From contig JAYUUC010000375.1 of assembly GCA_043755105.1 (NCBI GenBank), forward strand, positions 53,611-117,610: a DNA stretch of 64,000 nt, in the 5' to 3' direction. Positions 1 through 64,000 of this stretch are shown here, piece after piece. The notes below the pieces were generated by a model, which saw only the letters and a list, made by a program, of their open reading frames with translations, had not been told where the DNA came from and ran no database searches. Numbering within the stretch: position 1 is the stretch's first letter; each line of letters begins with the position of its first letter. The DNA comes from Myxococcales bacterium (GTDB lineage Bacteria; Myxococcota; Myxococcia; Myxococcales; Myxococcaceae). The translations under genes were made by a program, and so were the position numbers.

Positions 1-681
1 CCGGAAACCCAATCCGGCGCAGGCGATGCACTTGGCACCGCGGACGTGCTTGCTGCCCAAGCAATGCTCGCAGTTGGGGGGCGTGATCATGTTCTCGTCG
101 GCCAGCTGGGAGCCGAACGTCAGAGAACCCGTATACTGCTCCTTCTTCTTCTTGAAGTAGCCGTCCAGGTCGTTGAAGTTGTAGGCCCCGTCGTCAGCGA
201 AGGAGGTGACCTTGAGGGTGCGGCTGGTCTGCTCCATGAGGGTTTCGATGTTCTCGACCTTCCCCTCCTGGTAATACTTCTTCATCTTGTAGAAGGCGTC
301 GTAGAACACCCGGCACTTGGCCCAGGCGTCCAGCTGGGGCGTCAAGTGCTCGAGGGAGAACTCGGTCATCTTCTGCTTGGACAGGTTGATGGCGTTGCCC
401 ATCTTCCCGCGGACGTCTGGCTTCTGGCACATGAAGTGCGAGCAGGACCGGACCTCCTCCAGGGTCGGGATTCGCCCCAGCTCGTTGAAGTACTTGACCT
501 TGGCCTCCCACACCATGCCGTTGTAGGCGTTCAAGAAGAACGCTGGGTAGACGTAGGGCTTCACGAGGGTGAAGAACTTCTCGTTGTGAAGCGCGTGGCC
601 CAAAAAGGCGGATTGCTGGGCGTCCGAGAAGGGGAGCTGTTCCTCGGGGCGGTTCAAAAGCTGGTCTTCTGCCTGGGACAT
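1..681 (-). CDS. partial CDS (first 227 codons; gene continues past the left edge); replication-associated protein with a DnaB-N-terminal-like segment and DnaJ-type CxxCxGxG zinc motifs
   Basis: ATG at 681-679 (minus). I translated the frame by hand and it is open to position 1. It is absent from the ORF track because no stop lies in the window. Translation starts MSQAEDQLLNRPEEQLPFSDAQQSAFLGHALHNEKFF..., which resembles the N-terminal domain of DnaB-type helicases. It ends ...NCEHCLGSKHVRGAKCIACAGLGFR, with two CxxCxG motifs. The + ORF 46..930 is its antisense shadow. Confidence 0.55.
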   Translation of the reverse strand, partial: MSQAEDQLLNRPEEQLPFSDAQQSAFLGHALHNEKFFTLVKPYVYPAFFLNAYNGMVWEAKVKYFNELGRIPTLEEVRSCSHFMCQKPDVRGKMGNAINLSKQKMTEFSLEHLTPQLDAWAKCRVFYDAFYKMKKYYQEGKVENIETLMEQTSRTLKVTSFADDGAYNFNDLDGYFKKKKEQYTGSLTFGSQLADENMITPPNCEHCLGSKHVRGAKCIACAGLGFR

Positions 682-712
682 GAAAAAACGCTCCGAAGAA
701 ACGGAAAAGACT

Positions 713-740
713 TTTACAAAAGTCGGAACTGCGCTATGAA
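713..740 (+). promoter_or_regulatory. sigma-70-like promoter candidate (TTTACA-N16-TATGAA)
   Basis: TTTACA at 713-718, TATGAA at 735-740, 16-nt spacer. It lies in the divergent intergenic region, about 50 nt upstream of the GTG start at 791. Confidence 0.3.
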
Positions 741-790
741 GTCAAATCACGCCGGGTTGCATTTCTACAACAGCCCGAAAGAGGACGCAA

Positions 791-1729
791 GTGAAAACCG
801 AAATGCGCGCTGTAACCCAGCTGCTGAGCTGGTCCAAGGTCATCGGTCTCGATCTGAATCCAATCGGACCCTACTCCTTCGAGGTGCCCCAGGGCAAGGT
901 CCAAGTGGTCGACGGAGTGCTGGTGGCTGAGTCACCCACCTCCAAGGCAAAGGTCCAGCTGGAAGACTTCATGAACCGGGACGTCTCCGTTTCGGTCAAG
1001 GCCTTCAACGACGTCACCGAGGTGCTCGGGTTGGGGCGGCCGAACCCCTTGGCCAACCGCACCCCCAGCAAGAAGCGCCTGAAGTACACCGACGAGCCGG
1101 AGATGATCGCCCTCCGGCACATGGAGGTTCGCCGGGTCCCGAATGCGTCACCGGAGGAGCTGAAGCTCTACGACCGCGTGGTCCGAGCCGCGGTGAAGTA
1201 CAACTACTACAAGTTCTACACCTACTTCCAGAAGGCCCAGCTGGGTCGGGACGACCTGTACTCGTACGCCCTGATGTGGACGAACAACTTCCTGGGCGCC
1301 ATGAAAGTCCCGGACCACCTGGCCCGCAAGGACGAGAACTGCAAGCTCCTCTGCGCCCACCTGAAGCAGCGCTTCGTCGACCTGCGCAACGTCCAGGCCC
1401 GCAAGAACCGCTCGGTGGTCATCTCCCGCGACGTCTTCGAGCTGGCCCTGGGCAACAACACCACCATGCCCCTCGAGTACCAGCAGGCCGCCGAGGACGA
1501 CGACGTGATTCCCCTAAAGAAGGAGATCACCCTGCGCCACCAGAAGTCCTCCCTCGAGCTGGAGGCCCGCCTCAAGGCAATGCCCCACGACGAGATGATC
1601 GAGACTCTCACCCGGGTCGGCTCCTCCGAAGACCTGCACCCCGACGCGGCGGCCGAGGCCCGGAAGCGCCTGAACTTCCATCGGCGCTGGTGCTCCAAGA
1701 AGGAGTGTCAGAAAAGCATGGCCGGGTGA
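791..1729 (+). CDS. hypothetical protein (weak sigma-70 region-2-like stretch)
   Basis: 312-aa ORF. GTG start is preceded by AAAGAGGA (778-785). DDLYSYALMWTNNFLGAMKV and ENCKLLCAHLKQRFVDLRNVQARKNR loosely resemble sigma regions 2.2-2.4. The 3' end overlaps the convergent primase gene by 22 nt. Confidence 0.6.
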   Translation: MKTEMRAVTQLLSWSKVIGLDLNPIGPYSFEVPQGKVQVVDGVLVAESPTSKAKVQLEDFMNRDVSVSVKAFNDVTEVLGLGRPNPLANRTPSKKRLKYTDEPEMIALRHMEVRRVPNASPEELKLYDRVVRAAVKYNYYKFYTYFQKAQLGRDDLYSYALMWTNNFLGAMKVPDHLARKDENCKLLCAHLKQRFVDLRNVQARKNRSVVISRDVFELALGNNTTMPLEYQQAAEDDDVIPLKKEITLRHQKSSLELEARLKAMPHDEMIETLTRVGSSEDLHPDAAAEARKRLNFHRRWCSKKECQKSMAG

Positions 1730-2751
1730 GCCTTTACAGCCCTGTTGAAGCAATCCCGGACGGCTTCAAACGACATCTTCCCGAGGTCGTTCTTGGAGCC
1801 GTCCGGTGCTTTGAAGGGAATGGGCAGAACCCGGATTTCCACCTCAGAGTAAAGCTCTCTTACAATCCAGGTCGTCATCTCCATGGCATCGGGGTCCAGA
1901 CCAAGGTAAAGTCGCTTTACACCGTGGTCCAGGATGACCTTCAGCTGAGCCGGGGTGACCTTCTTGCCCATGGAGCAGACGTTGCCCCCGCACAGGTGCC
2001 CTTTGACGGCATCGACGGGCCCTTCAGAGAGGAAGGCGTGCTCGGACCCCTTCAACCGGTCCTGGAACATCAGCACATTCGACCGAACGCCGGAAAGCTC
2101 GCGGTTGGAGAGGATTTTGGGGATTTCGATGAGCTTCCCGTCTTCCCCCTCCTCTGTCTCGGGCCAGATGTACCGGCCTTGCCAGCCCAGGAGCCTTCCG
2201 TCGACCTCAACCGGAAACATCACCCGGCCGGTGGGCGGGCAGTAGCGGATGCCGTACTGCATGGCGATCTCGCGGGGGATTTCTCGGCCGTTGTTGAAGC
2301 CCAAGGCCCTCCCTTCGGCCTCGGTCGACTCGAGGTACTTCACCCCCATCCCGGCGTGCTTGTGGTCCAGGGTGTAGGTCTCGGGGCCCCAGTAGACCTC
2401 CTGGTAGAGGAAGTCCTCGTCCTCCTCCAGCTCGTCGGGCTCGCCGTACTTGGAGAGCACCAACTCGTCGTACTCATCCATGTTGGGGACAAGGTGCCCC
2501 AGCAGGAACTCGGCGATTTGCTTGGCGGGCCGGTGGGTGAGCATCCCCAGGATGTAGGGTGCCCGCCCCTGCATCCCTTCCTTCTCGTTGCAGTACCAGC
2601 AGATGTACCAGCCGTCCGACTTCCGGATGGCCAGCTTCTCTTTGTTGCAACGGGGGCAGACCAGCAAGAAGCTGGTGCCCTTTGACTCAAAACTGATCGA
2701 GCCCTCCTCGAGGACCTGTTGGATCTTGTCGGCGAGGGCTCGGTCAGACAT
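1708..2751 (-). CDS. DNA primase (DnaG-like zinc finger plus TOPRIM)
   Basis: N-terminal zinc ribbon CPRC...CWYC. TOPRIM-type motifs SEGPVDAVKG and LGLDPDAME. ATG at 2751 overlaps the upstream stop (ATGA overlap); the track start at 2754 is TTG. Confidence 0.8.
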   Translation of the reverse strand: MSDRALADKIQQVLEEGSISFESKGTSFLLVCPRCNKEKLAIRKSDGWYICWYCNEKEGMQGRAPYILGMLTHRPAKQIAEFLLGHLVPNMDEYDELVLSKYGEPDELEEDEDFLYQEVYWGPETYTLDHKHAGMGVKYLESTEAEGRALGFNNGREIPREIAMQYGIRYCPPTGRVMFPVEVDGRLLGWQGRYIWPETEEGEDGKLIEIPKILSNRELSGVRSNVLMFQDRLKGSEHAFLSEGPVDAVKGHLCGGNVCSMGKKVTPAQLKVILDHGVKRLYLGLDPDAMEMTTWIVRELYSEVEIRVLPIPFKAPDGSKNDLGKMSFEAVRDCFNRAVKAHPAMLF

Positions 2752-3980
2752 CAAGCCTCCAGGCTCATCGAGTCGAAGTCCTCATCCGACCCGCTGGTGG
2801 CGTCGAACTCCTCCGAGGCGCCTCCGGCCAGGTTGGCTCCGTTCTTCAGGGCCAGCTGCTCGTCACGAGCCGAGAAGGCCCCTTCCGCGTCCAGCTTGCG
2901 GATCTTCATCATGACGTCGTCGCAGGCCTCGGGGTGGTCCCGGAAGTAGTCGAAGGCCGCCTTCTCGCTCAGCCACGACAGCTGCTGGGGCTCGTAGTAG
3001 AGGCCCGTCTTCTTGCCCGGGGGAGTGCTCAGGACGCCAGTCTTCTTGCCGAGGATGACCACCTCTTCGTGGGTGTTCACGACCCCCTTGTGGTAGTCGA
3101 GGGTGAACACGGCCACGCGCCCCTTCGGCCCGCTGGAGTTGTCCTTCATCGTGACCTTGATCTTGTGCCCCGTGCGCTCACCTGCGGAGCCGTCGGAGGC
3201 CATGGTCATGGTCTTGTTCTCCATCAGGTTGCCCTTGCCGTCGGTGCGGCCCGCCTTGGCAATCCAGGCCTCGGCGAACAGGAAGTGCTCGCAGTGGTGC
3301 TGGAGGCCGTAGCCAGAGGACATCTTGAACTTGTTGCCCCGCATCTGCTCGGTGCGGTCCATCTCGGCCGTCACATGGCAGGTGGCGAAGAGGGTGATGT
3401 TGTACTCGCGCTGGACCGGCAGGAAGAGCTTCAGGCCCTCCTTAATGGTCAGCGCCACGTCGCCGATCTGCTGGGTCTCGATGGACTTCTTGCCAGCCAG
3501 GGCGCGGCGGCCGAGGATGGCCGAGGACGAGTCGATGGCCACCAGACCGAGGTTCATGCCGTTCTTGCACATGGTCCCGATCTCGTTGGCGAGCCGGTCG
3601 AAGATCTTCATCGGGTTGTTGCCCTCGTAGATCACGAACTCGTCGCGGTCCACCTTGAAGGCCTTCTTGTGGGTGGGGTCCGACTGGAAGCGGTAGCGGA
3701 ACTCCGTGTCGAAGACCGCCACCACGCCAGGCTCGGTCTTGTCGTCGCCCGGGTTCTTGGCGAGGAAATTGCCCGCCAGGTCCTTCACCAGCAGCGACTT
3801 GCCGCCCTTCGGGGGTGCGAAGCCAGCGATGGACGCACCTCGACGAACGCCACCGTCGGAACCGAAGATCATGTTCATCGACGGCGAGGTGAACTCGAGG
3901 ATCTCGACCGGACGCTCAGCGCCCTGCCAGACACCATCGAGTTCCAACATCTTGGATGCAAAAGACTTCTTCGGGGCCAT
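2751..3980 (-). CDS. RecA/UvsX-like recombinase
   Basis: Walker A GFAPPKGGKS and Walker B-like LGLVAIDSSSA, with an acidic C-terminal tail. The ATG at 3980 has GGAG 6 nt upstream, so I prefer it to the GTG at 3992. Confidence 0.75.
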   Translation of the reverse strand: MAPKKSFASKMLELDGVWQGAERPVEILEFTSPSMNMIFGSDGGVRRGASIAGFAPPKGGKSLLVKDLAGNFLAKNPGDDKTEPGVVAVFDTEFRYRFQSDPTHKKAFKVDRDEFVIYEGNNPMKIFDRLANEIGTMCKNGMNLGLVAIDSSSAILGRRALAGKKSIETQQIGDVALTIKEGLKLFLPVQREYNITLFATCHVTAEMDRTEQMRGNKFKMSSGYGLQHHCEHFLFAEAWIAKAGRTDGKGNLMENKTMTMASDGSAGERTGHKIKVTMKDNSSGPKGRVAVFTLDYHKGVVNTHEEVVILGKKTGVLSTPPGKKTGLYYEPQQLSWLSEKAAFDYFRDHPEACDDVMMKIRKLDAEGAFSARDEQLALKNGANLAGGASEEFDATSGSDEDFDSMSLEA

Positions 3981-3993
3981 TTGAATCTCCACT

Positions 3994-4560
3994 TCAGGTG
4001 ATCACGTCGCCAGGACCAGCTTCTTCGGGGATGCTGCCGCTTCGAATCGGGCGTTCGGGGAAACTGGAGCCCCCGAGCACCTTCTTCACAGAGTTGTAGT
4101 TCATCAGGAAGATCTCGGCCTTCAGAGACATCATCTTCTGAATCGAGACCAGGACGTCCTTGGCGTCCACCAGTTTTTGGTACTCCGGGTCGGCCGAGAT
4201 GATGGCCTCACGGTTGTCGACCGAGTCGCGAAGGTTCTTCCCCTTCATGATCTCCGGCACCTTGTCGATGAGGAGGACGGCTCGAACACGGGCGATGGCC
4301 TTCTCGGCCTCGTTGACCTCGCGCTGGGCGTACTGGTCGTACTTCTTGGCGGTCCCGTAGGCCACCGTGAAGACGTAGAGCAACTCCGGCGCCGTGTGGG
4401 CGTTGACGACCGCCACCTCCTTGGTGCGGACTTCGGCTCGAGACAGATAGGCCACGTTCATCTCGAAAGGAGTCTCTTCGCTCTTCGGGTTGCCCCGAGG
4501 CAAGAGCATGTACTGCTCACCCTTCGCGATTTTGGGAAGTACAACAGGCAGGTCTGACAT
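3994..4560 (-). CDS. hypothetical protein
   Basis: 188-aa ORF with ATG start and GGAG upstream. Tightly packed between the recombinase and the SSB-like gene. Confidence 0.6.
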   Translation of the reverse strand: MSDLPVVLPKIAKGEQYMLLPRGNPKSEETPFEMNVAYLSRAEVRTKEVAVVNAHTAPELLYVFTVAYGTAKKYDQYAQREVNEAEKAIARVRAVLLIDKVPEIMKGKNLRDSVDNREAIISADPEYQKLVDAKDVLVSIQKMMSLKAEIFLMNYNSVKKVLGGSSFPERPIRSGSIPEEAGPGDVIT

Positions 4561-4633
4561 GGAGGGTACTCCAAAGAAAGTGCGGGAGCCTTTTGAGGGG
4601 CTCCCGCACTTTAGCAGAACTCTCGGAAGAGGT

Positions 4634-5890
4634 CTACTTCTTGATGTCCATCAAGTCCTTGAACATGTCCGCGTCGACCGAGTCGGGCGGCAGGTCCGAG
4701 AAGTCCGGGTCGGCCTTGGGCGCCACCTGGGCCTTGGCAGCAGCCACCTCAGCCGCCTTCTTCGCGGCCTCCTTCTTGGCCCGCAGCGCCTCGAGCTGGG
4801 CCTTCTGGGCTGCCATCAGGGCCGCCTCTTCGTCGACCTCGGGGGGCGGGGCCTGCACCACCGGCTTCTGGGCCGGAATGACCGGCTTCTGCGTCACCGG
4901 GGCCTGCGTCGGGGCGGGCTTCGAGTCCGGCGGGGCCGCGTGGGTCGGCTTCACGACCACCCGAGGGGCGTCCGCATCGGTGTGCGGGGGCGGCTCGTTG
5001 GCACGCACGGGCTCGGTCGCCGTGGTGGTCTTCTGGGGGAAGTTGAAGACCGTGGTGTTGTACTGCGGCGAGTTGTCGCCATCGATCAGGGCCTGGATCT
5101 GCTGCGCCGTCAGGTGGATGCCGTTGGCGTTGATATCCGGCTCGAAGGCCGCCTTGCAGGCCGCCTTCTGGGCTGCCGTGAGGGGCGCCTGGACCAGGTT
5201 GCCCTCGGCGTCACGCACGAACTCGACCGAGGTGCGGACGTCGTTCTTCGCGTCGCCGAACTTCATCATCCGGAACTTCACCAGCAGGCCCTGGCCCGGG
5301 GAGGTCTGGGAGATCCCCATGACTTCCTTGATGGTCTTGGCCTGGCCGGTCATGTCCTGGTAGGCCTTGTACTTGATGGGCAGGCGGATCGGCGACCCCG
5401 ACTTGTCCAGCGCGTAGTGCAGGTAGGCCTTGGTGACGTTGTGGGCCTTCAGCCAGTCCTCGACCGACTTCAGCTCGGCCTTCGCCTGGGCCCGCTCCTC
5501 GCCCTTGAGGTCGTCGATGGCGGCCAGGAGCTTGCGCTGACGGCCCTCCTTGACCGAGATCTGGTCGCACTTGGGGCAGCGGACCGTGATGACCTTGTCG
5601 TCACCCTGGCCACGAGACTCCTCGATGCACATGAAGGGCACCGACTGGGTCTTGCCGTTGCGGGAGAACGGGTGACCGAAGTGGCCCACCTCGTAGTAGT
5701 AGTTGCGACCGGCCTGGGGGTGGCTGGGGTCTGCCCGGATACCCATCGCCGGGAGGATGCGGAATGGCCCGTAGGTGATGGCGTTCTCTTCGCCCTTGTC
5801 CTTCGGGTTCTTCATGTCCAGCCGCTTGGCGAACTTCGCGCCACCACCGGAGCCTTCGCCTTCGTAGAAGCCATCGTTCTCAGTCGTCAT
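4634..5890 (-). CDS. putative ssDNA-binding protein (T4 gp32-like)
   Basis: YYYEVGHFGH...FMCIEE...CPKCD matches the gp32 His/Cys3 zinc-site pattern (NHGF...IETC...CPVC). GLLVKFRMMKFG resembles gp32 KVFKYRFGKK. It has a long P/A/Q/K linker and an acidic C-terminal tail DPDFSDLPPDSVDADMFKDLMD. It sits next to the recombinase. Confidence 0.55.
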   Translation of the reverse strand: MTTENDGFYEGEGSGGGAKFAKRLDMKNPKDKGEENAITYGPFRILPAMGIRADPSHPQAGRNYYYEVGHFGHPFSRNGKTQSVPFMCIEESRGQGDDKVITVRCPKCDQISVKEGRQRKLLAAIDDLKGEERAQAKAELKSVEDWLKAHNVTKAYLHYALDKSGSPIRLPIKYKAYQDMTGQAKTIKEVMGISQTSPGQGLLVKFRMMKFGDAKNDVRTSVEFVRDAEGNLVQAPLTAAQKAACKAAFEPDINANGIHLTAQQIQALIDGDNSPQYNTTVFNFPQKTTTATEPVRANEPPPHTDADAPRVVVKPTHAAPPDSKPAPTQAPVTQKPVIPAQKPVVQAPPPEVDEEAALMAAQKAQLEALRAKKEAAKKAAEVAAAKAQVAPKADPDFSDLPPDSVDADMFKDLMDIKK

Positions 5891-5941
5891 CAGAGTCCTG
5901 CCTTTCAGGGTGTTGCGGGGGAGGGTTCAGCGCTTCGAGTT

Positions 5942-6721
5942 CTACTTCTTGTTGGGGGTCGAAGTCAACGACTTCTTCAACTTGGCGAAGACCTCGGCCA
6001 CGAAGGCATCCGGGCCGGACTTCTCGATGACGTCGACCTCCACGAGTTGATGATTGCCACCCAGAATGGCCTTCGGGACCCCCGGAATCTCTTCCGATGT
6101 CAGACCCCCCAGGACCACCAGGATCGGCAGCACGTCGGGCTGCTGGGCCAACAGCTTCTCCTTCAGCTGGTTCTTGAGGTAGATGGTGTTGATGTCGTCG
6201 CCCGAGGTGGCCTGGATCATCTTCCGGGCGATGTTGACTGCGGCCTCCGTCGGGTTGGTCTTGATGACCTCCGGGTTGCCCATCTTCGGCTGGGGGTACT
6301 GGCGGATGCCCATCTTGGTGGCCTCCTCAGCCAGGGCCGACAGGATGAGGGTCTCCTGATGGGTGGACCACTGACCGGTGCCGTTCATGGAGGAGACCGC
6401 CTGGCCAACGAGCTTCGAGTAGAACTCGTCGCCCGACAGCACGATGACGTTGGGGTCCACCAGCGACATCGCCTCCATCGCCTGGGCCACGTTCTCGGGC
6501 TTGCCGGTGAAGCAGAGAAGGATGGCTCCTTCTTTCGACTCCACCTTGGTCAGGTAGGCCTTCAGAATGGCCTCGAGCTTCACCTCGGCGTCCTTCTTGC
6601 CGATCATGATTGAGGTCTGCGAGTTGTACGGGACCTCCGACATCTTGCGGTCGAGGATCTTCTTCAGCTCATTCACGTCGATCCACATCTGCGGGATGGT
6701 CTGCTTCGGTTCACGGGGCAT
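5942..6721 (-). CDS. hypothetical protein
   Basis: 259-aa ORF with ATG start. It overlaps the dnaE stop by 11 nt, consistent with operon packing. Confidence 0.6.
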   Translation of the reverse strand: MPREPKQTIPQMWIDVNELKKILDRKMSEVPYNSQTSIMIGKKDAEVKLEAILKAYLTKVESKEGAILLCFTGKPENVAQAMEAMSLVDPNVIVLSGDEFYSKLVGQAVSSMNGTGQWSTHQETLILSALAEEATKMGIRQYPQPKMGNPEVIKTNPTEAAVNIARKMIQATSGDDINTIYLKNQLKEKLLAQQPDVLPILVVLGGLTSEEIPGVPKAILGGNHQLVEVDVIEKSGPDAFVAEVFAKLKKSLTSTPNKK

Positions 6722-9700
6722 GTTCTTCCTCTTCGGCCTTCAGGTTGAGCGGCGGGGTAAGGAGCTTCACCGACATCAGGCGGGTTTCATCACTACCACT
6801 TTTTCGCCTGAGAATCACCATCACAATCGCTCCGGTGAAGTCGTTTTTGAGGTAGTAGTCGTCGAGCTTGGCATCCCGCCCGAAGATGACCTTCTCATAG
6901 TAGTAGCCGTTGACCTCGTACCGGAGCTTGAAGGCGTGGTAGGGCTTCTGAGAGGTCTTCGAGACCCCTTCCCACGACTCGGCCTCGGACACATAGGCCA
7001 CCTGAACCATGTCCAGGTCCCGGGAATCGCCCACCAGCTCGTCATTCTCGATGACCTCCAGCTCGTCACCGTCCACGCACAGGCAGCGGATCTTCCGACG
7101 ACGCTCGGTCTTCATGTCGAAGAACTCGTGGTCGTACACCAGGTCGCCGTCCTCGTTCTTGTAGAGATCAGTCCCAGGAGGCAGCGATTCGCGGAGGTCC
7201 TCGGCATAGGAAGGCAGGATCTGCTTCCGAATCTGGTACTGGACCATCGGAGTGACCGTCGAGTAGGCCTTGGCGATGGGCTTCTGCTTCTCACCCGTGA
7301 CCTCGGCCAGCACCTTCTCGTAGTACATCAGCTTGTCGATGGTGTTGAGCGGCTTGCCGTCCTCGCCCTTCTCCGGGAACAGGGACTCCATCGCCCCAGC
7401 CAGAATGAGGTTGTAGCACTTGGCACGCCCGAGCATGGAGCGGCCCCGCTTGACCTTCTTGACGTCGATCACGTCGCCGACCTTGTAGCCCGCAGCCTTC
7501 TGGAGCTTGGTGACCTTCTTCAGGACCGTGGGCACGATCTCGGTGGTGGCCAGGTTGTCCTTGCGGGTCTCGATGGCCCGAATGAAGGCTTCGAGCGTGT
7601 CGAAGGACTCCAGCTCCTCCAGCTCGCGCAAGACGGCCTCGGCGATACCCATCATCAGGTTCAGGGGCGCCTGGATCTTGCCGTTCCGCACGAAGAAGCC
7701 CGGCCGGGACAGCTTGATGTCGGGCAGCGAGATGAACTTCCCGGCCTCCTGCCAGTAGATATTGAAGATGTCGTCCTTCTTGGCATGCGTCAACGTGGCC
7801 GCCCACCACTCGAGCGGGTAGTGCTTGCGGAGGAACGCGCAGGCATAGCCGATGATGGAGTAGCAGATGGAGTGGCTGTTCGAGGTCACAACCCCGTTGG
7901 GGAGGAGGAAGTTGTGCTTGGGGTGGGAGACCTCAAGATCACACATCCGTTTGATGCCCACGGGCTGGACTCGTACAACTTTCCGACGCACCAGACTCCC
8001 GGTTGAGGCGAGCGGAGCATCGCTGTGAGCCATGCCAACCATTCCTCCTCCATCTTCCCATCCGAGGTTCGAAAGCATTCCCCCGATAATCGCAGCAGCA
8101 TCACGTCCGAGCGGCTCAGGGCTTCCGCATTCAGCATCGCATCGCGCGCCTGAATGGTCGCCAAAGTCCGTCTCGCCCGTCGAGCATTCTTCAGCTCGAA
8201 GAAGTGGAAGAACCCGTCCACTTCCACCCAGATCTTGTCCTTCACGAAGTCCACTTGTTTCCGTTCCAGGCCGCATCGAATTTGCCCCTCCTCCCAAGTG
8301 AGAATCCCCGTACTCCGTAACCACGCTTCGGCCTTTGATGCTTTTGTCGCCTTGCGAGCCAATGCCTGGAACTTCAGCATCTCCTCGGGATGAGCTACCT
8401 GCCAAGTGTGAATCCGAGCCACTCGCTCCAACTGGATTTCCCGTCGAGCCGAGGTCTTCTTCGCCGTTACGCTGGCGATAGCCCGCTGCTCGGGCGACTG
8501 GTTGTGCTTCAGGTTCTTCTGCCGGATGTTCTCCTTCTTGATCGCGGAGCAGGTTGGACACTCCTTCTTGTGTGCTGGAATTCCCCGAGTTGGGGGAGTC
8601 GCACCGCACGGCATGACCACGCCGAGGGCTCCATTCAGCGCCAGCAGGCGCTGACGCTGAATCTCCGCAGCTTCCTCCTGGCACACAAGACACTCCTTGC
8701 GATGCTCGGGCCTGAGGTAGGCCTTGATCACTCGTCCGCACTTCACCACCATCGTCTTTGCCGACACAGAGCACCTCCGTCCCAGTGGACCAGATCTCGT
8801 GCAACGGCATCATCCCCTGGTCGGTCAAGAACTTGTGGTCGATGGAAGTCTCAACCGTGGAACCATCATCGAACTCTACCAGGAAAGACAGGAGTTCTCC
8901 ATGGTCATGAACTGCAACCACTTCGTTCTCCACGACCTGGCCGTTCTCGTCCACTCCGTTGATCTTGTCACCAGCCACGAAGTCCTTGATCTGCTTGGAC
9001 TCGCCGTTGCTCATGCACAAGATTGTGTCTGTGGCAACCGATTTGTTGAAGCCGTACTCCGACCAGGCGAGGAAGGTCTGCCAGAGGTCCTTGGCCTCGG
9101 CCTCCCCCAGCTTGGCCCCAGCCTTCTCCATCCAGAAGGGGAAGGCCGCCTCGATCTTCTCCTTCTTCTTCTTGGCCACGTTCCGGCGGTATTCCTCGGC
9201 CTCAGCACCCGTGCAGCCAGTCAGCTCCTGGTAGGCGTACTGGAGCTGTTCCTGGTACACCAGCAGCCCGTAGGTCTCCGGGAAGAGCTTCATGAAGACC
9301 TCGCGGGGCTGAATCGGGGCCTCCCCACGCGCCCGGCGGGCGAACTCCACCATGGTGTTGTGCTTCTCTCCGTTCTCCGGGTTGGTCACCCAGGTGTTCA
9401 GACCACCCGGCCGGTCCAGGGCCGTGAAGGCCGACAGGTCCTCGATCGAGTCGATGGCCTTGTGGACCTCACCGTTGGCGTCGATCTTCTTCACCGAGTC
9501 GAAGTGCTTCAGCCAGGGGAGCGCGCCTGGGGAGCCGAACTGGAAGACGCCCTTGTCGATCTTGCCCTCGCAGATGGACCGGTAGACGGGCTGGGAGTCG
9601 GGGAGGTCCCAGATGTCGTAGTGCTTCCCCTCGAACGGGATGACGCGAATCAGCGGGACGCGCTTGCCGTCGATGGTGATCGAGCCCTTCTTGGGGTCGT

Positions 9701-11903
9701 ACTTCTCCGGACCATCCGCGTAGGCGTCCAGGCGCTTCTTGTTCAGCTCGGGGTCAACCCGGGTCTGGAGGAGCTTGATGGTGTCCGAGATGTTCTTCAG
9801 GGCGTTGATGGTAAGGAAGTCGTACTTCACCCCGCCGCAGGCCTCGACCGAGGGGTAGGTGTAGGAGGTGACCCGAACGCCGCCGACCGAGGTCATGGGG
9901 ATGAAGTCGACCACGGGCACGTTGGAGATGAGGATGGCGCAGGGGTGGCGGCCCTTGCTGCGGGTCAGGCCCAGGCACTTCCGCACCTTCGCCCAGTCCT
10001 GCGGGAAGAGCTTGATGTACTCCTTGAGGGCGTTGTCGCGCTCGAGGGACCCTTCGACGAAGCCCTCGGGGGACTTGTAGCCGAAGACGAAGTCCGCGTC
10101 GGAGATGCCCTGGGGCGGCTCTTCGAACTTCTTCGCCAGCTCGTGGATCTCGGATTCAACGTAGCCGCGGGAGGCTCGAGCGATGTCTTTGACGGTCGAC
10201 CGGAGCTTGAGGGAGATATTGGTCGACATCTGGGCGAAGTGGCCCGGGAAGCGCTTGGTGAGGAAGCCCGTCTCGGGGTCGTCCAGGTAGGAGCGGTCCG
10301 GGAGGTCCTGGTCGATGTCAGGGAGAGCGCCGGACTGGATGCGGTCGGGAGTGATGAAGCGCTCGAGGGACAGGTTCCACTTCATCGGCAGGGTGTGGGT
10401 GATGCCCAGCAGGTAGGCCAGCTCGAGCCCGGCCGCGGAACCACGGCCCACGCCGGTCAGCAGCCCGAGGGACTCGTAGTAGGAGCAGACCTCTTCGTCG
10501 GGGAAGAAGTACGGCAGCAGGTCCTTCGCCCCGTTGGAGTGAAGGATGGCGATCTCGGTCTTCAACCGCGAGACCATCTCCTCGTTCTTCCAGTCCATCC
10601 GGCCGTGCTTCTGGATGAGGTTGAAGGTGTGCTTCAGGGTGTCGGTAGGGTAGAACTTCGTCGGCATCGACGGCTCGTACTTGAGCTTGAAGTTCTTGAA
10701 GCGGTCGGCCCACTGGGCGTTGTTGTCCATCCACCCTTCCACCTGGGCATCGGGCAGCTTCATGTACTCCTTGAAGTAGCTCCGAGCATCGTCCCCCGAG
10801 AATCGGTGGTAGGACGTAGCGAAGCGCCAGGAGCCGCCCGAGCCCATCAGCCGGACGTCCTGGATCTCCTTCTCGTCCGGGGTGGCGAAGTGGGCGTCGT
10901 CCGAGATGAGGATGGGAATGTTGTGCTTGGCTGCCATCTCCATCATGAAGATGTTGCCACCCAGCTGGACGTCCCCATTTGGGGCGTAGGGGGTGCAGTC
11001 GTTCTTGATGAAGCCCTCACGCTTCTCGGCCGAGATCAGCTTCAGGGGCTCGATCTCCTGGAACTTCCGGGAGACCATCTTCTGAACCAGCGAACCCAGC
11101 TGGGCGACGCGGAACTCGGGCATCTTGGCGATGTCATCCGCCTTCATCTTGCCGCCCTTGTCGGTCATGAAGGTGTTCCAGGTGGCCGCCTTGTACTCGA
11201 AGCGCTCGCCCTGGAGGTTCTCAACCTGGAAGTAGACGCCCGAGTCCCAGTTCTCGTCGCACTTGTGGGGGAAGATCTCGGTGTAGAAGTTCCCCGGCTT
11301 GCAGAGCCCCAACAGGCGCTTCAGGTAGGCCTCGGCGATGTCGTGCCGAGGGCCATCCTTGTTCATGAGGTGCCGCTGGACCATGCCAATCAGGCAGCCA
11401 GACGTCATCGTGACGTTGGCCGCGCCGATCTCCTCAAGGTCGTGCCAACCGAAGAGGGGCTTGCGCTCGGCACCATGCTTCTCAGCCCGGTCATCGGCCC
11501 GGGACAAGACCCGGGCGAGGGTCTCGTAGCCATGCTGGTCCAGGCAGTGGAAAGTGAGGTGGAAGTACTTGTTGTAGTCGGCGTAGGTCCGCTTCCCGTC
11601 CTTGGTCATCGAGAGGGGGATGTCGAACGACTGGAGGATGTCGCAGTCGTCATCGCGGAAGTAGCCCTCGAGCCCCAGAATGGGCTTGATCTTGCCCTTG
11701 ACGAGCTTCTTCTCCTCGGGCTTCAGGCCAGTCCCGGACTCGCAGAGGTCATAGACCTCGCGGCAGGCTGCCATGGTTCCGTGGTCGGTGACAGTGAGGT
11801 AGCCGGTCTCAAGCTGAGCTTCACGCAGAGCGAAAGCGGCTGGTGTCGACGCAGTGTCCAAGGATTGGACGTGAACGTGCGGGGACGCGAAATTCTTGCA
11901 CAT
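6711..11903 (-). CDS. dnaE: DNA polymerase III alpha subunit (DnaE-type) interrupted by a 388-aa intein
   Basis: N-terminal PHP motif FASPHVHVQSLDTAS. The conserved YGFNK|SHS motif is split by the intein (aa 955-1342). The OB-fold-like C-terminus is present. 1730-aa ORF with ATG at 11903. Confidence 0.9.
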   Translation of the reverse strand: MCKNFASPHVHVQSLDTASTPAAFALREAQLETGYLTVTDHGTMAACREVYDLCESGTGLKPEEKKLVKGKIKPILGLEGYFRDDDCDILQSFDIPLSMTKDGKRTYADYNKYFHLTFHCLDQHGYETLARVLSRADDRAEKHGAERKPLFGWHDLEEIGAANVTMTSGCLIGMVQRHLMNKDGPRHDIAEAYLKRLLGLCKPGNFYTEIFPHKCDENWDSGVYFQVENLQGERFEYKAATWNTFMTDKGGKMKADDIAKMPEFRVAQLGSLVQKMVSRKFQEIEPLKLISAEKREGFIKNDCTPYAPNGDVQLGGNIFMMEMAAKHNIPILISDDAHFATPDEKEIQDVRLMGSGGSWRFATSYHRFSGDDARSYFKEYMKLPDAQVEGWMDNNAQWADRFKNFKLKYEPSMPTKFYPTDTLKHTFNLIQKHGRMDWKNEEMVSRLKTEIAILHSNGAKDLLPYFFPDEEVCSYYESLGLLTGVGRGSAAGLELAYLLGITHTLPMKWNLSLERFITPDRIQSGALPDIDQDLPDRSYLDDPETGFLTKRFPGHFAQMSTNISLKLRSTVKDIARASRGYVESEIHELAKKFEEPPQGISDADFVFGYKSPEGFVEGSLERDNALKEYIKLFPQDWAKVRKCLGLTRSKGRHPCAILISNVPVVDFIPMTSVGGVRVTSYTYPSVEACGGVKYDFLTINALKNISDTIKLLQTRVDPELNKKRLDAYADGPEKYDPKKGSITIDGKRVPLIRVIPFEGKHYDIWDLPDSQPVYRSICEGKIDKGVFQFGSPGALPWLKHFDSVKKIDANGEVHKAIDSIEDLSAFTALDRPGGLNTWVTNPENGEKHNTMVEFARRARGEAPIQPREVFMKLFPETYGLLVYQEQLQYAYQELTGCTGAEAEEYRRNVAKKKKEKIEAAFPFWMEKAGAKLGEAEAKDLWQTFLAWSEYGFNKSVATDTILCMSNGESKQIKDFVAGDKINGVDENGQVVENEVVAVHDHGELLSFLVEFDDGSTVETSIDHKFLTDQGMMPLHEIWSTGTEVLCVGKDDGGEVRTSDQGLPQARASQGVSCVPGGSCGDSASAPAGAEWSPRRGHAVRCDSPNSGNSSTQEGVSNLLRDQEGEHPAEEPEAQPVARAAGYRQRNGEEDLGSTGNPVGASGSDSHLAGSSSRGDAEVPGIGSQGDKSIKGRSVVTEYGDSHLGGGANSMRPGTETSGLREGQDLGGSGRVLPLLRAEECSTGETDFGDHSGARCDAECGSPEPLGRDAAAIIGGMLSNLGWEDGGGMVGMAHSDAPLASTGSLVRRKVVRVQPVGIKRMCDLEVSHPKHNFLLPNGVVTSNSHSICYSIIGYACAFLRKHYPLEWWAATLTHAKKDDIFNIYWQEAGKFISLPDIKLSRPGFFVRNGKIQAPLNLMMGIAEAVLRELEELESFDTLEAFIRAIETRKDNLATTEIVPTVLKKVTKLQKAAGYKVGDVIDVKKVKRGRSMLGRAKCYNLILAGAMESLFPEKGEDGKPLNTIDKLMYYEKVLAEVTGEKQKPIAKAYSTVTPMVQYQIRKQILPSYAEDLRESLPPGTDLYKNEDGDLVYDHEFFDMKTERRRKIRCLCVDGDELEVIENDELVGDSRDLDMVQVAYVSEAESWEGVSKTSQKPYHAFKLRYEVNGYYYEKVIFGRDAKLDDYYLKNDFTGAIVMVILRRKSGSDETRLMSVKLLTPPLNLKAEEEEHAP
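7878..9041 (-). mobile_element. intein in DnaE (Ser1 ... Asn388, +1 Ser)
   Basis: Block A SVATDTILCMSNG follows extein ...EYGFNK. Block B is ETSIDHKFLT. Blocks F/G are MCDLEVSHPKHNFLLPNGVVTSN|SHSICYS. Removing it restores the YGFNKSHS DnaE motif. About 250 aa between the two splicing lobes is G/S/E/D/R-rich low complexity in the DnaE frame. Confidence 0.8.
7886..8767 (-). CDS. Vsr/DUF559-like (PD-(D/E)xK) endonuclease ORF nested in the dnaE intein in a different reading frame
   Basis: 293-aa ORF on the same strand as dnaE but in another frame. GTG at 8767 is preceded by GGAGG (plus-strand CCTCC at 8774-8778) with a 6-nt spacer. ...WLRSTGILTWEEGQIRCGLERKQVDFVKDKIWVEVDGFFHFF...ARDAMLNAEALSRSDVMLLRL matches the DUF559/Vsr pattern (vDf..., vEvDG..H, D..R...L...G..vlR). 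N-terminal Cys pairs (CLVC, CPTC) suggest a zinc-based DNA-binding part. Confidence 0.55.
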   Translation of the reverse strand: MSAKTMVVKCGRVIKAYLRPEHRKECLVCQEEAAEIQRQRLLALNGALGVVMPCGATPPTRGIPAHKKECPTCSAIKKENIRQKNLKHNQSPEQRAIASVTAKKTSARREIQLERVARIHTWQVAHPEEMLKFQALARKATKASKAEAWLRSTGILTWEEGQIRCGLERKQVDFVKDKIWVEVDGFFHFFELKNARRARRTLATIQARDAMLNAEALSRSDVMLLRLSGECFRTSDGKMEEEWLAWLTAMLRSPQPGVWCVGKLYESSPWASNGCVILRSPTPSTTSSSPTGL

Positions 11904-11954
11904 GAAATCTGCCTGTTTTTTGGGGGCCTTGGCTCGATGCCGAGGGTCACAGAC

Positions 11955-11984
11955 AGACTAATGGGAGAGTGGAGCCGCAGTCAA
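11955..11984 (-). promoter_or_regulatory. promoter candidate TTGACT-N18-TAGTCT upstream of dnaE
   Basis: On the minus strand, TTGACT is plus 11984-11979 and TAGTCT is plus 11960-11955, with an 18-nt spacer. It lies about 50 nt upstream of the dnaE ATG and belongs to the recurring motif family. Confidence 0.4.
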
Positions 11985-11985
11985 G

Positions 11986-12213
11986 CTAACTTTTGACTTT
12001 CATCGAATTTCTGAGCTTGACCACGGCAGACTGGTACAGCTGCTCGACTTGCTCCTCCGAAAGGCCAAGAGCCTCGGCAATGACGCGGTCCTCCACGCCC
12101 TCCGGATGCTTCTTGAGCAACTCGGCCAACGAGTAGTCGAACCGCTTGATGAGGATGTAGTCGGGGTCCGTCTCAGTCTTCGGCTGAGGCGGCAAGGGAG
12201 AGGGGAAAGGCAT
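11986..12213 (-). CDS. small sigma-70 region-4.2-like HTH protein
   Basis: I prefer the internal ATG at 12213 of track ORF 11986..12366, because the upstream part is the alternate frame of the neighbouring gene. The 75-aa product MPFPSPL...LLKKHPEGVEDRVIAEALGLSEEQVEQLYQSAVVKLRNSMKVKS has the sigma region 4.2 pattern (IAe.lG.s...V......A..kLr). Confidence 0.55.
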   Translation of the reverse strand: MPFPSPLPPQPKTETDPDYILIKRFDYSLAELLKKHPEGVEDRVIAEALGLSEEQVEQLYQSAVVKLRNSMKVKS

Positions 12214-12646
12214 CTGGCTTCCGAAAGCGATGGGCTGCCTGGATGACAGACCCTTTGCTCTGGTATTCCAGAATCCGTTTGTTCTTGGCCTGGATGGCCT
12301 CTTCGACCGCGTCGAGCTTGACCTTGGCGTCTGAGTAGGTCTTCTCGATCTCGGCCAGCTCGCCATGAAGCTCGGTCAGCTCATCTAGCTCGAAGAGCTT
12401 GTTGTCGAGCGAGATCAGCCAGTCGCCTTCACCCTCCATGTTGTAGAGGGTGACCACTGGAGCTTGACGCAGCGCGTTCAAGTTGGCGTCGATGCCGCGA
12501 ATTTGGCTCTCGACCACCAGGATCTTCTGGTTGACCTCAGCTCGAGGCTGTTCCGTCTTGGCCATGACAGCGGTGTGCTGCTGGGCTTGTTTCTCCAGGA
12601 CAGAAATTTCGTCCCGGAGCTTCTCGATGGACGGAGGGTCGTACAT
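12173..12646 (-). CDS. hypothetical coiled-coil protein
   Basis: ATG at 12646 lies 5 nt after the upstream stop. The 157-aa product MYDPPSIEKLRDEISVLEKQ... is heptad-rich. The N-terminal 96 aa of track ORF 12173..12934 is the alternate frame of the phosphoesterase gene. Confidence 0.6.
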   Translation of the reverse strand: MYDPPSIEKLRDEISVLEKQAQQHTAVMAKTEQPRAEVNQKILVVESQIRGIDANLNALRQAPVVTLYNMEGEGDWLISLDNKLFELDELTELHGELAEIEKTYSDAKVKLDAVEEAIQAKNKRILEYQSKGSVIQAAHRFRKPDAFPLSLAASAED

Positions 12647-12650
12647 GGCC

Positions 12651-13754
12651 CTATTCCTTCCAGGGGAGAATGATCTTGTCAAGCGACTTGTCGTCGTCGG
12701 TGTTCTGACCCACCACCACCAGGCGAGAATCGCCAACCACGTGCTCAGGGGTCGATTCCCACATCCACTGGCCACAAGTACTGGCAGGAATGCCCAGAGA
12801 CTCAGCATATCCATTGGGAGGCACCAGAGCCCCGTTGGTGAACACCACGCAGCCGTTGGGAAGGTGCATCTGGGCTGGAAAGTGGACGTGACCCACAGTG
12901 AAAAGTTTGATGGCCTTGTGCCCCGGTCGGGCATTCCATGCGTTGGTCGATTGTGTTAGCTTTGCGACAGGAATGTTGTTACCCACATTCCCAGGTGAAA
13001 GGATGGTATCGCCATGCGTGGTCATGCACTCGTGCCCGAAGGTCTGGTAGGTCGAGTAGGCGTTGGGACGAATGGAGAAGCTGACGTTCTTCAGGTGGGC
13101 TCGGCAGTGGATTTGCAGGCACTGGTACAGCGCGTCCTCAATGGAGTCCGACTTCCCGCTAGTCGCGTGGCCCGGGTGGCGCTCCTTGCGCCGACCGTGG
13201 TTGCCTCGCTGGCACTCCACCACGATGTTCGAGAACTGCTTGGAGAGGAACGCGAGTGCCTGGGTGATGTGATGAAAAGCGCGGGCTACCTGCTTGTCCA
13301 GATCTGCGCCCGAACGGGGGTCGTGAAGGTGACCCTCAATGATGTCGCCGATCAGGTTGATCCGCAGGTCCGTGTCCTTGCGATACTGGGCCTTGTAGGT
13401 GGCAGCCTGCTCGCAGAGACGGGCGATTCGACGAGCCTCTTCGACCGCCCCGTACTGGTAGCTTTCGTAGGGGCGACGCATGTCCGAACCGACATGCCAG
13501 TCCGACCAGAGCAGCGTAAGCAGCCGTTTGGCGCTGGTCTTTGGCTTCAAGACCTTGTGGTTGCTGTCCGCCTTCGGCAGCTTCACCACCTCTTTGATTC
13601 GCTCGGTCAAGGAGTCCAGGAACTGGAAGTCTCGAGCAGCTTGGAGCACCACCCTGCGATCCAGTGAGCGGTCCTTCAACATCGCGTGCTGCTCGGCCTT
13701 CTTCGCGATGAACTCCGAGTACTTCGCCGCTTCCTGATTCATGTCAAAGGCCAT
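12651..13754 (-). CDS. calcineurin-like metallophosphoesterase
   Basis: Motifs LWSDWHVG, GDIIEGH, RGNHG, TTHGD and VGHVH, in the canonical order for this family. Confidence 0.75.
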   Translation of the reverse strand: MAFDMNQEAAKYSEFIAKKAEQHAMLKDRSLDRRVVLQAARDFQFLDSLTERIKEVVKLPKADSNHKVLKPKTSAKRLLTLLWSDWHVGSDMRRPYESYQYGAVEEARRIARLCEQAATYKAQYRKDTDLRINLIGDIIEGHLHDPRSGADLDKQVARAFHHITQALAFLSKQFSNIVVECQRGNHGRRKERHPGHATSGKSDSIEDALYQCLQIHCRAHLKNVSFSIRPNAYSTYQTFGHECMTTHGDTILSPGNVGNNIPVAKLTQSTNAWNARPGHKAIKLFTVGHVHFPAQMHLPNGCVVFTNGALVPPNGYAESLGIPASTCGQWMWESTPEHVVGDSRLVVVGQNTDDDKSLDKIILPWKE

Positions 13755-13780
13755 GGACGCTCCGGTAGAACCAAAAGATT

Positions 13781-13836
13781 AAACGCCTGGAAAGTTTTCT
13801 GCAAGAGCAGATTGACTTTCCAGGCGTTTATTTTCA
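13781..13836. terminator. 15-bp perfect inverted repeat, likely bidirectional intrinsic terminator
   Basis: AAACGCCTGGAAAGT (13781-13795) pairs with ACTTTCCAGGCGTTT (13815-13829). T-rich sequence follows on both strands. It lies between two minus-strand genes. Confidence 0.5.
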
Positions 13837-13854
13837 GCAACGATGTCGATTGAG

Positions 13855-14547
13855 CTAGGCCGCGTCGGGCGCGGGCGACTCCGTCGGCGGGGTTGCCAGG
13901 GCCTTCTCATCCTCGGCGGCCTTCGCCTTGGCGGCCTCTGCGGCCTTCAGGGCCTGGACCTGGGCGTACTCGGCCTGCTTCACCGGATCGGCCTCGACCG
14001 GCTTGAGGATGCGCAGGACGCGGAGCTTCGTGCCCACCTTGCGCTTCAGCTCCGGGTTGGCGTCGAGCGAGGCCGCGTCCATCGAGGCGGCCATCTTCAG
14101 CACGTCGTCGGACTCGGTGTCGATCTCGGTGCCGACCTTGGCGCCCAGCAGGCGGCTCTGGAGGAACGGGAACAGGTCCTTCCAGGCGGGCAGCATCACG
14201 TAGCCCGGCGGCTGGACCTCCCCATGCGTGACCAGCGTGTAGACGACCGCCGAGGTCGGGTTGATGATGGCGTCGTCGACCATGCCCGGCTGGCCCTGCG
14301 CGGCGGCCGACGTGACGTGGTTGACGGTGGCCTCGAGCACCTTGGCCTTCTGGGCCTCCTGCTGGGCGATACGCCGGTTGATCTCGGCCTGCACCTCTTC
14401 CTCGCCCACGACCGATGCGATGGCGTTGAGGATGAGGTCCTGCTCGCCGAGGCGGCTGGAGAGCTTCGCGATGGTCTTCTGGTCAGCCTCCATTTGCGCT
14501 TCGAGGTCCTTGATGCGGTCCAGACCACTGCCAGTCTTCGGGGCCAT
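13855..14547 (-). CDS. hypothetical protein
   Basis: 230-aa ORF. ATG is preceded by AAGGAGGA. Confidence 0.65.
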   Translation of the reverse strand: MAPKTGSGLDRIKDLEAQMEADQKTIAKLSSRLGEQDLILNAIASVVGEEEVQAEINRRIAQQEAQKAKVLEATVNHVTSAAAQGQPGMVDDAIINPTSAVVYTLVTHGEVQPPGYVMLPAWKDLFPFLQSRLLGAKVGTEIDTESDDVLKMAASMDAASLDANPELKRKVGTKLRVLRILKPVEADPVKQAEYAQVQALKAAEAAKAKAAEDEKALATPPTESPAPDAA

Positions 14548-14557
14548 GCGTTCCTCC

Positions 14558-15664
14558 TTAAACTTCGTTGTCGTTGGGGTCCTGCGTCACGGCACCGATC
14601 TGGGGGAGAGCGGTGCCAAACATCTTCGAGTTCGGCGAAAGGGCCATCGTCTGACTCAACTGCGCCGCATTCATGGCGTTCCAGGCCTCGGGCGAAGGAA
14701 TCGGCATGGGCTTCATGCCGACCGGCTTCACTTCCGGGGTGATGTCTCGCTGAATGCGCTCACCGTTGGCAATCACGTCCTTGTATACCTTGTTCGGGTT
14801 CTCTGCGGTCCGATAAGGCGTCTCGAGGGGTGGTTCTTCGTTGCGCTCGTAGATCTCGAGGTTGTCGATCGCGCTCCGAGTGCGATTGGGCTGCGGCCTA
14901 CCTCGAGACGGAGCAGCTCGACGGGCTGGAGCAGGGAGTGCTCGCGGAGGTGGGGCCGATGCCTGACGTCCCACCCGAGGCGTGGGTGCCGCGGGGGCCG
15001 GAATGGACCTGCGGACCGTCGGCTGAGGCTTGGGCTGGACTCGGGGAGGGGCCTTCGGCGCAGCCCTCTGGACGACCGGCGGGGCCTCTTCCTCCTGCTC
15101 GTTCTGCTGGGCCTGGGGCATCAGCTTGTTGAGCAGCAAGGACAGTGCCTTGAAGCGCATGGGGTCGAGCAGCCAGGCCAGCATCTTCTCTTCATCCGGG
15201 CTGAAGTTGGAGACCGGGGCCTGCTGGAGGACCTTCTCCTGGCGCATCCCGAGAAAGATCTCCAAGCGCTCCTTGGCAAAAGAGCGAATCTCGTGCTCGA
15301 CCGCCTGGGCCTCGTACGAGTCATCGTCGCCAAACAGGGGGTCACCCAGCAAGGCGTTGTAGTACGACGCCATCGCCATGCGTGTCTGCGCGTCGTTGAT
15401 GGTGTTCTGCTCTTCGGCAAACTCCTCCACCACCTCCTCAACCGCGGGAGGCGGCCGGACCCGAGGGGCCTGGCGCTGGGGCTGCTGAGGCGGCGCCCGC
15501 TCGATTCGGCGCTGCTGTTGCTGAGGAGGCTGGCGTGGGGCTCGCTGCTGCGGCCGAGACCCCACGCCGTTGTCCAGACCGTCCAGCGGGGACGGATGGT
15601 GATCCGAACCGCCGAACTGGTCATCGTTGAAGAGCTGCATGGTCGGAATGTTGTCGTCTTCCAT
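14558..15664 (-). CDS. hypothetical protein with P/Q/R-rich low-complexity regions
   Basis: 368-aa ORF with ATG start, tightly packed after the RNR gene. Confidence 0.6.
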   Translation of the reverse strand: MEDDNIPTMQLFNDDQFGGSDHHPSPLDGLDNGVGSRPQQRAPRQPPQQQQRRIERAPPQQPQRQAPRVRPPPAVEEVVEEFAEEQNTINDAQTRMAMASYYNALLGDPLFGDDDSYEAQAVEHEIRSFAKERLEIFLGMRQEKVLQQAPVSNFSPDEEKMLAWLLDPMRFKALSLLLNKLMPQAQQNEQEEEAPPVVQRAAPKAPPRVQPKPQPTVRRSIPAPAAPTPRVGRQASAPPPRALPAPARRAAPSRGRPQPNRTRSAIDNLEIYERNEEPPLETPYRTAENPNKVYKDVIANGERIQRDITPEVKPVGMKPMPIPSPEAWNAMNAAQLSQTMALSPNSKMFGTALPQIGAVTQDPNDNEV

Positions 15665-15679
15665 GCACCCCTATACCAC

Positions 15680-17725
15680 CTAGCGCGATTCGCAGCTCGA
15701 GCCGGAGCAGGCCAGCGTCTGGGCCCCCACCGTGTTGTCGTCCAGCTCGAACTTCGACAGCTGGGAGTAGTCGATCTTCGGCATGGCCTCCTCGAGCAGC
15801 TCGTAGTCCTGGCGGCTGATCTCCTCGTAGGGAGCCTGCTGGTAGCCACCCCCGTCGTACGGCAAGAAGGAGACGGCCACCAGCTCGTCGAAGTGGGCGT
15901 ACACCCAGTTGCCCACCTGCATCCACTCGTTGTCCCGCACATAGACGGTGATGGACTGATTGTGCTCGGCCCAGTTCTTGGTGAGCTTGAGATACCACTC
16001 GAGCTGCTCGATGGCCGACACGTCGTGGCGCGTCAGGCAATTCTCGGGGGCCTTCTCCGGGAACGCACACACCCACGTGAGAACCTTCTCCGGCGACCAG
16101 TAGGGAACCTGGGTGTCGATCTGCTCGTCGGACAGCCCCTTCTCGCGCAGGGCCTTCCGCTTGAGGTTGACGTCCTGGCGCCCCTGGCCGTTCTCGGGGG
16201 TGAACTTGATGCCCTGGGCCGCCATCATGTGGAAGAGCGGGTCGGTGGCAGCGATGCGGTAGCGCCGGATGTAGTACTTGGCGAAGCGCGGGTGTGCGCC
16301 CGAAGAGCAGTTGTTCAGCTGCGAGACCGTGCCGGAAGGCTTGCCGGTGGTGATGGCCGTCGACATATTGATGCCGAGGGCGTCGCAGGCCTTCTTGCAC
16401 TCCTTCAGGGCGATCTTCTTCAGGTGCTTGAGGTTGGCCGCCGTCATCAGCTCCGGGTTGTCCATTTGGCCGGTGATCGAGACCCCCAGCAGCCGCTCCT
16501 GGTCGCAGATGAACTTGAAGTCCGACCGAACGTACTTGAAGTCCGTGAGGCACGCTTGCATCGCCCCCAGCCAGACCGCGGACTTCACCTTCTCCGTCAG
16601 GGTCTCCAGGTCATCCTCGGCGCGCACCACGATCTCCGACAGGTTGCAGAGCTGGCCGAAGAGGATGTTGAGGAGGATCTCACCGCACGGGTTCGTGCGC
16701 AGGAACTGGTCGAAGTCCTGGTCGCCGATCAGCTCGAGGAGCCACTGCGGCAGCGGCCCCACGTACTTCTCGTACTCGGCCCGGGTGAAGCGGCGGCTCG
16801 AGGCCTTGGCGGCAGCCTGCTGGTTGTACATCCCGCGCTCACCCGAGCCGGATTTGGCCAAATTGAGCCACTCCTCCATGAACTGGATCATGGTGGGCTT
16901 CGACTTGTAGGCCACCGTGTTGTTCGACATGTAGCGGTGGTCGGGGATCGGGAAGTCCTTCGCGTGACGCATCGCGTTGGAGTCCAGGTCCGAGAAGGTG
17001 ATCTCGCTCGAACGGCGCACCCCGCCCACCACCACGGCCACGCCGATGTGGTTGCCAATGTCGGAGCACTCGAGGTCGGTCAGCTGGCGACCCTGAGCAC
17101 CCTTCACGATGTGGCGAATCTCGCGGTGGAGGGCCATCAGCGGCTCCGGCCCCGAGGCACGGCCACCCATAGTCATCAGCCGCGCACCAGCCGGGCGGAT
17201 GAGGTGGTACTCCATGTCGAGGTCGCGCCCATCGAAGAGGGCCTCCATCAAGAGGCGAATGCTGTCAGCCCAGCCCTCCTTGTCGTCCGGGACCACGAAG
17301 GTCGACGGGACATAGTCCTTCTCCTGGACCTTGACCGGGGGCAGCTTGGAGATGAAGGCCTTCTCCACGGTGAAGCCGACGCCCGTACCGCACATGAGCA
17401 GGTAGAAGATCTCGGAGAAGGACTGGAGGTCCTTGACGGCCAGCGCAGAGCAGTTGTAACCGCAGAGGGAGTTGCGCTCGAGGGCGGGACCGGCAGCCCA
17501 GAAGGCGCGCATCGACGGCATCACGCCCATCGACAGGAAGGCCTCGTAGGTCTTCTTCCAGACCTTGTCGGGCACGCGGTTCGAGAACTTGCCCTTCATG
17601 AACTTGAAGTAGCGGTCCACGGCCTCGCCCCAGGTCTCTCGTCGACCGAGGTCGTCGCGCCACCGGGAGTAGGTGCGCTGGAAGATGAACTCCTGGGCTG
17701 CGGACATCACTGGCTGATTCGTCAT
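15680..17725 (-). CDS. nrdJ: ribonucleotide reductase, class II (adenosylcobalamin-dependent type)
   Basis: Motifs IRPAGARLMTMGGRASGPEPL, NPCGEILL, QLCNLSEI and TGKPSGTVSQL, plus a C-terminal Cys pair CSGSSC. ATG at 17725 with AGGAG 9 nt upstream is preferred to the track start at 17794. Confidence 0.85.
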   Translation of the reverse strand: MTNQPVMSAAQEFIFQRTYSRWRDDLGRRETWGEAVDRYFKFMKGKFSNRVPDKVWKKTYEAFLSMGVMPSMRAFWAAGPALERNSLCGYNCSALAVKDLQSFSEIFYLLMCGTGVGFTVEKAFISKLPPVKVQEKDYVPSTFVVPDDKEGWADSIRLLMEALFDGRDLDMEYHLIRPAGARLMTMGGRASGPEPLMALHREIRHIVKGAQGRQLTDLECSDIGNHIGVAVVVGGVRRSSEITFSDLDSNAMRHAKDFPIPDHRYMSNNTVAYKSKPTMIQFMEEWLNLAKSGSGERGMYNQQAAAKASSRRFTRAEYEKYVGPLPQWLLELIGDQDFDQFLRTNPCGEILLNILFGQLCNLSEIVVRAEDDLETLTEKVKSAVWLGAMQACLTDFKYVRSDFKFICDQERLLGVSITGQMDNPELMTAANLKHLKKIALKECKKACDALGINMSTAITTGKPSGTVSQLNNCSSGAHPRFAKYYIRRYRIAATDPLFHMMAAQGIKFTPENGQGRQDVNLKRKALREKGLSDEQIDTQVPYWSPEKVLTWVCAFPEKAPENCLTRHDVSAIEQLEWYLKLTKNWAEHNQSITVYVRDNEWMQVGNWVYAHFDELVAVSFLPYDGGGYQQAPYEEISRQDYELLEEAMPKIDYSQLSKFELDDNTVGAQTLACSGSSCESR

Positions 17726-17732
17726 GACGGGT

Positions 17733-18512
17733 TTACTCCTGACCACGGAAAATTTCGACGTTGCGAAGATACGCCATTCCAATGCAAATGGCATCGCAAA
17801 TATCGTTGTCCTTCAGAATGAAGTCCTTCTCATAGACCGTGTTCACGAAGCGCACGGCAATGTGTTTCGGGGTGATCTTGCCCTTGGGCTTGTCGGCCAC
17901 CTTCACGCCCGTCTCGGCCTCCTTGTTCAGGGCCTTCTTCCGGGCGGCGTTCTGCTTCCGGTCTTCCTTGGTCTGCTTCAGCCCCAGGTTGCTGCGCCAG
18001 TCGCCTGAGTTCACGAAGAAGACCTGGTCCTTGTAGCCCTCCTTCTCGAGGGCCATCAGCGTGTAGAGGTGAATCCACTCCAGGAACTTCTGGGAGAGCC
18101 GGTTCCGGCCAGGGTTGGTCTCTTCGATGGCGATGGCGTGGGGCTTGTGCTCCAGCACGTAGGACACCAACATCTTCGACATCGCCAGGGCCGCCTGAGA
18201 CCGGTCCCAGGGATGACCAAGGTCCTCGTAGCCCTTCACCTTGGTCTCCGGGACCTTCACCTTGACCTTGCCCCGCTTGGTCTTGGTCTCGACCGGCTTC
18301 TTCGACGGGTCGGCCAGCACCAAGGCCTGGTAGTGCTCGAGCTTGAGGTCGCTTGGGTCCAACTTGGTGCCGGTGGCACGCGAGTGCAGCAGCTTCGAGG
18401 CGTCGCAGGAGAGGGTGGCCACACCTGACTTGCCTGAGATGTCCAGGGCCACAATCAGGTGCCGACCGTTCGTCTCTTGAATGATGTTGTTGTTCATGTT
18501 GTCCAGACGCAT
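17733..18512 (-). CDS. RuvC-like Holliday-junction resolvase (RNase H fold)
   Basis: Acidic catalytic motifs in RuvC order: LIVALDISGKSG, AIAIEETNPG and DNDICDAICIGMAY. Confidence 0.65.
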   Translation of the reverse strand: MRLDNMNNNIIQETNGRHLIVALDISGKSGVATLSCDASKLLHSRATGTKLDPSDLKLEHYQALVLADPSKKPVETKTKRGKVKVKVPETKVKGYEDLGHPWDRSQAALAMSKMLVSYVLEHKPHAIAIEETNPGRNRLSQKFLEWIHLYTLMALEKEGYKDQVFFVNSGDWRSNLGLKQTKEDRKQNAARKKALNKEAETGVKVADKPKGKITPKHIAVRFVNTVYEKDFILKDNDICDAICIGMAYLRNVEIFRGQE

Positions 18513-18578
18513 ACGGCCCCCAAGGGCAACTTCGCCCCGGGAGCCGTATTTAGCGTTCTCGTGAGATTGCGGGACCGC

Positions 18579-18887
18579 TTAGCCGACCGCGCCCTGCTCT
18601 TCGAGCTTGGTGTTGATGTACTCGCGCATGAGCTTGGCGCCCTTGATGACGTCCTGGTACGGGCCCTTCAGCTCCTTCAGCTCCTCCTTCAGCTCGCCGA
18701 TCTTCTCGTCCTCGTCCATGGCCTTCTTGGCCGTGAACTCCTCGTTGTTGACGTGTGACAGCCGCGCCACCAGGGCGGCCTTGTCCTCGGCGTCGATGGC
18801 GGCCTTGGTCTCCTGCGGCAGCTTGGCGAACTTCTTGTCCTGCTTCGAGAGGTCCGACTCAGTGCCCTTGCTCAGCGCGTCCGACAT
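18579..18887 (-). CDS. hypothetical protein
   Basis: ATG at 18887 (MSDALSKG...) lies 5 nt after the upstream stop. 102 aa, charged and helical. Confidence 0.55.
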   Translation of the reverse strand: MSDALSKGTESDLSKQDKKFAKLPQETKAAIDAEDKAALVARLSHVNNEEFTAKKAMDEDEKIGELKEELKELKGPYQDVIKGAKLMREYINTKLEEQGAVG

Positions 18888-18891
18888 GTTG

Positions 18892-21120
18892 TCACTCCGT
18901 TGTGTGGGGTCCGTCCTGCGAAAAAGACGATACGCCACCTCGAAGACCAATGTCAATCACGTTCGTGCAGTACTCCTGGGCGAGGGTGTCGTGCTCCACC
19001 AAAAGCACGAGCTTCTCCTCAGCCACCTGCTTCAGGAGCTGAAGGCACGCCGTCATCTCGACCGGTCCGAGACCCTTCAAGGTCTCGTCGAAAATCACCC
19101 ATCCTGGCTCGACGCCCAGGCGCTCAAAGACAATCTCGGCCACGCTCAAATCAGTGGCTACCTCCAGGACTCCGGCTTGCCCGCCGGAAGCCCCGTCCTT
19201 GGGTGTTGTCTCGTACCCATCCACGAACAAGATGGTGCGAATCTCCTTCTTGACCTCGTCCTTGGTGGTGAGGTTCTCCGACCTGAACTCCAGGGTCATC
19301 TTGGAGACGTTCGGGACCGAGGCCAGCTTGTCATTGGTCCTCTGGGCGATCTGGTCGAGGGTCTCGTCAAAGATCGAGCCCATGAAGCCTTCTCTGCCCA
19401 CGGCCTTGACCACCTCCTGCTCGACGTTCAGGTCATCCAAGATCACCTGGACGTCCACCTCGAGGTCATGGAGTTCTTTGGCGAGCTGCTCGACTGTCTG
19501 GCTGGCCTTTTGCCAGCGTTCGAGCCTGAGCTGGTAGTCGGTGTTGAGACGCTCCACCTCGGGACGTTTCCGGACCACCTCCGACGAGAGGGCCGTAACC
19601 AGAATCACTGACCTGGAGACATCGGCCTCCTTCGCCGAGACCTGCTGGAACACGTAGTTCTTCTCGAGGTCGGCCTTCTGGCGGTCGATGTCATCCAGGG
19701 CCACCGAGGTCTCGTGGTGCTTGCCTGCCTGCCAGTCGGCCAGGGCCGCTGCAAGGAGGTCCCGGGCCTTGTTCATGGCCTTGAGCATCTGCTCGAGCTT
19801 GAGGCTGGTGGGCTTCGCCAGGTAGCCCTGCTTCTGCTCTTCCTCGAGCAGCTTCAGCTCGGCGCGGGCCTCTTCCAGAGCGAGCTTCAGGTACTCCTGG
19901 TGCTCCTCCAGCTTCTTCATCTTCGTTTCTGCGTCGGCCTTGCGGTTCTGGTAGAGCTTCTGCGAGTTCATCGCGTACTGCACGCCCCGGCCGCACTTGT
20001 CGCAGTACTCATCGAAGGGGATGGCCAGAAGTTCCTCGGCCTCGACCTTCTCCTCGAGCTGGACCTGGGTGAGGGCGGTGTCGCGGGCCTGCTGCGACAC
20101 AAAGTCCTCGATCTCCATCCGCTTGCCTTCGATGAGGTCGGCGACGTACTCGGCCGACCTCGAGTCCTTCATCTTCTCTTCGTACTTGCGAATCTCGTTG
20201 CCGAGTTCCAGCTCTTCGGCCTCGATCATGGCCTGGCCCGCAGCGATCATCCGGCGGTACTTCAGGACCGTCTCCGGCTCCACCGTGCTGTTCGACTCAT
20301 CGACCACCCGCGCCCGCTCGGCCACCAACTCCTGGTAGGTAGCGCTCGCCCGGATGCGGGCCGTCGCCGTCTCGCGGGTCGTGCTGAGGACCAGCCGCTG
20401 GGACGCCAGCTCCTGCTCAGCCGTCTTGAGGCGCCCCTCCAGCTCAGTCAAAGACAGCCGGGCCAGGTCGAGGTCGGCCCTGGACGGTGCCCCACGAACG
20501 TAGTTGGGGTCCTGCTCGGCCTTCCGCAGACGACCTTGCACGTTCTCGACCACGGCCTTCTGGGCATCGTGCTTGCGCTCCAGCTCGCGCACCCGGCCCT
20601 GGGCCGCCTTGACCTCCTTCTCGTAGAAGTCGAGTCGCAGGACCTCGGACAGGAACTCCTTCTTCTTGGAGTCCGTCATGTTCAGGAAGTAGCCCTCCTT
20701 CCGCTGCCGGAAGTAGGTCAGATTCCCCAACAAGTCCAGGGAGATGCCCAGCTTCTGCTCGAGGGCCGCCCGAGCTTCCTTGCCCTTGGCGACGACCTCG
20801 GAGTCAAAGAGGACCTGGGTTCGGACCCCTTCACCCTGCATAGTCGACAACACCTTGCCATCCAGCTCGAGGTCAAGGTCCAGCTCGTAGCCCTGGTCGG
20901 TCTTCCAGGTGGTGAGCTTGTTGGCCGACTTGTCGCCGAACATCAGCCCGTGGGCGATGCCAGCGAACACGTTGGACTTGCCCACGCCTGAGCGAACGCC
21001 GGTCTCTGGGTCGGTCCCGGAGACACGCCAGAGACCACTGGCTGCGAAAGACAAACGACTTTCTCCCTTGAAAGAGAGAAAGTCGCGGGACTTCATGGAG
21101 GCGAGCGAGAATCGAGACAT
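18892..21120 (-). CDS. Rad50/SbcC-like ATPase (T4 gp46-like)
   Basis: Walker A GVRSGVGKSNV, long coiled coils with a central CxxC zinc hook (YCDKCGRG), ABC signature ASGGQ and Walker B WVIFDE. ATG at 21120 is preceded by GGAGGGG. Confidence 0.8.
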   Translation of the reverse strand: MSRFSLASMKSRDFLSFKGESRLSFAASGLWRVSGTDPETGVRSGVGKSNVFAGIAHGLMFGDKSANKLTTWKTDQGYELDLDLELDGKVLSTMQGEGVRTQVLFDSEVVAKGKEARAALEQKLGISLDLLGNLTYFRQRKEGYFLNMTDSKKKEFLSEVLRLDFYEKEVKAAQGRVRELERKHDAQKAVVENVQGRLRKAEQDPNYVRGAPSRADLDLARLSLTELEGRLKTAEQELASQRLVLSTTRETATARIRASATYQELVAERARVVDESNSTVEPETVLKYRRMIAAGQAMIEAEELELGNEIRKYEEKMKDSRSAEYVADLIEGKRMEIEDFVSQQARDTALTQVQLEEKVEAEELLAIPFDEYCDKCGRGVQYAMNSQKLYQNRKADAETKMKKLEEHQEYLKLALEEARAELKLLEEEQKQGYLAKPTSLKLEQMLKAMNKARDLLAAALADWQAGKHHETSVALDDIDRQKADLEKNYVFQQVSAKEADVSRSVILVTALSSEVVRKRPEVERLNTDYQLRLERWQKASQTVEQLAKELHDLEVDVQVILDDLNVEQEVVKAVGREGFMGSIFDETLDQIAQRTNDKLASVPNVSKMTLEFRSENLTTKDEVKKEIRTILFVDGYETTPKDGASGGQAGVLEVATDLSVAEIVFERLGVEPGWVIFDETLKGLGPVEMTACLQLLKQVAEEKLVLLVEHDTLAQEYCTNVIDIGLRGGVSSFSQDGPHTTE

Positions 21121-21151
21121 GCCCCTCCATAACACGAGGGGCGAGTCCGTT

Positions 21152-21406
21152 TCAAGTCTTCTTCTTTTCGGCCTCGTAGGCAGCGTTGCGTTCGTAGATC
21201 AGCCGCTCAGCATCAGCCGGGCGTTCGAGCCTTCGACGCATTGCGCCATTATCGAGGACCTCCACCTTCGAAGTGTCCGGAGGCTGAGGGGAACGGGGCA
21301 TCTTGCCCTTGCAGACGCACTCGAGGGGCGTGTTCCCGTCGGCAATGGCGCGAAGACGGCGGGCAAAGGTCCCGCAGTCCTCGCACACGTAGAAGTACAT
21401 CGGCAT
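21152..21406 (-). CDS. small zinc-ribbon protein
   Basis: 84 aa. Cys motifs CEDC ... CVCKGK. Confidence 0.55.
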   Translation of the reverse strand: MPMYFYVCEDCGTFARRLRAIADGNTPLECVCKGKMPRSPQPPDTSKVEVLDNGAMRRRLERPADAERLIYERNAAYEAEKKKT

Positions 21407-21408
21407 GA

Positions 21409-23271
21409 CTACGCCCTCTGGTTGGCGGGGTTGTTGCTCACGGTCTCGGCCAGCTCCTGAGCCTCTCCCTCAGCGACGTTGTCGAGGTACTCCCGGGCCG
21501 ACTTCGCATCGGCCAGCTCGACCGCCCGATCGCGGGCGAAGACCACCGTGCCGCCGAGGGTGCCCATCATCTTGGCCACCGAGATGGCGTTTGAGACCGC
21601 CTGGAGCACGGCCGGGACCGAGTCCAGCACGCCACCGTCGTAGGCCCCCACGAAGGCGTGGTTCTGGGCGTCGAAGGTGACCAGGTCCTTCTCGGCGATG
21701 ATGGCCTGGTCGATCTGCGAGCGGATCTTGGCGATCTCGGCCTTGTTGTGGCCCAGGTTGGTCAGGAGCCGTTCGAAGGGCGCCTCGAAGGCTCGCAGCA
21801 GGATCTCGTCGAAGACCGGCTCCTTGTAGGCGCTGAGGAGGATGATGAGCTTCAGCAGGGTCCAGCCGCCACCCGGCAGGACGCCCGACTTGATGGCGCC
21901 TCGGACCGCGCAGATGGCGTCCTCGGCCCGGTCGCGGGCCTCCTTGATCTCGGCGTTCGAAGAGCCGATGACGTGGAGCTTGGCGATGCCGCCCGTGAGC
22001 TTGCCGATGCGCTCCTGGAGGACGATCTTGTCGAACTCGGAGATCGCGTTCTTCATCTGCGCCTCGAGGGCCTCAGCACGGGCTCCGATGCCAATGCCAC
22101 CGTCGTCGGCCGCGCCGAGGATGCTCGAGCGGAAGCGACCGAACTCGAAGCCACCGACGCCCGGCCCCAGCTGGTCGATCTTGGCCTCCTCGAGCGGCTC
22201 CTTGATGTTGTTGTAGATGACGGAGCAGCCCACCACGGCCTGGATGTCCCGGAGCAGCTCGGACTGGCCGTTCACGGTGTTGGTGTGCGGGGTGATGAGC
22301 GGCACCACCGAGATGGACTGGGGCGCGGCGAACATCATGGCGAACGAGCCCAGCACCTGCTCCGAGAAGCCGTGAGCCACGACCACCACGTTGCGGGGGC
22401 CCCGGGCCTTCTTCGGCTCGCCGTTCTCGAGGAACTCGCCGGTCTCGTAGCCCTCGGCCCAGCGCTGGCCAATCTGGTCCAGGAGCGGCAGGATGGAGTT
22501 GATGTTGCTGATCCGGCCGTCGAAGAGCACGAAGAGCACCGGCCCGTCCATGTGCGTCGAGCGGGTCGCCTGCTGGTTGATGAAGGCGTCGGCGAAGCCA
22601 GCGCAGGAATCCTCGTAGCCGGAAGCGATGGGGTAGCCGTCGAGCTTCTCGACCTTGTACGACGACCGGCCAGACCCCTCCACGATGGTCACGTGGCCCT
22701 GGTCGCCGACCGTGTCGTAGCACTCGAGCACGGCATTGGCCAGCGCCTCGTCACCGTTGGCCGAGATGCGCGCCACGTCGAAGAGAAGGTCCCGGCCAGC
22801 GTCGGTCGTGAGGTCGGCCTTGTGAGCGAGGGCCTCGATGGTGGGGCGGACGATCGTGTCCATCGCCGTCTGGATCTTGCGCATCACCAGCTGCGGCGAC
22901 TGGTCCGGGTGCTTCGCACAGTAGGCCACCATGCTCCGAGTGATGTGGTAGGAGAGGATGGTCGCCGTGGTCGTCCCGTCGCCAGCCTCGTTGGCCGTCC
23001 GCACCGAAGCATCGCGGATCGACTCCATGATGCACTGCTGGGTCGCATCCTGGAAGCCCAGGGCACGGAAGACGGTCACGCCGTCCTTCGTCGCAATCGG
23101 AGCGAGGTCATGCTCCTGCCGCTCGATGAGGACGGGACGCCCGCCAGGCCCAAGAGTGTCGCCCACGATGGTCGACACCTTCTCCATCGTAGAGAGGATC
23201 AGGGCGGACAGCTTCTCCCCCTTCACGGTGACCTGCTTGGACACGTCCTTCGACTTGGCGTAGCTCGGCAT
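21409..23271 (-). CDS. groEL: GroEL-type (Cpn60) chaperonin
   Basis: 620 aa. Motifs GPGGRPVLIE, TKDGVTV and the diagnostic ANEAGDGTTTATIL. Domain order is as in GroEL. Confidence 0.9.
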   Translation of the reverse strand: MPSYAKSKDVSKQVTVKGEKLSALILSTMEKVSTIVGDTLGPGGRPVLIERQEHDLAPIATKDGVTVFRALGFQDATQQCIMESIRDASVRTANEAGDGTTTATILSYHITRSMVAYCAKHPDQSPQLVMRKIQTAMDTIVRPTIEALAHKADLTTDAGRDLLFDVARISANGDEALANAVLECYDTVGDQGHVTIVEGSGRSSYKVEKLDGYPIASGYEDSCAGFADAFINQQATRSTHMDGPVLFVLFDGRISNINSILPLLDQIGQRWAEGYETGEFLENGEPKKARGPRNVVVVAHGFSEQVLGSFAMMFAAPQSISVVPLITPHTNTVNGQSELLRDIQAVVGCSVIYNNIKEPLEEAKIDQLGPGVGGFEFGRFRSSILGAADDGGIGIGARAEALEAQMKNAISEFDKIVLQERIGKLTGGIAKLHVIGSSNAEIKEARDRAEDAICAVRGAIKSGVLPGGGWTLLKLIILLSAYKEPVFDEILLRAFEAPFERLLTNLGHNKAEIAKIRSQIDQAIIAEKDLVTFDAQNHAFVGAYDGGVLDSVPAVLQAVSNAISVAKMMGTLGGTVVFARDRAVELADAKSAREYLDNVAEGEAQELAETVSNNPANQRA

Positions 23272-23448
23272 CTATTGCTCCCGGTAGTGCTTCCTCCATA
23301 CCACAAGCACCTAATCTCCTTGGAAGAAGTGCTTGGCCCAAGAATTGCAATTAACTGCCTATGGTATCGCTGCGGTACTGCCAACGTGATCATCTGCCAG
23401 TAGGTTTTTCTTAAAAAGATCTTCGAGGTGGTCACGTTGGTTTTATCG

Positions 23449-23478
23449 TTTTTGGTGTCGCAACTGTATTCTTATAAT
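23449..23478 (+). promoter_or_regulatory. sigma-70-like promoter candidate with consensus -10 TATAAT
   Basis: TATAAT at 23473-23478. Possible -35 is TTTTTG (23449-23454, 18-nt spacer) or TTGGTG (23452-23457, 15-nt spacer). It lies in the 322-nt lower-GC divergent region between groEL and the P-loop gene. Confidence 0.3.
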
Positions 23479-23594
23479 GAGCAATTCTCGTGCCACGCAG
23501 TTTTCCTGAAAAACGACACAAGCCTCTCAACGTCAGTCTTTTGCTGTTGATCTTTTTTGAAACGGTGGTATGAGATCCCATCTCCGGAGAAATC

Positions 23595-24200
23595 ATGCTT
23601 TTGCGATTCATTGGTGCTCCTTGCTCTGGCAAGACAACGACGGCAGCGATGGTCTTCTCCGCTCTGAAGAACGACGGCGCGGTGGTGGAGTTCATCCCGG
23701 AGCAGGCGAGGTTCTACATCGCCCGGAGGCGCCTCGAGCTGAAGCTCCAGCCTGCGGAACAGCTGGTCTTGACGCCTGAGGATCAGGAGGCGATTTTCCG
23801 GCAGCAGTTCATCAACGAGCACATGCTCCTCCAGGTCGGTGGACCTTCGGTCGTGGTCGTGACCGACTCGTCGCCCTTCAACTCCCTGCTCTACATGGCG
23901 GAAGACCACCGGGAGAAGTTCTTCCAGAGCGACATCTGGAAGAAGTTCAAGACGTGGGAGGAGACCACCAAGCACAAGGTGCTCAACTTCTACTCGCCGC
24001 TGGTCACGCGCTCGAAGGAGCTGGACGCCAACCGCATTCACTCCGAGCAACAGTCCTACGACATCGACCAGTCCATCTCGGCGATTTTCGAGAAGGCCTA
24101 TGAGGGCAAGGGCCAGATCATCGCTCTGGACAACGTGGTGGCCGCCTGGCGCTTCCGGGATGCCTACCGCCACTACGCTTCCCAGCTGGAAGTCAAGTGA
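23595..24200 (+). CDS. P-loop NTPase / nucleotide kinase-like protein
   Basis: Walker A GAPCSGKTT at the N-terminus and Walker B-like VVVVTDSSP. 201 aa. Confidence 0.7.
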   Translation: MLLRFIGAPCSGKTTTAAMVFSALKNDGAVVEFIPEQARFYIARRRLELKLQPAEQLVLTPEDQEAIFRQQFINEHMLLQVGGPSVVVVTDSSPFNSLLYMAEDHREKFFQSDIWKKFKTWEETTKHKVLNFYSPLVTRSKELDANRIHSEQQSYDIDQSISAIFEKAYEGKGQIIALDNVVAAWRFRDAYRHYASQLEVK

Positions 24201-25681
24201 TCCAGACCCTTTCACCCACCAAGGTGCAGCTCATCGGTTACCAAGACCGAAGAGCGATGCTCGAGGACTACTTGTCCTACCGGGATGAGAGGGCGTGGCA
24301 CCTGGCGCAGCGCTTCAAGAAGGGGCAGTTCTTCTACCTGCGTGAGCACACCCAGGAGGAGTACGATGCCGAGCTGAAGACGCTGCTCGACAAGGTCAAC
24401 AACACCTTGCTCTTCGAGCACGAAGGCAAGCTGTGGACGTACTCCGGCGTGGCCTACAAGGTCGCCCAGCAATTTGGCGACACGGTGGTCCCCCTGAAGG
24501 AGTACCCCGCTTTCCAGCCTCTGGAGTACAAGAACAAGCCGAAGCATCCGCCCAGGCCCTACCAGCTGGAAGCCCTGGAGCTGCTCAAGGCTGCCAAGCA
24601 CGGGGCCGTCGAGATTGGGACCGGCCTCGGCAAGTCCTACATCATCGAGCTGCTCCTCAAGGACATCGGGCTGTCGGCGGTCGTGATGGCCCCCTCGATC
24701 AGCATCGCCGACCAGCTCTATGAGCAGCTGGTGGATCGTTTTGGCAAGAAGCTGGTCGGCCGCTACTACGACTCGAAGAAGGAGTACAACCACCACATCG
24801 TGGTGGCCTCGTGCCAGGGGCTGGCGAAGATCGACCGAGCTGACCCCGCCTACAAGGTGCTGCGCTCGAAGCAGGTCTTCATCTCAGACGAGTCCCACCA
24901 ATGCCCGGCCAACACGCTGACCAAGGTGTGCTTCGACTTGATGGCCCCGGCGCCCTACCGGTTCTTCTTCTCGGGCACCCAGATCCGCAACGACGGGCTG
25001 GGGATGCTGCTCGAGGCCATCACCGGCAAGATCGTCTACTACATGACGGTGGAGCAGGGGGTCGAGCAGGGCTATCTGGCCAAGCCGAACTTCAAGATGA
25101 TCGGGTGCCACTCCAAGTCGACCTACAAGAACCCCGACCCGATGAGAATGGTCAAGAAGCACCTCTACTACAACGACCAGGTCAACGACATCGCGGCCCA
25201 GATGACCAACAACTTCGTCAACTTGGGAATCCCGGTCCTGCTCCTGGTCGATGAGATCGAGCAGTTCGCCCACCTGCTCAAGCGATTCAAGTACCCGGTC
25301 CGTTTTGCCCACGGGCCGCTGGTCAAGAAGCAGAAGGACCTGCTGGAGGAGAAGTACCAGAAGAGCGACCCGAAGGGGCTGGTCAAGGCCTTCAATGCCC
25401 ACGAGTTCCCCATTCTGGTGGGGACTTCCTGCGTTTCAATCGGGACGGATTTTGGTGATCTGGGCGCCATCATCTACCTGCGGGGCGGCACCAGCGAGAT
25501 CGAGGTCAAGCAGGGTATCGGCCGAGGGACGCGCATCCCGCCGGGCTCGCCCAAGCGGGAGTTCTTCTTCGTCGACTTCGACGTCTCCAACATCGAGGGC
25601 CAGCACCGGCATGCCTTGGCCCGCTCGAAGCTGATGAAGTCGGTCTACCCGAACTACAAGTACCTGAGCATGGCGAAATAG
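24197..25681 (+). CDS. SF2 DNA helicase (UvsW/RecG-like DEAD/DEAH box)
   Basis: Motif I GTGLGKS, motif II DESH, motif III SGT, motif VI QGIGRGTR. The GTG start overlaps the upstream stop (GTGA). Confidence 0.8.
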   Translation: MIQTLSPTKVQLIGYQDRRAMLEDYLSYRDERAWHLAQRFKKGQFFYLREHTQEEYDAELKTLLDKVNNTLLFEHEGKLWTYSGVAYKVAQQFGDTVVPLKEYPAFQPLEYKNKPKHPPRPYQLEALELLKAAKHGAVEIGTGLGKSYIIELLLKDIGLSAVVMAPSISIADQLYEQLVDRFGKKLVGRYYDSKKEYNHHIVVASCQGLAKIDRADPAYKVLRSKQVFISDESHQCPANTLTKVCFDLMAPAPYRFFFSGTQIRNDGLGMLLEAITGKIVYYMTVEQGVEQGYLAKPNFKMIGCHSKSTYKNPDPMRMVKKHLYYNDQVNDIAAQMTNNFVNLGIPVLLLVDEIEQFAHLLKRFKYPVRFAHGPLVKKQKDLLEEKYQKSDPKGLVKAFNAHEFPILVGTSCVSIGTDFGDLGAIIYLRGGTSEIEVKQGIGRGTRIPPGSPKREFFFVDFDVSNIEGQHRHALARSKLMKSVYPNYKYLSMAK

Positions 25682-25714
25682 GCTGTAGGTATCTGGGGTC
25701 AAAGGACTATTCCG

Positions 25715-26752
25715 ATGACCCCAGACTCCAGCGGCCACTTCAAGAACTTCGCCTCCAATTTGAGCTTCCACCTGGAAGCCGACTTGGGGATGACGAAGGA
25801 AGAGTTCATCAAGCGTCAGAAGAGCCAGATCGAGCGGCTAGTAGCTCTCGAGAAACTCTTCCGAGAGACCGTCCAGGCTTCCTCAGCTGGTGAGCGCGTC
25901 TACCAGAAGTTCGTCGTTCACATCTGCGACGAGCAACGCAACATCTTGAATGCACGGCCGTTTTTTCGAGAGCGCCAGACCAAGTTCACGGCCGAGATCT
26001 CGCCCCAGCTGAAGATCAGGAACCACAAGGGGCTGTATCCCTTCCACGGGAACTTCCTGTTCGTCCAGTTCGTGGTGAACGCCCACCCCTGGAAGTCCAC
26101 CTCGAAGGTCTTGAAGATCTTCGAGGAGATCAAGGCCGTCCGGAAAGACCTGGTGGTCCAGAACCTGCCCCTCGCCATCAATCGGGCCCGGATCTTCCAG
26201 AACTCCACGCCCCCGGCCCACCTGACGTCGATGGACTTCATCCAGATCGCCGCGGAGGGCTTGATTGCGGGCATCGACAAATTTTGTCTGCCCTACTCGA
26301 AAGGTTTCCGCCACACTGCAATCGGCCGGATGATTGGCAACTTCATCGAGAACTACTCGGCGACCACTCTCCACCTCTACCCGCCGGACAAGCGCAAGCT
26401 CTACCGGGCGAACAAGGAGCTTCGGAGGAAGGACCGCGACAACATCAACTACGAGGACCTGGCCGAGGTGCTGAATAAGGACCTCGAGGTCGGTCAGAAG
26501 ACCTCGGCCTCGGAGATCGCCGACATCATCGCCGGAGCTTCGACGGCTTCGCTGGACACCCCGGCTACTCGAGTCGGGACCGGCGCCGAGGAAGGGACCG
26601 CCACCATCCTCGACAAGTACGTGGGCCGGGAGGAGCTGCGCCCCGACAATCGCTCCGAACGGTATGACATGCTGGAGACAATGATCGAGCACGCCGCTCG
26701 TCTGTCCATCATTCACCGGAAGGTCCTCCTGATGAAGGGGATGCCCATCTAA
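25715..26752 (+). CDS. sigma-70 family RNA polymerase sigma factor, apparently ending before region 4.2
   Basis: VVQNLPLAINRARIF (2.1), DFIQIAAEGLIAGIDKF (2.2), FRHTAIGRMIGNFIENY (2.3/2.4), RKLYRANKELRRK (region 3). It ends ...LSIIHRKVLLMKGMPI*, which is region 4.1-like with no following HTH. Confidence 0.75.
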   Translation: MTPDSSGHFKNFASNLSFHLEADLGMTKEEFIKRQKSQIERLVALEKLFRETVQASSAGERVYQKFVVHICDEQRNILNARPFFRERQTKFTAEISPQLKIRNHKGLYPFHGNFLFVQFVVNAHPWKSTSKVLKIFEEIKAVRKDLVVQNLPLAINRARIFQNSTPPAHLTSMDFIQIAAEGLIAGIDKFCLPYSKGFRHTAIGRMIGNFIENYSATTLHLYPPDKRKLYRANKELRRKDRDNINYEDLAEVLNKDLEVGQKTSASEIADIIAGASTASLDTPATRVGTGAEEGTATILDKYVGREELRPDNRSERYDMLETMIEHAARLSIIHRKVLLMKGMPI

Positions 26753-26761
26753 GAACTGCTC

Positions 26762-27178
26762 ATGTCCATCAAGTCCAACAAGACGACGATCCTCACCCCT
26801 CCCTTCGACGGCTTCGCTCGAGCCAATGCCGTCCAGCGTGTCGGCGTGACGCTCCCCTCGAACTTCATCGGGGTGTACGGGCTCGAGGTCCTGGCCGACT
26901 CGGACGACCCGCGCTTCAAGAAGGGCCACACGGTCTACCTGCGGGATGGTGCCCGTGTCCACGGCTGGGCGAAGGAGGTCTTCCCGGTCGATGGTCGAGA
27001 GGCCATGCTGGTTCCCGTGGATTTTGTCGTCTGGGTTGACGACGACCCCAAGGCCGTGCGAGGGTTGATCCTTCCCGTCCCCCCGCCCAAGAAGGTGGAG
27101 CCCAAGGCCGACGCCCCGACCGAGGCCAAGGTCATTCAGCTGCCTCTGCCTGCGAGCACGGACCCCACCAAGGCCTAG
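26762..27178 (+). CDS. hypothetical protein (weak GroES-like pattern)
   Basis: 138-aa ORF. GLEVLADSDD...FKKGHTVYLRDGA...EVFPVDGREAMLVPVDFVVWV loosely parallels GroES G.VlAvG...vkvGD.V.f...dg.e.lil.e.dIlavv. Confidence 0.6.
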   Translation: MSIKSNKTTILTPPFDGFARANAVQRVGVTLPSNFIGVYGLEVLADSDDPRFKKGHTVYLRDGARVHGWAKEVFPVDGREAMLVPVDFVVWVDDDPKAVRGLILPVPPPKKVEPKADAPTEAKVIQLPLPASTDPTKA

Positions 27179-27181
27179 TCA

Positions 27182-28264
27182 ATGAACACCAAGGTAGCGC
27201 TGGTCGTGATTGGGGACATGCACGTCGTCCCGAGCGAGCTGGAAGAGTGCCAGCGAGTCATTGATCTTGTAGCTGCTACAGGTGGTGTTCTGGCGAAGGA
27301 CCACGAGGTCCGCTTCCTCTTCCTGGGCGACCAGCACGACACCTGGGGGCTTGTCCAGTCTCAGGTGACTTCGTTCTGGCTGAGTGCGCTGAAGCAGCTG
27401 CTGGTGTGGGGCGAGGTCTGGATGCTCAAGGGCAACCACGACCAGAACGACCTGCACCCCAACGACCATGCCCTGCTCCCCTACAAGGAGATCAAGGGTG
27501 TCCACGTGGTGGACCAGCCCCAGTCGATGCTCATTCACAAGCAGGTCATTGTGATGGCCCCCTTCTATCCGGACCCCAAGGTCTTCGAGAAGGAGCTACA
27601 AGAGTTCGCTGAGCAAGAGGCCACCCTCTACGGCCTGGAAGACCCGGTCGACCGCGACTTCAACTACCTCTTCTGCCACCAGACCTTCCAGGACGCCCTC
27701 TTCGAGAACGGCTTCCAGACGAAGGACGGGGTGGACTCGGTTCGGCTGGCCCACTACCGACGCATCGTGTCAGGCCACATCCACCGGGCCCAGTCCTTCG
27801 GCAAGGTCGAGTACCTGGGGGCGCCGCGCTGGCGCCACGTAGATGACGCGCAGATGAAAGAGCGCTTCATCACCACCTTCGTCATCGAGCCCGACCAGGA
27901 GAAGATTTCCGAGCGGCTCCAGACCCCGACATCGCCGGTCTGTCGCAAGATCGTGCGCTGCGAGGATGTGGAGGGTCAGCTCTCGGTCTTCCCGGAGCCC
28001 TTCCTCAAGCAAGAAGACTATCGGCTCTACGTCCACATCAAGGGCTCGCGCAAGTACATCGAGAACCAGAGCAAGTACTGGAAGACGAACTTCCCGAGCG
28101 TCAAGCTCAATTCGACCCGGGTCGAAAAGCGCGACATCAAGGTCCGCGAGTCGATGGGGGTGCAGGCGGCCTTTCGGAACTACATTGACAACCAGTACAA
28201 GCCCCAGTTCACCACCCATGAGAAGCTGAAGAAGCGGCTGGAGAAGCTCTTCGATGCCAAATGA
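27182..28264 (+). CDS. Mre11/SbcD-like metallophosphoesterase nuclease
   Basis: Motifs VVIGDMHV, FLGDQHD, LKGNHD, LFCHQ and SGHIHR, in canonical order. Confidence 0.75.
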   Translation: MNTKVALVVIGDMHVVPSELEECQRVIDLVAATGGVLAKDHEVRFLFLGDQHDTWGLVQSQVTSFWLSALKQLLVWGEVWMLKGNHDQNDLHPNDHALLPYKEIKGVHVVDQPQSMLIHKQVIVMAPFYPDPKVFEKELQEFAEQEATLYGLEDPVDRDFNYLFCHQTFQDALFENGFQTKDGVDSVRLAHYRRIVSGHIHRAQSFGKVEYLGAPRWRHVDDAQMKERFITTFVIEPDQEKISERLQTPTSPVCRKIVRCEDVEGQLSVFPEPFLKQEDYRLYVHIKGSRKYIENQSKYWKTNFPSVKLNSTRVEKRDIKVRESMGVQAAFRNYIDNQYKPQFTTHEKLKKRLEKLFDAK

Positions 28265-28673
28265 CTTGAACGAGCAGTACCGGAACCTCCGCTTCATCAC
28301 CGAGACCACTGGGACCATCCACGAAGCCCAGATGGACCTGCTCAAGACCTGGCCCCAGCTGCTGCCACACGTCAAGAGCAGCGAGGCCCTCGTCAATACG
28401 AAGGACCGGCTGGTGACCTTCTGGTTGAAGGGGGGCGGGCCCAAGCACTACGCCACCCTCTTCAACAAAAATCGAAGGCAGTACGACCAGCACTCCCAGG
28501 TGCTCTGCAAGTCCGTTCAGTTCCTGCTGGGCTCGAGCTGGAAGGTCGTGGTCTTCGACAATGGGGTCAGGGAATACGTGGAGGAGCCCACTACCCCTGC
28601 AATCTCGAAGGAAGAACTGATAGTTCCCTTTCGAAAGAAGAAGAAGTTCAAGATCAAGCCTGGAGCAAAGTGA
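28254..28673 (+). CDS. hypothetical protein
   Basis: 139-aa ORF with short overlaps to both neighbours. Confidence 0.6.
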   Translation: MPNDLNEQYRNLRFITETTGTIHEAQMDLLKTWPQLLPHVKSSEALVNTKDRLVTFWLKGGGPKHYATLFNKNRRQYDQHSQVLCKSVQFLLGSSWKVVVFDNGVREYVEEPTTPAISKEELIVPFRKKKKFKIKPGAK

Positions 28674-29353
28674 TGGCCGACATCGTGGAGTTCGTCAAGC
28701 CGGAGCTGACCCTGCATGAGCGGCGCAACCTGCTCACGTATCGGGAGCGCCTGGCCTACGACGCGATGGTGACCTCCCACGCCGCCCGGCCTCCCATCGC
28801 AGCTTCCACTGCGGTTGGAATGTTCCAGTCTTTCTTGGCTGGCAAGGAATGCGATGAAATCGCTAAAATCAGCGGTGCTTTCACTCTGGCTGAAGTGGTT
28901 CGAACCCGAGTCGAAGACCGGTGGGACGAACGGCGCAAGGACTATCGAGAGTCCCTTCTCAAGGGCGCCCAGGACAGTGTGCGCCAGGAAGTACTAGCCT
29001 CGACCTACTTCGTCCTGGACCAGCTGGCGGCCACCCGAAAGTACCACGGGGAGCGCATCGCCAAGTACTTGCAGACCGGCGAACAGGAGTACATCTCCTC
29101 GCTCTTCATCTTCAACCCCAAGTCGATGAAGGAAATGGTCGACGTCTTGATGACCCTCACGGGCCAGAACAAGCCCAAGAACGGGCAGATCGACCACACC
29201 GGGACGGTGACCCACGAGGTGAAGGCCGCCTCTGATGGAACCCCCGGCCTGGACACCAATCTGGTGGATGTGATCAAGAAGAAGGGGTTGACCCCTGAAC
29301 AGGCCGCAGTTGTCATGAAGGCCCTCTCGGGCATCCCGGAGGACCAAAGGTAG
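28673..29353 (+). CDS. putative small terminase subunit (assigned by position)
   Basis: ATG at 28673 overlaps the upstream TGA. HTH-like GKECDEIAKISGAFTLAEVVRTR. It lies shortly upstream of the large terminase. The function is inferred from position only. Confidence 0.4.
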   Translation: MADIVEFVKPELTLHERRNLLTYRERLAYDAMVTSHAARPPIAASTAVGMFQSFLAGKECDEIAKISGAFTLAEVVRTRVEDRWDERRKDYRESLLKGAQDSVRQEVLASTYFVLDQLAATRKYHGERIAKYLQTGEQEYISSLFIFNPKSMKEMVDVLMTLTGQNKPKNGQIDHTGTVTHEVKAASDGTPGLDTNLVDVIKKKGLTPEQAAVVMKALSGIPEDQR

Positions 29354-29362
29354 GGTAGGGCC

Positions 29363-29569
29363 ATGGAGACCTTCAAGGAGCTGTTGGTGGCCATCCTGGA
29401 GGTCTTCTTGCTCTTCTACACCGCATTCCTCTTGACTTTCTTCCTGGTCTGGCTGATGGCGCGGGACTACCTGCCTCAGCCGCTTCAAGACGTTGCAATC
29501 GACGTGATTGCCCTGGGTGGCCTCGTTCTGGTCCTGCTCAGCATCCTGTCCCATTCCGTTCGGTCATAG
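29363..29569 (+). CDS. small membrane protein (two hydrophobic helices)
   Basis: 68 aa: LLVAILEVFLLFYTAFLLTFFLVWLM and VIALGGLVLVLLSIL. Confidence 0.5.
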   Translation: METFKELLVAILEVFLLFYTAFLLTFFLVWLMARDYLPQPLQDVAIDVIALGGLVLVLLSILSHSVRS

Positions 29570-29600
29570 ACCGAGTGGTATTGGTTGACAGGAGCAAATC

Positions 29601-32600
29601 ATGTCTGATGAGACCGAGGTCCCCGATCGCGCCACCTTGCTGAAGAGGTCCTTGTTCGTGCCCCTGCGCACGAAGGAGGCCTTGCGCGACTGGATTGCCA
29701 CCTACCTCAACCTGGTCATCCCCGACACGAAGGTGGACCCCACCAGCACTGCCAGTCCGATGGACGCCCTTTGGTACACCTACCGGGCGGGCCTCTTCAA
29801 CGACAATCCGGACTTGTCGACCATTCTCAGCTGGTCCAGCCGCGACTCCTTCAAAACCTTGGCTGCGGCCATCCTCGAGGTGCTGTTCGTCGTCCACCTG
29901 AAGCGCAACGTCGCCCACATGGCGGCCATCGAGCCTCAGGCAGTCAAGGCCCAGGTCTACGTCAAGGGCTTCTTCCGTCGGCCGGGGTTGCGGGACTTCA
30001 TTGCCAATGACGCGAAGCGTCGAATGGTCATCCGGCGGTTCGAGCACCTGGTCACCAAGGAAAACATCAACACCAAGGCCTTCGAGGCTCTCCCCCCTGC
30101 GGAGAGGCTGAACTACACCGAGATCGAGAACTACATCGTCGTGGTCATCTGCACGCTCCAGGGTGCGAACTGCGTCGACCCATCCACCTTGGTGACTTTG
30201 GCCGACGGTGGAGCAAAGGAGGCCTTCGAGGTGCAGGCCGGAGACCGGGTCCGCTCCTTCGACGTGGCTCGGCGAGAATTTGTGGAAGGAGAGGTCGAGT
30301 ACACAGGAGTTGTTCGCAAGCCTCGAATGCGAGTCACCTTCGACGATGGTGGCTCGTTGGTCTTGTCGGAAGATCACCTTGTCTTTACCGACTCGGGCTG
30401 GCGGTACGCTCGGGCGCTCCATCTCCAGGACCAACTCTTCTCAGCTGCTGAGGGGCCGGGCGCTACTCGTGAGTCCGGTGAAATTGACCTGGAAGACCAC
30501 GGCAAGAAGAGCGATCCCGTGCAGGTGCTTCTTGGCACTCTTTTGGGCGACGCCAGCATGACGTGGCCGAAGAACAAGATGGGGGAGAAATACGGGGAAG
30601 GGCCTCGATTGGCCTTTAACCACAGCTCGAAGCAGTTCGACTACCTCGAATACAAGGTCGAGAAGCTCAAATACCTGGGATTGGACTTCGCCTGCATCCC
30701 CGACGGGAACGGCTATAAGGCCTTCACCAAGATCTCTCCGACCTTGAGTGGCCTCTTCCAGGAGCTGTATGGCTCGGGCAAGAAGGTGGTTACCCAGGCC
30801 TTCCTGGACCAGCTGACGATCGAGGGTGTGGCCTACTGGTTCATGGATGACGGCGCAGGCAACCCGGAGGAGGTTGGTTCCAGGAAGGACCACCCCCTCA
30901 GCCTGGCAACGTGTGGGTTCTCGCAGGAAGAGAATCAGATGATCGCCGACTGGTTCTCTAAGATGTTCCAGGTCCAGGCCAAGGTGGGCACCGTCTCGAA
31001 TAGCTCGGAGAAGGTCTACCCGGTCATTCAGTTCGACCTGGCTTCGTCCCGTCGACTGTCCCAGCTGATGGCGCCCTATTTTTACCACTCGTTGAAGTAC
31101 AAGCTCTTGGCGCCCGAGCAGGCTCTTCATGGTCGTTGCATCGACTGTGGGGTGGTTTTGGACCGTCCGGTCGACCGGAACCGGTTTGTTCGCTGCCAGG
31201 CTTGCCCCAAGCCGAATGGGCGCAACGATCGGATGAAGGCCCAGGACTTCAAAGCCCGGTTCACGAGGAAGATCTCCAAGCTGGAGTTCCTGCCCTCAGC
31301 CAACCTCATCGACATCCACATCAAGACCGAGGACGAGAACCGGCGCAACTTCATTGCCAACAACGCCTATCTGCTCCACAACTCCGAGCACGTGCCCTTC
31401 ATGGTCATCGACGAGGTCGACGTCGTTCCCAACCCTCGGGCCTATGAAGAGGCCAAGATGATCCCGGCCCCGATGGGCGGCTTTCTCCCCATCACCCTCT
31501 TGACTTCCACCCGGAAGGTCTCGACCGGCCTGGTGCAGAAAGAGCTTGACAACGCTCCCAAGTCCGGGTTGGTCGATCTCCACTGGAACATCATCGACGT
31601 CACGGAGCGCTGCCCGCAGATCAGGCACCTGCCCCACGAACCCAAGATCCCCATCTACGTCAACGACGACCGGCTCGAGGCCTTCTCTCCCGAGAAGTAC
31701 AACACCTTGTCAGAGAAGGAGAAGTCGAAGTTCCGGAAGACGGAGGGCTTCGCGGGCTGTTTGAAGAACTGCAAGATCTTCGCTGCCTGCCAGGGCAACC
31801 TCGCCACGAAGCAGAGAGGCCAGGCCGCGGGCAAGGACCATGACCCGACCAAGCCCATCACGCTGCTCAAGCCGATCGCCCACGTGCAGAACCTCTTCGG
31901 CAAGCTGTCTCCGGAGTCGGCCCAGGCGCAGCTGTTGTGCCGGAAGCCCTCGCAGGAAGGCCTGATCTACTCCCGGCTGAGCCGCGAGAAGCACGTGAAG
32001 TCGGCGGCCCAGATCTACGAGATGGTGACCGGCGAGAAGGCCCCCACCTACAAGAACGAGCCCTACTCGAAGAAGCAGCTGGTGGCCATGTTCAAGGAGC
32101 GCGGTGCTCGCTTCTACGGTGGCATGGACTGGGGCTTCACCCACGCCTTCGCGGTGCCCATCGGGGTGGTCGACGGCAACAACCTCTACATCATCGACGG
32201 GCTTGAGGAAGTGGGCCTCGACCCGGCCGAGAAGGTGCGGTACTGCAACGACAAGGTGAAGCACTATGGGGCCACCTACTATCCGGACCCCGAGTCGCCG
32301 TCCGACATCGCGATGTTCAAGAAGCACGGCTACAAGCTGGTCGAGTGGTCGAAGGGCCCCGGGTCCGTCCAGGCTGGTATCGAAGCCCTGCGCCTCAAGA
32401 TCAACCCCTTTGCCGGGGAGCCGCAGATCTTTTTCCTGGAGGGCGATGGCGGGGCCGAGACGGTCTTCATCCGCCTGGCCCAGTACAAGTTCAAGCTCGA
32501 CGTGCAGGGCAACTTCTCCGACCAGCCGGATGAGGAGGACGACGACACGCCGGACGCCACGCGCTACCTGGTCATGAACGTCTTCCCGGCCGGGAAGAAG

Positions 32601-32801
32601 ATCGGCGGCTCGATCCACGCCTCCGAGACCACCGTCCATGACCTGGGGCTGGTGGGGAGCACGCCGAAGCAGGTGCCTCCCACTAACCTGCTGCGCGACC
32701 TCATCGAGCACGCCACTGGCCTCGAGTACGAGGAACTACAACAGCATGACGACAAGGGGTCCTCGGTCATCCGGTCCGGCGGCCTCGTGATCGACATCTG
32801 A
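29601..32801 (+). CDS. terL: terminase large subunit interrupted by a 404-aa LAGLIDADG intein
   Basis: Deviant Walker A SWSSRDSFKT (compare T4 gp17 SRQLGKT) and Walker B MVIDEVD after the intein. The C-terminal nuclease domain has GGMDWGFTHAF...YYPDPESP...DDTPDATRYLVMN. Confidence 0.9.
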   Translation: MSDETEVPDRATLLKRSLFVPLRTKEALRDWIATYLNLVIPDTKVDPTSTASPMDALWYTYRAGLFNDNPDLSTILSWSSRDSFKTLAAAILEVLFVVHLKRNVAHMAAIEPQAVKAQVYVKGFFRRPGLRDFIANDAKRRMVIRRFEHLVTKENINTKAFEALPPAERLNYTEIENYIVVVICTLQGANCVDPSTLVTLADGGAKEAFEVQAGDRVRSFDVARREFVEGEVEYTGVVRKPRMRVTFDDGGSLVLSEDHLVFTDSGWRYARALHLQDQLFSAAEGPGATRESGEIDLEDHGKKSDPVQVLLGTLLGDASMTWPKNKMGEKYGEGPRLAFNHSSKQFDYLEYKVEKLKYLGLDFACIPDGNGYKAFTKISPTLSGLFQELYGSGKKVVTQAFLDQLTIEGVAYWFMDDGAGNPEEVGSRKDHPLSLATCGFSQEENQMIADWFSKMFQVQAKVGTVSNSSEKVYPVIQFDLASSRRLSQLMAPYFYHSLKYKLLAPEQALHGRCIDCGVVLDRPVDRNRFVRCQACPKPNGRNDRMKAQDFKARFTRKISKLEFLPSANLIDIHIKTEDENRRNFIANNAYLLHNSEHVPFMVIDEVDVVPNPRAYEEAKMIPAPMGGFLPITLLTSTRKVSTGLVQKELDNAPKSGLVDLHWNIIDVTERCPQIRHLPHEPKIPIYVNDDRLEAFSPEKYNTLSEKEKSKFRKTEGFAGCLKNCKIFAACQGNLATKQRGQAAGKDHDPTKPITLLKPIAHVQNLFGKLSPESAQAQLLCRKPSQEGLIYSRLSREKHVKSAAQIYEMVTGEKAPTYKNEPYSKKQLVAMFKERGARFYGGMDWGFTHAFAVPIGVVDGNNLYIIDGLEEVGLDPAEKVRYCNDKVKHYGATYYPDPESPSDIAMFKKHGYKLVEWSKGPGSVQAGIEALRLKINPFAGEPQIFFLEGDGGAETVFIRLAQYKFKLDVQGNFSDQPDEEDDDTPDATRYLVMNVFPAGKKIGGSIHASETTVHDLGLVGSTPKQVPPTNLLRDLIEHATGLEYEELQQHDDKGSSVIRSGGLVIDI
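30171..31382 (+). mobile_element. intein with in-frame LAGLIDADG homing endonuclease and a C4 zinc motif
   Basis: Starts CVDPSTLVTLADGG after ...TLQGAN. Block B is LVLSEDHLVFT. LAGLIDADG motifs are LLGTLLGDASM and AYWFMDDGAG. Zinc motif is CIDCG...CQAC. It ends NFIANNAYLLHN|SEH. Confidence 0.85.
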
Positions 32802-32855
32802 GCCCATTGCTTCTCGGGCAATCTTCACCGATACAACATCTAACTGAGGCTGGCC

Positions 32856-33836
32856 ATGGCCAACGACGCCCTCTTCACCATTCAGACCAGCCTGCTGGCC
32901 ATCGACGACTCGACCCAGAACAGCAACCCGCTGCGGAGGTACTTCGACTGGGTGCGCTCGAGCAAGGGCGTCCTGGTCTCCAACCCCAGTGACGTGCCCT
33001 ACTCGCTGACCGCGGGAGAGACCCAGCTGCTCTTCTCGGGCGTCCGTACCCTGAGTCTCTCGGGCTCGGTCAACTTCTCGCTGCTCCAGTCGACGCTGTC
33101 GGCCTTCAACTACGTGTTGACTGCCCCCTCGGTCGCCGTCTTCCGGACTGAGCGGGTGATGACCTTCTCGGGCACGCACACCATCACCGCGACCGTCAAC
33201 ACCAACGGGACGCTGCTGCTGACCGCCAACGGGGAGACCCCCTTCGGCGCGGCCCTGGCTGGCGACGCGGTCTTCATCCCGGGCGTCTCGACCGGCGATG
33301 GGGCGGGACCCTTTGACGAACTGAACGTCGGCTACTGGGTCATCGTCCAGGCGACCTCGGGCACCCTCCTGCTCAAGCGCCCGGTGGGCCTCTCCTTCGT
33401 CGGGGTGGGCCAGACGACGACCAACGTGGCCGTGGGCCAGCTCCAGGTCTTCTCGAGTGCTGGCGTCCAGCCTGGCGACTCGGTGGCCCTCAGTGGGGCC
33501 TTCTTGCCCGTCTCAGGCACCTTCCAGGTCCTGAGCGTCACCGCCCACCGGGTCATCTTCAGCTCGACCGAACCGCTGGCGACCTTCGGCAGCGTGAGCG
33601 CGACCTCCAGCGACCTCCAGGTCTACTCGAAGAAGAAGAGCTGGATCTGGGTCGAGGCCGACCAGCCCTGCACCCTCATCGTCAACGGCCTCACCTACGC
33701 GCCCCTCAAGCCGAAGGTGCCGGGGGACAAGGAGAAGGTCGCCACCTTCCACATGGACGGCGATGTCTTCTCCCTGTCGGCCACCAACCTCAGCACCTCC
33801 TCGAGCCTGAACCTCAAGCTCTTCGCGGTGGAGTAA
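32856..33836 (+). CDS. hypothetical beta-rich (structural-looking) protein
   Basis: 326-aa ORF between terL and the portal gene. Rich in S/T/G/V. Confidence 0.65.
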   Translation: MANDALFTIQTSLLAIDDSTQNSNPLRRYFDWVRSSKGVLVSNPSDVPYSLTAGETQLLFSGVRTLSLSGSVNFSLLQSTLSAFNYVLTAPSVAVFRTERVMTFSGTHTITATVNTNGTLLLTANGETPFGAALAGDAVFIPGVSTGDGAGPFDELNVGYWVIVQATSGTLLLKRPVGLSFVGVGQTTTNVAVGQLQVFSSAGVQPGDSVALSGAFLPVSGTFQVLSVTAHRVIFSSTEPLATFGSVSATSSDLQVYSKKKSWIWVEADQPCTLIVNGLTYAPLKPKVPGDKEKVATFHMDGDVFSLSATNLSTSSSLNLKLFAVE

Positions 33837-33839
33837 CCA

Positions 33840-36035
33840 ATGGCCCTCACCATCCCCCCTACCAATCCAGTCGCCGGGCTGATCGCCGAGGCCCAGAAGA
33901 AGGCGAAGGCCATCGTCATGGACTTCGTCAGCGCCCCGTGGGAGTCGGAGCCCGAGCCCGCCAAGGACAAGGGGGCTTCGCCCAAGCCGGTGCAGACCAT
34001 CAACCCGACCACCCTCACGAAGTTCGAGGCTGAGCGGCCCCTCGTCAAGTCCATCCTCAACATCCTGGACGGCGAGGGCCAGAACTCCATCGAGCGGCTG
34101 TCCTTCGAGACCGACCCGACCCACAACCACTACGCGGGCCTCTACAAGCAGAAGTTGCGCGGCCTGCCGGACATCATCCTCAAGCGCATCGCCATCCAGG
34201 ACGACCTGGTGGCGACCATTGTCAACACCCGCTCGAACCACACCTCGGCCTTCGCTCGCCCGCTGGTCAACCGCTTCGAGAAGGGCTTCCAGATCGAGCC
34301 CAAGAAGGGCGTGACCGACTCGATGAGCCCGGAGCAGAAGGAAGCTCTTCAGAAGAAGATCGACAAGGCCATCAAGCTCCTGGTTTCCTGCGGGCACACC
34401 GAGGGGTACGACGGCGACGAGCGGATGACCTTCTCGCAGTACCTGTACATGACCACGCGGAACGCCCTGGTCTTCGGCCGGAGCGCCACCGAGATCGTGT
34501 GGGCCGAGACGGATGACCCCGACAAGCCGATGTGGCACTCGTTCCGGCCCATCGACGCGGGCACCATCTACAACGTCAACCCCTTCTCCCAGAGCCGGGA
34601 GATCTACAACCTCCGCAAGGAGGCCATCACCCAGCTGAAGCAGCTGAAGGCCCAGACCGACTCGGACTTCGACTGGGACGACCTCTTGAAGGAAGACGAG
34701 GACTACCGCTACCTCCAGGTGATCGAGGGCCAGCCCAAGCAGGCGTACACGGCCCGGGAGTGCATGGTCCACAACTTCTACCCGGTCACCGACATCGAGA
34801 TGGACGGCTACCCGCTGACCCCCATCGACACGATGGTGGCCGCGGTGACGACCCACATCAACATCACGACCCACAACAAGCTCTATTTCCAGTCGGGTCG
34901 CGCTTCGAAGGGTATGCTGGTGCTGAAGTCGGACGACGTCAACCCGACGGTCATCCAGCGAATCAAGCAGCAGTTCCAGGCTTCCATCAACGGCGTCTCG
35001 AACTCCTGGCGCATGCCCGTCTTCGGCATCGGCAAGGACGACGACATCACCTTCGAGCCGATCGACCAGGGCTCGAGGGACATGGAGTTCCAGTACTTGT
35101 CGGACCAGAACTGCCGCGTGATCTTGTCGGCCTTCGGCATGAGCCCCGACGAGCTGCCCGGCTACAACCACCTGTCGAAGGGGTCGAACTCGCAGTCCCT
35201 GTCGGAGGCCAACAACGAGTTCAAACTCGAGGCGGCCCGAGACGTGGGCATTCGGCCGCTCCTGCGCCAGCTCGAGGACACGATCAACGGGACCATCATC
35301 CCGCTCATCGACGAAGAGGTGGCTGAGCTGTGCAAGTTCCAGCTGGTCGGCCTCGACGCGGACACGCCGGAGAAGGAGGCCACCAGGCTGTCGGAGCAGA
35401 TGCCGATCTCGATGACGATGGATGAAGTCCTCGAGAAGGTGGAGAAGGACCCGGTGGGCAAGGAGTGGGGTGGCGACTTCCTCTTCAACGAGGCTTACCA
35501 GAACATCCTGAACTCCTACTTCCTGTGCGATGAGATCCGGCTGCACTTCTTCAACAAGAAGCCGGACCCCAACAACCCGGATGAGTGGCACTACGCCCGA
35601 GACCAGTTCTACCAGGGCCAGCAGCAGCGCCTGGACATGCTGAAGCAGGCCGCCCAGCAGGCTGCGCAGCCGCAGCCCGGGGCGCCTGGACAGCCTCCGG
35701 CCGGTGGGGGTGGGCAGCAGCCTCCTCCTTCTGGCGGCCAGCAGCAGCCTCCGGCCACTGGGGCTCCGGAAGGGTCGACCTCGGCGGGGTCGGTGCAGCC
35801 CACTCCCGCGGGTGACGGCGAGAACGCTCCTTCTGGTGGTGGCGACATCTCTTCGTCGCTTGACCAGATCGCTGGGGCCCTGGGCAAGTCCGAGGACCAT
35901 CTCCCCGCTTCCCGGCAGCGCTTGCTCGGGCAACAGAAGAAGGCCGTGAAGGGCATCCTCGAGGCGTTCGAGAAGGACGCCAACGACTTCCTCAAGCTGG
36001 CCTCGCAGGTGGTGGCCGAGAGCAAGAAGGACTAG
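33840..36035 (+). CDS. portal protein
   Basis: 731 aa, located after terL and before the Mu F-like gene. Portal-like core GYPLTPIDTMV...GMLVLKSD...WRMPVFGIGKDDDITFEPI...SAFGMSPDELPG. Q/P/G-rich C-terminal tail. Confidence 0.7.
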   Translation: MALTIPPTNPVAGLIAEAQKKAKAIVMDFVSAPWESEPEPAKDKGASPKPVQTINPTTLTKFEAERPLVKSILNILDGEGQNSIERLSFETDPTHNHYAGLYKQKLRGLPDIILKRIAIQDDLVATIVNTRSNHTSAFARPLVNRFEKGFQIEPKKGVTDSMSPEQKEALQKKIDKAIKLLVSCGHTEGYDGDERMTFSQYLYMTTRNALVFGRSATEIVWAETDDPDKPMWHSFRPIDAGTIYNVNPFSQSREIYNLRKEAITQLKQLKAQTDSDFDWDDLLKEDEDYRYLQVIEGQPKQAYTARECMVHNFYPVTDIEMDGYPLTPIDTMVAAVTTHINITTHNKLYFQSGRASKGMLVLKSDDVNPTVIQRIKQQFQASINGVSNSWRMPVFGIGKDDDITFEPIDQGSRDMEFQYLSDQNCRVILSAFGMSPDELPGYNHLSKGSNSQSLSEANNEFKLEAARDVGIRPLLRQLEDTINGTIIPLIDEEVAELCKFQLVGLDADTPEKEATRLSEQMPISMTMDEVLEKVEKDPVGKEWGGDFLFNEAYQNILNSYFLCDEIRLHFFNKKPDPNNPDEWHYARDQFYQGQQQRLDMLKQAAQQAAQPQPGAPGQPPAGGGGQQPPPSGGQQQPPATGAPEGSTSAGSVQPTPAGDGENAPSGGGDISSSLDQIAGALGKSEDHLPASRQRLLGQQKKAVKGILEAFEKDANDFLKLASQVVAESKKD

Positions 36036-36038
36036 CCC

Positions 36039-36758
36039 ATGAAGAAGCTCGACGCGGGCGGGGTCTCGTTGATCGAGGGCCACCTGGATGTGGTCTTCGC
36101 TCGCTTGAAGGCCAGGCTCTTCGGCCAGGGACAGGCCTTCGGCGACCGGATGGGCACCTGGAACTCCCAGCACTCGATGCGCGGGCTGTACCTGGCTGCT
36201 GCTCAGGAGGAGGGCGTCAAGGTCGACCACGAGCACCTGAAGTCGTTGCAGGCCGTGGCCGAGAAGTACCTGGATGGTGTGCGGGAGCAGACCAAGGCCC
36301 GAGCGATTCAGGCCATCCACGCCCACCTGCGGGGCGACGAAGAGCTGGACCTGGAAGGGGTCATCCGGAAGACGATGGCCAACGTCCAGACCATCGTGAA
36401 CACCGAGGTCCAGCGGGCGAAGCAGCTCTCGCTCCTGGACGGCATCACTCGAGTGAACTCGATGGCTGGGATTGAGGACCCGGTGGTCTTCTTCTGCTGT
36501 GCCCGAGACAAGGACACATGCGACGAATGCCGCACGTTGTCGACCTGCGGGGATGGCCACACTCCGAAACTCTGGCTTTTGAGCGAGCTGGAGCAGGGGA
36601 ACCACAAAATCGGGTCTGGCCGTCCTTCGATCGTTGGCCAGCACCCGAACTGCCGATGCACGATTACTTCGGTGATGCCGGGGTACGGCTTTGACCAGTC
36701 GGGTCGGCTGGAGCTGAAGGCTCGGGGGTACTTGGCATTGGATGTCCAGCGACGATAG
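36039..36758 (+). CDS. head morphogenesis protein (Mu F / SPP1 gp7 family)
   Basis: C-terminal signature ...DTCDECR...GQHPNCRCT, with the gene directly after the portal gene. Confidence 0.75.
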   Translation: MKKLDAGGVSLIEGHLDVVFARLKARLFGQGQAFGDRMGTWNSQHSMRGLYLAAAQEEGVKVDHEHLKSLQAVAEKYLDGVREQTKARAIQAIHAHLRGDEELDLEGVIRKTMANVQTIVNTEVQRAKQLSLLDGITRVNSMAGIEDPVVFFCCARDKDTCDECRTLSTCGDGHTPKLWLLSELEQGNHKIGSGRPSIVGQHPNCRCTITSVMPGYGFDQSGRLELKARGYLALDVQRR

Positions 36759-37290
36759 GCGGGTCACGCAGGACCGCACTGAAGCCGTGGCCCATCGGCA
36801 TGGTCGGGGCGGCCACCACCGACACGACCGGAGCACGGAGGCCCGAGCCAGAGTTGGCGGGGTCCAGGTTCGCGGGCAGGGGCGGCGCTGGAGGATGCGG
36901 GGCAGGAGGATTCACGCCCGGCGGCAGCGGCGGCTTCGGCGGGACCGGCAGCTTGTAGGGCGTCATGTCGTTTCGGTCGTCCTTGGACAACCCCAGCAGC
37001 TGGAAGACCAGCACGAACATCAGGCAGCAGATGGCGTGCGCCAGGTGGGACAGGCCCCACTCGGGGTCGTTGTTCTCCCCGTCGATGAACGAGGACAGGT
37101 GCCGTTGGGCCGCGTCCAGGTAGCGGCTCCAGACAGGTGAGTTGATCCAGTTGCCTGGGGAGTACTTCCGGGCACCCTTGGTGAGCACCTTCGCCACCTC
37201 GAAGAGGGCGATCGGCGGCAACAGGGTCATGCGAGGCTTCTCGTCGTCGTGCTTCGTGAACGTGGTTGGGTCGACTTTCACTTCGGACAT
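36664..37290 (-). CDS. dATP/dGTP diphosphohydrolase N-terminal domain-like (DUF5664-type) protein with a Pro-rich tail
   Basis: DDEKPRMTLLPPIALFEVAKVLTKGARKYSPGNWINSPVWSRYLDAAQRHL...EWGLSHLAHAICCLMF matches my recollection of that family (D.gK...L.P...va.vl..Ga.KY...NW...s....A..RHl...GL.HLAHA). The last 95 nt overlap the convergent Mu F-like gene. Confidence 0.6.
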   Translation of the reverse strand: MSEVKVDPTTFTKHDDEKPRMTLLPPIALFEVAKVLTKGARKYSPGNWINSPVWSRYLDAAQRHLSSFIDGENNDPEWGLSHLAHAICCLMFVLVFQLLGLSKDDRNDMTPYKLPVPPKPPLPPGVNPPAPHPPAPPLPANLDPANSGSGLRAPVVSVVAAPTMPMGHGFSAVLRDPPIVAGHPMPSTPEPSAPADPTGQSRTPASPK

Positions 37291-37313
37291 GGTTGCTCCA
37301 GGGGGAGGGTGGA

Positions 37314-37871
37314 CTACTTGAACCGGCGGCCGAAGCCACCGAGGCTCTGGCGGTTGATCGTGCGCTGGGCGTTGGCTTCCTTCACGCCGTCCGCGAGGGC
37401 CTTCTCGAGCAGCCCGTCTGGCAGGATAGCAGCCTCTTCAGCCAGGCGAGTGGCCTCCGAGAAGGGCTTGAAGTCGGGCGAACGCACCCCGTTGGCATTC
37501 ACGGGCGCGTGGACCTGGGTGGTCTTGGCCTTGATCTCCACCACCCGCCCGGTCTTCTCGGCGTTTCGGACCACGATGGGGCGGGCCTCGGCCTTCTTGA
37601 GCTGGGCCTTGAGGTCGGTGATCTCGGACTCTCGAGCCTGGATCTCCTCCTTCAGCTCCACGATGGCTTGAGACTGCCCCGCAGGCGTTTGGGCCGACAG
37701 CTCGTTGATCATCCGGCACCCGGCCTCGAGGCTGGTCTTGTTGTCCTTGACCTGCTGTTCCAGCTCCTTGATACGGGCGTCCTTCGTCTTGATGGTCTCC
37801 TTCAAGCCCTTCAGCTCGGCCAGCATCATCAGATTGGCGGGACCGTTCTTCGGCTGCGAATCTCGGCTCAT
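37314..37871 (-). CDS. hypothetical coiled-coil protein
   Basis: 185-aa ORF. ATG is preceded by GGAG. Confidence 0.6.
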   Translation of the reverse strand: MSRDSQPKNGPANLMMLAELKGLKETIKTKDARIKELEQQVKDNKTSLEAGCRMINELSAQTPAGQSQAIVELKEEIQARESEITDLKAQLKKAEARPIVVRNAEKTGRVVEIKAKTTQVHAPVNANGVRSPDFKPFSEATRLAEEAAILPDGLLEKALADGVKEANAQRTINRQSLGGFGRRFK

Positions 37872-37957
37872 GGTATGCTCCGTGGAGGTGCAGTCTTATA
37901 GCACGTGAAGATTTCCACCCGCAACCAGCTACCTCAATCTTTTTCTTCACTCAGGGC

Positions 37958-37986
37958 TTGACGGCTTCAAAAAGCAGGAGTAGGGT
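37958..37986 (+). promoter_or_regulatory. promoter candidate TTGACG-N17-TAGGGT driving the tRNA-like array
   Basis: TTGACG at 37958-37963 and TAGGGT at 37981-37986, with a 17-nt spacer. The first tRNA-like unit starts 10 nt downstream. Confidence 0.5.
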
Positions 37987-37995
37987 CCTATCCAT

Positions 37996-41848: not shown

Positions 41849-42206
41849 AGACGTCCTCGGGGATGGCTTCGGTTGGGCGCCAATCGGGCCTGTTCTCTTG
41901 CCTCAGGAGCTTGAGAAAGACCTTCATGGCCTGTCTCTGCTCGCTTGCCTTGCGCTTGTACATCTTCTGGACGAGGTCGATCGAACAGCTACGCCTCTGA
42001 GGGTCCGTGAGACCCACTCTAAGCACCCACCGGCACGTCCACTCCTCTTTGCTGACGTAGATACGGAAGAGCTTGTGGTCGGAGTAGATTTTCCCGGATA
42101 CAAAATCGGTGAGGAATTGAAATGGGTCATGCTTGACCATTCCCTCCGGTCCGTACTTCGGCTGAGAGATGACGTTGCCGTACTTGTCGCAGGGAACCCA
42201 GCCCAT
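41838..42206 (-). CDS. hypothetical protein
   Basis: 122-aa ORF. ATG is preceded by GGAGGG. It ends ...RPDWRPTEAIPEDVYAL. Confidence 0.55.
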   Translation of the reverse strand: MGWVPCDKYGNVISQPKYGPEGMVKHDPFQFLTDFVSGKIYSDHKLFRIYVSKEEWTCRWVLRVGLTDPQRRSCSIDLVQKMYKRKASEQRQAMKVFLKLLRQENRPDWRPTEAIPEDVYAL

Positions 42207-42228
42207 CGTCCCTCCAGAGTGAGCCCAT

Positions 42229-42258
42229 AGCCTACTCGAACTACAACCTCTAAGTCAA
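42229..42258 (-). promoter_or_regulatory. promoter candidate TTGACT-N18-TAGGCT
   Basis: On the minus strand, TTGACT is plus 42258-42253 and TAGGCT is plus 42234-42229, with an 18-nt spacer. It lies about 23 nt upstream of the ATG at 42206. Confidence 0.45.
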
Positions 42259-42321
42259 CCTATTGCCTTCCAGGGATAATCTAAGGACTACTTTCCCTGC
42301 CGAAGCAAGAGGTTGTGCCCC

Positions 42322-45300
42322 ATGGAACTCCCCAGCCAAAGCAACGCGACGGGCATGCTCATCGACGGCATCGCCTGCTCGGAGGCCATCGACACCTCCG
42401 GCGAGGTGCTCGACGTGGCTGGCTCGGACATCTCCGACGTCGAAGCTGGGCTCGCCACCCTGAACTGGGAGCATCGGGACGACGAATCCCAGGGTGCCTC
42501 CGCGCTCGACCACGTGGGCAAGATCATCTACGTGAAGAAGATCTTCAAGTCGGCCGACTGCGAGAACGACCGCCAGCGCTACTTCTGGGACCAGGTGGAG
42601 CTGCCCTTCATCTACATCATCGGTCGCCTCTTCGACGGGGCTGGTCACGCGGGCGCTCTGGCCCTGGCCGCCATCATGCGCGACCAGATCAACAACGGGG
42701 AGAAGCTCTTCTGCCGGTTCTCGGTCGAGGGCAGCACCCTGAAGCGCGACGGCAACCGGCTCAAGACCACCATCTTCCGTCGCTGCGCCGTCACCGTGAA
42801 GCCAGCCAACCGCTCGGCGAACACGGGCGTCTTGGCCGACCCACGCCCACCCCCGGGTGTCACTGCGGCCAAGCTGAAGGACCTGCCTACCGATGAGGAG
42901 ATCGAGAAGTCTCTCATCATCGACCCGATGTACCGGCACCTGGGCTCGTTCGAGATGGAGTACGACCCCATTCTCAAGGCCGAGGACATGGGCGGTTACA
43001 ATGCCCCTCCGAGCACCCTGACGAACGGAGCGGCCCTCATGCGTGAGGACCGGGCCCTGCGCCAGCGCTGGACTGCCATGGCCAAGGCGGCCTACCGGGA
43101 CCGCCCCAAGGACGGCACCCCCTTCCAGCGCTTCCTGAAGTTCCGGATGCCGGACGCGGACCCCAGCTTCATCGACGCCTTCGCAGCCATGGCCGACGAC
43201 TACCACCTCCACAAGGGCGAGATGAACGACACCCAGGTGGAGACCGCGGTCCTGGACTACCCGGAGTCTCTGGGCAAGGCCGAGAACGTGGCGCTCGAGG
43301 AGCCTCAGGTCTCGCCGAAGGTGCCTGGCAAGGAGAAGGAGGTCCCGAAGAAGGAAATCATGAAGATGCTGCCCGAGCACGCCGCCAAGTTCAAGCGCGT
43401 GGTCGGCTCATCGGGCCGCCTGGTGAAGAAGAAGGCCGACTCCTACTTCGATGAGAACACGGGCGTGCTCCACACCCACGTGGGCTCGTTCCCCATGCAC
43501 ATCCCGAAGGACCAGGGCTACCTGGACATCCTCAACGCCCCGGAGACCAGCGAGCCCCACGACGCGGCTGTCAAGAACTGGATCCACCTCAACAACGCCC
43601 TGAAGGCTGGCAAGCTGCCGCCCGAGGTGGCCATGCACGCGGCCCTGTTCTCAGGCATGTCCCCTTCGGCCCCGGTGCCCCTCCAGGAGATGGCGTACTC
43701 GCACCTCCAGGACATGATGGGCAACGGCCTCGACCCCACCAAGTCGGGCGCCACCTCGGATGCTCTGCGGGAAGAGTTCATCAACCGCACGGGCCCAGGC
43801 GGCCCCCTGCCGGAGTACATGAAGGAGTTCTGGGCTGGTCCGGGCGGCGCTGCCACTCGCACCCAGAAGGGCAGCGGGAAGCAGCGAGGCATCCTCTACC
43901 CCGGCCAGAAGTGGTACGCGGTCGAGAACTACAACCGCTTGCACCCCTACCTCAACCAGCTGATCGACCAGCACCGGGGCGACGTCCGCTCGATCACCGA
44001 GGACCTGCTCCAGAACAAGGGCGCGGCCCAGCTCCACGACGCCAAGGCCAAGCGCGACGCGGCCAAGGGCATCGTGACTCCCGACTACGAGACGACCACC
44101 GGGAAGTCGGCGGTGAAGGGCTACGCCCCGAAGACGGTGCGCTACCTCTTGGGCATGCTGGGGGGCGGCAACGTCCACGTCCCCGACACCCACTTCATCC
44201 GCCACACCTTCGGCCTCCCCACGGACGGCGAGATCAAGGACCAGACCGAGAAGCACCTGGGGCGCAAGCTCCGGGAAGGCCCCAAGACCCAGGAGGTCGG
44301 CTTCACCCCCAACGAGCACCTCAAGGACATCCTGTGGGACGATTCGGTCGCGGGCCACATCGGCTCGCAGATGGATCGCTACTACGCCCAGCACCACCCG
44401 GTGGTGAAGCACGTCGCTGAGCGACACGGGCTCGACCCGCAAGACGCCCTGTTCCCGGCCTTCTGGAAGCACTGGCTGTCCATTGCTCCGGATGAGCGGC
44501 GCCGGGGTATCTACAACGAGAACAACCAGGAGGGCACCGACCACCGTGTCTACTGGAACATGGTCAACAAGATCATGCAGAAGTACGGGCTGCCCAACAA
44601 CGGGCTCATCAAGGCCGACCCGGAGAAGCCCGAGGTCAAGCCCCCGTTCGAAGAGGCCGATTCGCGATTCGCGGACATGCCCCCGCACATCCGCTCGGCA
44701 ATGGCGATGAACACCATCCACCAGCTCTTCGGGCCAACGGGCGCCCAGTTCCACTACTACCACTCGATCGTGCCTCTGCTCATGCAGGTGGCCCGGAAGC
44801 GCGAGCTGTACGAGGAACCCGAGGCCGAGGTGGCCAAGTTCGAGTCGATGCTGGTCGACATGCGCAAGGCTGCCAACGAAGCCACGGAGGAGCTGAAGAA
44901 GCCCCTCGAGGTGGTCTTCCAGGGCAAGCGCATCCAGCCTGGCAAGGGTGAGTTCGGCGTGAAGCCCCCGAGCTACCCGGACTTCAACTTCAGCATCCTG
45001 GGCAAGGACCACCGGCACTACTTCGTGGTCCACCCGAGCAGGCTCCCCAACTTCAAGGCCAAGGACATCGCCAAGATCCCGCGTGACCGGGAGAACTTCA
45101 CCTACCAGGTCAACGACCACCCGAAGGACCTGGACGCCAAGGCCATCGTGGACTCGGCCGTCCATGGTCTGCCGGACCTCAATACCTCGAAGGAGCAGCA
45201 CGACCTGGTGCATGGCCTGCTCCTGAACAACAACCCCATCAATGCTCCGGCCGGGGCGATGACCCAGGACTTCCTGGGGGTGAAGAACTCCGAGTGGCGG

Positions 45301-46155
45301 AAGAACGCCCAGGGTAAGCCGGTCTTTGTCAAGGCAGGCACGCCTGGAGAGGCCGCTCACCTGGGGGCCGAGTCGGACTCGCAGCAGGTGCGCAACGAGA
45401 TCGCCTACCACAACCTCGCTCGAGACTTCTTCGGCATGGGGATGTTCGTCCCGACCACGGCTGGCTTCGTCCACCCCCAGACCCAGCGCCTGCACGCGGT
45501 GGTCGAGGGCATCCCAGGTGCCATCCACGCCCACACCGAGGACCACCCGGGCGGCTTCTACCCCAAGGTCCTGAAGGCCCTGCACCAGACCGGCCTGCTT
45601 CACCAGGCCGCCTTTATGAACGCCATCTTGGGCAACTCGGACCGCCACCAGGGCAACTTCATGCTCACGAAGGCTCCGGCCGACGGGAAGGCTCCGCTCC
45701 AGCTGATCGACCACGGCTTGTCGTTCATCGACCCGCGGGACCACTACAACATGCCGGTCTACCTCCACGACCACCTGATGCACACCAACATGGAGGACCA
45801 GCCGGTCGACCGAGTCGGCCGGATGAACGCGGCCACCAAGAAGGTGGAGTACCGGGAGGAGCGCGGCCCGCACCAGTTCAAGAACATCGACCGGATTCGC
45901 CCGGAAGCCTCCCGGTGGCTGATGTCGTTGAACCCGAAGGAGCTGGCGTCCCAGATGAAGCTGATGGGGATGAAGCGTGATAAGATCGCGAGGACAGTCG
46001 AGAATTTGAAGTTCTTCCAGTCCCAGGCCCAGGCTTTTGGGCCCACCTACTCGGTCAACGACGCTTTCCTCCAAGGGCCCGGCAACAGCACCAACGACCC
46101 GAAGAAGCTCCAGGAAGAAGCCGCTCGCCAGCACCACGAAGGCCACGAGGCCTAA
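42322..46155 (+). CDS. 1277-aa multidomain head-module protein: N-terminal prohead-protease-like domain, central HhH-GPD-like segment, C-terminal atypical (PI3K/PI4K- or HipA-like) kinase module
   Basis: ATG at 42322 has AAGAGG 9 nt upstream; the track start at 42313 is TTG. The N-terminus ...ACSEAIDTSGEVLDVAGSDIS...LNWEHRDDES...HVGKIIYV...FCRFSVEGST resembles HK97-type (U35/S78) prohead proteases. GYAPKTVRYLLGMLGGGNVHVPDTHFIRHTFGL resembles the HhH-GPD motif (weak). The C-terminus has VFVKAG, RNEIAYHNLA, LGNSDRHQGNFML (DRH at 45640-45648) and LIDHGLSF. Confidence 0.8.
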   Translation: MELPSQSNATGMLIDGIACSEAIDTSGEVLDVAGSDISDVEAGLATLNWEHRDDESQGASALDHVGKIIYVKKIFKSADCENDRQRYFWDQVELPFIYIIGRLFDGAGHAGALALAAIMRDQINNGEKLFCRFSVEGSTLKRDGNRLKTTIFRRCAVTVKPANRSANTGVLADPRPPPGVTAAKLKDLPTDEEIEKSLIIDPMYRHLGSFEMEYDPILKAEDMGGYNAPPSTLTNGAALMREDRALRQRWTAMAKAAYRDRPKDGTPFQRFLKFRMPDADPSFIDAFAAMADDYHLHKGEMNDTQVETAVLDYPESLGKAENVALEEPQVSPKVPGKEKEVPKKEIMKMLPEHAAKFKRVVGSSGRLVKKKADSYFDENTGVLHTHVGSFPMHIPKDQGYLDILNAPETSEPHDAAVKNWIHLNNALKAGKLPPEVAMHAALFSGMSPSAPVPLQEMAYSHLQDMMGNGLDPTKSGATSDALREEFINRTGPGGPLPEYMKEFWAGPGGAATRTQKGSGKQRGILYPGQKWYAVENYNRLHPYLNQLIDQHRGDVRSITEDLLQNKGAAQLHDAKAKRDAAKGIVTPDYETTTGKSAVKGYAPKTVRYLLGMLGGGNVHVPDTHFIRHTFGLPTDGEIKDQTEKHLGRKLREGPKTQEVGFTPNEHLKDILWDDSVAGHIGSQMDRYYAQHHPVVKHVAERHGLDPQDALFPAFWKHWLSIAPDERRRGIYNENNQEGTDHRVYWNMVNKIMQKYGLPNNGLIKADPEKPEVKPPFEEADSRFADMPPHIRSAMAMNTIHQLFGPTGAQFHYYHSIVPLLMQVARKRELYEEPEAEVAKFESMLVDMRKAANEATEELKKPLEVVFQGKRIQPGKGEFGVKPPSYPDFNFSILGKDHRHYFVVHPSRLPNFKAKDIAKIPRDRENFTYQVNDHPKDLDAKAIVDSAVHGLPDLNTSKEQHDLVHGLLLNNNPINAPAGAMTQDFLGVKNSEWRKNAQGKPVFVKAGTPGEAAHLGAESDSQQVRNEIAYHNLARDFFGMGMFVPTTAGFVHPQTQRLHAVVEGIPGAIHAHTEDHPGGFYPKVLKALHQTGLLHQAAFMNAILGNSDRHQGNFMLTKAPADGKAPLQLIDHGLSFIDPRDHYNMPVYLHDHLMHTNMEDQPVDRVGRMNAATKKVEYREERGPHQFKNIDRIRPEASRWLMSLNPKELASQMKLMGMKRDKIARTVENLKFFQSQAQAFGPTYSVNDAFLQGPGNSTNDPKKLQEEAARQHHEGHEA

Positions 46156-46158
46156 CCC

Positions 46159-47622
46159 ATGAATGAGCCTTCCATCTACTCGGTCTTCAACATCCACCTC
46201 CGTCCCGACGGGTCGACCTACCGTCAGGAGGCAGGGACCTACTACATCTTCGATGGCAACCTCGAGGTTGTTCACGACCCCTTTGGGTTGCTGAACAAGG
46301 TCTTGGGGTCGAACGGGCCCATCACCCATCGGAAGGTCAAAGCTCTCCAGCGGTTGGAGAATTCGTCCTACTACGATGTGGTCAAAGAGGGGCCCAACGG
46401 CGACATCATGAACGGCGACCGGCCGGACCTCATCCCAGAGCTGGAACTGAATGACCCCAACGGGGGCCAGGTGGAGAAGGTCACGCCCCAAGCCAAGCCC
46501 CCGGCCGTCTGGGAGTACCTGCGCTCGGGCCTGTCCACGCCCCAGATACTGGAGGTCTACAACGACAAGGGCGTGCTGAACGGCCTGCCTCTCTCGACGG
46601 AAGAGCTGGCCCAGATCCGCAACAACGTCAAGGAGGGCATTGCCACGCTGCGTTATCCCGAGCGGCCCGAGCTGGTGGTGAAGTCGATGGAGGACCCCTA
46701 CTACGAGCGCCTCTTCAAGAATGAGGAGGACAAGTACTCGGTGTCCCAGAGCGACGTCGCCGACGCCCAGCGTTCAGCCGGGCACTTCGCCAAGCTCCAA
46801 CAGCTGGTGCAGCAGGGCATGCTCGACCCGGAGACCCTCCAGCACATGCGGACGCTGGCCTACGGCGACACGGTGACGGGTTTGGGAAACAAGCTCGCCT
46901 ACAAGCACTTCCTGGCCAACAAGAAGCCGGGCGGGGTCCACGTGATGCTGGACGCCAATGACTTCAAGCCCATCAACGAAGAGCTGGGCCACGATCAGGG
47001 AGACAAGGCCATCGCAGCCATGGGCGGCGCGATCAAGCAAGCCCTGGACGACACCCACCAGTCGATGCCAGTTGAGAACGATTCGTCCGCAGGCAAGGCG
47101 CACCGATTTGGCGGGGATGAGTTCCACGTCCATCTGCCCACGACGGACCATGCCTCGCTCTTCTCGAGGAAGCTGGCCCAGCGGTTGGAGCAGATCCCGG
47201 CCCTGGGAGGCACCCACCACATCGGGATGTCACTCGGGATTGGCCAGGACCCGCGGACGGCCGACGAAGCGCTTGATCGGGCGAAGAAAACCCTGAAGCA
47301 GCCCGAGCTAGAGCAGCTGGCTGGCCGGAAGCTGGGCAACGGCGAGCGCCCGTTTGACCCCGTGACCGGCAGGGCCATCCGGGCGCAAGGGAAGGTGTAC
47401 GCCTACTCCCTCCACCCTAGTGCGCCAGGACCCGTACCTCAACCGGGACACGCGGTTCCTCCTGGAGCGATTCCTCCCCCGATGTCTGCGCGAGAGACGG
47501 CCCCGAGGCCGAACATCCTGCCTCCACCGATGCCGGTTGCTCCGGCGGGCGCCACACCGGGACAGCCCAAGGCTCCGGCTCCTTCGGGGGCCACGGCTGC
47601 ACCGAAACCGACTGCGGGGTGA
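46159..47622 (+). CDS. GGDEF-domain protein (diguanylate cyclase-like) with an unknown N-terminal domain of about 200 aa
   Basis: VTGLGNKLAYKHFL..., HVMLDANDFKPINEELGHDQGDKAI and AHRFGGDEFHVHLP (GGDEF at 47110-47124). I see no RxxD I-site at the usual position 5 residues before GGDEF. The start is 4 nt after the preceding stop. Pro-rich C-terminal tail. Confidence 0.8.
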   Translation: MNEPSIYSVFNIHLRPDGSTYRQEAGTYYIFDGNLEVVHDPFGLLNKVLGSNGPITHRKVKALQRLENSSYYDVVKEGPNGDIMNGDRPDLIPELELNDPNGGQVEKVTPQAKPPAVWEYLRSGLSTPQILEVYNDKGVLNGLPLSTEELAQIRNNVKEGIATLRYPERPELVVKSMEDPYYERLFKNEEDKYSVSQSDVADAQRSAGHFAKLQQLVQQGMLDPETLQHMRTLAYGDTVTGLGNKLAYKHFLANKKPGGVHVMLDANDFKPINEELGHDQGDKAIAAMGGAIKQALDDTHQSMPVENDSSAGKAHRFGGDEFHVHLPTTDHASLFSRKLAQRLEQIPALGGTHHIGMSLGIGQDPRTADEALDRAKKTLKQPELEQLAGRKLGNGERPFDPVTGRAIRAQGKVYAYSLHPSAPGPVPQPGHAVPPGAIPPPMSARETAPRPNILPPPMPVAPAGATPGQPKAPAPSGATAAPKPTAG

Positions 47623-48193
47623 ACGCCTGGAGGTAGGCGATAGCCTTCTCCAGGGTAGGGACACTCTCTCGAGCGTGACCCAGTAAGACGTTGCAGTGCA
47701 TGCACAACAACATCCTCAATGCGCCGGTTGCGTGGTCATGATCGACTACCAACCGGCGTTCTCCTTGTGGTTGGCAGCAGATGGGGCAGCAGCCTCCTTG
47801 TAGCTCGTACTGCTTCTGGTACAGCTCGGGGGTCAAGCCCCACTTCTTCAGGTGCTGGGCCCAGGCCTTCTCGCCGGGCTGGCGCTGCTTTCGTTTCCGC
47901 TTGACGTTGGTGTTGATGTCCTCGCACTCGATGCACCCCGAGCGCTTGGAGCGGAAGTCCAGCAGGATCGGCTTGACCACCTCGCACTGAGCACACTGCT
48001 TGAGCCCGGCCTTTCGAAGGCAACGGGTGCAGTTTTCCTCGGTTACCTGGCGCCCAGGCCACTTACAGGTCGGGCAGTACCAGCGGTAGTGGTGCATCGC
48101 ATCTTCCATCGCTTCTCTGGTTCGGTCGCGCATGTCCTGAAAATTACCGTCGCAGTCTGACGGAAATGGCTCGCACTTGAACACCAAGTTCAA
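47417..48193 (-). CDS. endonuclease VII-type (T4 gp49-like, HNH-related) nuclease with an N-terminal Cys-rich region
   Basis: CPICCQPQGERRLVVDHDHATGALRMLLCMHCNVLLG matches the Endonuclease_7 signature (C.iC...l.vDHdH.tG.vRglLC..CN..lG). The 3' 206 nt overlap the convergent GGDEF gene. Confidence 0.8.
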   Translation of the reverse strand: MNLVFKCEPFPSDCDGNFQDMRDRTREAMEDAMHHYRWYCPTCKWPGRQVTEENCTRCLRKAGLKQCAQCEVVKPILLDFRSKRSGCIECEDINTNVKRKRKQRQPGEKAWAQHLKKWGLTPELYQKQYELQGGCCPICCQPQGERRLVVDHDHATGALRMLLCMHCNVLLGHARESVPTLEKAIAYLQAFTPQSVSVQPWPPKEPEPWAVPVWRPPEQPASVEAGCSASGPSLAQTSGEESLQEEPRVPVEVRVLAH

Positions 48194-48244
48194 TCCTCAT
48201 TCTTGCCGAGGGAGCTGGTTCCCTCAAACCTTTTGGAGAAGTCC

Positions 48245-48715
48245 ATGACTGCTCAGTCTTCCGTTCGCGCCCGCATCCTGCTCGAGTCCATCGCCGACGA
48301 GGCGCTGCGCAAGTTCCCCACCCTCGCGCAGACCCCCGGCTTCAGCGCGGTGGCTGGCATCGAGGGCTCGCCCACGCTGCTCCTGGGCACGGGCGCCACC
48401 GACACCGACTCGGTCTTCATCCGCATCGCCCCCTCCGTCCAGGCGTGGGCCAAGGACGTGCTGGGCAACGCGGCCCAGGTGTACGGGCCGCTCGTCGCGG
48501 CTGTCGTGACCGAGACCGCGTCGACCGCGCTCGTGGGTGGCAGCTCGCCCGTGCGTGACTGGGTGCAGTCGTACCTGGCCGCGTCGGGCCTCGAGGTCGT
48601 CCATTACAACACGGCCCACGCCACGGGCCCGAGCGAGGCAGGCATCACGGGCACGCCGGTCTCGGACACGGTGCTCGACACCAAGTGGCCGGGCATGCCG
48701 GGCAACCAGCAGTAA
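48245..48715 (+). CDS. hypothetical protein (head-module position)
   Basis: ATG at 48245 (MTAQSSVRARILLES...) inside track ORF 48203..48715. Confidence 0.55.
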   Translation: MTAQSSVRARILLESIADEALRKFPTLAQTPGFSAVAGIEGSPTLLLGTGATDTDSVFIRIAPSVQAWAKDVLGNAAQVYGPLVAAVVTETASTALVGGSSPVRDWVQSYLAASGLEVVHYNTAHATGPSEAGITGTPVSDTVLDTKWPGMPGNQQ

Positions 48716-48741
48716 CGGGCGGTCGAAAGGAGACTACGACC

Positions 48742-49929
48742 ATGCCTACCATGAACGGCCTTCCGCCGGACCACATGCTGAAGAAGGCCATCGCCGAGAC
48801 CGAAGACGCGATGGCGAAGATGTGGGCAGAACTCAAGCTCCGCAAGGACGTCGCGCCCGAGGGTTCGCCCGAGGGTACGCCGCCTGCTGAGGAAACGCCC
48901 GGCGAGGGCTCTCCCGGTGACCCGTCCGGCCCGACGGCAGACCCTTCCGCTGGCTCGAGCGACCCTGCCTCGGCTGGTGGTCCCCCGGCCCCCGCGGCTG
49001 GTGGCGACGGTGCCCCTGGCCCCGATGGCGCTTCCGCTGGCGGTGACCCCGCTGCGGCGGGTGCCCCGACGGACCCGCAGGCGCTGATGGACGAGTACTC
49101 CAAGCTCTCTCCCGAGGACCTCCAGGTCCACCTGACGGCGGCCATGCAGGTTGCCCAGCAGATGGGCATCCAGGTCCCCGGCGCGGGCGACGCTTCGGCT
49201 CCTCCGGCCGGTGACCCGGCTGCGGGTGGCCCGAGCGCTGGCGCTGACCCCTCGATGGGCGCCCCCCCGGGCCCGTCCGCTGGTCCCTCGGCCGCTCCTC
49301 CGGGCCCGTCTGCTCCCCCGGCTGGTCCGAGTGCGCAGCCTGACCCGAATGCGCCCCCGATGATGGGCAAGGCGGCCAACGATCGCATGGCCGCGGTGGC
49401 TCCTTCGAAGGCTGGCGGCGCTGGTTCCAACCGCCTGGCCCCGATCGCGCCGACCAAGGCTGGCGGCGCTGGCCAGAACCGGCTCACCCCGGTGATGCCG
49501 ACCCGCAAGCAGGAGAACGCGCTGCCCCTGGGCAACACGCCCGGCCCGATGTCCGGCCCGGCCAACGGCCAGAACCCGCTCGAGCAGGTGAAGAAGTCCC
49601 TCGAGGCCGAGATCGAGAAGCTGAAGAAGTCGGCGGTCGAGAAGGACCTCGCCCACCAGACGCTGCTCAAGACGACCACGAGCCTGATGTCCACGCTGAC
49701 CGGCAAGCTCAAGCCCGGCACGCCCCTGCGCAAGTCCATCACGGGTTCGTCCCAGGTGACTGCGCCGGTCCGCGCCCCGGCGCCCACCAACATGTCCCGC
49801 GCCCAGATCCTGGAGACCCTCCAGGCCAAGACGCGCGAGGGCAAGCTGAGCAAGTCGCAGCAGGCCAAGGTGATCTCCTTCACCATGGGCAACATCGACG
49901 CCTCCGAGATCTCCGACCTTCTGAAGTAA
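48742..49929 (+). CDS. putative scaffolding protein
   Basis: ATG at 48742 is preceded by AAAGGAGA. It has a long P/A/G/S low-complexity centre and a helical, charged C-terminus (LEQVKKSLEAEIEKLKKSAVEKDL...). It lies directly upstream of the major capsid gene. Function is inferred from position and composition. Confidence 0.5.
   Translation: MPTMNGLPPDHMLKKAIAETEDAMAKMWAELKLRKDVAPEGSPEGTPPAEETPGEGSPGDPSGPTADPSAGSSDPASAGGPPAPAAGGDGAPGPDGASAGGDPAAAGAPTDPQALMDEYSKLSPEDLQVHLTAAMQVAQQMGIQVPGAGDASAPPAGDPAAGGPSAGADPSMGAPPGPSAGPSAAPPGPSAPPAGPSAQPDPNAPPMMGKAANDRMAAVAPSKAGGAGSNRLAPIAPTKAGGAGQNRLTPVMPTRKQENALPLGNTPGPMSGPANGQNPLEQVKKSLEAEIEKLKKSAVEKDLAHQTLLKTTTSLMSTLTGKLKPGTPLRKSITGSSQVTAPVRAPAPTNMSRAQILETLQAKTREGKLSKSQQAKVISFTMGNIDASEISDLLK
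49399..49494 (+). repeat. 2 x 48-nt in-frame tandem repeat within the scaffold-like gene
   Basis: Unit 1 (49399-49446) encodes APSKAGGAGSNRLAPI. Unit 2 (49447-49494) encodes APTKAGGAGQNRLTPV. The core AAGGCTGGCGGCGCTGG is identical in both. Confidence 0.7.
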
Positions 49930-49984
49930 CCGAAGCACAACCCCCTTTGGGCCCATAAGCCCCCAAAAACCTGAGGTAAATCAC

Positions 49985-51388
49985 ATGGAAGCTCTTCTGC
50001 GGTCGATGGAGTCCCTGACGAAGGCGCTGGATGCCGGTGCCTCGAACGCTGCCCCCAGCACCCTGGTGCAAGGCTCGGCGCTGATGGTCGAAGACCTGTC
50101 GCCGGTCATGGAGGTCGTGACCTGGGACGACAAGGCCATCAAGCTCCAGAACCTCATCTCGGTCGACTCGACCAAGTCGCTCCTGGCGCAGTTCAACCGC
50201 CAGCTGAGCTACGGCCAGTTCGGCGGGTCCGCCCAGCTCGAGGGGTTCATCGGCCAGGAAGAGACGGACGTGTACGTCCGGATCGTGGTCCCGATGGCCT
50301 TCTACTCGCACATCCGCCGCGTGACCCTCGTGGCCAACATGGTCGAGACGAGCGACGGCAAGAAGGCTGAGGAGCGCGCGGCTGCCTCGGCGGCCAAGAA
50401 GATCGCGGCCGACATCGAGTTCGACCTCTTCCGCGGCAAGGGCGACTTCGCCGACCCGACGGGCGTGTTCAACGGCAACCCGGGCCTGATCCCGACCATG
50501 CCCAACATGCTGGGCATCGAGGCGCAGGTCCGCATGTCGGACAGCGAGTACAAGTCCAAGGACCAGATGTTCGGCGAGTTCGGCAGCGATGACTCGATCG
50601 TCATCCCCGGCGGCTCGACCCTGACCCAGGACAACGTGGAGGACGCCGCGGTGCGCTCCACCATGAACCACGGGCAGGCGGAGAAACTCCTGGTCGACCC
50701 CCGCGTGCTGAGCAACTACAACAAGATCACGCAGGCCAAGGAGCGGGTGGTCCTGGCTGGCTCGCCGATCGGCGCGACGGGCGCGGATCTCCGCAAGCAG
50801 TGGGTCAGCGGCGGCACGGTGGACGTGGAGGCCTCGCGCTTCCTGTCCGGCAAGACCCGCCCGCAGCAGGCGCGTCAGCAGGGTGGCCCGGGTGCGTTCG
50901 GCACCACCACGCTGAGCTACCCCGCGGGCAACACGGGCTTCATCGCGGGCCAGACCTACACGTACTACGTGACGGCTGGCAACCAGAACGGCGAGTCGCT
51001 CCGCAACGCCGCGGTCGTGGCGACCGTGCCCACCACGGGCTACGCCATCCAGCTGTCGGTGGTCAACCCCTCCGCGGGCACCGCGACGCTCTTCATGAAC
51101 GTGTACCGCTCGAGCGCGGGCGGCGGCCTGGCCGACGCGAAGTTCATCGGCCGTGTGGCGCTGGTCCAGGGTGGCCCGACCATCTTCATCGACCAGGGCA
51201 ACAAGCTGCCTGGCTTCGTGACGGGCTACCTGCTCCAGCTCGACACCTTCGCCATCAAGGAGCTGTCCTCGTACAGCCGCGTGAAGCTCGCCGTCACGGA
51301 GCTGGCGCAGCCGGAGGCCCACTTCCGGTTCCTGACGCTGGCGAACATGCAGCCCCGGAAGAACGTCCTGATTGACAGCCTTCGCTAG
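49985..51388 (+). CDS. major capsid protein (HK97 fold) with an inserted beta-rich domain
   Basis: 467 aa after the scaffold-like gene. The N-terminal ...LVQGSALMVEDLSPVMEVV... pattern is typical of HK97-type capsid proteins. An FN3/Ig-like stretch YTYYVTAGNQNGES...LSVVNPSAGTATLFMNVYRS is inserted. A strong hairpin lies downstream. Confidence 0.75.
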   Translation: MEALLRSMESLTKALDAGASNAAPSTLVQGSALMVEDLSPVMEVVTWDDKAIKLQNLISVDSTKSLLAQFNRQLSYGQFGGSAQLEGFIGQEETDVYVRIVVPMAFYSHIRRVTLVANMVETSDGKKAEERAAASAAKKIAADIEFDLFRGKGDFADPTGVFNGNPGLIPTMPNMLGIEAQVRMSDSEYKSKDQMFGEFGSDDSIVIPGGSTLTQDNVEDAAVRSTMNHGQAEKLLVDPRVLSNYNKITQAKERVVLAGSPIGATGADLRKQWVSGGTVDVEASRFLSGKTRPQQARQQGGPGAFGTTTLSYPAGNTGFIAGQTYTYYVTAGNQNGESLRNAAVVATVPTTGYAIQLSVVNPSAGTATLFMNVYRSSAGGGLADAKFIGRVALVQGGPTIFIDQGNKLPGFVTGYLLQLDTFAIKELSSYSRVKLAVTELAQPEAHFRFLTLANMQPRKNVLIDSLR

Positions 51389-51422
51389 TCGGCACCACCT
51401 CAGCAGCAGAACGCTGAGACCA

Positions 51423-51465
51423 GAGGCCCGGCCCCTTCCACAGGGACCGGGCCTCTTACGTTGTT
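51423..51465 (+). terminator. GC-rich hairpin after the capsid gene (terminator with a weak T tract)
   Basis: GAGGCCCGGCCCC (51423-51435) pairs with GGGACCGGGCCTC (51443-51455): 12 bp plus one mismatch, 7-nt loop. TTACGTTGTT follows. Confidence 0.4.
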
Positions 51466-51492
51466 GACCTTGTAGTTCGTCCGAGGTAGGAT
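51464..51492 (+). promoter_or_regulatory. promoter candidate TTGACC-N17-TAGGAT
   Basis: TTGACC at 51464-51469 and TAGGAT at 51487-51492, with a 17-nt spacer. It lies 24 nt upstream of the ATG at 51516. Confidence 0.45.
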
Positions 51493-51515
51493 GCAGAACC
51501 TTCCTCGGAGGACGC

Positions 51516-51944
51516 ATGTACAACAGGCTTTCTATGGTGTCGTTGCAGCTCCAGATCGCGTTGACGGAGAACGAGATTCGTCTGCTTCATAGGGCCGCCA
51601 CGGCAACCGAGTACAAGGAGTACATCGAATCCTGCTCGCGTCGACACGCCGAATCCATGCTTGGGGTACTGGTGCTCAAAAGGACGCCCCCCGAACAGAA
51701 GCACATCCCTCGCCTGTTCGTCTTCAACATCTGGCACCTGGAGGACTATATCGAGCGTGTCAAGGACTTCTTGGCGAAGAACAACGCCGTCATCAGCACC
51801 CAGGACTACAACGACCTGAAGCGCCTCGAAGGGGAGATCCGCGAGCTACATCTCAAGGCTGAGAACGCCGTCAACAAGCTCGATGCAGTGGCCAAAACCT
51901 TTGATGTACTGCCTCCTCGACAGTACCCTCCGATTGACGGTTGA
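51516..51944 (+). CDS. hypothetical protein
   Basis: 142-aa ORF with ATG start and its own promoter candidate. Confidence 0.6.
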   Translation: MYNRLSMVSLQLQIALTENEIRLLHRAATATEYKEYIESCSRRHAESMLGVLVLKRTPPEQKHIPRLFVFNIWHLEDYIERVKDFLAKNNAVISTQDYNDLKRLEGEIRELHLKAENAVNKLDAVAKTFDVLPPRQYPPIDG

Positions 51945-51969
51945 CTCTCCGTCCGAAGTCCAGTAGGCT
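51941..51969 (+). promoter_or_regulatory. promoter candidate TTGACT-N17-TAGGCT
   Basis: TTGACT at 51941-51946 (overlapping the upstream stop) and TAGGCT at 51964-51969, with a 17-nt spacer. It precedes the isolated tRNA-like element. Confidence 0.5.
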
Positions 51970-52048
51970 GCTTCTCGGTCAAGCGACCACCTGAGCATGC
52001 AAACCGTCAAGAGGGCTCGAGACCTCGACCACGGGCACCATGCGAGGG

Positions 52049-52118
52049 CAGCTGGTAGTCCAGTGGTAGCGACGGCCCCTCACCCGGGCAGACATGGGTT
52101 CGAGTCCCATCCAGAGCG
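52049..52118 (+). pseudogene. degenerate tRNA-like element (Val-CAC-like loop CUCACCC) with an eroded acceptor stem
   Basis: T arm ATGGG-TTCGAGT-CCCAT. D-like TAGTCCAGTGGTAGCGAC. Stem GCCC/GGGC closes loop CTCACCC. Only 4 of 7 acceptor pairs form (CTGG/CCAG). Confidence 0.35.
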
Positions 52119-52129
52119 GAGTTCAAAAA

Positions 52130-52160
52130 GGGCCACCCTCACGGTGGCCCTTCTCTTTTG
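52130..52160 (+). terminator. rho-independent terminator
   Basis: GGGCCACC (52130-52137) pairs with GGTGGCCC (52143-52150), 5-nt loop, followed by TTCTCTTTTG. Confidence 0.65.
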
Positions 52161-52175
52161 TGGTACTATGAGTGC

Positions 52176-52607
52176 ATGTCCAACACCATCCCCTTGAAGT
52201 ACCAGGCCTTGGCCACCGGAGGAGGCTGGACCACCCCACAGGCAGGCTCGACCTCTGGCAAGATTCGAATCCGATACCGAGGGCCGCCGAAGATCCACTG
52301 GTTCTCGGGTGGCCACCGGGCTTGCAACGCATCCAGAACCGAGAGGCTCACGACCAAAGGTGGCAACGTCACGTGCGACCGCTGTAAGCAGACCAGGCAC
52401 TACAAGGAAGTCTGCACCCAATGGTTTTTGATGAAGCAGCAGGTCGAGGAGGCGATTGGGAGGATGATGAACGACTTCAGCCCTTTGTTGCCCCCGCCTG
52501 AGGTCTGGCAGGATGCTCTGGACCCGACCATCCTCCATTACCGGCTCACTCTGCCGATTGCGCCGACGAACATCATGCCGTTCAACTACACCTTCTCGGT
52601 GCCCTGA
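52176..52607 (+). CDS. hypothetical Cys/His-motif protein (paralog of the next gene)
   Basis: ATG at 52176 inside track ORF 52158..52607. Motif IHWFSGGHRACNASRTERLTTKGGNVTCDRCKQTRHYK. Confidence 0.55.
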   Translation: MSNTIPLKYQALATGGGWTTPQAGSTSGKIRIRYRGPPKIHWFSGGHRACNASRTERLTTKGGNVTCDRCKQTRHYKEVCTQWFLMKQQVEEAIGRMMNDFSPLLPPPEVWQDALDPTILHYRLTLPIAPTNIMPFNYTFSVP

Positions 52608-52966
52608 TGGCAACTACAATCATGACCTCCCAAGGCCCGCTCGTCGTTCCTGGTCTGTATGGAGTGCCAGGCATGCTTAACGCCAAGCCTTCTCCTCGGG
52701 TTCACCTCTTCTCTGGTGCCCATCAGGCCTGTAACAAGAACCGGAACCAGCGAATGACCCAGGCATGGGGTTATGTGGATTGCCCTTCGTGTAAGAGGAC
52801 CAAACACTATCGGGCTCTCAAGGCTGAAGTTGAGCGCGAGAGGGCTCGGCATGTTGCTTGGATACGAGAGTCGGTAGCTGCTTCTCGCATGCTCTCGACC
52901 AAACCTTCTCCCGAACTGAAAGAGATGTTGGACTCCATCGTCTATGAACTTGGAAAAACGCCATGA
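52607..52966 (+). CDS. hypothetical Cys/His-motif protein (paralog of the previous gene)
   Basis: ATGA overlap with the upstream stop. Motif VHLFSGAHQACNKNRNQRMTQAWGYVDCPSCKRTKHYR. Confidence 0.6.
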   Translation: MATTIMTSQGPLVVPGLYGVPGMLNAKPSPRVHLFSGAHQACNKNRNQRMTQAWGYVDCPSCKRTKHYRALKAEVERERARHVAWIRESVAASRMLSTKPSPELKEMLDSIVYELGKTP

Positions 52967-53313
52967 AACGCGACATCATCATCTCGACCCAGGCCCAGTT
53001 GGACCAGCAGTCTCCTGAGTTGAAGGCCGCTGTGGAGGAATTGAAGGAGGTGCAGCACGCCAAGATAATGGCCGACCTTGCTCGAGCCCTTGATGCCGGT
53101 GGGGCCAATCTGAGCCCGGCTCCACTCGAACAGGGGACTCTCTTCCTGGTGGTCGAGAAGTACGACCTGAACCAGCTGGGAGAGAAGCTCTGGAAAGACG
53201 TCCAAGATGACCTTCGTGGTATCTCGAAGCATACCGATCAAGAGTCGGCCAACAAACGAGAGACCCATGAGCCAGACCGAGACGACGAAGATCCAGAAGC
53301 CCAGCTACCGTGA
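52963..53313 (+). CDS. hypothetical protein
   Basis: 116-aa ORF with ATGA overlap to the upstream gene. Confidence 0.55.
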   Translation: MKRDIIISTQAQLDQQSPELKAAVEELKEVQHAKIMADLARALDAGGANLSPAPLEQGTLFLVVEKYDLNQLGEKLWKDVQDDLRGISKHTDQESANKRETHEPDRDDEDPEAQLP

Positions 53314-53485
53314 GGGCACGAAGGTGGAGTTCAAGATGGGCCGCGCCACCAAGGTCGGCAAGATCGCCTCCTTCAGCAACGACCGCAAGCAGGCGCTGGT
53401 GACCTACAAGCAGGACGGCGTGGAGAAGCAGGCGACCCGCGCGCTGACCAACCTGCTCCCCGCCCCGAAGCCGGTGAAGGCGTAG
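53267..53485 (+). CDS. hypothetical small protein
   Basis: ATG at 53267 (MSQTETTKIQKPSYREGTKVEFKMGRATKVGKIASF...) inside track ORF 53207..53485. A terminator lies downstream. Confidence 0.5.
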   Translation: MSQTETTKIQKPSYREGTKVEFKMGRATKVGKIASFSNDRKQALVTYKQDGVEKQATRALTNLLPAPKPVKA

Positions 53486-53510
53486 TCGTAGCCGCAGCGA
53501 TTCGGGAACA

Positions 53511-53540
53511 AGCCCACCTTTCGGGGTGGGCTTTCTTTTG
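53511..53540 (+). terminator. rho-independent terminator
   Basis: AGCCCACC (53511-53518) pairs with GGTGGGCT (53525-53532), loop TTTCGG, followed by TTCTTTTG. Confidence 0.65.
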
Positions 53541-53549
53541 GGAGCAGCC

Positions 53550-53993
53550 ATGCCGGTCCTGACCAACATCAATCCCCAGATGGAGCACGAGCAGCTCGAG
53601 CGGACCAACCCGTTCAAGCTCAAGGTGATGTCCCAGCTCTTCAAGGCCTATGCGGACATGGAGGTCTTTATCGACTACCACGGGACCAGCTACTTCGCTT
53701 CGAAGACCTGCAACCCGCTCATGAGCCAGGTCGTGATCGAGACCGACGGCGACGAGGGGAAGACCAACCTCTACTTGTGGCCGCACGCCTGGGTCCACGA
53801 GGACGAATGGAACGCCATCCACGCCATGCACTCGAGTCCGCCCTGCTTCTTGCTCGGCTGGATGAATGACACTGGCACTGGAATCATGCCCAACGTCAAC
53901 CTGAAGGAACAGTTGACCGAGGCTGGAATCTCTGAAAGCATCTGGACCAAGGCTGAGGACTACCTGGCCCAGCACCGTCCGATCCACTACTGA
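53550..53993 (+). CDS. hypothetical protein
   Basis: ATG at 53550 preceded by GGGAG, inside track ORF 53526..53993. Confidence 0.55.
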   Translation: MPVLTNINPQMEHEQLERTNPFKLKVMSQLFKAYADMEVFIDYHGTSYFASKTCNPLMSQVVIETDGDEGKTNLYLWPHAWVHEDEWNAIHAMHSSPPCFLLGWMNDTGTGIMPNVNLKEQLTEAGISESIWTKAEDYLAQHRPIHY

Positions 53994-53999
53994 GGCAAC

Positions 54000-54221
54000 A
54001 TGCCTTCTATCCACTGGTGCGGTACTTGCGGTACGCAGAAGATGGAAAGCCCTCTCATCGAGCCCAAGCGAGGAGAGGAGTTCTACTGCCCTCTCTGCCA
54101 GTCGATGGAGCGCAAGGTGCCTGGCCTCGTCGACTTCCTGCACAAGGTGCTCGAGGTGGCGGCCCGCGGCCAGGAAATCTCAGCCTACAAGGCGGCTCGC
54201 GCTGGACCCAAGACCAAGTAG
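54000..54221 (+). CDS. small zinc-ribbon protein
   Basis: 73 aa. Cys motifs CGTCG ... CPLC. Confidence 0.55.
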   Translation: MPSIHWCGTCGTQKMESPLIEPKRGEEFYCPLCQSMERKVPGLVDFLHKVLEVAARGQEISAYKAARAGPKTK

Positions 54222-54252
54222 GTGCTAGGGTGCGGCCACACTGGAGTTTGAC

Positions 54253-55161
54253 ATGACGAAGATTTCTGCACGAGTGATCGAGGACTCAGCCTATCCAGGA
54301 ATGGATGCCAGGCTGACCACCCTGGTCCTCACCTATCCCCGGTTCATCCATGCAGAGCTGATGACGCACCGCGTCTTCTCTCGCAATGCGGCTTCGTCTC
54401 GGGCCATTCCAGTCTCGAAGATGCTGAAGCGCGCCGAAGAAGACCCGGCCAACCCCATCTTCTGGGGCAAGAACCAGCCTGGCATGCAGTCGTGGGAAGA
54501 GCTGGACCCGGACGAGAAGCGGCTGGTGCAGGAGGAGTGGAAGTCCCTCCAGGACAAGACCATCCTGTCGGTGGCCAAGCTGAACCGGCTCGGCTTCCAC
54601 AAGCAGTACGCCAACCGCCCCCTCGAGTGGTTCGGCTGGATCGAGACCATCCTCACCGGCACCAACTTCGACAACTTCGTGGCCCAGCGTGCCCATGGCG
54701 ACGCCCACCCCGAGTTCGGGCTGTCGCAGGAGATGAACACTGGGCTGGCCGTCGAGGTGCTCAACGCCTTGAATGCCTCCCACCCGCGCGTCCTCAATTT
54801 CGGCGAGTGGCACTTGCCCTTCCTGAAGAAGGAAGAGCGGCCCGAGTTCCGGGGCATCTCGTGGGGCCACGAAAAGTACCTGACCTACATTAAGCGGTCG
54901 GCGGCTCGCTGCTCGCGGGTCTCGTACATGAACCACGAGGGCAAGGTGACCACGGTCGAGGAGGACCTGGCCCACTACGAGAAGCTCGCCGGGGCCGTTC
55001 CGATGCACTCGAGCCCGATGGAGCACCAGGCTACCCCCTACACGGGCGAGACCCGCGGCAACTTCAAGGGCTTCCGCCAGTGGCGCTCCTACATGCCGAA
55101 CAACGTGGTCCAGGAAGACAAGCGGCTCCTCAAGTGGGGCGCGGGGCTCGTCGATGAGTGA
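54253..55161 (+). CDS. thyX: FAD-dependent thymidylate synthase ThyX
   Basis: ThyX signature ...IHAELMTHRVFSRNAASSRAIP... (RHR...S...S.R-type motif), in a 302-aa protein of typical ThyX size. Confidence 0.8.
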   Translation: MTKISARVIEDSAYPGMDARLTTLVLTYPRFIHAELMTHRVFSRNAASSRAIPVSKMLKRAEEDPANPIFWGKNQPGMQSWEELDPDEKRLVQEEWKSLQDKTILSVAKLNRLGFHKQYANRPLEWFGWIETILTGTNFDNFVAQRAHGDAHPEFGLSQEMNTGLAVEVLNALNASHPRVLNFGEWHLPFLKKEERPEFRGISWGHEKYLTYIKRSAARCSRVSYMNHEGKVTTVEEDLAHYEKLAGAVPMHSSPMEHQATPYTGETRGNFKGFRQWRSYMPNNVVQEDKRLLKWGAGLVDE

Positions 55162-55492
55162 GGAACGCTTCTTCGTGTGGCAGAAGGTCCACACCATTGA
55201 GGCTCTCCGGGCCTCCCGTACCATCCTTCCGGCCCAGGCCAACAAGGACCTGCTGGAGTGCGTCCACGACTTGCTCCTGCTCGAGGACACCGAAGGGGCC
55301 TGCCGGGTGTTGGCCATGGTGCCGATCTCCTTCCTGAGGACCAAGGAAGCGGGCACCTACATGGAAGCGGACCCCGAGTTCAAGAAGCAGGTCCACAACA
55401 TCGCCAGGCTGCTGGACGTCTACGGTTGCCTGAAGTCTCCCCCGATCGTGCTGGTGGACTTCACCGGCAAGTTCAAGATCCCGAAGGTCTGA
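55154..55492 (+). CDS. hypothetical protein
   Basis: 112-aa ORF that overlaps the thyX stop by 8 nt. Confidence 0.55.
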   Translation: MSEERFFVWQKVHTIEALRASRTILPAQANKDLLECVHDLLLLEDTEGACRVLAMVPISFLRTKEAGTYMEADPEFKKQVHNIARLLDVYGCLKSPPIVLVDFTGKFKIPKV

Positions 55493-55500
55493 GGTGTGCC

Positions 55501-55941
55501 ATGGCTGAAACCCACAACGACGAGCCCCTGAAGATCAACAACGTGCCGCTCCTCTACACCGACGAGGAAGGCCAGCGCGCCCTCAAGGCCTTCACGGGCT
55601 ACGACGTCAACCGATTTTACGCCCCTGGCCTGGTGTCGGTCATCAATGCCCAGGGCCACGTCATCGGCTTCGCCGACACCTTCGACGTGGGGGTGGGGGC
55701 TCTGGGCATCGTGGCGGCCAACATCTCCCTCCAGAAGGAGTGCCCTGAGCGCCTGGACGTCGAGAACGGCCTGGCCGACCTGGTGGCCCTGCCGCGGGTG
55801 AGCAAGGGGCTGGTGAGCGAGACGGAGCACCACCTGGACTCCCGCATGGCCGTGGGCGACGTCCTCTACACCCTCGAGTCCATTGTCTTGTCCTACTCGG
55901 GCCCCTACGACGTGCGCTGCGGCAAGCTGGCCCTCAAGTGA
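55501..55941 (+). CDS. hypothetical protein
   Basis: ATG at 55501 (MAETHNDEPLKINN...) inside track ORF 55258..55941. Confidence 0.55.
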   Translation: MAETHNDEPLKINNVPLLYTDEEGQRALKAFTGYDVNRFYAPGLVSVINAQGHVIGFADTFDVGVGALGIVAANISLQKECPERLDVENGLADLVALPRVSKGLVSETEHHLDSRMAVGDVLYTLESIVLSYSGPYDVRCGKLALK

Positions 55942-56147
55942 AGTCGCCGACCGTCCTGGACATGACGGCCGAAGAGCTGGACGACTTTTTCGGGCACTTG
56001 ACCAGCGTCACCGTGGTCGAGCTGATCGCGGCCACGTGCGCTTCCTCGGAGGGCATGGATGTAATGGTCCAGGGCCTCTTCGCTTTCGGCGCCTTCACAT
56101 TGATATGCGCCCTCCCCTTTGCCATCCTTCGGTGCTTCCTCAAATGA
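55938..56147 (+). CDS. small protein with a C-terminal hydrophobic helix
   Basis: GTGA overlap upstream and ATGA overlap downstream. C-terminus ...GLFAFGAFTLICALPFAILRCFLK. Confidence 0.45.
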   Translation: MKSPTVLDMTAEELDDFFGHLTSVTVVELIAATCASSEGMDVMVQGLFAFGAFTLICALPFAILRCFLK

Positions 56148-56707
56148 CCCTCTTCTCAGCCGACCAGTTCTTCTGGCATCTCGTGGGAGACTACACCATC
56201 CAGTCCGACTGGATGGCCCAGCGCAAGACCAAGGAGTGGGTGCCCGCCATCGCCCACGCCTTCACCTACGCCTTCTTCTTCACCTTCTTGACCTGGTCGC
56301 CCGCGGCCCTCTTCTTCATCTTCTTCAGTCACCTGATCATCGACCACTACCGGCTGGCTCGGTATGTGTGCTTCGCCAAGAACTACCTTTTTGGCCCCCG
56401 TTACAGCTACGATGAGGGGGACGGCGAGGACCGTTCGGCCACAGTTACCATCAACCACTCTGGTGACTACGAAATGGTGGAGGTGGGCGGCTTCATCACG
56501 CTCGATGAAGGGCGGCACGTGGTGACCGGGAAGGAATACCCCAAGATCTTCATGAAGCCCATTTTGACATGGTGGATGCCATGGTCGGAGTGCGACAAGA
56601 GCGGCTACCACAAGTCGCGGCCGGACTGGCTGGCCTACTGGTTGCTGTTCATCTGCGACAACACCCTCCACCTTCTCTGCAACGCCCTGGCGCTGCACTT
56701 CCTCTGA
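56144..56707 (+). CDS. integral membrane protein
   Basis: ATG at 56144 inside track ORF 55883..56707. Hydrophobic helices AIAHAFTYAFFFTFLTW, ALFFIFFSHLIIDH and WLAYWLLFICDNTLHLLC. Confidence 0.55.
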   Translation: MTLFSADQFFWHLVGDYTIQSDWMAQRKTKEWVPAIAHAFTYAFFFTFLTWSPAALFFIFFSHLIIDHYRLARYVCFAKNYLFGPRYSYDEGDGEDRSATVTINHSGDYEMVEVGGFITLDEGRHVVTGKEYPKIFMKPILTWWMPWSECDKSGYHKSRPDWLAYWLLFICDNTLHLLCNALALHFL

Positions 56708-56714
56708 GGTAGAC

Positions 56715-57314
56715 ATGAGCAAGAAGATCATCGCCGTGGACATGGATGGCATCCTGGTCGACCTGTTGGGCAAGTGGCTCGGCTCCATCAACCGGGAGCA
56801 CGGGCTGAACGTGAAATCCGAGGACATCGACGACTGGGAGATGGGCAACTGCGTCAAGCTCAAGCCCCTGGGCAAGAAGGTCTACGAGTACCTGGAGCGG
56901 CCCGGCTTCTTCTTCGACGACGTGCAGCCCATCCCGGGCGCGATCGAGGGCTTCAACGCCCTGCGCAAGCTGCCCGACTCCCACGTCATCATCGTGACGT
57001 CGGCCACCTCGAAGGAGCACCCGGTGGTCGGCAAGCTCCACTGGCTGAAGAAGTTCCTCCCGGACTTCTCCCAGAAGGACGTGATCTTCGCCTACCACAA
57101 GCACCTTATCAAGGCTGATGTCTGGATTGACGACTCAGACAACAACCACAAGAGCATCATGGAGCAGTGGACCAACGCCGACCACTACGGCATCCAGTAC
57201 GCCTACAATGGCAAGATGACCGAGTACAACAAGGGCTGCGTGCGCTACTTCAAGAACGATGGGACGGCCTGGGAGAAGATCGTAGCCCATGTCTCCTACA
57301 ACCTGCACCTCTAA
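56715..57314 (+). CDS. 5'(3')-deoxyribonucleotidase (HAD superfamily, NT5C-like)
   Basis: N-terminal IAVDMDGILVD (DxDG motif), VIIVTSAT and WIDDSDNN, in a 199-aa protein as in NT5C-family enzymes. Confidence 0.75.
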   Translation: MSKKIIAVDMDGILVDLLGKWLGSINREHGLNVKSEDIDDWEMGNCVKLKPLGKKVYEYLERPGFFFDDVQPIPGAIEGFNALRKLPDSHVIIVTSATSKEHPVVGKLHWLKKFLPDFSQKDVIFAYHKHLIKADVWIDDSDNNHKSIMEQWTNADHYGIQYAYNGKMTEYNKGCVRYFKNDGTAWEKIVAHVSYNLHL

Positions 57315-57350
57315 GGTCTAGTCGGGCAATCTTTCCGAGCGGAGGTAGTC

Positions 57351-57761
57351 ATGCTTCTCTCTGCTCGGGTTTTGGATGCTGTAGGCAACGTCAACATCTT
57401 CACGGTCGTCCAGTCCCTCGAGATCACCGCGGGGGACTCGGGGACGTTGTACTTGCAGCTGATCGACAGCAGCCTGGACGGCAACGCGCTCCAGTTCAAT
57501 CCGCCCGGCCGTCGGTACGTCCCAGCTGCTGGAGCCACCCTCACGGTGGTCTTCAACGCCCTGGACGACGCCCGGAAGGTCACTCGAGCGGCTTCCCAGC
57601 CCTTCCCGGGTGACGGGTCGATTTGGACCGTGCCCTTCCTGGCTGGAGATGCCCTCTCGGGGCTGGTGGACGTGCTGCTCACGCTCACTGAGGGAGTCAA
57701 GGTCACCACGGGCCGTGTGCAGAAGGCCATCTTCGCCGATTCCGGCCAGGTGCTCTGCTAA
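57351..57761 (+). CDS. hypothetical beta-rich protein
   Basis: 136-aa ORF. ATGA-type overlap with the next gene. Confidence 0.55.
   Translation: MLLSARVLDAVGNVNIFTVVQSLEITAGDSGTLYLQLIDSSLDGNALQFNPPGRRYVPAAGATLTVVFNALDDARKVTRAASQPFPGDGSIWTVPFLAGDALSGLVDVLLTLTEGVKVTTGRVQKAIFADSGQVLC

Positions 57762-64000: not shown

Follow-up and report, generated by a model that had tools for sequence, protein, structure and literature searches.

The dnaE gene in the 64,000-nucleotide stretch analysed here (the 64-kb window) raises the question whether one segment of DNA can serve in two frames of the same strand, as the middle of an intein and as the gene of a homing endonuclease, and how the host gene stays unbroken if it does. 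The original prediction had placed an intein with Ser1, a C-terminal Asn, a +1 Ser and blocks A, B, F and G at residues 955 to 1342 of DnaE, overlapped by a 293-aa open reading frame (ORF) with a GGAGG-N6-GTG start in another frame. As shown in Table 1, the coordinates and features of the intein all hold and the second ORF is borne out, with a shift of +1 nt relative to dnaE. In our view the phage dnaE gene at this locus probably holds a mobile intein in which a Vsr-like (EDxHD) endonuclease gene of the free-standing type lies at +1 between the splicing lobes.

Anatomy of the dnaE intein and of the ORF within it

Table 1. Features of the dnaE locus, in window coordinates
Feature	Position	Strand	Description
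dnaE (DNA polymerase III alpha) precursor ORF	6711..11903	(-)	1730 aa, no internal stop
N-extein	9042..11903	(-)	aa 1-954, ends ...EYGFNK
Intein	7878..9041	(-)	388 aa, aa 955-1342 in dnaE frame; Ser1...Asn388, +1 Ser
Intein N-terminal splicing lobe	8769..9041	(-)	Block A (SVATDT) and block B (SIDHKFLT); lobe kept in all related loci
Shine-Dalgarno (SD) sequence GGAGG	8774..8778	(-)	6 nt upstream of GTG; read in dnaE frame as intein codons ...TEV...
Predicted homing-endonuclease ORF	7886..8767	(-)	293 aa, +1 nt relative to dnaE; start GTG 8765-8767, stop 7886-7888
Linker in dnaE frame (overprinted zone)	8019..8768	(-)	250 codons; G/S/A/E/D/R-rich, unconserved, stop-free
First C-x11-H-x3-C-x2-C module	8681..8740	(-)	Endonuclease aa 10-29; putative zinc finger / DNA binding
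Second C-x11-H-x3-C-x2-C module	8549..8608	(-)	Endonuclease aa 54-73; H66 and C70 nearly invariant
Predicted Vsr-like / EDxHD nuclease domain	7952..8350	(-)	Endonuclease aa 140-272; from invariant columns and domain model
GGAGGAGG followed by two in-frame ATGs	8031..8051	(-)	dnaE aa 1288 and 1291, just upstream of C lobe
Intein C-terminal splicing lobe	7878..8018	(-)	Blocks F/G (MCDLEVSHPKHNFLLPNGVVTSN)
Endonuclease C-terminal tail	7886..8018	(-)	133 nt over intein C lobe, both frames constrained
C-extein	6711..7877	(-)	Begins SHSICYS...

DnaE of the window matched the Pfam families PHP, DNA_pol3_alpha and DNA_pol3_finger and, weakly, HHH_6; its nearest cultured relative is the DnaE protein of Myxococcus phage Mx1 (48.5% identity). 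The intein is inserted at the conserved GFNK/SH site of dnaE, the junctions being GFNK/SVATDT...VVTSN/SHS (slashes mark the insertion boundaries). After splicing in silico, a 200-aa junction sequence gave a single ungapped alignment to the intein-less DnaE of phage Mx1 and also aligned with 85 further records (coverage of at least 80%), and intein-less dnaE alleles exist in phages. No second copy of the intein or of the endonuclease was found elsewhere in the 64-kb window.

The residues Ser1, S-I-D-H-KFLT, DLEVSHPKHNFLLPNGVVTSN and the +1 Ser are present in the intein, and its H, G, N and S are invariant across 13 aligned relatives. When the intein was scanned with the Pfam model Intein_splicing, the match was weak and sub-threshold (E 0.0024) because of the 250-aa insert, but in a search against solved structures the fused lobes matched the DnaE split inteins 1ZD7 (E 1.7e-11) and 4KL5 (Npu, 2e-9), compared with E-values of about 1e-3 for DnaB inteins. 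Judged from these alignments, the splicing lobes are homologous to the Ssp and Npu DnaE split inteins, with which they have DHKFLT and HNFLL.NG..(S/A)N in common, and the linker is inserted at the canonical split or endonuclease site of those inteins. The window intein differs from them in its DnaE insertion site, in having Ser1 and Ser+1 instead of Cys, and in being contiguous and not split across loci. The essentiality of DnaE, the conserved lobes and the open frame together suggest that the window intein is spliced.

The +1 frame is closed by a stop codon 45 nt upstream of the endonuclease GTG, and at every related locus a +1-frame stop lies 3 to 90 nt before the first endonuclease start codon, with an SD-like motif and an ATG or GTG start at the equivalent place in most of them. 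Ribosomes are expected to initiate inefficiently at a site inside an ORF that is itself being translated. The ORF sits in a translated gene, which would hinder initiation, no promoter or terminator consensus was found within the intein, and Arsenault et al. (2025, PMC11855218) treat the translation of hidden ORFs as unsettled; programmed +1 frameshifting of ribosomes out of the N lobe might thus yield the endonuclease as a fusion, or it might not be made from dnaE mRNA at all. However, the upstream stops leave a shift site hardly any space or none, a conserved slippery motif was not noticed, and fractured relatives, with a split intein, express this ORF from a gene that is free-standing. RNA folding near the start was unremarkable (z = -0.06), and no hairpin sequestering the ribosome-binding site, like that of Dassa et al. 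(2009), was seen there. The frameshift fusion was rejected on account of the +1 stop at every locus and the SD and start codon in most; we consider it, or the lack of a product from dnaE mRNA, very unlikely.

The site GGAGGAGG-ATG within the overlap offers a strong SD and two in-frame ATGs exactly at the IntC start site of fractured relatives, with a Met at the equivalent place in the loci L001 and L002. As the lobes are of the naturally split DnaE intein type, the locus could be partly split, with an IntC-DnaE(C) protein started at this site and trans-spliced to read-through or truncated N products. Yet no stop codon is there to free an N fragment, the other open loci do not conserve the internal Met, and the endonuclease codons GAA-TGG and GCA-TGG give rise to the ATGs automatically. 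We therefore regard partial splitting as improbable and, speculatively, the site as a possible vestigial or auxiliary internal start.

Absence of stop codons from the host frame

It had been estimated that random sequence of this composition carries stops at 3 to 4% of codons, which is of the right order of magnitude, and that two long open frames on one strand are unlikely to arise by chance. Synonymous-codon shuffles of the endonuclease ORF gave a mean of 5.4 to 5.7 stops in the dnaE frame, compared with none in the window, and with the ORF's own codon usage the probability of zero stops was only 0.0006 to 0.0013. The third frame of the strand has 14 stops across the ORF. At the positions where a stop is at risk, i.e., in codons preceding those that start with AA, AG or GA, none of the 61 codons of the window ends in T, compared with 13% of all codons.

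The open dnaE frame might nevertheless be a chance effect of base composition in a genome of 60% GC, with the +1 ORF likewise a chance product, since elsewhere in dnaE alternative same-strand frames hold open runs of 214 to 233 codons and the probability of zero stops rises to 0.024 with the codon usage of the exteins. Because an open frame in the high-GC window alone is thus a 2.4% event, the case for the purging of stops rests heavily on the relatives. The ORF is conserved, with 24 database homologues (31 to 66% identity, E-values down to 1e-94), two of which carry the JGI name very-short-patch-repair endonuclease, and 53 distinct relatives were found in viral and metagenome contigs. Zero host-frame stops are present in 44 of the 53 non-redundant lineages (GC 0.33 to 0.61), where 3 to 25 per locus and about 608 overall would be expected, and codons ending in T are wholly absent from the at-risk positions of the relatives (0 of 55 to 0 of 121 per locus). 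The other nine lineages are fractured and serve as controls; their stop numbers are neutral (e.g., 14 versus 12.3 expected, 11 versus 11.7, and 30 versus 28.3). A chance origin of the frames is refuted by the homologues and by the stop-free frames of the relatives, and we give it next to no credence. These results show that selection purged the dnaE frame of the window of stops, and did the same to the host frame of 43 further independent lineages.

The purging of stops in all these lineages also excludes a sequencing or assembly artefact in which two compensating indels mask an ordinary bifunctional intein with its endonuclease in frame, a general possibility raised with the original prediction, with nothing more in its favour. 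Lobes in one frame with the endonuclease at +1 recur in more than 50 independent contigs from differing samples and collections, and this recurrence led us to reject the artefact, which is hardly conceivable. Furthermore, the endonuclease frame has its own SD and is closed upstream of its start, and in all homologues the 3' tail of the endonuclease overlaps blocks F and G out of frame, its conserved sequence PWAxxGC.IL.SPTPSTTSSSPT being the +1 reading of these blocks.

Protein-level constraint was compared between the two frames. Across the overlap, GC3 was 0.68 to 0.76 in the endonuclease frame and 0.43 to 0.48 in the dnaE frame, versus 0.9 in the exteins. Among 24 loci, the same nucleotides gave an amino acid identity of 0.38 in the endonuclease frame and of 0.20 in the host frame, and at codon positions 1, 2, and 3 of the endonuclease the nucleotide identity was 0.51, 0.55, and 0.36, the third position being the most variable. 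By these measures, protein-level constraint lies on the endonuclease frame, which is the one that codes, whereas the dnaE frame is held open and no more. Of the dual coding that had been proposed, the two open frames and the conserved endonuclease stand, but the dnaE linker is not a conserved protein. The term dual-coding thus fits the locus just weakly, since what dnaE reads across the overlap is a linker without conservation, free of stops and no more than that.

Proposed assignment of the endonuclease to a nuclease family

The ORF contains the motifs VDF, WVEVDGFFHF, RDAMLN and DVMLLRL. In an alignment of 21 homologous sequences the residues E147, D173, E182, D184, H188 and D209 are invariant; in order and spacing they match the EDxHD composite motif and the acidic residue at the Vsr Phe62 position (PMC2677866, PMC3239194), a correspondence assigned by inspection and not by a scored alignment. 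AF2 models were obtained for the full-length protein (pLDDT 89.8) and for the nuclease domain only (pLDDT 89.3, pTM 0.85). Foldseek with the domain model ranked 1vsr, 3r3p_A (I-Bth0305I) and 1cw0_A (Vsr) first to third among 350,542 chains, with TM values of 0.47 to 0.57, probabilities of 0.35 to 0.80 and E-values of 0.13 to 0.19, i.e., above any significance cut-off; the full-length model gave no significant match.

Searches of the window ORF against Pfam and PHROGs returned no usable match, DUF559 included, and only 6 of 21 family members matched DUF559, all below threshold (E-values of at least 0.007). A profile of the 21 homologues run against PDB sequences gave noise only, matching neither Vsr nor 3R3P, and hhalign of the family profile (full length or nuclease domain) with the single E. 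coli Vsr sequence yielded nothing (probability below 1%). The sequence-profile link to Vsr and DUF559 is thus weak. Of the DUF559/Vsr signature originally reported, the motifs and the invariant EDxHD residues were confirmed, but the Pfam assignment of the ORF itself to DUF559 was not, and the profile comparison with Vsr found nothing. The evidence as a whole supports the ORF product as a predicted Vsr-like/EDxHD homing endonuclease.

One of the nearest known parallels is I-Bth0305I, a member of the EDxHD homing endonuclease family (Taylor et al. 2011, PMC3239194; PDB 3R3P). Both proteins are bipartite, with an N-terminal DNA-binding region and a C-terminal Vsr-like nuclease, putative and predicted, respectively, in the window protein, and they agree in the invariant E-D-x-H-D residues and the acidic residue at the Vsr Phe62 position. 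A recA group I intron encodes I-Bth0305I, which has NUMOD motifs, whereas the window protein lies inside an intein and has CHCC zinc-finger-like modules, which occur in one to three repeats in its homologues.

The homing cycle predicts that an endonuclease decays after fixation, and mini-intein alleles without endonuclease occur at the same site (L028, L030, L035, L037). The window endonuclease might accordingly be an inactive relic and the intein effectively a mini-intein with a long spacer, in the course of losing its insert. However, the window ORF is full length and keeps all invariant and nearly invariant residues of the family as well as its SD and start codon, its period-3 composition still tracks the endonuclease frame, and the AF2 model is confident, so that a relic appears unlikely.

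Fractured, overprinted and endonuclease-free states of the element

Fractured genes, in which a split intein is accompanied by a free-standing Vsr-like homing endonuclease, have been described in phage dnaE, gp41, nrd and other genes (Dassa et al. 2009, PMC2677866). With them the window shares the phage dnaE host, the order IntN, endonuclease, IntC on one strand, a Vsr-like endonuclease, predicted in the window, with its own start, and lobes of the split-intein type. In both, the 3' end of the endonuclease overlaps the IntC coding region, by 133 nt in the window and by 6 to 69 bp in the fractured genes. In contrast to the latter, the window has an endonuclease ORF with its own start on the same strand but not two host ORFs: there is no stop after IntN, no non-coding spacer and no break in the gene, with zero stops between the lobes. 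The layout is a contiguous, overprinted version of the fractured dnaE genes.

Endonucleases lying out of frame or antisense in inteins were proposed by Gorbalenya (1998, as cited), and non-canonical inteins with the endonuclease in another frame or strand have been reported by Gosselin, Arsenault and Gogarten (bioRxiv 10.1101/2025.01.02.630785) and by Phillips et al. (bioRxiv 10.64898/2026.09.14.751524). The view that the arrangement had never been described is therefore out of date, all the more as the same endonuclease type was found in fractured dnaE in 2009; the kind is known and rare. Like those cases, the window has a contiguous, presumably splicing intein that is open throughout, with a full-length endonuclease ORF between the splicing blocks outside the intein frame, purifying selection on the endonuclease frame and a host frame relaxed save for stop avoidance, and it can likewise be read as a mini-intein that a free-standing endonuclease has invaded secondarily. 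The cases in these sources comprise antisense LAGLIDADG, antisense VSR-like, same-strand 'frame 3' endonuclease-VII-like (actinophages) and +2-frame LAGLIDADG (cyanobacterial dnaX) endonucleases; the same-strand +1 Vsr-like/EDxHD type of the window dnaE intein is not among them. Whereas these papers describe the architecture as rare, the majority of lineages in the family of the window element show it, beside fractured and mini-intein alleles. What is new here is how common the out-of-frame layout is in related phages.

A further parallel is the 'ShiLan domain', an HNH endonuclease inserted out of frame in a phage DNA methylase (Arsenault et al. 2025, PMC11855218). There, too, the host frame is open across a hidden same-strand endonuclease ORF with its own GTG start, and translation in the host frame is predicted to give a tolerated loop, as for the window linker. 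The ShiLan element has no splicing domain and its insert stays in the host protein, whereas the insert of the window would be removed by the predicted intein.

Fractured relatives include L001, L002, L010, L043 and L066, and in L001 the dnaE site, the lobes and the endonuclease are the same as in the window. Open, fractured and mini-intein states thus coexist, the open state being about five times commoner than the fractured one in the sample. The intein-endonuclease unit occurs in three unrelated host genes, in phages of GC 0.33 to 0.61, which lends indirect support to cleavage of the empty allele and homing; Pfam searches with the other two host proteins (hostB and hostC) gave no matches. 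Among GenBank phages, neither megablast of dnaE nor tblastn of the endonuclease gave a match, and no cultured phage with the endonuclease was found. As a scan of 185,579 cellular genomes yielded only a single 1.15-kb MAG contig with the family, the endonuclease family is essentially viral.

For the probable mobile intein, we propose the following course of events. Ribosomes translating dnaE would traverse the overlap without interruption, selection having removed every stop from the dnaE frame, and would produce a precursor of 1730 aa whose N lobe (about 91 aa) and C lobe (about 47 aa) are joined by an unconserved, low-complexity linker of ~250 aa. The two HINT halves, of the DnaE split-intein type, would associate and splice in cis (Ser1, Asn388, Ser+1), which would restore the GFNK-SH motif of DnaE. 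Separate initiation at GGAGG-N6-GTG inside the intein would yield the 293-aa endonuclease, predicted to consist of two CHCC modules, a helical region and the Vsr-like nuclease domain. This enzyme may cut the intein-less dnaE of co-infecting phages, so that the whole unit is copied by recombinational repair. The overprinted layout would be the contiguous counterpart of a fractured gene, with one nonsense mutation in the linker leading to the fractured state.

Ordinary annotation misses the endonuclease, as gene callers report the long dnaE ORF only; in its family the hidden state outnumbers the annotated fractured state by about 5:1. The selection for frame openness only, with zero stops in place of about 608, is an unusually clean example that provides a benchmark for the detection of overlapping genes. 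The lobes represent a predicted DnaE-type intein that is Cys-free (Ser/Ser) and accommodates an insert of 250 residues, and the endonuclease is a new predicted enzyme of the EDxHD type with zinc-finger-like, putative DNA-binding modules. Naturally split inteins are widely used tools of protein engineering, and with the mini-intein, the overprinted full intein and the fractured gene side by side their origin becomes directly testable.

Conceivably, though we put this forward with some doubt, the overprinted contiguous form is the selectively maintained default from which fractured genes arise repeatedly by single nonsense mutations in the linker; the direction of change was read from an unbootstrapped neighbor-joining tree. 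If this is true, the stop-free frame could at first have been a product of drift in a phage of high GC, with an expectation of only about 5 stops, and could later have reached low-GC phages by homing. That the -1 frame of the endonuclease gene lacks stops would be an adaptation on the part of the mobile element itself, and phage split inteins would originate via an overprinted intermediate and not directly by endonuclease invasion.

The dnaE intein and its +1 endonuclease ORF

The coordinates and motifs that the original prediction had given for dnaE, the intein, the endonuclease ORF and its GGAGG-N6-GTG start were all right on re-checking of the sequence.

Features of the window (slashes mark the intein junctions)
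Feature	Position	Strand	Details
dnaE ORF	6711..11903	minus	uninterrupted, 1730 aa; PHP, DNA_pol3_alpha and finger domains
Intein	9041..7878	minus	DnaE residues 955-1342; GFNK/SVATDT...VVTSN/SHS
Endonuclease ORF	8767..7886	minus	293 aa; one nucleotide downstream in phase of dnaE
GGAGGAGG, then in-frame ATG codons	8031-8051	minus	dnaE aa 1288 and 1291; directly before intein C lobe
Nine-tRNA cluster	37995-40703	plus	Cys, Gly, Tyr, Ile, Ala, Thr, Val, Asn, Met (ARAGORN)

Its domains identify the dnaE product as a DnaE-type polymerase; among cultured relatives, Myxococcus phage Mx1 has the nearest DnaE (48.5% identity). The intein splits the conserved GFNK-SH motif, and after its removal in silico the junction aligned ungapped and in one piece with the intein-less DnaE of Mx1 and many other phages. 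The two splicing lobes, joined by a short spacer, matched the DnaE split inteins of Ssp (1ZD7, E 1.7e-11) and Npu (4KL5, E 2e-9), including the motifs DHKFLT and HNFLL.NG...N; the linker between the lobes lies at the canonical split or endonuclease-insertion point. In several related dnaE alleles (L016, L022-L027, L032, L037) intein residue 1 is Thr (GFNK/T...) or Cys (GFNK/C...) rather than Ser, and some of them end in CSN, not TSN. Thr1 inteins are uncommon. The DNA most likely stems from a large phage; tRNA gene clusters are typical of large phages. Two tRNAs of the cluster have unusual A34 anticodons according to ARAGORN (Cys-ACA, Asn-ATT).

The +1 frame has a stop 45 nt 5′ of the GTG start. 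GC3 is about 0.9 in the exteins, and in the central 750 nt it is 0.43-0.48 in the dnaE frame versus 0.68-0.76 in the +1 frame, so it is the +1 ORF that carries the coding signal in the composition. When the +1 protein was held fixed and its synonymous codons were permuted, the shuffles contained a mean of 5.4-5.7 dnaE-frame stops, and about 0.1% were stop-free (2.4% with extein codon usage). A dnaE-frame stop arises only from a T-ending codon before a codon starting with AA, AG or GA; none of the 61 codons of the window ORF that precede such starts ends in T, compared to 13% of all codons. The third frame contains 14 stops across the ORF.

Open, fractured and mini-intein relatives

A profile was used to scan IMG/VR and JGI metagenomes, which yielded 68 loci, and a genome scan for relatives gave one tiny MAG contig. 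For each locus the endonuclease ORF and the two lobes were located and stops were counted; clustering of the endonucleases at 90% identity resulted in 53 distinct lineages. In 44 of these, window included, the host frame (the frame of the intein-carrying gene) was stop-free over 220-330 codons at a locus GC of 0.33 to 0.61, although 3-25 stops per locus and about 608 in total were expected, and a chance origin of the open frame was therefore rejected. The other frame of the open lineages contained 6-43 stops. The prediction that two long open frames are unlikely by chance was thus borne out by both the shuffles and the relatives. The stop counts of the 53 lineages also exclude an artefact such as compensating indels. 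They show the open-frame overlap to be the dominant state of this intein-endonuclease family, and one under selection.

For 24 open loci, the nucleotides were threaded onto the alignment of the endonuclease proteins. Amino acid identity was 0.20 in the host frame versus 0.38 in the endonuclease frame, and nucleotide identity at the first, second, and third codon positions of the endonuclease was 0.51, 0.55, and 0.36. In the host-frame alignment of the relatives, the lobes of ~91 and ~47 aa were well conserved, and the S/G/E/R-rich segment between them was unalignable. Selection on the dnaE frame of the overlap thus acts only to keep it open. The proposed dual coding holds in that the dnaE frame is kept open and the endonuclease frame is constrained, but the host-frame linker is not conserved.

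The remaining nine lineages had many host-frame stops, in numbers near the shuffle expectation (observed versus expected 14/12.3, 11/11.7, 30/28.3, and 28/36), and are genuine fractured genes, with a split intein and a free-standing endonuclease. The public gene calls for L001 comprise three overlapping genes: DnaE-N+IntN, the endonuclease, and IntC+DnaE-C. None of the 53 lineages was intermediate in stop count between open and fractured. In L028, L030/31, L035, and L037 the same dnaE site holds a mini-intein allele of 185-213 aa; here the +1 ORF is reduced to a remnant of 69-152 codons, so the endonuclease was lost. In L001 (1874-7859; Logan SRR29078260_17034, 173-kb contig) dnaE is in three pieces, and besides the Vsr-like endonuclease there is a 255-aa ORF (4018-4785, faint DUF4379) between the first piece and the second, suggesting that a further fracturing element sits at a different site of dnaE.

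The intein-endonuclease unit was also found in two further phage genes whose proteins had no match in a Pfam search: hostB (L002, L011, L014; about 350 aa, adjoining a DEAD helicase; junction ..NAY/S...TSN/SET) and hostC (L017, L018, L019; >1100 aa; junction ..MY/S...TSN/S.LVDS). This is extein switching with preservation of the open-frame overlap. For hostB, fractured L002 nests among open L011 and L014 in a neighbor-joining tree calculated without support values.

Family assignment of the endonuclease

The +1 ORF has 24 database homologues (31-66% identity, E-values down to 5e-94), two of which carry the JGI name very-short-patch-repair endonuclease. Their alignment revealed one to three N-terminal C-x11-H-x3-C-x2-C modules, the invariant residues E147, D173, E182, D184, G185, H188, and D209, and a conserved C-terminal tail, PWAxxGCTILKSPTPSTTSSSPT. 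This tail is what intein blocks F/G encode when read in the +1 frame, which places practically all homologues in an intein of this kind. All 24 come from contigs on which gene calling had picked out the endonuclease ORF. Two dnaE contigs were examined, and in both the pieces of dnaE had been annotated as individual genes (P0006/L001, stops verified; P0002, from gene calls alone); the contigs of most other homologues are 1-2 kb long. Standard gene callers register nothing but the host ORF in open loci, so that the endonuclease is systematically absent from protein catalogues.

By inspection, the invariant residues correspond to two features described earlier (Dassa 2009, PMC2677866; Taylor 2011, PMC3239194), the EDxHD composite motif and an additional acidic residue at the position of Vsr Phe62. 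AlphaFold models were confident, with a pLDDT of 89.8 over the whole protein and of 89.3 for the nuclease domain (pTM 0.85). The top three matches of the domain model among 350,542 PDB chains were Vsr (1vsr), I-Bth0305I (3r3p), and Vsr-DNA (1cw0), with TM 0.47-0.57 and nonsignificant E-values of 0.13-0.19. Sequence-profile links to Vsr/DUF559 were below threshold or absent. The motifs of the DUF559/Vsr-type signature predicted originally are present. On this evidence as a whole the enzyme is classed as Vsr-like/EDxHD, with good but not conclusive support.

Proposed expression and relation to known systems

We propose that the dnaE mRNA would be translated straight through the stop-free linker, that the DnaE-type lobes would fold together and cis-splice, and that the endonuclease would be initiated internally at GGAGG-N6-GTG. 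Most loci have a Shine-Dalgarno sequence and a start codon at this position, with the frame closed by a stop just upstream; a search of the window intein and the surroundings of the endonuclease start revealed no internal promoter, terminator, or RBS-sequestering hairpin. During co-infections the endonuclease would cut intein-less dnaE alleles. A fractured gene would result from a nonsense mutation in the linker that leaves the endonuclease protein unchanged. The GGAGGAGG-ATG site lies exactly where fractured relatives start IntC, and its bases read E-E-E-W-L-A-W in the endonuclease frame; as the feature is not conserved among open loci, its role as an IntC-type internal start in the window is speculative. 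Low-GC loci carry TATA(A)GGAG before the endonuclease ATG (L003, about 3950-3971; L004, about 3845-3863; L013, about 2968-2986), recalling the late-promoter-like elements noted ahead of fracturing endonuclease genes (Dassa 2009, PMC2677866).

Dassa et al. (2009, PMC2677866) reported phage genes, three dnaE loci among them, whose split-intein halves are separated by a Vsr-like endonuclease gene; in these, IntN is followed by a stop and a spacer of 27-51 nt, and the 3′ overlap measures 6-69 bp. The window shows the contiguous counterpart of such fractured genes; its dnaE is not a "broken gene", the trait that defines them. The overlapped arrangement had been thought undescribed, but precedents exist: Gorbalenya 1998 is cited for inteins whose endonuclease lies in a different frame or on the other strand, and reports exist from Gosselin et al. 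(2025, bioRxiv 10.1101/2025.01.02.630785) on antisense LAGLIDADG, antisense VSR-like, and same-strand frame-3 endonuclease-VII-like ORFs in inteins, and from Phillips et al. (2026, bioRxiv 10.64898/2026.09.14.751524) on a +2 LAGLIDADG in a dnaX intein; an out-of-frame HNH in a phage methylase (PMC11855218) is a related case without intein. An out-of-frame endonuclease in an intein is hence a known, rare architecture, to which the window adds another case. Our literature search, which covered a part of the journals, found no description of a dnaE intein with a Vsr-like endonuclease in the +1 frame of the sense strand, or of the prevalence of this combination and its co-occurrence with fractured and mini-intein alleles. 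The re-checked coordinates, stop counts and relatives confirm the original observation and support its interpretation; beyond it, they reveal at the population level that the out-of-frame architecture is the norm for this family and is directly linked to fractured genes.

Follow-up and report, generated by a model that had tools for sequence, protein, structure and literature searches.

In polyproteins of the herpesvirus pUL26 type, an N-terminal assemblin-fold protease precedes a self-cleavage ('release') site, and the long remainder on the C-terminal side brings the polyprotein into the procapsid. The head proteases of the phages T4, phiKZ and SPN3US (gp21, gp175 and gp245, respectively) cleave behind Glu residues. 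They take off their own C-terminal propeptides and also process proteins that are packaged and ejected into the host (PMC9026906, PMC10052503). The prohead protease of a SPO1-like phage has been detected in the virion proteome (PMC3601020). Among polyvalent proteins, of which PBECR5 and GGDEF are known domains, assemblin-like peptidases are rare processing domains of limited distribution, located 'always at the C termini' (PMC5512222).

The gene analysed here lies in a stretch of 64,000 nucleotides from a Myxococcales bacterium (contig JAYUUC010000375.1; hereafter the window) and encodes a prohead protease with some 1,000 residues of enzymes fused behind it (Table 1). Its ORF runs from an ATG at 42322 to a TAA stop codon (46153-46155) and is the first gene on the + strand past a block of - strand ORFs. 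The original prediction, made from the letters alone, had described the ORF with the same limits, and all the motifs that it quoted were located in the translation; its estimate of about 1100 aa of cargo is fair, whether counted as the 1277 residues minus a core of about 175 or as the 1035 residues past the putative cleavage site. It had also placed the gene at the protease position of a capsid operon, which agrees with the synteny: the polyprotein gene is located between the portal and major capsid protein genes, and the order TerL, portal, polyprotein, small proteins and capsid protein is kept in the window, in Myxococcus phage Mx1 and in six metagenomic relatives. The source phage is a Mx1-like myovirus whose genome measures roughly 164 kb, as judged from the longest recorded contig that carries the polyprotein. 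No other protease-like gene was seen in the head module. The 170-aa protein keeps its position in relatives, where its size is 145-155 aa, and the 414-aa protein, homologous to Mx1 WNM70326 and without match in family searches (including Pfam and PHROG), is by its position a candidate scaffold. The capsid protein shares 53% identity with that of Mx1 and about 24% with SPO1-like capsid proteins. A 946-aa antisense ORF (43651-46491) overlaps the polyprotein gene and is most likely a high-GC shadow ORF.

Table 1. Features of the polyprotein gene and of the neighbouring head module (nucleotide positions in the window).
Feature	Position	Strand	Basis or remark
Portal protein	33840..36035	+	PHROG 12, E 6.6e-24; fixes head-module context
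Shine-Dalgarno-like AAGAGG	42307..42312	+	9 nt upstream of ATG, read from sequence
Whole gene, 1277-aa protease-cargo polyprotein, 142.6 kDa	42322..46155	+	ORF read and homologs
Prohead protease core, aa 1-175	42322..42846	+	AF2/Foldseek, PHROG, BLASTP
Poorly conserved low-confidence linker, aa 176-218	42847..42975	+	pLDDT <50 at aa 184-187 and 197-214
Copy of capsid-protein N-terminal motif, aa 219-243 (KAEDMGGYNAPPSTLTNGAALMRED)	42976..43050	+	Motif HMM, BLASTP
'Anchor', small conserved helical segment, aa 244-305 (..RD....F..FLK.RMPDADPSFIDAFA..ADDY)	43051..43236	+	Alignments
Variable basic linker, aa 306-374	43237..43443	+	Alignments
Middle module, mostly helical, aa 375-870, with HhH-GPD (Ogg2-like) glycosylase-type core	43444..44931	+	AF2, Foldseek
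HhH-GPD signature GYAPKTVRYLLGMLGGGNVHVPDTHFIR, aa 600-627	44119..44202	+	Invariant columns, hmmsearch, hhalign
Linker, aa 871-939, with conserved helix (AKFESMLVDMRKAA)	44932..45138	+	Alignments
PI3/PI4/HipA-like kinase, aa 940-1250	45139..46071	+	Pfam PF00454 and residue conservation
GGDEF cyclase gene, 487 aa, intact GGDEF motif	46159..47622	+	Pfam GGDEF, E 9e-13
170-aa head-operon protein	48203..48715	+	Weak homology to Mx1 WNM70325; synteny
414-aa Pro/Ala/Gly-rich protein, directly upstream of capsid gene	48685..49929	+	Composition, position
Major capsid protein, 467 aa	49985..51388	+	PHROG 752, E 3.9e-38

Three domains had been proposed originally, i.e., an N-terminal HK97-type prohead protease, a possible HhH-GPD motif and a C-terminal kinase module, and each was borne out at its own level of evidence. 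For the protease (S78-type, assemblin fold), structure, family matches and homology agree. The AF2 model of the core (pLDDT 80.9, and >90 through the core) retrieved herpesvirus proteases and T4 gp21 (5jbl) as its six top Foldseek matches in the PDB, the only ones before noise. Of 25 homologs, 14 are matched by PHROG 1028 ('head maturation protease'; best E 3.5e-11), and BLASTP aligned the window protein with SPO1 gp3.2 (E 2e-8), His and Ser included. SPO1 gp3.2 itself clears the Pfam Peptidase_S78 threshold; the window polyprotein gave no direct Pfam S78 match. The candidate catalytic residues, H51 (nt 42472-42474) and S134 (nt 42721-42723), are invariant in the family alignments, as are H109, D105 and other positions of the core. 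H51 belongs to the motif LNWEH (aa 47-51) and S134 to RFSVEG (aa 132-137); the motif VGKII is at aa 65-69. Judged by homology and model, residues 1-175 are a capsid-maturation protease.

Between the first linker and the anchor, the polyprotein carries a copy of a motif found at the N-terminus of its own major capsid protein (aa 13-37, nt 50021-50095). A motif HMM searched against 863 six-frame ORFs recovered only these two sites (E 3.5e-13 and 9.1e-12, respectively; next best E 1.9), the two segments share 55% identity (BLASTP, E 4e-8), and the motif was found in eight of the eight genomes checked. Each of the two proteins has a single occurrence of the pattern [AVG][LFM]..E[DS], at a junction that reads ALMRE/D in the polyprotein and ALMVE/D in the capsid protein (the slash marks the putative scissile bond). 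Of 39 aligned relatives, 37 keep the P1 Glu, as do 8/8 capsid proteins, and in Mx1-like genomes the polyprotein/capsid similarity ends at E/D. E242/D243 is a candidate self-cleavage site of the polyprotein, and E36/D37 a candidate maturation cut of the capsid protein. Further cleavage sites, including any between the middle module and the kinase, were not found by the motif HMM or the pattern scan.

A word-indexed search returned 108 homologs of the polyprotein and an exhaustive profile search 694 clusters at E<=1e-30, so that the ORF cannot be due to chance. In this family the protease always occupies the N-terminal end, and 137 of the best 150 representatives are longer than 550 aa. The C-terminal modules are swapped among relatives, which carry a kinase, a GGDEF domain, a PBECR5 RNase, a ParB_N-like domain, the middle module only, or none. 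Some relatives have extra modules at the first linker (e.g., PBECR5 in P0108), the insertions falling between aa 223 and 224 in P0047, P0088, P0095, P0098, P0104 and P0108, and two have a ParB_N-like insert in the region of the basic linker (P0004 and P0132). The anchor is common to all family members, including stand-alone short proteases (P0176 and P0181), and the conserved helix of the last linker also forms the end of stand-alone short proteases. Among 50,697 phage records, only Mx1 has a homolog (WNM70322.1; 31% identity over 94% of the polyprotein length), annotated just as 'putative prohead protease'.

The middle module tentatively resembles Ogg2-type HhH-GPD DNA glycosylases, with which the signature falls in register by three weak, concordant tests (Foldseek, hmmsearch and hhalign). 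Its AF2 model (pLDDT 85.8, pTM 0.76) has Ogg2 glycosylases (3n0u, 3knt) as the top three PDB matches in Foldseek (probability 0.77-0.89, target TM 0.46-0.52, E 0.26-0.36), and its BFVD matches include large phage proteins and polyvalent-protein domains. In an hmmsearch against the PDB, MjOgg (3fhf) was the second best match and aligned at the HhH-GPD motif (E 1.4); hhalign against an Ogg-HhH profile gave P 0.0019 and a probability of 14.5%, with K and D in register. The Pfam HhH-GPD families PF00730 and PF22175 have no match in the window protein. The signature reads GYAPKT...VPDTH..RH, the candidate catalytic residues K604 and D622 are invariant, and G600, G614, V620, H624 and R627 are invariant or nearly so.

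The C-terminal module is, from its sequence, a PI3/PI4/HipA-like kinase with intact catalytic residues. PF00454 matches the window kinase below threshold (E 1.8e-5) and relatives above it (27.5-32.8 bits), and was detected in 19 of 39 homologs. The catalytic residues are conserved across 52 homologs (K1004, E1026, D1107-R1108-H1109..N1112 and D1130, the latter two groups within NSDRHQGN, aa 1105-1112, and LIDHG, aa 1128-1132). The adjacent GGDEF gene starts 4 nt past the polyprotein stop codon. In fused relatives, the last 400 aa or so are homologous to the whole of its product (E down to 6e-59); many relatives have the gene fused in frame to the polyprotein, and in others it is adjacent but separate.

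The fusion of the protease to a glycosylase-like module and a kinase suggests that it probably also brings effector enzymes into the capsid for the next host. We favour, with a probability of about 0.55, a variant of the polyvalent proteins in which the head-maturation protease serves as the loading vehicle for enzyme cargo. The protease/motif/anchor region would bring the polyprotein into the assembling prohead, as other prohead proteases are brought in; once activated, the protease would cut the capsid protein after ...ALMVE36 and itself after ...ALMRE242. This cut would free a 116-kDa fragment (aa 243-1277), probably too big to exit the shell. Bearing the Ogg2-like DNA-binding/glycosylase module and the kinase, the fragment would stay with the packaged DNA and be ejected into the next host, where it may act on host or phage DNA and phosphorylate host targets. 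The adjacent GGDEF cyclase could be a member of the same cargo set. The original prediction had likewise suggested a self-processing polyprotein, targeted into proheads, that releases internal or ejection proteins; the motif copy directly behind the protease, the shuffling of cargo on an unchanging protease and the GGDEF fusions of relatives support such a mechanism indirectly, with a single candidate cleavage site in place of several.

It is also conceivable, if unlikely, that the protein is packaged uncleaved, as an intact 143-kDa internal protein whose capsid-like motif is a docking element that binds, for example, the scaffold or inner shell in the manner of the capsid protein N-arm. With 25 aa, the motif is far longer than the known protease sites of 3-4 residues, and in the Mx1-like group within-genome motif pairs are not clearly more alike than between-genome pairs, so that it could serve docking and not cutting. 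In the lineage P0058/L003 the motif is degenerate and the Glu is missing, yet the rest is kept; cleavage there therefore cannot be universal. In SPO1, a version of the motif particular to that phage is common to protease and capsid protein, and the similarity runs past E/S. A polyvalent protein that is packaged without processing has a precedent in the N4 vRNAP (PMC5512222). Cleavage is nevertheless favoured by the conserved P1 Glu, by the end of similarity at E/D in Mx1-like genomes and by the related assemblin-fold phage proteases, which cleave on the C-terminal side of Glu and shorten their own C-termini (PMC9026906, PMC10052503). Even if freed, the cargo might act only late in the producing cell or prohead, with host proteins or phage DNA at the packaging stage as conceivable targets. 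At maturation it would then be degraded or leave together with the scaffold, and the next host would receive nothing. Once cut by a prohead protease, most propeptides and core proteins do exit the head (PMC10052503, PMC9026906), a HhH-GPD module could plausibly act on DNA under packaging, and nucleotide-metabolism genes (thymidylate-synthase-like and NUDIX) lie near the locus. We consider this outcome unlikely: a folded 116-kDa fragment would hardly pass the capsid pores unless cut many times, at sites that were not found; kinase, GGDEF and PBECR RNase are cargo types proposed as injected effectors in polyvalent proteins (PMC5512222); and a cytoplasmic role needs no fusion to a capsid-targeted protein.

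Two further explanations would remove the polyprotein from the head altogether or deny its unity. The real prohead protease could be ClpP-like and encoded elsewhere, the polyprotein being a cytoplasmic multi-enzyme that processes itself or host proteins. Mx1 indeed encodes a 187-aa 'Clp protease-like protein', and the missing Pfam S78 match in the window polyprotein points the same way; but the Mx1 gene belongs to the replication module, beside the primase-helicase gene and outside the head module, whereas the S78-like gene occupies the canonical portal-protease-scaffold-capsid position in eight genomes. Given also the homology to the SPO1 head protease and the presence of the capsid protein's own N-terminal motif, we regard a ClpP-like alternative as very improbable. 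An assembly or frameshift error joining separate genes has nothing specific in its favour beyond the tendency of high-GC genomes to yield long spurious ORFs, such as the antisense ORF mentioned above. The collinear architecture recurs in over 100 independent homologs drawn from different samples, with Mx1, a phage in culture, and closed contigs some 170 kb in size among their sources. Conservation on this family-wide scale effectively refutes an artefact.

The favoured reading, a protease that loads its own cargo, can be set against the known systems. The catalytic domain is homologous to that of gp3.2 of Bacillus phage SPO1 (Herelleviridae; Peptidase_S78, HK97-type), whose gene likewise lies between the portal and scaffold/capsid genes. 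Behind the protease, each of the two proteins repeats the N-terminal motif of the capsid protein of its phage, and the two capsid proteins are distantly homologous; however, gp3.2 (256 aa) ends about 65 aa past the motif, whereas the window protein adds about 1,000 aa of enzymatic modules. T4 gp21, phiKZ gp175 and SPN3US gp245 share the assemblin fold with the window protease, but the T4 cargo (IPI-III, Alt) consists of separate products with N-terminal targeting propeptides, cargo is likewise separate in phiKZ and SPN3US, and the proteases' own propeptides are short (64 aa in gp245); in the window protein, protease and cargo form one covalent chain, with the cargo downstream. Herpesvirus proteases (4v07, 2pbk and 5ur3) are the best fold matches, at only 11-14% identity, and the C-terminal part of their polyproteins is a scaffold instead of enzymes. 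Ogg2/AGOG-type glycosylases (MjOgg 3fhf/3knt and Tm1821 3n0u) and the middle module have in common a helix-hairpin-helix, a Gly-rich loop and a Lys followed 18 residues on by an Asp; the window module, unlike them, is embedded in a unit of 496 aa that has large additional parts on both its N- and C-terminal sides. Polyvalent proteins (Iyer, Burroughs, Anand, de Souza, Aravind 2017; PMC5512222) are, like the window family, large multi-domain proteins with several effector-type enzymes, encoded among virion genes and subject to extensive domain shuffling, and both include GGDEF, kinase, PBECR nuclease and ParB-like domains. The text of that study has no mention of 'glycosylase' or 'endonuclease III', and its kinase is a truncated Ser/Thr/Tyr-type enzyme, whereas that of the window is PI3/PI4/HipA-like. 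In contrast to the C-terminal peptidases of the polyvalent proteins, the peptidase of the window family is always N-terminal and encoded at the prohead-protease locus.

The polyprotein is encoded by a single ORF with an ATG start, a TAA stop and an AAGAGG sequence 9 bases upstream of the start, in which all the motifs quoted in the original prediction were recovered, at or a few bases from their predicted positions. Its gene is the first of a forward-strand block that reaches the major capsid protein gene, and lies between the portal and the scaffold/capsid genes in the window, in Myxococcus phage Mx1 (OR576727.2) and in six metagenomic relative genomes (L003, L004 and L008 to L011), which agrees with the proposal that it occupies the protease position of a capsid operon. 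The Mx1 homolog (WNM70322.1), a protein of 1239 aa annotated as 'putative prohead protease', is 31% identical across 94% of the length, and its gene is flanked by the same neighbours; the gene is not discussed in the Mx1 genome announcement. Apart from Mx1, no related record is present among 50,697 phage genomes, and tblastn searches with the whole protein and with the protease domain retrieved Mx1 only; a megablast of positions 40000-52000 against phage records gave no match. An assembly artefact behind the long ORF was ruled out by the collinear architecture across the family. The antisense ORF that covers most of the gene was taken as a shadow ORF, typical of ~63% GC.

Coordinates of the polyprotein gene and of associated features in the window
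Feature	Position	Strand	Remarks
Large terminase gene	29601-32801	+	Upstream of the polyprotein gene
Portal gene	33840-36035	+	Upstream of the polyprotein gene
Polyprotein gene	42322-46155	+	1277 codons
Antisense ORF	43651-46491	-	946 aa
Conserved short helix	~44947-44994		Polyprotein aa 876-891
GGDEF gene	46159-47622	+	Starts 4 bases after the polyprotein stop; GGDEF motif intact
Endonuclease VII/HNH-type gene	47417-48193	-	PHROG 2633, E 3.4e-27
Major capsid protein gene	49985-51388	+	PHROG 752, E 3.9e-38
Thymidylate-synthase-family gene	54253-55161	+	PHROG 85, E 2.7e-67
NUDIX fusion	58613-61285	+	890 aa
ORF with second kinase-module copy	61297-62652	+	451 aa; kinase-family HMM E 3.9e-23

The N-terminal region (aa 1-175) is the best-conserved part of the family. 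Its candidate catalytic residues H51 and S134 are invariant in alignments of 25 and 39 relatives, as are H109, D105 and several others. An AlphaFold (AF2) model obtained with 25 relatives has a pLDDT of 80.9, exceeding 90 through the core, and its six top PDB fold matches comprise T4 gp21 and five maturation proteases of herpesviruses (probability 0.77-0.99, then a sharp fall to noise), with modest TM-scores of 0.33-0.47. PHROG 1028 ('head maturation protease') is matched by 14 of the 25 relatives (best E 3.5e-11) and weakly by the query itself (E 1e-3). The region also aligns (E 2e-8) with gp3.2, the 256-aa head maturation protease of Bacillus phage SPO1, placing LNWEH opposite FNFDH and RFSVEG opposite GFSVEG with the His and Ser paired; gp3.2 scores 23.7 bits against Pfam Peptidase_S78, whose threshold is 21. 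Pfam searches with the whole polyprotein and with separate segments gave no S78 (PF04586), HhH-GPD or LPD match, phmmer of aa 1-310 against the PDB yielded nothing but a spurious match between UHRF1 and aa 229-273, and the A1 profile retrieved nothing from PDB sequences, so that membership among the proteases rests on fold, PHROG matches and transitive homology. These lines bear out the prohead-protease-like N-terminus that had been claimed: judged from homology and predicted fold, aa 1-175 is a prohead protease of the HK97/S78 type (assemblin fold). The evidence that it would cleave capsid or scaffold proteins in the prohead is one candidate site, common to the capsid protein N-terminus.

Searched exhaustively as a profile, the protease domain retrieved 1256 clusters at E<=1e-3, with 694 at E<=1e-30. 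Among the best 150 clusters, 137 exceed 550 aa (up to 1953 aa) and carry the protease at the N-terminus. The C-terminal parts are variable: a motif resembling the capsid protein N-terminus (aa 219-243 here) is followed by the middle module and the kinase, the middle module and GGDEF, GGDEF, the kinase or the middle module, and further members combine all three cargo modules or contain a PBECR5 RNase, a ParB_N-like domain, inteins or DUFs. At the short end of the family, a few members of ~330 aa consist of the protease, the motif, an anchor (a conserved helical segment, aa 244-305 here) and a terminal helix, and appear to be complete, stand-alone proteases. An N-terminal unit that stays the same while the enzymes behind it are exchanged is the pattern expected of a carrier joined to its cargo. 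Weak, below-threshold Intein_splicing matches in two homologs (P0019 aa 457-823, E 6e-4; P0132 aa 605-991, E 1.6e-4) suggest that inteins also invade the polyprotein gene. The large terminase of the window has 1066 aa versus 640-667 aa in Mx1 and relatives, with a LAGLIDADG homing-endonuclease match at aa 307-502 and terminase matches at aa 823-1000; its extra length is probably an intein or homing-endonuclease insertion.

The middle module (aa 375-870) is modelled as a largely helical unit (pLDDT 85.8, pTM 0.76). Its signature, GYAPK604TVRYLLGMLGGGNVHVPD622THFIR, is near-invariant, with K604, D622, G600, G614, H624 and R627 invariant or nearly so, and is folded in the AF2 model as helix, hairpin, helix, loop and helix. 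The order of the HhH-GPD signature is thus kept (HhH element, Gly-rich loop, Asp at D622), with K604 as in the bifunctional members. Three independent tests, each weak, point to HhH-GPD glycosylases of the Ogg2 type. The family profile searched against all PDB sequences placed the Ogg of M. jannaschii (MjOgg) second (E 1.4), aligned exactly on the signature. Foldseek with the whole-module model placed Tm1821 and MjOgg (Ogg2) in the top three PDB matches (probability 0.77-0.89, target-normalised TM 0.46-0.52, E 0.26-0.36), with AGOG and QNG1 lower. Finally, hhalign against a small Ogg-HhH profile, built from the six short fragments returned by a search with a 47-aa MjOgg fragment, gave P 0.0019 and a probability of 14.5%. 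The register is identical in all Ogg alignments: K604 and D622, which are 18 residues apart, fall on the catalytic Lys and Asp, respectively. Pfam detected no HhH-GPD match in the query or 39 relatives, and the middle-module profile retrieved family members only from a set of 5.8 billion proteins, with no link to cellular HhH-GPD proteins. Searched against a viral structure library, the module resembles large phage proteins that are uncharacterised and, to a lesser degree, proteins whose names refer to polyvalent-protein domains. The HhH-GPD-like segment of the original prediction finds support in the near-invariant signature and in this common register, and we regard the module as probably HhH-GPD-like, be it a glycosylase/lyase or a DNA-binding unit only.

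A conserved short helix (K.E.L...L+KA; here AKFESMLVDMRKAA) follows the middle module, and a helix of this kind is also found at the end of the ~330-aa stand-alone proteases (P0176, P0181 and P0187). Because the helix is common to both, insertion of the middle module may have separated the anchor from what was ancestrally a C-terminal helix, and this helix could be the real capsid- or scaffold-binding tail. Elsewhere in the window, a thymidylate-synthase-family gene is followed downstream by the NUDIX fusion, and the equivalent region of Mx1 encodes a thymidylate synthase and a dNMP kinase adjoining the head genes. These genes could reflect a modified-base metabolism, perhaps bearing on the role of the glycosylase-like cargo.

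The C-terminal region (aa 940-1250) scores 22.9-25.3 bits against Pfam PI3_PI4_kinase (PF00454; threshold 27.1), with the catalytic-loop region alone aligned, and phmmer of the kinase module against the PDB retrieved nothing. Several relatives reach 27.5-32.8 bits, 19 of 39 match PF00454 at E<=0.01 and one matches HipA_2. Across 52 homologs, D1107, R1108 and N1112 of the DRH..N loop and D1130 (metal-binding, the DFG equivalent) are at least 95% conserved, and H1109 and the ATP-site residues K1004 and E1026 are also conserved. The above-threshold scores in relatives and these catalytic residues uphold the kinase module that had been proposed. The product of the adjacent GGDEF gene shows full-length homology to the last ~400 residues of relatives with an in-frame GGDEF fusion. 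In the genomes compared, those with kinase-type polyproteins encode GGDEF in a gene of its own, immediately or shortly downstream, and those with GGDEF-fused polyproteins lack such a gene.

Other kinase-like sequences occur in this part of the genome. The second copy of the kinase module lies in the C-terminal half of its 451-aa ORF, and the C-terminus of the NUDIX fusion weakly matches the catalytic loop (E 0.035); in Mx1 a 'kinase' is annotated after the NUDIX gene, and the NUDIX protein of L003 shows a faint PI3_PI4_kinase match. The endonuclease VII/HNH-type gene follows the GGDEF gene and precedes the next gene of the head module; as an ORF, it overlaps the 3' end of the GGDEF ORF, which is rich in Pro/Ala there. 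It likely encodes a mobile homing endonuclease, and Mx1, L003 and L004 have neither a called nor an annotated gene at the corresponding site.

Immediately before the anchor, aa 219-243 of the polyprotein (KAEDMGGYNAPPSTLTNGAALMRED) resemble aa 13-37 of the capsid protein of the same genome (KALDAGASNAAPSTLVQGSALMVED). A 25-column HMM of this motif, built from the polyprotein family and run against all 863 six-frame ORFs of the window, matched the polyprotein (3.5e-13) and the capsid protein (9.1e-12) only, the next best E being 1.9, and BLASTP of the two segments gave 55% identity (E 4e-8). All eight genomes examined show the pairing, and in Mx1-like genomes the likeness ends at Glu-Asp; the corresponding candidate sites of Mx1 read ...GSALQSE|S in WNM70322.1 and ...AMQIE|D in the capsid protein. 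SPO1 has the same arrangement in its own 'dialect' (protease ...LDKSLEAGYEVDPEKMEGGDVFRKESL..., capsid protein ...LNKALEAGHTVNPLDLEGGGAFRVESL...), so the pairing is ancestral to this head module. The proteases of T4, phiKZ and SPN3US cleave after Glu and remove their own C-terminal propeptides (PMC9026906, PMC10052503); by analogy, we read E242|D243 of the polyprotein and E36|D37 of the capsid protein as candidate maturation sites. Our literature search brought up no SPO1-like phage whose capsid-protein cleavage site had been mapped by experiment. The original prediction of a self-processing polyprotein that releases internal or ejection proteins stands in part: there is a single candidate cut site, and a scan for further copies of the motif or for [AVG][LFM]..E[DS] found none, so that 'many cleavage products' are unsupported.

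The motif could also be a docking element, instead of or besides a cut site. It is much longer than a typical cleavage site, and in the GGDEF-fused lineage of L003 (9001-12951, P0058) the polyprotein copy is degenerate and devoid of Glu (GALVPQSIG), with ALQVED retained in its own capsid protein. In addition, protease and capsid motifs of the Mx1-like group are not clearly more identical within than between genomes, and the claim that they co-vary within genomes was dropped on this ground. These three observations make docking a live alternative or an extra function, set against the cut-site reading that the Glu specificity of related proteases favours. A different candidate for the head protease is a 187-aa 'Clp protease-like protein' of Mx1 (144701-145264, reverse strand), a possible second protease, of which the window contains no homolog. 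It adjoins the primase-helicase in the replication module; this position, far from the head genes, makes it unlikely that the ClpP-like protein is the real head protease.

Returning to the polyprotein as the head protease, its domain assignments, the shared motif, the shuffled cargo and the conserved synteny are observed, and we infer a cut, the retention and ejection of cargo, and its targets. In the most likely scenario, the polyprotein would enter the prohead via its protease unit; once activated, the protease would trim the capsid protein and free its own C-terminal 116-kDa part. This fragment, probably unable to leave the shell, would stay with the DNA and be ejected into the next cell, where the kinase, the glycosylase-like module and probably the GGDEF protein would act before phage gene expression. 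As a supporting detail, the virion proteome of a SPO1-like phage included its prohead protease (PMC3601020); we found no virion proteome for Mx1 or its relatives in the literature. We assign a probability of about 0.4 to the general reading, in which the essential capsid-maturation protease of a large, mostly uncultured group of ~170-kb phages is a loading device delivering enzymes into hosts. If so, each capsid would receive any enzyme fused (perhaps even encoded) downstream of the release site in the same copy number as the protease (tens of copies in better-studied phages), and injection would bring this enzyme into the cell before the DNA or together with it. The most constant cargo, the Ogg2-like HhH-GPD module with its candidate catalytic Lys and Asp kept, could then tether cargo to the packaged genome or act on bases at entry, and the kinase and GGDEF cyclase would rewire host signalling ahead of phage expression. 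The delivery idea can be tested directly, because Mx1 is a cultured phage and Myxococcus xanthus is amenable to genetics.

To our knowledge, little is understood of how enzymes for injection are loaded into the capsids of tailed phages other than those of the T4 and phiKZ groups. The present family points to a simple solution, namely to attach the cargo to the prohead protease, after a release site that duplicates one of the capsid protein. If true, this would be a natural, modular scaffold for protein delivery, bringing pre-made kinase, cyclic-nucleotide cyclase and DNA-glycosylase-like activities to the first moments of infection, with relevance to host takeover and to the evasion of nucleotide-signalling defences. 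The copy of the capsid N-terminal motif, common to SPO1-like phages, is in addition a lead on protease recruitment and cut position. Herpesviruses encode a protease-scaffold polyprotein, the layout of which would be mirrored here with enzymes replacing the scaffold. The T4 capsid-targeting-sequence system (PMC9026906) is mirrored as well, except that T4 cargo bears its own tag, whereas in the window the protease itself carries the cargo. Among published concepts, the nearest is the polyvalent protein (Iyer et al., 2017; PMC5512222), a class with GGDEF, kinase, PBECR and ParB-like domains and rare assemblin-like peptidases 'always at the C termini'; the terms 'glycosylase' and 'endonuclease III' were not found in the text of that paper. 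As in polyvalent proteins, at least two effector-type domains are joined in one phage polypeptide of variable architecture, encoded among virion (head-module) genes and accompanied by a processing peptidase. Unlike in polyvalent proteins, the peptidase of the present family is N-terminal and occupies the prohead-protease locus. If the loading-device reading is true, the polyvalent protein concept would reach a core morphogenetic enzyme.
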